Positions 1-32,000 of a stretch of DNA of 32,000 bases are shown piece after piece. Numbering within the stretch: the stretch's first letter is position 1; each line of letters opens with the position of its first letter. The stretch comes from an uncultured archaeon (GTDB taxonomy: Archaea > Asgardarchaeota > Jordiarchaeia > Jordiarchaeales > Jordiarchaeaceae): the NCBI GenBank assembly GCA_964510585.1, contig CAZECW010000090.1:4185-36184 (forward strand), written 5' to 3'. The notes beneath the pieces were generated by a model. The model saw only the letters and a list, made by a program, of their open reading frames with translations. It did no database searches and had not been told where the DNA came from. Both the position numbers and the translations under genes were made by a program.

Positions 1-1
1 T

Positions 2-624
2 AAACCAGAAGACTTGGAAGCAGTTGACTTCGGTCTAAGCAATGGGGAACCTGACTACTTTAAAAGGGGAGTCTTGGAATATACGTACTAGTAAACGAGA
101 CCGAATGCGGAAAAATTTTATGCTTCCTCCCAAACCATTACGTGCCAGAACATCGCCACCAATCGGTGGTAGTTATGCCCAAAGGCTCCAAAATTGAGAA
201 GGGCTACATCGATTTAAAGAAACTTGGTTTTAAGGGTTTAGACGAATTTGGGGAAGAGGCTGTCTATATGGTGCCAGAAAAAGAGAACACTTCCATTCCC
301 AAGCGGGGTATTCTCATCTCCGGCAAACAGGAATACTTCCACACCATAAAGGGCACCGGCTTAATGTTTTTACTAGGAAAACCCACTGACAAACCCACCT
401 ACCCTATACCCGAAGAGCATCGTCCCCACAACATCGCACTACATAAAGTCTTCCTAGAGCCAGGCGCTGGATTCCATCTGGACGCCAAAGCGCCACACAG
501 TGTAGTTGCAGGACCTGAGGGCCGAATAGTTATAGAGTTCTCTCTGAAAAGTAGGGATCCTCTAGACATATTCACGAATCCCAAAATAGACAGAATCACC
601 CACATAGAAGAATGCCCAAAATGA
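2..624 (+). CDS. D-lyxose/D-mannose ketol-isomerase family cupin (YdaE-like); runs off the window 5' edge and appears frameshifted between nt 59 and 91
   Basis: Frame 2 from nt 2 reads KPEDLEAVDFGLSNGEPDYF (DFGL motif). Frame 1 from nt 64 reads GSLGIYVLVNETECGKILCFLPNHYVPEHRH...GKQE...LEPGAGFHLDAKAPHSVVAGPEGRIVIEFS..SRDPLDIFTNP. This matches the YdaE-type pattern DYGLG..GLQLFVYVN..YCSKEL.LFPGQTCPEHRH..GKQE..LEPG..HWFQAG.EGAVV.E.S..S.D..DIFTDP. The ORF track captures only 142..624. Confidence 0.8.
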
Positions 625-625
625 A

Positions 626-3328
626 TTGAGCGAAGTGGTAACCGTGAAAAGGAGAAATGAATCCATTCTGGTTTCTCATACTCACTGGGATAGAGAATGG
701 TACAAACCTTTCCAAACTTTCCGAGGATATATGGTGGAAATGATTGACCGCCTGATAGACCTGATGGAGAAAAATCCTGACTATAAGCATTTTTTGCTAG
801 ACGGTCAATCCATTCTTCTTGAGGACTACTTTGAGGTACGGCCCGAAAATAAGGAACGTATACGTGCTCTCGTCAGTTCGGGCCGTTTAAGTGTTGGTCC
901 CTTTTATGTTCTACCAGACATGTTTTTGGTCTCCGCCGAATCTATTGTGCGGAACTTGCTTCTGGGCATAACGACTGCCGAAGAGTATGGAGGGGCTCAA
1001 AAAATAGGTTATCAGCCGGATTGCTTTGGACAAATTGCTCAAACTCCCCAAATAATGAAGGGGTTTGCCTTTAAAGGATTCGTTTTCTGGAGGGGTTTGG
1101 GGGATGAAATGGACTTTCTTCCAACAACTTTTCTTTGGGAAGCTCCCAGCGGAGACCGCATACTTACTCACCAGATTGCAATTGGCTACTTTAATGTGGG
1201 TGACCTTCCCCAAGATACAGATGCCGCCATTACACTAATTGAAAAAACAAAAAATATGCTCCAAGAAAGAAGCAACAGAAACTTCCACCTGTTTCTTAAT
1301 GGGCATGACCATGCGTTTCCCCAAGGGAACGTGCCTCAAATCATAAAGGCCTATAATGAGAAGCATCCCGATGAGCCAATAAAGTATGGAAGTTTGCAAG
1401 ATTTTTTCAACCAGCTTGAAGAAAACACGCATGACCTACCCGTTTACAAGGGAGAGTTCCGGGGGGCACGCATGTTTCCCGTTTTACCCGGGGTTCTATC
1501 CGCCCGCATATACTTAAAACAAGCAAATCACAGATGCCAAACAAAACTGGAGAACTATGCGGAGCCCTTCTCCGCCTGGGCATGGTTCCTGGGGGAAAAC
1601 TATGATAGGAGTTACCTTTGGCTAGCTTGGAAGTGGCTTCTTGAAAATCATCCCCACGACAGTATTTGCGGGTGTTCCATTGACCAAGTTCATAGGGAGA
1701 TGGAAACTCGTTTCGCTTGGAGTGAACAGATAGCTGATCTACTCACACTAAAAGCGATGGAACGTATAGCGTCAAAAGCAACAGTTTCTGGTGAGGGATT
1801 CCCCATAGCGGTCTTTAACCCCTCCCCCTGGAAGAGAACTGGAGTTGTGGAATTCCTCTCAGAGCCTTTTCCACCCTTCACCTTTAACAGTCAACAATTT
1901 ACCTTCAACCCCTCCCTCCTTAAGAGTTTGGATTTCAAGCCAGACCGCAACTTCTGTGTCGTAGACCATGAGGGAAGAAGTCTTCCCGTGGAGTTATTTG
2001 AAGAACCCGAGAACTATGCGTTCCGATTTTTCGAGAATATGACACGTTGTACTCTGAGGTTCCTTGCCACAGATGTTCCCGCCTGCGGATACAAAATACT
2101 ATACATAAAAGAGGGGAAAGCGGAGGATGTAAACTCATCTCTCAGAGTTAATGTCAAGGAGAGAATAATTGAGAATGAACATTTGAGAGTCAAGTTTAAC
2201 CCGAATGGCACAATGGACGTAACAGAACTATCAAGTGGTGTCACATTCGCCGGACTGCACATGTTTGAGGATGTGGGTGATAATGGTGACGAGTATAATT
2301 ACTCTAAACTCAAGGAAGACGAGATTATTACCAGCGAAAATCTTGATGCTGAAATTTCGTTTGTGGAGCACCCCACAAGAGTGGATGCAATAGTGAAGAT
2401 GGAGATGCTTCTCCCAAAAAGTTTAGAGGAGGGGAACCGTAATCGCCGCTCCCGCGAAAGGATACCTCTAAGAATAACTTCGATAATATCCCTCTTCCCT
2501 GGCTCCAGATTTGTTAACTGTAAGACAGAAATCGAAAACATTGTCAAGGACCACCGTCTAAGAGTGCTCTTCCCTACAGGCATAAAGTCTGATGTTGTCC
2601 ATGCTGATGGACACTTTGGAGTTGTTGAGAGAAGTCTGAAACTTCCAGATGACACCAACTGGATGGAGATACAAACCACAGCAAACCACCAAAACCTCTT
2701 CGTAGACATAAATAATGGAGAAAAGGGCTTAGCCATAGCAAACAAGGGACTGCCTGAATACGAAATTTATGGGGAAAACGAGAGAACCATAGCCTTAACT
2801 CTTGTACGTTCAGTAGGCTGGCTGTCAAGAAACATAGACCATAACAACCGCAAAATCTTCGGAGGCCCAGCAATACCAACACCAGAAGCCCAATGCCAGA
2901 GGCGCCTTACAGTAGAATATGCAGTAATACCCCACTCCGGAGACTGGGAGGAAGCAATGATTCCCAGAATAGCCAGAGAATTCGCCTATGATTTAAAGGC
3001 AGTTGAAGTCAAGAACCCCCTACACAAGTTGCCCGCCTCCACAAGCTTTCTAGAAGTTGAACCCCCATCAATAGTTCTCTCCGCGGTTAAAAAAGCCGAG
3101 AAGGAGGAGGCCCTAATCATTCGCATATACAACACTGGAAAAGAACAAAATGCGACAATTACCCTCAGTAAACCAGTGAAGTCAGCTAAAGTAACCAACC
3201 TCGCAGAGTATGAAATAAATATGGAGAATTCAGTTTCAATAAAAGATAACAGAATCACAATAGAAAACATTTCACCATCAAAAATTGTAACATTAAAAAT
3301 TCACACCGCAGACCAACAAACTCTTTAA
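626..3328 (+). CDS. GH38 alpha-mannosidase (MngB/mannosylglycerate hydrolase-like)
   Basis: SHTHWDREWY Zn-binding motif, YQPDCFGQ nucleophile motif, HPHDSICGCSID, RSVGWLSR and PTPEAQC motifs; 900 aa; TTG start 1 nt after the upstream stop. Confidence 0.93.
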   Translation: MSEVVTVKRRNESILVSHTHWDREWYKPFQTFRGYMVEMIDRLIDLMEKNPDYKHFLLDGQSILLEDYFEVRPENKERIRALVSSGRLSVGPFYVLPDMFLVSAESIVRNLLLGITTAEEYGGAQKIGYQPDCFGQIAQTPQIMKGFAFKGFVFWRGLGDEMDFLPTTFLWEAPSGDRILTHQIAIGYFNVGDLPQDTDAAITLIEKTKNMLQERSNRNFHLFLNGHDHAFPQGNVPQIIKAYNEKHPDEPIKYGSLQDFFNQLEENTHDLPVYKGEFRGARMFPVLPGVLSARIYLKQANHRCQTKLENYAEPFSAWAWFLGENYDRSYLWLAWKWLLENHPHDSICGCSIDQVHREMETRFAWSEQIADLLTLKAMERIASKATVSGEGFPIAVFNPSPWKRTGVVEFLSEPFPPFTFNSQQFTFNPSLLKSLDFKPDRNFCVVDHEGRSLPVELFEEPENYAFRFFENMTRCTLRFLATDVPACGYKILYIKEGKAEDVNSSLRVNVKERIIENEHLRVKFNPNGTMDVTELSSGVTFAGLHMFEDVGDNGDEYNYSKLKEDEIITSENLDAEISFVEHPTRVDAIVKMEMLLPKSLEEGNRNRRSRERIPLRITSIISLFPGSRFVNCKTEIENIVKDHRLRVLFPTGIKSDVVHADGHFGVVERSLKLPDDTNWMEIQTTANHQNLFVDINNGEKGLAIANKGLPEYEIYGENERTIALTLVRSVGWLSRNIDHNNRKIFGGPAIPTPEAQCQRRLTVEYAVIPHSGDWEEAMIPRIAREFAYDLKAVEVKNPLHKLPASTSFLEVEPPSIVLSAVKKAEKEEALIIRIYNTGKEQNATITLSKPVKSAKVTNLAEYEINMENSVSIKDNRITIENISPSKIVTLKIHTADQQTL

Positions 3329-3471
3329 TTTCCACTTATCCCCTTCAATATATTGATGGCTGGAGAAGTAAAATGGTATTAGCCACTCACCTCCTAGCTT
3401 GATTTTGGAATTATCCCCTCAAGATTCAGTTGCCAAATAGGGCTTAAACTGTAAAAAATAAAAAGGATATA

Positions 3472-3512
3472 ATGTCTCTTATTTCACCGACAATTGTTTG
3501 GATAAGAGGCAT
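3472..3512. terminator. Hairpin between convergent genes, candidate terminator
   Basis: ATGTCTCTTATT (3472-3483) pairs with GATAAGAGGCAT (3501-3512): 12 bp including two G-U pairs. An A-tract at 3453-3464 gives a U-tract on the minus strand. Confidence 0.35.
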
Positions 3513-3600
3513 AATTTCTGCATTAGGTTGCCGCTTCCGGCTATTAGTGGAGTTTATTCCCTTGTATTCCGAATTGTGAACTTTAGTTTTTCTTCACTTT

Positions 3601-4647
3601 TTAGTCGAGTTGTATGGGATATTTTCCATATTCTCTGGCTGCTTCCATGAAGGCTCTCAGATTTTCTAGAGGAGTATCTGGTGGTACCTCGCATCCTGTG
3701 GCGAGCATGTACATTCCACCTGGGGCTGCTTGACGTATGCACTCCTTAACAGCCTGTTTCACATCTTGTGGTGTGCCCTCCAGCATGACTTTGACTGGAT
3801 CTACGTTTCCCACAAGAACCACTCTGCCTGCAATCTTTTTCTTGGCTTCTGCAAGGTTGACTGGGGCGTCTATGCTAAGCATTGCGGGGCCCAGTTCGAC
3901 GAGCTTGTCTATGAGGTGGCTTACGTCGCCACATACATGTAACGCGCAGAATTTTCCCTCAGCTGCCCAGGTTTTGATTACCTTTTTTAGGGCGGGGGCT
4001 GCAAACTTGTCGAATTGTTTGGGTGAGAGTGTGCCTGCTACGGGGTCTCCGAGGTTTAGCCCCAATCTAACTTCGGTTTGTGCTCTTCCCTCCTCAATGG
4101 CGAAATCTGTGGTTATATCCAGCATTTCCTGAACGTAGTCTGGGTTCTGTACAAGGTCCTTGTAAAAATTTTCCGGGCCCCTCAGAGCTGTGAGAAGGGA
4201 GATGGGGCCTGCGACAAGTCCGCCTACGCCTGCAACTTTTCTCAACTCGTTGGTTACTATTTCGCCAGCTTTGAGAATGTTGGGCAGCCTGCCGTCTTTT
4301 CTTGGGTCAGGCATTCGTATATTTTTAACGTCTTTCTTCAAATCTTTTACCGGGAAGTCTACTACCTCTGGGAGCCTATCCTCATGGAATTTTATTTTGC
4401 AGCCAAAAGCTTCGGCTTCGACGAGGGTGTCACCTAGGACAAGTACTACGTCTGGGGTGTATAGTTTGTATGCCTTAATAATGGCGTGGGCCATTGTTTC
4501 GGGATCAGTTATAAACTCTTTTATGGGTACTCCTGCAAGTCTCGCGTTTCCCGCTCCCACGGAGGGGTAAGCTGGAACCCTATCTGGTTCCTGCCTGAGG
4601 AAAACTCTCTTCATTCTCTCTCTTACGGTTAACTCTTCACCAGACAT
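3601..4647 (-). CDS. MtaA/CmuA-type methylcobamide:thiol methyltransferase (URO-D superfamily)
   Basis: PDRVP, EAEAFG, GPISLL, LHVCG and ATGCEVPPDTPLENL motifs; the H-x-C...C Zn ligands are intact; GGAGG RBS; co-oriented with a corrinoid protein gene. Confidence 0.88.
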   Translation of the reverse strand: MSGEELTVRERMKRVFLRQEPDRVPAYPSVGAGNARLAGVPIKEFITDPETMAHAIIKAYKLYTPDVVLVLGDTLVEAEAFGCKIKFHEDRLPEVVDFPVKDLKKDVKNIRMPDPRKDGRLPNILKAGEIVTNELRKVAGVGGLVAGPISLLTALRGPENFYKDLVQNPDYVQEMLDITTDFAIEEGRAQTEVRLGLNLGDPVAGTLSPKQFDKFAAPALKKVIKTWAAEGKFCALHVCGDVSHLIDKLVELGPAMLSIDAPVNLAEAKKKIAGRVVLVGNVDPVKVMLEGTPQDVKQAVKECIRQAAPGGMYMLATGCEVPPDTPLENLRAFMEAAREYGKYPIQLD

Positions 4648-4682
4648 GATTTATTTAACCTCCAATACCTCGCGTCCTTTTT

Positions 4683-5321
4683 TTATCCTAAGAGTTCTTT
4701 AGCCTTTTGGACTGCTTCCCGCGCGTCTTTTCCATAGGCATCGGCGCCAATTTTTTCAGCGAAATCTTGTGAGGTGGCGGCGCCTCCTATTAGGATTTTA
4801 ACACTTTCTCTTAGTCCCTCGCTATCTAGAGCCTTTATGGTGTTAATCATTTCAGCCCTAGCTGACGAGATAATTCCGGACATGGCTAGAATGTCTGGTT
4901 TATGCTTTTTAACATTCTCTACGAAGGTTTCTGGGGGAACGTTTTCACCAATGTCAATTACCTCAAATCCAGCTGACTGTAACATTATTTTAACTATGTT
5001 TTTGCCTATGGTGTGTATATCTGTATAAGCGGTGCCCAGTAGCACCTTGCCGTGTCCGCTCGTCCTTTTCTCTTTAAGGTGCGGTTCCAGTATCTCTAAA
5101 GCTGCAGACATGGTTTCAGCCGACATTAAGACGTCAGAAATAAAGTATTCCTTATTACCAAACTTTTCCCCAACAACTTCTATGCCCTTCATTAGTCCTT
5201 TAGTTAGAGCATCGTAGGCATCTATTCCCTGTTCTAAAGCCTCTTTTGCTGCTTCCCTTGCAAGGTCCACGTTAGCCTCTATTACTGCGGTTGAAAGCTT
5301 TTCAAAGATCCTTTCGGCCAT
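4683..5321 (-). CDS. Corrinoid (cobalamin-binding) methyl-accepting protein, MtaC/MttC family
   Basis: B12-binding cap domain followed by GTAYTDIHTIGKNIV (DxHxxG), DIGENVPPE and KILIGGA; AGGAGG RBS. Confidence 0.93.
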   Translation of the reverse strand: MAERIFEKLSTAVIEANVDLAREAAKEALEQGIDAYDALTKGLMKGIEVVGEKFGNKEYFISDVLMSAETMSAALEILEPHLKEKRTSGHGKVLLGTAYTDIHTIGKNIVKIMLQSAGFEVIDIGENVPPETFVENVKKHKPDILAMSGIISSARAEMINTIKALDSEGLRESVKILIGGAATSQDFAEKIGADAYGKDAREAVQKAKELLG

Positions 5322-5454
5322 CTGCAGTCCTCCTTCTGACGCGAGAAGTTTTTAATAAATTGTATTTTTACCTCTACTAATCAGTATTATAAACTTTTGT
5401 CCAATAAATAGTATGAATCATAAAAACCAAAAAATAAATAATTTTTTAGAAGCT

Positions 5455-6852
5455 TTACAGAAGCCCCTCCATTTTGTACCATTCCTCAGCTGCTTTGGAC
5501 ATAACTTCCCTGTGGTCTATTAGTTCCCCGCCTGCGTCTTGGAGAATCCTTTGAAACATTATGTCTGCTATGTCGCGGTTTTCCTCTACAATGTTCTGGG
5601 TCTGGTTTGGATCCTTTCTCAAATCGTAGAGGTATTCTCTGCTCCTAGAATAATTCGCTATATACACCCATTCTTTGTCTCTTGTCCAGACATAACCGTT
5701 GAAGCCAGAGGTTGCGTAGCTTCGCGCCTTCCGCTCTCCGTCTATTAGAGTCCAGAGCTCTTCTCCGTCTAATGGTGTGGGAGGTTCTATTCCGAGGTAT
5801 GTTAAAATGGTGGGTACTATGTCGTGATTGTATACGAAGCCTGAAACGCGTTTACCACCTTTAAATCCTTGGGGGTGCCGAATGAAAAGCGGTATATCTA
5901 CTAATTCGGGATAGAGGCCTCTGGGAATCTTACCTATTAAGTTATGCTCACCCAACTGGTGCCCATGGTCAGATGTCAGCACCACTAGTGATTTATCCAG
6001 CAGTTCCAGCTCCCTCATTTTTTCTAAAAATTTCCCAAGCCAAGAATCAACCATTGTGACTTCGGCTGCATAGAGTGCCTTCATGTATCTCAACTCTTCG
6101 GGTGTGAGATAATCAACACTCGTTGAGTAGTTGGGTGTGATGACTTCTCTACCAGTGTAGGGTGGATGGTAAAGGTCTCGGTATTTTTGGGGCGGATCCC
6201 AGGGCTCGTGGGGGTCAAATGAATCAATAAAGAGGAAAAATTTCTCAACATCTTTGTTTTCTTCTATCCACTTGGCTGCGGCGCTAAATACTTGGGGCGC
6301 GAAGTAGTCCTCCTCTTTTCGGCGTTCTGAAATGTTTTTGAGATACTGTGGAAGTATTGTCATCATGTGGTCACATTTTCCGCTCTGTGGTATGTAGCGT
6401 TCCAATTGTTTGGGGTCAATTTTGGGTGCAGTTTTGTAAGGGTCTGCTTCCTGGCCTCTTATTAACTGCCACTGATGGTATCCTCGATGAAAATTCATGC
6501 TCGGCTTGAAGTAGTGATACGTGTCTGTTATGAAGGTGGTGGTGTAACCGTTTCTGCGTAGAATCTCGGCAATGGTGTTTTGCGAGTCTGGAATAGGTTG
6601 CCACCCGTAAGCTTGAACCATATCTCCCCTGCAGGGATGGTACTCCTTGAAGGGGAAGGTGCGGATTCCCGTATGTATTGATCTTCTGAAGGGAATTGTT
6701 GGTAGAGATTCGGGATGTGCGTCTTCAAATATGATGCTCTCTCTGGCTAGGGCATCTAGATTAGGTGTCTTTATCCAACTGTTTCCGTATATTCCTATGT
6801 GGTCTTTTCTCAGAGTGTCAAGGAGGATTACTACTACATTCAAGCCCTTCAC
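5455..6852 (-). CDS. Sulfatase-like alkaline-phosphatase-superfamily hydrolase with Thr at the formylglycine position
   Basis: ILLDTLRKDH, PTIPFRRSIHTG (T-x-P-x-R instead of C/S-x-P-x-R), DSFDPHEPWDPP, TSDHG and LYDLRKDPNQ motifs; GTG start. Confidence 0.85.
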   Translation of the reverse strand: MKGLNVVVILLDTLRKDHIGIYGNSWIKTPNLDALARESIIFEDAHPESLPTIPFRRSIHTGIRTFPFKEYHPCRGDMVQAYGWQPIPDSQNTIAEILRRNGYTTTFITDTYHYFKPSMNFHRGYHQWQLIRGQEADPYKTAPKIDPKQLERYIPQSGKCDHMMTILPQYLKNISERRKEEDYFAPQVFSAAAKWIEENKDVEKFFLFIDSFDPHEPWDPPQKYRDLYHPPYTGREVITPNYSTSVDYLTPEELRYMKALYAAEVTMVDSWLGKFLEKMRELELLDKSLVVLTSDHGHQLGEHNLIGKIPRGLYPELVDIPLFIRHPQGFKGGKRVSGFVYNHDIVPTILTYLGIEPPTPLDGEELWTLIDGERKARSYATSGFNGYVWTRDKEWVYIANYSRSREYLYDLRKDPNQTQNIVEENRDIADIMFQRILQDAGGELIDHREVMSKAAEEWYKMEGLL

Positions 6853-7003
6853 ACCAGCTTTTATAACTGGGAAAACAATTGGTTCTATCCAAATTCCAAT
6901 GATTAAACTAAGCCGCTAATTTCCGGAGCAATACTTTAATCTAATCTGTTTAAAAATATATTTTCATTAAAAACTAATCTTTCGACTCGAAAAGGTGATA
7001 ATT

Positions 7004-7633
7004 ATGACTGCTCAGCTCGTTGAAGCTATGGCTAACCTAGAGAGGAGCGCTGTACTGGATAATGTGGAAAAGGAAATTAAGAAGGGCACAGACCCCCTAA
7101 AAATAATAGAAAGCCTCTCTCAAGGATTAAAAATTGTGGGTGACCTTTACGATAAAAAGGAATATTTTCTAGCGGAGCTTATAACCGCCGGAGACATTTT
7201 TCAAAATGCTTTTCAAAAAATAAAACCCGTACTGGAGAAAAGGGGCCTTAAAACCCAAGTCCAAGGAAAAATAGTCATAGGAACAGTGCGCGGAGACCTA
7301 CACGACATTGGAAAAAACATCGTCATCACCATGCTTGTTTCATCTGGATTCTTCGTGGAAGACCTAGGAGTCGATGTACCTGCCGAAAAATTCATAGAAG
7401 CAGTAAAGAGAATAGACGCAAAAATTCTGGCCATGTCAGCCCTCCTCACAGTGGCACTAGACGCCGCAAAAGAAACAATTAAACTGCTAGAAAAAGAAAA
7501 CCTCAGAAACAAAGTAAAAGTCATCTGCGGAGGCGCCGCTTTCGACGAAAACACCGCCAAAAGAATCGGCGCCGACGCCTACGGAAAAGATCCCCTGGAC
7601 GCAGTAAAAATCTGCCAAAAACTCCTCCAGTAA
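7004..7633 (+). CDS. Second corrinoid protein, MtaC/MttC family
   Basis: GTVRGDLHDIGKNIV (DxHxxG), DLGVDVPAEKF and KVICGGA motifs. ATG 7004 is preferred over GTG 6995 because AGGTGA lies just upstream of it. Confidence 0.93.
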   Translation: MTAQLVEAMANLERSAVLDNVEKEIKKGTDPLKIIESLSQGLKIVGDLYDKKEYFLAELITAGDIFQNAFQKIKPVLEKRGLKTQVQGKIVIGTVRGDLHDIGKNIVITMLVSSGFFVEDLGVDVPAEKFIEAVKRIDAKILAMSALLTVALDAAKETIKLLEKENLRNKVKVICGGAAFDENTAKRIGADAYGKDPLDAVKICQKLLQ

Positions 7634-7678
7634 ATAGCTACCTTCCGCCACAAATACCCTTTTTTTAATATTTCCTTT

Positions 7679-7732
7679 ATGATGCCTCCAGTAAAAAATA
7701 TAGATCCACTGATACTGGCATCATTATTTTTT
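7679..7732 (+). terminator. Hairpin plus T-tract between convergent genes
   Basis: ATGATGC(CTC)CAGTA at 7679-7693 pairs with TACTGGCATCAT at 7713-7724, followed by TATTTTTTCTTT; a separate T7 tract lies at 7660-7666. Confidence 0.4.
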
Positions 7733-7814
7733 CTTTAAAAATTCATTCATCACTAAAATATGCTTCAAATAAAAGAGGGGCGGCAATAAAGAATTAGCCG
7801 CTTCTCCATCGGAC

Positions 7815-8984
7815 CTAAAATCCTCTCATAATAGGTTCATATTCCTTGAAAAGATACCGGGATATAACGTAGCGCTGAATCTGAGATGTGCCCTCATAGA
7901 TTTGGAAAAGCTTGGCATCCCTAAACAGTTTAGCAATACGGTAATTCTCCAAATAACCACGGCCACCGTAGACCTGTAGGGCGTCAGTGGCAATCTTCAT
8001 AGAGTCCTCAGAGCCGACAAGCTTGGCTACACTGGCTGCTGTGTTGGCCTCTCGGTCTCCCCTGTCCACGAGCCAAGCAGCCTTCCAAGTCAGTAGGCGC
8101 ATAGCTTCTATACGAGCATACATATCCGCCACCATTTGCTGAATTGCCTGAAAACTTGAGATCTTGTGCTCAAAAGCTTCCCTCTGCTTAGCGTAGTTGA
8201 TAGCATACTCCATGGCGGAACGAGCCAAGCCCGTTGCAAAGGCACCAATAGCTGGACGGGTACGCATAAATGTGGCCATAGCCAGCAGGAAACCAACACC
8301 CTCCTCACCCAGCCGGTTTTCAACAGGAACGCGAACATTTCTAAGAATTACCGCTGCAGTGTCAGATGCTCGATGCCCCAGTTTCTCAAGAGGTTTACCA
8401 GTAGACAATCCCTCACTCTCACGCGGAACAACAAAGGCACTTAAACCTTCATGGCGCTTTGTGCCCTTAAGCCGAGCAAAAATCACATAGTAACTGGCAA
8501 AATCACCGTTAGTTATCCAAAACTTGTTCCCATTCAAAACGTACTCGTCACCCTGACGCTCATAGGTGGCTTTAATACCTGCCACATCACTCCCCATTCC
8601 TGGTTCTGAAGTTGCGAAGGATATGAATTTGAGTTCCTTCGTGAGTGGCGTTAAAAATTTCCGCTTCTGTTCTTCTGTGCCGGCAAGAATTATAGGTTCC
8701 GCTCCCAAATCGTTGGCGTACATTGAGGTTGCTATTCCCGGGTCGGCTGCCGCAATCTCTTCAACTACAAGCACCGACTCAAAGGATCCATAGCCCTGTC
8801 CACCGTACTGTTTGGGTATTCCCAAATTCATAAGGCCGGCTTTGAAGGCCTTTTCATAAATGGGTAGTGGAAATTCCCCACTTTTATCATATTTTGATGA
8901 TACTGGAATTATTTCTTCCAATGCGAATTTGCGTGCCTTTTCGCGCAGAGCAATCTGCTCCTTAGATAGCTCAAAATCTACCAT
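7815..8984 (-). CDS. Acyl-CoA dehydrogenase
   Basis: FATSEPGMGSDV, LNGNKFWITNG, KLGHRASDT, YAKQREAF, QVYGGRGY, RDAK and IYEGTSQIQR motifs. Confidence 0.95.
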   Translation of the reverse strand: MVDFELSKEQIALREKARKFALEEIIPVSSKYDKSGEFPLPIYEKAFKAGLMNLGIPKQYGGQGYGSFESVLVVEEIAAADPGIATSMYANDLGAEPIILAGTEEQKRKFLTPLTKELKFISFATSEPGMGSDVAGIKATYERQGDEYVLNGNKFWITNGDFASYYVIFARLKGTKRHEGLSAFVVPRESEGLSTGKPLEKLGHRASDTAAVILRNVRVPVENRLGEEGVGFLLAMATFMRTRPAIGAFATGLARSAMEYAINYAKQREAFEHKISSFQAIQQMVADMYARIEAMRLLTWKAAWLVDRGDREANTAASVAKLVGSEDSMKIATDALQVYGGRGYLENYRIAKLFRDAKLFQIYEGTSQIQRYVISRYLFKEYEPIMRGF

Positions 8985-9088
8985 AAATATCCAGCCTCCA
9001 AAAATTCATTTAGCCCTCCAATTCCAAGATTTGCTCCCCAATAAGCTTCTTTTAGTGTTGGAATCTGAAGGTTTATGTCTGAAACCAT
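8978..9088 (-). CDS. Possible 36-aa peptide bridging the ferredoxin and acyl-CoA dehydrogenase genes
   Basis: MVSDINLQIPTLKEAYWGANLGIGGLNEFLEAGYLW. Its ATG overlaps the ferredoxin stop (TGATG) and its stop overlaps the ACAD start (ATGGTAG). No homology recognised. Confidence 0.3.
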   Translation of the reverse strand: MVSDINLQIPTLKEAYWGANLGIGGLNEFLEAGYLW

Positions 9089-9357
9089 CACTGCCCAACA
9101 ATATTAAAGTTTTCCTCGGCATCTGCCTGTTTTAGGGTCAATGCCCCGCTTTTGCAATTCATCACACAATAAAAACAGTCAATTCGAGTCTTGCACCTTG
9201 AAATATCCACTTTAAATCTCGGATCAATGTCTATAATTGCACCCAAAGGACATGCATTCATACAGGTTTTGCAATGTTGGCACTTTTCTGGACGGGCTAA
9301 AACAGGATAATTAAATTTCAAGAGCACCGCCTTAGGTTGTTCACAGTAATGGAACAA
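9088..9357 (-). CDS. 2[4Fe-4S] ferredoxin-like protein
   Basis: CQHCKTCMNACP and CKTRIDCFYCVMNCK cluster motifs. The true start may be a few codons downstream (GTG/TTG). Confidence 0.82.
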   Translation of the reverse strand: MFHYCEQPKAVLLKFNYPVLARPEKCQHCKTCMNACPLGAIIDIDPRFKVDISRCKTRIDCFYCVMNCKSGALTLKQADAEENFNIVGQ

Positions 9358-9470
9358 TAATACACAACTTTTATATTTTTCCTACCTTTCCCTAACAAAA
9401 TAATTCTTGCACCACCTGAAAAATAGAGTTACCGATAAGCCATTTTTCCATAAAAAAGGGGAAACTTCCC

Positions 9471-9663
9471 ATTTACCCCACTTTCCGCACCTTTGGTTTA
9501 TTTTTTTCTATTTTTGCGGAATTTGCAAGTCTATAGGGGGGATGCTGAACTTTATCAAAAAATTTTTGGAAATCCCCAAATCCCCGCAATAAAAAGGAGC
9601 AGAAACTGGTAAAAACAAAAAAATACCAAAAAATTCACAAAGGATGCGGAATGTGGGATTTAC
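9471..9663. mobile_element. MITE-like element (9477-9657, 181 bp) with imperfect ~19-bp terminal inverted repeats and a 6-bp target-site-like duplication
   Basis: Left arm CCCACTTTCCGCACCTTTG (9477-9495). Right arm CAAAGGATGCGGAATGTGGG (9638-9657) is its reverse complement except for one mismatch and one extra base. ATTTAC flanks both arms directly (9471-9476 and 9658-9663). No convincing ORF inside. Confidence 0.65.
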
Positions 9664-9744
9664 TATTTTTGAAAAATTTTTCGCGAACCCTTTTGAAAAA
9701 AGGCTATACGGCTAAATTGTTAAACTCGATGATAAACATTGTTT

Positions 9745-9960
9745 TTAGTAGGTGTTCTCAACTTTTCTTATTCTTAGAATCCTTTTAATTTCCATCATTG
9801 AATTATATAATTCATTTAGTAATAGTAGGTCCCTTACTTCTTTCTCCTCTTTTTCCCGGAGGTAGGCTTCGTAAACGTTTTCTAATTCTTTGCAGAAATC
9901 TAAGAGATCCTCATCCGAAATTTTTTCCTCGCTTTTGTAAATCAGTTTTTCCTTCTCCAC
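9745..9960 (-). CDS. Small acidic helical hypothetical protein (71 aa)
   Basis: GGGGTGA RBS 5 nt before GTG; protein-like E/K/L composition; occupies otherwise empty space. Confidence 0.65.
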   Translation of the reverse strand: MEKEKLIYKSEEKISDEDLLDFCKELENVYEAYLREKEEKEVRDLLLLNELYNSMMEIKRILRIRKVENTY

Positions 9961-10357
9961 TTTTTCACCCCGAGAAAATTACGTGTTAACTGTTTTTGAA
10001 ATATTATGGGATAGGTGTTACTTTCTTCTTTTTGTGAACTTTTTGTACCGGATATTCTTGGTAATTTGAAATTATGAATTAGGGCTATTTAGGGTGTGTA
10101 AAACGTGGATAATACTTGAAAATTATTTTTGGAACTGATAAAGGCAAGTCTCTGACTGACCTCTTCTTAAAAAGCTGTTAGAAAAGTAATGTGAGATGGG
10201 TTTTTGGTAAAAGTTGTTAACTTCTTTATTAGTTCATCGATTGGGAAATCAAGGAAATCCATAGTACGGTGAAGTTTTCCAAAGTAGCGTCCTAGTAAAC
10301 TTGATGTGCATGATATGCTAGATTTAAAATAGTCTAAAAAAATTGGATAAGAGATTT

Positions 10358-10867
10358 TTAACTCATTAATAGTTTATTAATGCTTTTCTGGAGGTTAATG
10401 TTGATTTTTGAAAGGTAGCCTTTTCTTATCTCGAATTTTTCTAAGACGTTCCCCCCTAAATTGCTATTTTTTGTGTGATTGTATTCCTCAACGAGTTCAT
10501 CTACGGTTTTTTCGAAGTCCAAAAATTTTGAGGGGTCAACTTCATCATTAGTCACCGCTCCGAATTTATACACAAATTTTTCAGCTAATTTTCGCAATAA
10601 TTCTTTTACTGGTGTGTCGTCGGTGTTTTTTTCACATTTCGTTATTACTACAAAAATTATCTCGCCTAATGGATGGTAAAATAGCTTCAGGAGTTTTGTT
10701 TCCATCTTCACTATTTGGTCTTCGCAGAATTCTCTGAAAAAATTAAAAATCGCGGAAATGAATCCTCCAATTAAGACTTCATCTGGTGTATGCTCTCCGC
10801 TATCATATGCTCTGTGAAAGAGAGCGTAGCCGGTTTCCTTTATGACGTAAACCGCTTTGATGTTCAA
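10358..10867 (-). CDS. Stand-alone longin-fold protein (Asgard eukaryotic-signature-type)
   Basis: N-terminal pattern IKAVYVIKETGYALFHRAY...DEVLIGGFISAIFNFFREF...IVKMETKLLKLFY...IIFVVIT...VKELLRKLAEKFVYKF...FEKTVDELV follows the beta-beta-alpha-beta-beta-beta-alpha-alpha longin layout. Confidence 0.75.
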   Translation of the reverse strand: MNIKAVYVIKETGYALFHRAYDSGEHTPDEVLIGGFISAIFNFFREFCEDQIVKMETKLLKLFYHPLGEIIFVVITKCEKNTDDTPVKELLRKLAEKFVYKFGAVTNDEVDPSKFLDFEKTVDELVEEYNHTKNSNLGGNVLEKFEIRKGYLSKININLQKSINKLLMS

Positions 10868-11205
10868 ACGTTTCAGCTCCCAAAGATTTTTTCTCTGGAC
10901 ATGGTTATGTTTAGTTATTTGGTCTGTGTTTCAAGTTTCCATTTCACAACAATCATGAGATTGCTTTTTTTTGAGTCTTCCACCATGTGTCTCTGTTTTA
11001 GTTGGTTCCATACTTTTTTCCCTATTAACTATAAAAACCCCTCCCAAAAAGGTAACAAGTCCTTATATTAGCCAAGATTACTGAATACAGGGAAGCCCTA
11101 AACTCATAATCATCGTGTTATACGTTTAACTGCTAAATAGATGACAAAATTTATGAACTATGTCTTATTCGTGGAATTGGAGACAATTATGGAAGTAGAA
11201 AAACT

Positions 11206-11679
11206 ATGCCTGCTATGAATGCTTTTCAAATATACAAGCTTTTACCGCAAACAAATTGCGGTAAGTGTGGAGAAGCAAATTGTATGGCTTTCGCTGTTCA
11301 GTTGCTTAGTGGTAAAAAAAAGCTTGAGGCTTGCACGCCACTCTTTCAGGAACCGAAGTATGCGGATAAATTAAAGCAGCTTCAAGAAATATTCACCGTA
11401 ACCGACGAGGTTAAGGAAACAGGACTGGTATTCCATGAGGACAAATGTACTGGTTGTGGAAATTGTGTCATGGTATGTCCTGAAGACGTTGCTGCTTCCC
11501 CACTTATTGCGGGTGGTAAGGGCTCCCGTGCTGATGGGGTGGTGTTTCGTGTGGAGAATGGGAAGGCTAAAATAATTGATTTAACTAAGTGTAGGAGGAT
11601 GGGTACTCAGAAGACTTGTCGTGTCTGTGAAATGTATTGTGGTGCGGGTGCCATTGAGATTCGTTCGGTTGGTGGTTAA
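11206..11679 (+). CDS. fwdG: Formylmethanofuran dehydrogenase subunit G-like polyferredoxin with an N-terminal putative FeS domain
   Basis: LPQTNCGKCGEANCMAFA..CTPL domain, then CTGCGNCVMVCP..SPLIAGGKG (FwdG-type signature) and CRVCEMYCGAGAI; lies 3 nt upstream of fwdB. Confidence 0.78.
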   Translation: MPAMNAFQIYKLLPQTNCGKCGEANCMAFAVQLLSGKKKLEACTPLFQEPKYADKLKQLQEIFTVTDEVKETGLVFHEDKCTGCGNCVMVCPEDVAASPLIAGGKGSRADGVVFRVENGKAKIIDLTKCRRMGTQKTCRVCEMYCGAGAIEIRSVGG

Positions 11680-11682
11680 TCT

Positions 11683-12987
11683 ATGGCAAATTTTGTTCCA
11701 ACTGTGTGTGTGGGGTGTGGTCTTCTCTGTGATGACATTGAAGTTAAGGTTGAGGGGGGCAAAATTGTTTCCACACTTCATACCTGTGCCCGGGGAGAGT
11801 GGACTCTGCGTAGAGCCCATAGCAATTCTCGTTTAACTTCACCACTAATTAAAAAGAATGGAAAATTGGTGAAGGTCTCTTTTGAGGATGCTTTGAGCCG
11901 TGCGGCTGAGATTCTTTCGGAGGCGGAGCGTCCACTCTTGTGGGGTTGGAGTTCTGCAAGTGTCGAGGCTCAGCGTTTGGGGATTCTTTTGGCCCAGCGT
12001 TTGGGTGGAGTTATTGACAGCACTTCTTCCATATGTCACGGTTCTAGTATCTTGGCGGGGAGGGAAGCTGGTTTTAGAACTGCTACCTTGGGGGAAGTTA
12101 AAAATCGTGCGGACTTAATAGTTTACTGGGGTAGTGATCCTAGTCACAGTCATCCCCGTCACCTGAGTAGGTATACCATAATTCCGCGTGGAATCTATAC
12201 TCAGATGGGTTACGAGCAGAAACAGCTGGTTATAGTTGATGTGCGTAAGTCTCGTACCGGTAAGGTAGCTAACCAGATTCTTGAGGTGGAGCCCAATAAG
12301 GACTATGAACTTATTTCTGCGATGAGAATGGTTCTCAAGGGTAAAAATATTAGGGACAAAGAAGTTGCCGGGATTCCAGTTAAGGTCATAAATCAGGTAA
12401 TTCAGACTTGGAAAACTCGGCAGTTCGGGGTTATTTTTGTGGGGTTAGGGCTCTCTATGAGTAGGGGTAAGTATCGCAACATAGAAGTTTTATACAAATT
12501 GGTTCAGGAACTAAATGATTACACTCGTTTTGTAGCGATTCCCATGGCTGGACATTATAATATGGTTGGATTTAACCATGTGGCTACGTGGCTTACTGGT
12601 CACCCGTTCGGAATTGACGCCAGTAGGGGAAACATATACTCAAATCCAGGGGAGACTACTGGAGCTGAAATTATTATGCGGGATGAATTCGACGCTATGT
12701 TGGTTTTAGCCTCCGACCCTATCTCTACGATGCCCTTACCTATAGCGCGAAAAATTACTAGAAAACCCTTGGTGGTGGTTGATTGTTTAGAAACTCCCAC
12801 AACCAAGATTGCAGACGTTGTTCTACCCGCCGCAATGACTGGCATAGAGGTTGAGGGAACCGCCTACAGGATTGATTCGGTGCCAATAAGGCTTAAGAAG
12901 TTCTTGGAGCCCCCCAGGGACTGTAAATCTGACGAGGAGATTCTGTCTCTTCTGATTTCAAAAATTGAAAAACTGGGTAAAAAATAG
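11683..12987 (+). CDS. fwdB: Formylmethanofuran dehydrogenase subunit B (Mo/W-bisPGD catalytic subunit)
   Basis: CVGCGLLCDD FeS motif, ICHGSS metal-ligand Cys, KNRADLIVYWG, HPRHLSRY, GH-Y-N and G+AYR+D+VPI motifs. Confidence 0.9.
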   Translation: MANFVPTVCVGCGLLCDDIEVKVEGGKIVSTLHTCARGEWTLRRAHSNSRLTSPLIKKNGKLVKVSFEDALSRAAEILSEAERPLLWGWSSASVEAQRLGILLAQRLGGVIDSTSSICHGSSILAGREAGFRTATLGEVKNRADLIVYWGSDPSHSHPRHLSRYTIIPRGIYTQMGYEQKQLVIVDVRKSRTGKVANQILEVEPNKDYELISAMRMVLKGKNIRDKEVAGIPVKVINQVIQTWKTRQFGVIFVGLGLSMSRGKYRNIEVLYKLVQELNDYTRFVAIPMAGHYNMVGFNHVATWLTGHPFGIDASRGNIYSNPGETTGAEIIMRDEFDAMLVLASDPISTMPLPIARKITRKPLVVVDCLETPTTKIADVVLPAAMTGIEVEGTAYRIDSVPIRLKKFLEPPRDCKSDEEILSLLISKIEKLGKK

Positions 12988-13030
12988 ATTCTTTTTATGT
13001 CAAATTGTAGTTGTGAACCTGTTTTTGTTG

Positions 13031-13459
13031 TCATTCGAGCTTTATTTGCATTTTGCAGTGTCCCAATTTGAACTTTTGTGATCCCGCTACTGTTGCCTTT
13101 TTGACTTCTTCTACTGGTTTTACTGCTCCCATAAGTATTCCTGGTAGGAAGCAAACTCCGCGTAGTCCTTCTGATCTGAGTATTTCGTTTGCTGGGCAAA
13201 CTTTGCATCCTTGGACTTCGACGTTCAAAAAGTTGTTTTCTATGTTTACTTTCACCTTTTCTCCAAGTTTAAGGTCGTTTTGGAGATAGTTTTCCAGCTC
13301 AGTTTCCAGCTCTTTTAGGCTTATTTTTTCTTTATTTGTTATTTTAGAACCTAGTTCTCTGCCTAGTTTAACAAATATCTTCTGTGCGTCTTCACCTAGA
13401 GCTTTGACTAGTGATACGTGGTATTTTTGGAACAAGCTTTCTGGGATTTCTTCAGTCAC
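13031..13459 (-). CDS. V4R/MetOD-like small ligand-binding domain protein with 4 Cys
   Basis: Helical N-half (KLGRELG), then VEVQGCKVCP...GVCFLPGILMGAV...GHCKMQI. GGAGG precedes GTG 13459, while the ORF track starts at TTG 13474. Confidence 0.55.
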   Translation of the reverse strand: MTEEIPESLFQKYHVSLVKALGEDAQKIFVKLGRELGSKITNKEKISLKELETELENYLQNDLKLGEKVKVNIENNFLNVEVQGCKVCPANEILRSEGLRGVCFLPGILMGAVKPVEEVKKATVAGSQKFKLGHCKMQIKLE

Positions 13460-13565
13460 TTGGCATTCCTCCAAAGTTGGAAATGAGTATTTTATAATAA
13501 GCCTTTCTCAAAGGTTCATAAGTGGAAATGTTCAGGAAAACCTTTTTTCATGTTGTGTGCTTAGT

Positions 13566-14162
13566 TTAGGTTCTTCTTAGCTCCACTAGGTATTTTCTGG
13601 TCAATATGGGGTTGAAGGTGAGGCGTTTACTGATTACGAGGGTGTTCTGGTATTTAGAGTAGTATAATTTTAGACGGAGGTTTTTCTCCGACCTATTTAC
13701 TAGCTTATTTATTAGTGCTTGTGCCATCTTCCTGGATTCTAGGGCTGTGGATGCAAAACGTTTCACATTTAGGCGCGTATTCCTTATGTAAACTATCCAG
13801 TCACCAAAAACAATTAAGACTACTAGAAGTAGGATTGGTACGGCGCTGAAAGGGGTAAACTCCATTCCTATTTGGTGGGTGCTGGTTAATGTGAGAAATG
13901 TGGAGATAAAACCGGAGGCAACCACGAGAAGCATTAAGAGTAGAATTAATCTGTAACCTGAAGATTTTTTGTAGGTTGTTCGCATTTCTTCCAACTTTTT
14001 CTTCAAAAGAGGCCAGTTGACCTCCGCCTCTCTTCCCACTATGTCCATTGCTCCATCTAGGCTGGGATCCCTTGACAACCTGTCTGTGAATAGAGGAGGC
14101 TTAAGTCCAGCATAGGCGTCCAACTCCTCTATCCACACTTTTAGCCTTTTTTCCAACAACAT
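13566..14162 (-). CDS. Hypothetical membrane protein (2 predicted TM helices)
   Basis: Hydrophobic stretches LILLLMLLVVASGFISTFLTL and FSAVPILLLVVLIVFGDWIVYI; basic C-terminal domain; 198 aa. Confidence 0.7.
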   Translation of the reverse strand: MLLEKRLKVWIEELDAYAGLKPPLFTDRLSRDPSLDGAMDIVGREAEVNWPLLKKKLEEMRTTYKKSSGYRLILLLMLLVVASGFISTFLTLTSTHQIGMEFTPFSAVPILLLVVLIVFGDWIVYIRNTRLNVKRFASTALESRKMAQALINKLVNRSEKNLRLKLYYSKYQNTLVISKRLTFNPILTRKYLVELRRT

Positions 14163-14211
14163 CTTTATCGCTTATCCAGGGTTGTTGAAGCTGGGAGCAA
14201 GCATTTCATAT

Positions 14212-14266
14212 ATCTTAAACTTTCCTATTATTAATCTGATAGCCTATTAGGGGAAAGTTTTAAGAT
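14212..14266. promoter_or_regulatory. Imperfect inverted repeat in a divergent promoter region
   Basis: ATCTTAAACTTTCC (14212-14225) versus GGAAAGTTTTAAGAT (14252-14266), one extra T. Confidence 0.35.
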
Positions 14267-14308
14267 TTTCGTGTGTTACTTTTCTTTGCTAATCTAAAGG
14301 GATGCCCC

Positions 14309-15412
14309 ATGATTGAGGTTTTTGAGGATCTTGTAACTAACCGTCATGTTAATGCTTTGCGATGGAAAAATAGTGGTAGGAAGATTTTCGGCTACTTCTG
14401 TTCATATGCTCCTGAGGAAATTATTCATGCTGCGGGAATTATACCTGTGAGAGTGATGGGTGGTTCCGAAGCTATTACTCTGGCAGATGTTCACCTGCCG
14501 AGTTATGTGTGTTCTTTTTCTCGCAGTTGTTACGATTTGGGCCTGAAGGATGTTTACAATTATCTGGATGGTGTAGTGTTCCCCTATACTTGTGATACTA
14601 TGGTTTCGCTTTACAATATTTGGAGGAAGGATATTAAAACACCCTATGTGGGCTTCGTTGATCCTCTATGTGCAAAGAGGGAGACCTCAAGGAAATATTT
14701 TCGGGAGGAAATTGCTCGCTTTAGGTCGTCGCTTGAAAAATTTCTGGGGAGGGAGATTTCAGAGGATTGTCTCGAGAAGTCAATTGAAATTTATAATGAG
14801 AATAGGAAACTTTTGAAGAAAATTTATGAGCTTAGAAAAAATTCGATTCCCCCCATTTCTGGAGTGGAAGCCTTAAGCGTAGTTAGATCGAGTATGTTGG
14901 CTCCCAAGGAGGAGCACAGTCGCCTACTTGAAAACTTCCTGATTAAAATCTTAGAGAGGGAAGATGTGCCTGAGCCGGGGTTGAGGATACTTGTTTCTGG
15001 TAGTGTGATTTATGACTCTGAAATACTTAAAATGATTGAGGATGCTGGGGGGCTCATAGTAACCGATGATCTTTGCACTGGGACCCGTTACTTCTGGGAT
15101 ATGGTTAACCCTAAAACTTCTCCTCTGGTCGCCATTGCGGATCGGTACTATGAGAGGATTCCCTGCCCTTGTAATTATCCTCCCGAAAAACGTTTAGAAC
15201 ATATCATGAATCTTGTAAAGGACTTTAAAGTTGAGGCGGTCATCTTCGTCTTACAGAAGTTTTGTGATCCTCACTTATTCGACTATCCCTTTATGGAGGA
15301 TAGATTGAAGGAGGTTGAAATACCAACACTTCTCATTGAAACTGAACATGTGAACTCGCCCATAGGTCCCCTTAAAACAAGAATCGAAGCCTTTTTTGAA
15401 ACAATTCAATAA
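14309..15412 (+). CDS. 2-hydroxyacyl-CoA dehydratase beta-type subunit (HgdB/FldC/HadC family)
   Basis: GYFCSYAPEEIIHAAG, CSFSRS, PYTCDT, DDLCTGTRYF, KFCDPHLFDYP and TRIEAFFE motifs; ATG 14309 preferred as start. Confidence 0.88.
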   Translation: MIEVFEDLVTNRHVNALRWKNSGRKIFGYFCSYAPEEIIHAAGIIPVRVMGGSEAITLADVHLPSYVCSFSRSCYDLGLKDVYNYLDGVVFPYTCDTMVSLYNIWRKDIKTPYVGFVDPLCAKRETSRKYFREEIARFRSSLEKFLGREISEDCLEKSIEIYNENRKLLKKIYELRKNSIPPISGVEALSVVRSSMLAPKEEHSRLLENFLIKILEREDVPEPGLRILVSGSVIYDSEILKMIEDAGGLIVTDDLCTGTRYFWDMVNPKTSPLVAIADRYYERIPCPCNYPPEKRLEHIMNLVKDFKVEAVIFVLQKFCDPHLFDYPFMEDRLKEVEIPTLLIETEHVNSPIGPLKTRIEAFFETIQ

Positions 15413-15426
15413 TTGGTGGATTAAAA

Positions 15427-16626
15427 TTGACAGAAAGAGGAAAAAAGTCTCTGGAGACTTCAAAAGAAGTCTTTAAGTTAGCTTCCCAACACTACCTGGG
15501 TGCGCATGAAGCCAAAAGGATGGGTAAACCTGTAACTTGGATGACTGGATACGACCCTGTAGAACTACTCTACGCCATGGATATCGCGGTTGTGTATCCT
15601 GAAAATTATTCTGCGTTGTGCGCCGTCACCCAAGTGGCACCAAAATTTATTGAGAAATGTGAAAGTTTAGGGTATTCTCGTGATTTGTGTTCTTATGCTA
15701 GAAATACCATAGGCACGACATTTTCTCAGGATGCTCCCTTTGGCGGCCTTGCTCCTCCCGACTTTTTAGTTGTGGCAAGGAAATTTTGTAAGACCCATAT
15801 AAAGTGGTGGCAAGTACTAAGCCGCAGATTTAACTGCCCCCTCTTCATAATAGACGCCCCATACATTACCGGTAAAGTGGAAGACTACCACATAGACCAC
15901 TACTTAGCCCAGCTTGAAGAGTTAATAGCGTTTTTGGAGAAGCAGACTGGGAAAAAAATGGACTATGATAAACTCGCAGAAGTAGTTAAACTGTCTGATA
16001 GGGCGAGCGCTCTTTGGGACGAAATTATGGAAATGCGCAAAAATGTTCCCTGCCCTGTGGGAGCCGCTGATATTTTATCCTGCATGTTTGGCATAGTGAC
16101 TCTTCCCGGAACCCGTACAGCTGTAGAGTTCTATGAGAGATTGAGGGATGAGGTTAAGGAGAGGGTCAAGAACAAGATTGGCACCGTGCCCGTGGAGAGA
16201 TTCCGTCTAACCTGGGACAACATAGTCATGTGGTATAATGTGGGATTAACAAACTACTTCCAAAAGTATGGAGCAGTTTTTGTATTTGAAGGCTACACTA
16301 TGGTTTGGAGTGGACGCCTAGACCCTCAAAAACCATTAGAATCGCTGGCCAAGAAGTACCTAACACCCTTCATAGAGCTGAACAATAGGGCCTGGTCCAT
16401 GGTTGAGCTTTGTAAACAGTATAAGGTGGACGGAGCAGTAATGCACTCCAACAGAAGCTGCAAATTTTTATCACTACTACAATATGAACTAAAAGACATC
16501 TTGATGGAAGAACTTGGGATACCCTCACTAATACTAGAAGGAGACCACTGCGATGGAAGAGCCTACTCCGACGCCCAAATTAGGACCAGAATCGACGCCT
16601 TCATGGAACTATTAGAGAAGAGATAG
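15427..16626 (+). CDS. 2-hydroxyacyl-CoA dehydratase alpha-type subunit (HgdA/FldB/HadB family)
   Basis: YPENYSA, GYSRDLCSYAR, NRSCK, EGDHCD and TRIDAFME motifs. Confidence 0.88.
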   Translation: MTERGKKSLETSKEVFKLASQHYLGAHEAKRMGKPVTWMTGYDPVELLYAMDIAVVYPENYSALCAVTQVAPKFIEKCESLGYSRDLCSYARNTIGTTFSQDAPFGGLAPPDFLVVARKFCKTHIKWWQVLSRRFNCPLFIIDAPYITGKVEDYHIDHYLAQLEELIAFLEKQTGKKMDYDKLAEVVKLSDRASALWDEIMEMRKNVPCPVGAADILSCMFGIVTLPGTRTAVEFYERLRDEVKERVKNKIGTVPVERFRLTWDNIVMWYNVGLTNYFQKYGAVFVFEGYTMVWSGRLDPQKPLESLAKKYLTPFIELNNRAWSMVELCKQYKVDGAVMHSNRSCKFLSLLQYELKDILMEELGIPSLILEGDHCDGRAYSDAQIRTRIDAFMELLEKR

Positions 16627-16695
16627 ATTGATTCCTCCACTTATGCGTTGAGCCATCCGCTTACATTAACAATTGGCGATGTTGGGAGAGCCGTT

Positions 16696-17472
16696 ATGTA
16701 TGTTGCCGGAATAGATATTGGGGCGCTTACCGCAAAATCGGTCATTTTGAAAGACGGCAAAGTTTTGGCTTTCACTGTTATTCCCTCGGGGTCAGATAGC
16801 AAGGAAACTGCACAGAAAGTTATGGATGCCACCCTAAGTAAAGCCGGACTCTGCTTGAAAAATGTTGATTTTACGGTTTCCACAGGTTATGGTCGCATAA
16901 GTGTTCCCTTTGCAGACCTGCAGGTTACTGAGATTTCCTGCCACGCTAAAGGTGCTTATTCACTTTTTCCCACCGCAAAAACAGTGATTGATATTGGGGG
17001 ACAGGACAGTAAGGCCATCAAATTAGGCGAGAACGGTAAGGTGGTGGACTTTGCTATGAATGATAGATGCGCCGCTGGTACGGGTAGATTTCTGGAGGTT
17101 ATGGCTAAGGCTCTGGAGGTGAAATTAGAGGATATGGGAGACCTCTCTCTTCAATCTAAAAATAGGGCAAAGATCAGTAGCATATGCACAGTTTTTGCGG
17201 AGTCCGAAGTAATTTCACAAATCTCTAGGGGAACCCCCAAAGTGGACATAATAGCGGGGATACATGATGCCATTGCTAGCAGGGTCTTTGGAATGGCCAG
17301 CAGGGTAAAAATTGAGAAGGATTTGGTTATGACTGGGGGAGTAGCCAAAAATAAGGGCGTTATAAAGGCCCTGGAAGAGAAGGTGGGATTCAAAATTCTG
17401 GTGCCCGAAGAACCACAAATAGTGGGAGCCTTGGGTGCAGCTATAATAGCCCAAGAAAAAGCAGCAAAATAG
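16696..17472 (+). CDS. ATP-dependent activator of 2-hydroxyacyl-CoA dehydratase (HgdC/BcrAD family ASKHA ATPase)
   Basis: GIDIGALTAK, TGYGR, TEISCH, IDIGGQDSK, NDRCAAGTGRFLE, ISSICTVFAESE and TGGVAKN motifs; ATG 16696 preferred as start. Confidence 0.93.
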   Translation: MYVAGIDIGALTAKSVILKDGKVLAFTVIPSGSDSKETAQKVMDATLSKAGLCLKNVDFTVSTGYGRISVPFADLQVTEISCHAKGAYSLFPTAKTVIDIGGQDSKAIKLGENGKVVDFAMNDRCAAGTGRFLEVMAKALEVKLEDMGDLSLQSKNRAKISSICTVFAESEVISQISRGTPKVDIIAGIHDAIASRVFGMASRVKIEKDLVMTGGVAKNKGVIKALEEKVGFKILVPEEPQIVGALGAAIIAQEKAAK

Positions 17473-17563
17473 TTTGAAAAACTCATCAAAGAGTGGTAAA
17501 ATTTCAGATACTTTTATACGTCCATAAAAGATAGAATTTAACAGTCATCACACTTAAAGAGTA

Positions 17564-17577
17564 AATAGTTAACTATT
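17564..17577. promoter_or_regulatory. Perfect 14-bp palindrome upstream of the aminotransferase, candidate operator
   Basis: AATAGTTAACTATT is self-complementary and ends 56 nt before the GTG at 17634. Confidence 0.4.
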
Positions 17578-17633
17578 AAGATTCTGAAAGTGGCGAAAAC
17601 AGGTTTGTTTAAGATTGTTGGTGGTGTTGAGGA

Positions 17634-25939: not shown

Positions 25940-27991
25940 TTAGAGAATTGTGCTGATTGTGTCTGCGAGGTTTTCTTTTTCGCTTTGAATTATGTTTTCA
26001 ATGGTGTTTGCGGTTACTTCTTCTATTTTGTAGTATGCGCCTTGAGCGTTTTCGGCAATTATTTTCATGTAGCCCACGCTTGGTGCAAAAATGTTGGGAA
26101 CTTTTTCGGTGTCTATTGATATGAGGTGTATTCCTTTGTCGTAGAAGAGTTTGGAAAGGGCTTTGAGCTCCTTTTCAATGTTGGCGCCGGGGCTGAGTGG
26201 CACGTTGGCGTGGCCGTCTGAGATGACCACAACTATTGGCACCGTAGAGCCGATTTTCAGTTTCTGGTTTTCAATAACTCTCAATGCTTTGTAGAGCCCG
26301 GCGGCCAGTGGTGTTTTTCCAGTTGAGGACAGGTCTCTTAGGTACTTTTTTCCAAGGATGAGGTGCTTTGTGGGTGGGACTAGAACTTCTGCCTGTGTGG
26401 ACTTTAATATTATTATTCCCACGTAATCTCTTTTAGGATATGATGCTGTTAGGATGGAGTAGGCTGCGCCCTTGGCTGCCTCGATTCTCTCATGAATGTT
26501 CATGGAGCTACTGGAGTCCACAACCAGTACTATGAGGAAGGAGATTTTGGTTTTTCTCATTTTGAATCTTAGGTCTTGGTGGTCTACTTGAAAAGATTCT
26601 TGGCCCCCGTTGTTGTTTTGGGAGAGTCTTAGAGCCGCGGCTTTTAGTGTGGCGTCAAAGGCTACGTCATGAAACTGGTTTTGGAACAGGCGGGGTTTTA
26701 TGTAACGTCCCTTCGATGTTTCTGATGTGACTGGAAACCTCTTTCCGTAGCCTCTGGCAGCCCTCCTAAGGTGTGTAGCTATGTTCAGCATTTTGGTTAT
26801 GTTAATTGGCCTTCCAATTTCACCAATCTTATTTTTGGGAGCTTTGCCCGCAACTCCAACTAGGTCTTGGATGCTGCTTTGGGTGCTCCTCTTCTCTGTT
26901 TCTGTTTCTTTTTTTGTTTGTTTTTTCTGGGTGCTGGGTGGATTGGAATTTTCCTGCAGGTTTTGAAGGGCCTGTTCGAGTTCCTTTTCTTTAGATTCGA
27001 TTTCTTCGAAGGGCAGTCTTCTAAGCCTGTGGGGAAGAGCCAGCTTCGCGGCTTTTGTTATGTCCTCCATAGTAACTTCTGTCCTTCCTTCAAAGGCTGC
27101 CAAGGCTTTAGCAGTGCCCACAATTACAATGTCTGCTCTATGGGTATGGACATTCAAATCCAAGCACAACTTGGAAACAATGTCCAGAAGGTGATCACTG
27201 ATTTCCACTCTGTTTAAAAGTTCTCGGGCTCTGATAATTTTTTCCCGCAATTCTCTCTGCAGTGAACTGTATTTTTCCTGGAAGGCCTTGGGGTCTTTTT
27301 CAAACTCCTCTCTTCTTCTAACTATCTCCTTTCTCTGTTCTACATCCTTTAGGGCCTCTATTTGTACACATAATCCGAATCTGTCAGATATTTGAGGTCT
27401 TAGTTCTCCCTCTTCGGGATTCATGGTTCCTATAAGAATGAACTTTGAGGGGTGAGCAACAGAAACTCCTTCCCGTTCCACAATATTTAGACCCATAGCC
27501 GCAGAGTCCAAGAGCACATCTACCAGGTGATCCTCTAATAGGTTCACCTCGTCCACATATAGTATCCCCCGGTTTGCCTCCGCGAGGAGCCCCGGCTCTA
27601 GGCGGGCCCGCCCCTCTTTTAAGGCTGTCTCAACATTTAAGGAGCCAACCACCCTATCCTCGGTGGCGCTCAGCGGTAAGTCCACTACCTTCATTTTTCT
27701 TCTTTCCACTGGAAGTTCTTCTCCCCGCTCATACTTGTGCAAGCACTCGTCACACATTTCTGAAGTGTCTCTTGGATTACAGTTAAAGGGACATCCCTTT
27801 ACAAACTCTATTTCCGGCAACAAATCGGCGAGTGCTCGGGCAGCTGTTGATTTCCCAGTGCCTCTCTCTCCACGGAGGAGAACGCCGCCGATGGACGGCT
27901 TTATGGCCACAGAAATAAGAGCTGCTTTAAGGTTTTCCTGACCCACTATGGCCGTAAAGGGGTAGAACCATTTTCTTAAATGTCTTGTCAT
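25940..27991 (-). CDS. Fused ChlI/ChlD-type chelatase ATPase (AAA+ plus vWA)
   Basis: [56 protein letters not shown], linker, vWA MIDAS DSSSSM, GKTPLA and ISDG motifs. Confidence 0.92.
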
Positions 27992-28005
27992 TTTTTTATC
28001 CTTCC

Positions 28006-31000
28006 TTATTCTTCTAATTCTCCTTCTACTTCTAGGTATAATTGGCGGAGTTTATCTAGTTCGTCTTGGGTGGCTTGCCAGTATCCCCGTTGGTTTGCTT
28101 CTAGGAGTCTTCCCATCATTTCATGTAGTGCCCACTTATTATTCTCCTGCAATCTTTTTCTCATTTCCTCATTGAAAATGTAGTCTTCAGCCACTTTGTT
28201 CCAAATCCAGTTTTCCACTTTATTGGTTGTGGCTGCGAAGCCTAAAAGGTACTCTACGCGCTCTGCGATTTTTTTGCCTCCGTGATACTGATGTTTCAGC
28301 ATGCCGTCTATCCACTTGGGGTTTAACAGTCGGGTTCTCACACCTCTCTGGATGGCTTTATCCACGGTTTCTGTTTTTATTTGTTCTCTTGTGGTGTCTG
28401 AAATTAGCATCTCTGGTTTTTCGCCTCTTATGTCTTCAACTGCCTTTGAGAGTCCTCCAAAAAACTCATAGTAGTGGTCTAGGTCTGTGACTTCGTACTC
28501 GTGTGTGTCTCGAACTTGGGAAACTAGCTTCACGTTTGACAGGCTTTTCCGATAAATTTTGTCCGTCTGTTCACCGTGAATGTTTTCTGCATAGACATTA
28601 TTCATACTTGCGATGTATGCTTCAGCTACTTGGCTCTCAGACTCCCAGTTGGACGTTTCAATCAATCTGGTTAGTCGGGTTCCATACTCACCTGATCTGG
28701 GGCCAAAAATGCGTGCATTTGAGAGCCTTTTCACCAATTTTTCGTCCGAGAACTCTTTGATTAAGTCTCTGAAAAGCTCGCTGGAGTGTTTTTTAACATA
28801 GTTTTCACTCTCTTTTTCATTCACTGAGGCAACCATATTGAAAGCTTCGTCTAGTAGCTTCATAGTTTCTGGGAACAAGTCGCGAAAGAAGCCGCAAATG
28901 TTGACTACTACATCTACTCTTGGTCTTCCAAGCTCCTCAACAGGTATTAGTTTCAATTTCGGGAACCAGATACTCTTCTCTCTTACCACTTTGACGCCGA
29001 GATATCCCAGTATTTGTCCTACTGTTTCTCCTCTTGTCTTTACTGTTTCGAAACCCCAGAGTACAACCGCCACGCTTTCCGGATATTCTCCATATTTTTC
29101 ATAGTAGTGTTTCAAGGTCTTCTCCGCTATTTCAACGCCCCTCTGATATGCGGCATCGCTGGGTATGAGGCGGGGGTCAAACTGGTAAGTATTTCTTCCT
29201 GCTGGAAGAACTTCAGGAGTGCGGATGGGGTCGCCTCCCAGACTAGGAAGGACATATTTGCCATTTAACGCTTCAATGAGGCTGTTGATTTCGTCGCTTT
29301 TCTCTAGGTTGGAGGCTACTTGGAGACCGAAGGTAAGCGTCTTGTTAAGTTCCTTAGCCAGATTTCTGTTTACTTCGGAGGACTTTACTGCTTCCTCTAA
29401 AGAATTCAGTGAGAGCTGGATAACTTTTTTTGCTTTTTCTTCTATTTCAAATAGAATTCGACCGTAGCTTCTTCCGTTACAATTTTCGTTGGGGTGACTA
29501 ATAGCGTAATCATAATCTATTTCCATAGATTCACAGAGAATTCTATTTATTGATTTGATTTCTCCCCTATCATATCTCAAGATGAATGCAATAAACTCTA
29601 CCAATTCATTATCTTGATATTTTTCTCCGAGTACGTGGAGTCCCTTTGGAATTATTGATCTTTTCATTGCAAAAAGCTCATCATAAATCTCATCCACGGA
29701 TGTGGCGCTAATATTTGTCTCCTTTGCTTTTTCCAAGATTTGCGATTGAACCATTCTTGCCCGAATTGGGTCTTGGAGAACCGCTTCATAATACTCATTT
29801 ATGAGTTCTTCAAGTTCAGTGAAGTTTTCATAGAGTCCAGACTGGGTATATGGAGGAGACATGTGGTTAACCAGTGTAGCGTAGCTGCGTCTCTTGGCTA
29901 TCATAGCTTCTGAAGGATTAGTTATGTGGTAAACGTATAGATGAGGAATATTTCCAATCAGAAGGTCGGGGCAACACTCACTAGACATTCCCACTTCTTT
30001 TCCCTTCATAAATTCTAGGGTTCCATGTGTGCCTAAATGTATAATTGCATTTGCCTCGAATTCCTTCTCCAGCCACTTGTAGAATGCAATGTATTGATGA
30101 TGTGGGGGCATATTTTTATCATGATATGCTTTTTCGGGATTCTCATGAACACCACGGCTTGGTTGAAGCCCCACAAAAACATTTCCCAGCTTAATTCCGG
30201 GTATTAGCAGATTACCTTTATAACTCATAACACTTCCTGGTGGTTCCCCCCACTCTTGGACAACTTCCTTTCTTATATCCTCGCTTAGCTCTTTGAACCA
30301 TTCTTGATATTTTTCGCCGGTAACAATTATTGCGTTCTGAAAAGTGAGTTCCTTTGGACTCCACCTCCCAGAGTTAACTAACCCTTGGCTTAAGAACCCC
30401 TTAACTTCTACCTTTTCCAAGTTGTCCACGTTATACCCTTCCGCCTTCAATCTCTCAAGTACTTTTTCCAAGCTTTTGAAAACATCTAGATAAGCAGCGT
30501 TGCCTATGCTGTCTTCTCCAGGCGGATAATTATAAACAATGATGGCAATCTTCTTTTCAGAATTCTTCTTTCTCCTCAAATCCAGCCATTTAAGAACCCT
30601 ACTTGCAATTCTATCTATACGGTCATCAATTGCAACAGTTGATTTAACATCGGCTCTAAGAGTATCACTATAATCCAAGTTTTTGAGTCCAAGGGAGGGT
30701 ATGGGCTCTATGAGTCCATCAAGCTCTGGAAGTGTAACTGCTGCGATTACTTCCACCGGAGAGAAACCCTGAGTGGATTGTCTCCACTTTTCCACTTCTT
30801 GCATATACATAGGAGCAGCATCAAAAAAGGGAATATTCAATTTTTTCAACAAATCTAACGTTTGCTGCGGTGCTCCCCCCAACGGCCCTCCATTAATACG
30901 GAACCAGACAAAACTAACAGCAGCGTCAACAATTGGTTTTCCATTCATGAAAAAGTAATTCTGGAGAGCCTTCAAATTGTCTATTCCATCTGAAAACACT

Positions 31001-31779
31001 GGAATCACATTAACTATGGGTTCCAATCTTTTAATCAGCGCACTGGCGCCTGCAACCGAAGACTCAAAATGCATACCCCCATAGAATAAAACTCCCACCG
31101 TAGGCTTACTTGGATCGAATTTCTCCTTAAGATAGTCCTCCAAACTAGTATAGAAACGGTCTAGTCCCGGATGATAAATTCCAGTATCTGGAAACTCTGT
31201 TGGTGGCTCGGGCTCCACTTTTTGTCCGCCATACTCCTTGGCAACGAATAAAAGCAGGTTCTTCACATTCCTCTTTCCACTATACTTCCAGTAGTTCATC
31301 ACTCGGATCCAATTTTTAGCATGCTTTAAACTACCAAAGGGCAGAACTGTTCCCATTTTTTCAATCATGTTCTGAATACTTTGGATTTTTTTCCAGTCCA
31401 CGTATTCTTTGGAGGTGGATTTTTGTCTTGCAAACATTTTGGCTGGGGAGAAGGAACCCATTCGTGTAAGAGACATAACATCAGTGCTTCCACCCACGAG
31501 AGTAATCACAGTATTTTTCTCACCCGATAAAGCTTCTATAGCCAGATCAAATGCTCTACTTCTCCCTCTTAGGTCCAGAAGCACAATGTCTGATGTTCTT
31601 AGATCCTCCTTCAAAGCATTCTCATCGACCAATTCTTCACCGACTTCGTGAACATAGTAAAGTCGGGGTTCTATTATTTTGCCATATTCCTCCCTAATTT
31701 CTTTAAGAGCTTCCGCAAAAGATTTGGAAGCTGAAACATTGGCTAGAATTGTAATTTTGGTTGGCATAAATCCATCCAT
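28006..31779 (-). CDS. cobN: CobN/magnesium chelatase H-subunit family protein
   Basis: [74 protein letters not shown] and [12 protein letters not shown] motifs; 14 nt upstream of the ChlI/D gene. The alternative start is ATG 31767. The metal specificity is not determinable from sequence. Confidence 0.88.
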
Positions 31780-32000
31780 CTTAGTAATACTTTTTTAAAA
31801 AAAAGTAATATTAACATCTTTTTAAGCTTTATCCCTAAATGCTGTGTTGTATAATTTTACTTTTTCTAATGAATTTATTTAATTTTCTTAAATTTTTTCA
31901 AATTAACAATGTGAAATTGCAAAAAATTCAAAATAATATATAAATAAATTAAAAAAATAAGAATTATGCAACACAGCATCCCTAAACTGTTCACCGAAAA

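Follow-up and report, generated by a model that had tools for sequence, protein, structure and literature searches.

The MtaA/CmuA/MtvB family includes MT2 enzymes (MtaA, MtbA), the bifunctional MtsA and MT1 enzymes (CmuA, MtoB, MtvB and CdmB) (PMC8630106, PMC10418091, PMC13222342), and the MtrH-like MtoA acts as MT2 (PMC8630106). For MtaA-like proteins (Mlps) of non-methanogens, a methyl-sulfur or methyl-selenide role was proposed by Kountz and Balskus, and Type 1 mlp clusters, mostly of Firmicutes, hold several Mlps together with a Ram/RACE activase (PMC10418091). Asgardarchaeota are reported to carry cdmB-like genes, and in CdmB itself no zinc was found and none was needed for catalysis (PMC13222342). 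Freyarchaeia encode MtrH, MttB-like and MtbC-like genes (PMC11291895).

The DNA analyzed in this work (the window) is a stretch of 32,000 nucleotides from an uncultured Asgard archaeon (GenBank GCA_964510585.1, contig CAZECW010000090.1). A sequence-only reading of positions 3601-7633 had placed a sulfatase-like hydrolase in one cassette with corrinoid methyltransferase genes and had proposed an undescribed C1 entry route, which, if true, would give anaerobes a new methyl entry into the Wood-Ljungdahl pathway. We instead favor, at a probability of about 0.6, a composite of three units that happen to adjoin in one Asgard genus (Jordarchaeia/Freyarchaeia-like), a genus-specific juxtaposition of two methyltransferase modules of known type (A and B) and a mannosidase/sulfatase-like pair.

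ORF domains were assigned by Pfam and NCBIfam profile searches, with scores set against curated family cut-offs. The genome, 96% complete, was searched for C1-transfer gene families, and the context of the Thr-type sulfatase-like family was surveyed by tblastn and HMM in 80 homologous loci from many phyla (1.0 Mb). Direct observations are the gene content, the motifs, the inventory of paralogs and the synteny; methyl direction, substrates and transcription units are predictions. All four genes of 3601-7633 were confirmed in place (Table 1), as were the parts described earlier: an MtaA-type enzyme with an intact H-x-C...C motif, two DxHxxG corrinoid proteins with both B12-binding domains in each and, between the corrinoid genes, a Thr-type sulfatase-like gene with a T-x-P-x-R motif.

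Table 1. Features of the locus, in coordinates of the window
Feature	Position	Strand	Description
Conserved protein between URO-D382 and GH38	142..624	+	160 aa here; ~237 aa as called in relatives
GH38 alpha-mannosidase	626..3328	+	four GH38 domains above Pfam cut-offs
P0002, MtaA-like URO-D-family corrinoid methyltransferase, module A	3601..4647	-	348 aa; PF01208 E 3e-74
P0003, corrinoid protein 1, partner of P0002, module A	4683..5321	-	212 aa; B12-binding_2 and B12-binding; DIHTIG
Spacer, P0001 to corrinoid protein 1	5322..5454	-	T-run; GGACAAA..TTTATAAT (TATA-like) box; GGAGG
P0001, cytoplasmic Thr-type sulfatase-fold hydrolase	5455..6852	-	465 aa; PF00884 E 4e-41
P0004, corrinoid protein 2, module B (probable partner assignment)	6995..7633	+	B12-binding_2 and B12-binding; DLHDIG
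Acyl-CoA dehydrogenase, convergent with corrinoid protein 2	7815..8984	-	three ACAD domains

Methyltransferase modules and the genome around them

PF01208 spans residues 9-340 of P0002, which gives it a URO-D fold over its full length. Among solved structures it comes closest to MtaA (4ay7; E 2.9e-32, ~115 bits), and its LHVCGD and ATGCEV segments align with LHICGN and APGCGI of MtaA, placing H237, C239 and C319 on the residues that we take to be the zinc ligands of that enzyme. This His-Cys-Cys triad is kept in just 2 of the 17 full-length URO-D paralogs of the genome. The P0003 gene lies 35 bp upstream of the P0002 gene, corrinoid protein 1 invariably co-occurs with P0002 orthologs, and module A is probably a transcription unit of its own. 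The module is an indel among relatives: of seven related loci, four have it (the window, G056, G064 and L008) and three do not (G028, the complete Freyarchaeum deiterrae genome L001, and L007), with no remnants detectable at the three loci that lack it. The nearest non-orthologous homolog of P0002 with readable context (40% identity) lies in a URO-D/corrinoid/pterin-binding operon and, by its position there, is an MT1.

P0002 would carry methyl between a sulfur ligand on the His-Cys-Cys zinc site and the cobalt in corrinoid protein 1. We lean toward a substrate-side role, or a bidirectional one like that of MtsA, in which methyl would pass from a methyl-thioether-type donor to corrinoid protein 1. 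It is unlikely that P0002 is a true MT2 only, which in the manner of MtaA and MtbA would transfer methyl from corrinoid protein 1 to CoM or some other thiol, while corrinoid protein 1 would be charged by an MT1 from outside the locus, such as an MttB-like protein or a further URO-D paralog. P0002 does align with MtaA over its full length with identical ligands, and its MtaA/CmuA score is second-best among the URO-D paralogs, but it falls below both NCBIfam cut-offs (PRK06252, 204.9 versus 244 bits; TIGR01463, 194.8 versus 235.4) and reaches 176.5 bits against MtaA_Meth, for which the cut-off is 400. The best MtaA match of the genome is instead paralog C39, which passes the family cut-off with 267.9 and is a solitary gene, as is common for MT2. 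ComA is encoded and CoM synthesis has been predicted for Freyarchaeia (PMC11291895), but McrA was not found in the genome, so methyl-CoM would have no obvious sink. All three MttB-like genes already have their own corrinoid gene (one of these also adjoins MtrH), and the operon position of the 40%-identical homolog likewise argues against an MT2 role. The earlier suggestion that the URO-D enzyme itself acts as MT1 is plausible in light of that homolog, although not as a novelty, since the MtaA/CmuA/MtvB family already has MT1 members.

Corrinoid protein 2, which probably begins with the ATG at 7004 (209 aa, matching relatives), appears from gene adjacency elsewhere to be the partner of a second URO-D protein, URO-D382 (G000:C90:2900-4048; ending 137 bp before the window start), forming module B. 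In G242 and G281, orthologs of corrinoid protein 2 (63-64% identity) and of URO-D382 (75% identity) are separated by 28-37 bp, and of 17 further Asgard loci with 33-38%-identical URO-D382 homologs, 16 have a corrinoid gene directly next to the homolog; a URO-D382-type gene and a corrinoid gene are thus adjacent in 18 other Asgard loci altogether. Module B would be a cognate pair split, in this genus, by three inserted genes: the protein at 142..624, for which Pfam and NCBIfam searches gave no match, the GH38 mannosidase and the sulfatase-like gene. The two corrinoid proteins, each with a helical cap (PF02607) and a Rossmann B12 domain (PF02310), score 194.3 and 174.8 bits against TIGR02370, below its cut-off of 215.3.

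No MtaB, MttB, MtmB or RamA domain was found in any large ORF of the window, and with neither an MT2 for pterin or CoM nor a RamA/RACE activase within it, the window holds no full one-cassette corrinoid system. The genome encodes 17 full-length URO-D and 16 corrinoid ORFs, with eight directly adjacent pairs, together with three MttB-like genes, four MtrH-like genes (C29, C208, C99, C71), two RamA-like genes (C99, C33), CdhC and ComA; neither McrA nor MtaB was found. The statement that MT1 and RamA are missing therefore holds for the window and fails for the genome, and the proposed check for MT1, CoM and mcr genes turned up candidate MT1 proteins (MttB-like and URO-D) and ComA, with no McrA found. 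Both modules would rely on shared parts encoded elsewhere in the genome, with RamA-like activases returning cobalt from Co(II) to the Co(I) state and methyl going to tetrahydromethanopterin, for the Wood-Ljungdahl pathway, through MtrH-like enzymes. The methyl-transfer genes fit this known scheme of URO-D and corrinoid proteins, MtrH-type MT2 and RamA, and with a layout confined to one genus and the "missing" parts encoded elsewhere, the locus is probably not a new carbon-entry pathway. What the inventory documents is a large URO-D/corrinoid family in a methanogenesis-free Asgard archaeon, and the likely sources of methyl, on this evidence, are thioether or methoxy compounds and not methylamines or methanol.

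The Thr-type sulfatase-like protein and its neighbors

The motif P-T-I-P-F-R-R-S-I-H-T-G of P0001 has exactly the spacing of C/S-x-P-x-R-x4-T-G, with T52-I-P-F-R56 in place of the formylglycine signature C/S-x-P/A-x-R. A 30-sequence alignment shows no variation at D12, T52, P54, R56, H113, K116, H215 and K308 and almost none at D295 and H296. Among solved structures, arylsulfatases and phosphonate monoester hydrolases come closest (E 1e-25 to 1e-24), and the protein has no signal peptide, its first strand starting from residue 5. Other enzymes of the alkaline-phosphatase superfamily use a Thr alkoxide. Thr cannot yield formylglycine (PMC5066984), so the chemistry of P0001 must run via a Thr alkoxide. 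P0001 thus looks like an active cytoplasmic hydrolase of this superfamily, with Thr52 rather than formylglycine as the putative nucleophile and a sugar-derived compound esterified with sulfate or phosphate as the predicted target.

P0001 is the sole sulfatase-family gene found in the genome, and the Thr-type T-x-P-x-R family to which it belongs occurs at 586 or more loci (at least) in species-representative genomes. Neighbors of the family in archaea include heparinase II/III, GH2, GH5, GH94, sugar MFS transporters and GFO/IDH/MocA genes, and in Rubrobacter polysaccharide-synthesis genes and a sulfotransferase; GH38-like genes lie close to Thr-type homologs in three loci from three other phyla. 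Acyl-CoA dehydrogenase genes also recur near Thr-type genes elsewhere, and the one at this locus is syntenic across the genus. In relatives without module A, the GH38 gene directly adjoins the sulfatase-like gene. The GH38 mannosidase is the likely functional neighbor of P0001, which would work with it and not with the corrinoid proteins. We found no published work on the Thr-type family, which is widespread, glycan-linked and conserved in its active site, and which we regard as the better open question.

The spacer between P0001 and corrinoid protein 1 has a T-run past the P0001 stop codon and GGAGG (Shine-Dalgarno) ahead of the corrinoid ATG. Four genomes share the T-run, TATA-like box and Shine-Dalgarno, although in one of them the sulfatase-like protein is just 78% identical, and the spacer resembles a terminator followed by a promoter, which speaks against one cassette holding both the hydrolase and corrinoid protein 1.

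Gene order within and beyond the genus

All seven loci compared at genus level show the order corrinoid protein 2/sulfatase-like/GH38/URO-D382 (sulfatase-like proteins 78-95% identical), and the protein at 142..624 keeps its synteny in all relatives of the genus. Shared order is weakened as evidence for a pathway because unrelated genes, e.g. fwdGB, are equally syntenic. Sulfatase-like, corrinoid and URO-D genes are found together in the genus of the window alone, and both modules have orthologs or homologs elsewhere without a sulfatase-like gene. Conservation of the neighborhood, set beforehand as a test, was found inside one genus and not outside it, where corrinoid genes were detected in 0/80 Thr-type loci by either tblastn or HMM; the same count argues against the hydrolase unmasking a methylated substrate. 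One point against the composite is how strange it would be for two independent methyltransferase modules to adjoin one hydrolase pair by coincidence.

In a rival reading, which we consider improbable, all the genes serve one lineage-specific pathway for a methylated glycan component. Its substrate would enter through the two paralogous membrane proteins encoded upstream, the mannosidase and Thr-type esterase would free or expose a mannoside that is O-methylated (and sulfated or phosphorylated), and URO-D382/corrinoid protein 2 and/or P0002/corrinoid protein 1 would demethylate it anaerobically into the Wood-Ljungdahl pathway. The block from the membrane proteins through URO-D382, the unfamilied protein, GH38 and the sulfatase-like gene to corrinoid protein 2 is kept across the genus, with hydrolase genes inside a methyltransferase/corrinoid pair and the insertion there of another module, but the corrinoid-free Thr-type loci and the terminator- and promoter-like spacer weigh against a single pathway. 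In favor of the pathway, outside Asgard archaea URO-D-family genes lie two genes or fewer from the sulfatase-like gene in 3/80 Thr-type loci, all in sugar contexts with glycan genes (Clostridia, Armatimonadota and an unclassified bacterium; one has three URO-D genes under a LacI-type regulator). These bacterial genes belong to other URO-D subfamilies and have no corrinoid gene, and a reverse scan of 80 loci of the bacterial URO-D subfamily gave four sulfatase-family matches, all low against the Thr-type profile, with a Cys-type signature in 2/4 and the Thr signature in 0/4. At the 18 other Asgard loci with URO-D382-type pairs, glycan genes were not among the neighbors and no Thr-type homolog was found, the one weak sulfatase-family match (95 bits, L250) being three genes off. 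Three sister-family genomes (92-95% complete) carry a URO-D382 ortholog, but searches with P0001 as query found no homolog in them. Within the genome itself, 18 other URO-D/corrinoid regions lie among CoA ligases and beta-oxidation genes, with no glycoside hydrolases in their 25 commonest neighbor families. Counting against the composite, several other modules of the genome also adjoin a hydrolase (alpha/beta hydrolase, amidohydrolases). The narrower proposal that in this genus a mannosidase and a Thr-type esterase were recruited to a corrinoid methyltransferase locus feeding on methylated, ester-decorated mannans or glycoprotein glycans is slightly more doubtful still. If true, it would mean oxygen-free, B12-dependent sugar O-demethylation, for which we know of no characterized enzyme.

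Comparison with described systems

P0001 shares the fold, anion-binding residues and x-P-x-R-x4-T-G spacing of S1 sulfatases and phosphonate monoester hydrolases (4uph, 2vqr, 3ed4); unlike S1 sulfatases, it has Thr in place of the formylglycine-forming Cys/Ser, Thr13 in place of the second metal-binding Asp, and D295-H296 in place of the D-N pair. In Mto, Mtv, Odm and Cdm systems, a URO-D MT1 and a corrinoid protein are joined by an MtrH-like or pterin-binding MT2 and a RamA-like protein. The genome has all four part types, and here too the URO-D gene adjoins its corrinoid gene, but MT2 and activase lie outside the locus. P0002 matches CdmB weakly (E 8e-10, C-terminal part) and, unlike it, keeps the thiol-type zinc triad (CdmB: PMC13222342). 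Like Mlps, P0002 is related to MtaA, comes from a non-methanogen and has a link to a corrinoid protein (PMC10418091); unlike Type 1 mlp clusters, the locus has a single Mlp-like and a single corrinoid gene, with the activase elsewhere. With MtsA-MtsB of Methanosarcina barkeri and MtaA (4ay7), P0002 shares the URO-D/TIM-barrel and His-x-Cys...Cys zinc site, and module A shares an adjoining small DxHxxG corrinoid gene with no separate MtaB/MttB-type gene (roles: PMC8630106); P0002 differs from them in scoring below the NCBIfam cut-offs and in its Asgard host, in which McrA was not found.

Gene layout at the locus and the two methyltransferase modules

The window (G000:C90:4185-36184) is drawn from an Asgard genome, G000, of 3.78 Mb and 96% completeness (C-numbers are its contigs), and among named organisms its proteins are closest to those of Candidatus Freyarchaeum deiterrae and Candidatus Jordarchaeum, both Asgard archaea. 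All genes and motifs that the sequence-only reading had reported at 3601-7633 were found, namely the zinc motif of the MtaA-like URO-D protein P0002 (H237-x-C239...C319, aligning with LHICGN and APGCGI of MtaA 4ay7), the DxHxxG motifs of the two corrinoid proteins (DIHTIG in corrinoid 1, DLHDIG in corrinoid 2) and the signature T52-I-P-F-R56-x4-T-G of the PF00884 sulfatase-like hydrolase.

Features of the locus and methyl-transfer inventory of genome G000
Feature	Position or scope	Strand	Description
Minus-strand trio	window 6852->3601	(-)	sulfatase-like, corrinoid 1, P0002, in that order
Sulfatase-fold protein	window 5455-6852	(-)	465 aa; first of trio
Corrinoid 1		(-)	212 aa; 133-bp spacer after sulfatase-like gene
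P0002, URO-D family		(-)	348 aa; 35-bp spacer after corrinoid 1
Corrinoid 2	window 6995/7004-7633	opposite	divergent from sulfatase-like gene
URO-D382	G000:C90:2900-4048		divergent URO-D gene of 382 aa; motif HxD..C; ends 137 bp before window start
Upstream paralogs	G000:C90:172-1404 and 1552-2781		410 and 409 aa; 51% identical to each other
URO-D-family ORFs	genome		17 full-length and one 125-aa fragment
Corrinoid-protein ORFs	genome		16; 8 directly adjoin a URO-D gene
MtrH-like genes	genome		4 full-length; on C29, C208, C99 and C71
MttB-like genes	genome		3; corrinoid gene beside each
RamA-like activases (C99 and C33)	genome		2
CdhC	genome		present
ComA	genome		present

Rather than forming a single cassette, the genes of the locus fall into two modules. 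Corrinoid 2 and URO-D382, the latter encoded upstream of the window, are a cognate pair (module B) that is split in the window's genus by three inserted genes, encoding a protein of unknown family, a GH38 alpha-mannosidase and the sulfatase-like protein. Orthologs of URO-D382 and corrinoid 2 (75%, 63-64% identity) lie 28-37 bp apart on one strand in two other Asgard genomes, homologs of URO-D382 at 33-38% identity abut a corrinoid gene in 16 of 17 further loci, and a pair of this type is adjacent in 18 other Asgard loci. The 410- and 409-aa paralogs, conserved beside URO-D382 in the genus, were considered as a new substrate:corrinoid methyltransferase (MT1) and rejected, as they read as polytopic membrane proteins and have no match in Pfam, NCBIfam or PDB; they may, as a guess, be transporters of an undescribed family. 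Two HGD-D subunits and a BcrAD/BadFG-type activator (window 14273-17472), a 2-hydroxyacyl-CoA dehydratase-type system, lie 5 kb from the acyl-CoA dehydrogenase gene that adjoins corrinoid 2.

Corrinoid 1 and P0002 (module A) are carried by the window and by the relatives G056, G064 and L008, and are missing from G028, L007 and L001, the last being the complete Freyarchaeum genome. Only the genus has P0002 orthologs (83-98% identity), the next homologs being just 47% and 40% identical. Where module A is missing, either the GH38 gene or a small ORF of 108-110 aa directly follows the sulfatase-like gene; remnants of the module, sought in these loci with regard to insertion versus deletion, were not found. 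The small ORF is conserved at L007:10510-10842, L008:12460-12786 and L130 (about 2780-3100), where it separates GH38 from the sulfatase-like or MtaA-like gene in these three relatives; neither the window nor L001 showed a copy.

In the spacer ahead of corrinoid 1, a T-rich run directly follows the sulfatase-like stop codon, a BRE/TATA-like box (GGACAAA..TTTATAAT) is located approximately 65 nt ahead of the corrinoid 1 gene, and the ATG of that gene is preceded at 8 nt by GGAGG. The TTTATAAT part of the box falls at window ~5386-5393(-). All three elements are kept in four genomes, in one of which the sulfatase-like protein is just 78% identical. From sequence only, this arrangement fits module A being a separate transcription unit.

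Methyl-transfer inventory and probable role of P0002

An MT2 (corrinoid:CoM or pterin methyltransferase) with no recognizable MT1 had been noted at the locus. This is no anomaly, because in such systems an MT1 of the URO-D family normally sits beside its corrinoid protein. The other parts are encoded elsewhere in the genome. As to MT1 genes, CoM biosynthesis and mcr, the MttB-like genes and ComA were recovered, whereas neither MtaB nor McrA was found in the 96%-complete genome. On contig C99, MttB-like, corrinoid, RamA-like (corrinoid activase) and MtrH-like genes are consecutive. The MtaA/URO-D family is known to span MT2 enzymes (MtaA, MtbA), the bifunctional MtsA and MT1 enzymes (CmuA, MtoB, MtvB, CdmB), and an MtrH-like protein has been shown to act as an MT2 to pterin (PMC8630106, PMC10418091, PMC13222342). 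Window 25940-31779 encodes a 1257-aa CobN-family chelatase together with a 683-aa ChlD/ChlI-like subunit (AAA plus VWA); the pair is probably a cobaltochelatase, which fits heavy corrinoid use. One in-frame TAG each is present in an MtrH-like fragment (G000:C62:51646-51810) and in a URO-D382 ortholog (G070:C46:1667-2494), and might reflect a break or codon recoding.

Neighborhoods of the other URO-D and corrinoid genes were compared in 18 regions of G000 (L140-L157; approximately 5% of the genome). Acyl/aryl-CoA ligase (AMP-binding) genes are approximately six-fold enriched there (10 matching proteins, versus 28 matches in about 27 genes genome-wide), and enoyl-CoA hydratases, thiolases and HGD-D proteins are also carried. 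Because the neighbors are of CoA-ligase/beta-oxidation type, with no glycoside hydrolase among the 25 commonest families of these regions, the comparison suggests that the URO-D enzymes of this genome usually act on methylated carboxylic acids.

The His-Cys-Cys triad is kept in two of the 17 full-length paralogs, P0002 and one other, the remainder having HxD..H, HxC..H, HxD..N or other variants at these positions. By NCBIfam scores only one paralog is more MtaA-like than P0002, which with 204.9 bits falls short of the methylcobalamin:CoM methyltransferase cut-off of 244. That cut-off is exceeded by a paralog on contig C39 (G000:C39:2615-3661; 267.9 bits; motif NxC..C), which stands alone with no corrinoid gene; its host genome has ComA, and McrA was not found in it. 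The homolog with 40% identity to P0002 is part of a URO-D/corrinoid/pterin-binding operon, in which the URO-D protein must be the MT1. Taken together, the triad, the likeness to MtaA, the solitary C39 paralog and the MT1-operon homolog favor P0002 being a substrate-side or MtsA-like bifunctional enzyme, which would act on a methyl-thioether-type compound (probability about 0.6); a role as a pure CoM-methylating MT2 is less likely.

Proposed association of the sulfatase-like gene with methyl transfer

The sequence-only reading had proposed an undescribed C1 entry route in which the sulfatase-like protein unmasks a methylated substrate, and a search for recurrent sulfatase-like/corrinoid/URO-D clusters. 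In the best 80 loci of the Thr-type family (1.0 Mb), no corrinoid gene was detected by tblastn or with an HMM derived from the 16 corrinoid paralogs of G000, and in three of them a URO-D-family gene, among sugar genes, is at most two genes away from the sulfatase-like one; the route is unsupported beyond one genus. A narrower alternative, that this genus has coupled its mannosidase and sulfatase-like hydrolases to methyl transfer, is improbable. In its favor, two methyltransferase modules converge on one hydrolase pair, all seven genus-level loci compared retain the block that runs from URO-D382 to corrinoid 2, and three Thr-type loci have the nearby URO-D-family gene just mentioned. The unrelated fwdGB genes, however, are likewise kept in the genus-level loci, and the URO-D proteins of the three Thr-type loci are of other subfamilies, with no corrinoid gene present.

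One of these contigs, from a Clostridia MAG, carries URO-D, URO-D, LacI-type regulator, URO-D and Thr-type sulfatase-like genes on the same strand (L029:520-6641) and, over its 7 kb, no corrinoid gene; on an Armatimonadota contig (L073) a lambda-carrageenase-like gene accompanies a member of that URO-D subfamily; and the third carries GH76 and GH38-like genes. Membership of the L029, L073 and L065 URO-D proteins in the P0002 or URO-D382 subfamily was rejected by best matches, which for L029 and L073 are other paralogs; the L065 protein shows just a weak match to P0002, with 25% identity across 216 residues. When the search was reversed, 80 metagenome loci of the L029/L073 subfamily yielded corrinoid genes in five loci and, in all, four sulfatase-family genes, each with a low Thr-type profile score (Cys-type signature in 2/4, Thr signature in 0/4), and a conserved tie of this bacterial subfamily to Thr-type genes was rejected.

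The Thr-type sulfatase-fold family

Judged by alignment, the Thr-type proteins are a real enzyme family and not a decayed sulfatase, because Thr52, P54 and R56 are invariant and the other sulfatase active-site residues are retained. Among scored candidates the family accounts for 4,156 matches, and species-representative genomes contain at least 586 of its loci, spanning Rubrobacter, Chloroflexota, Armatimonadota, Poribacteria, Planctomycetota and Asgard archaea. Its members are cytoplasmic and located in glycan-degradation or polysaccharide-synthesis loci (window 5455-6852, loci L012-L091). Archaeal neighbors include heparinase II/III, GH2, GH5, GH94, MFS_2 sugar transporters, GFO/IDH/MocA oxidoreductases and an HGSNAT-like acyltransferase; Rubrobacter neighbors are polysaccharide-synthesis genes, a sulfotransferase included; and GH38-like genes occur nearby in three loci from three phyla. 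On Helarchaeota-like contigs, homologs of 58-63% identity adjoin MFS transporters and acyl-CoA dehydrogenases without corrinoid genes, and no sulfatase-like homolog was found in three sister-family genomes that have a URO-D382 ortholog.

Literature searches returned no study of a T-x-P-x-R sulfatase-fold family and, for a Thr-nucleophile sulfatase, only a SulfAtlas remark on Thr-bearing PF00884 members. The methyl-transfer genes are of already known enzyme types, and the Thr-type sulfatase-fold proteins are of greater interest.
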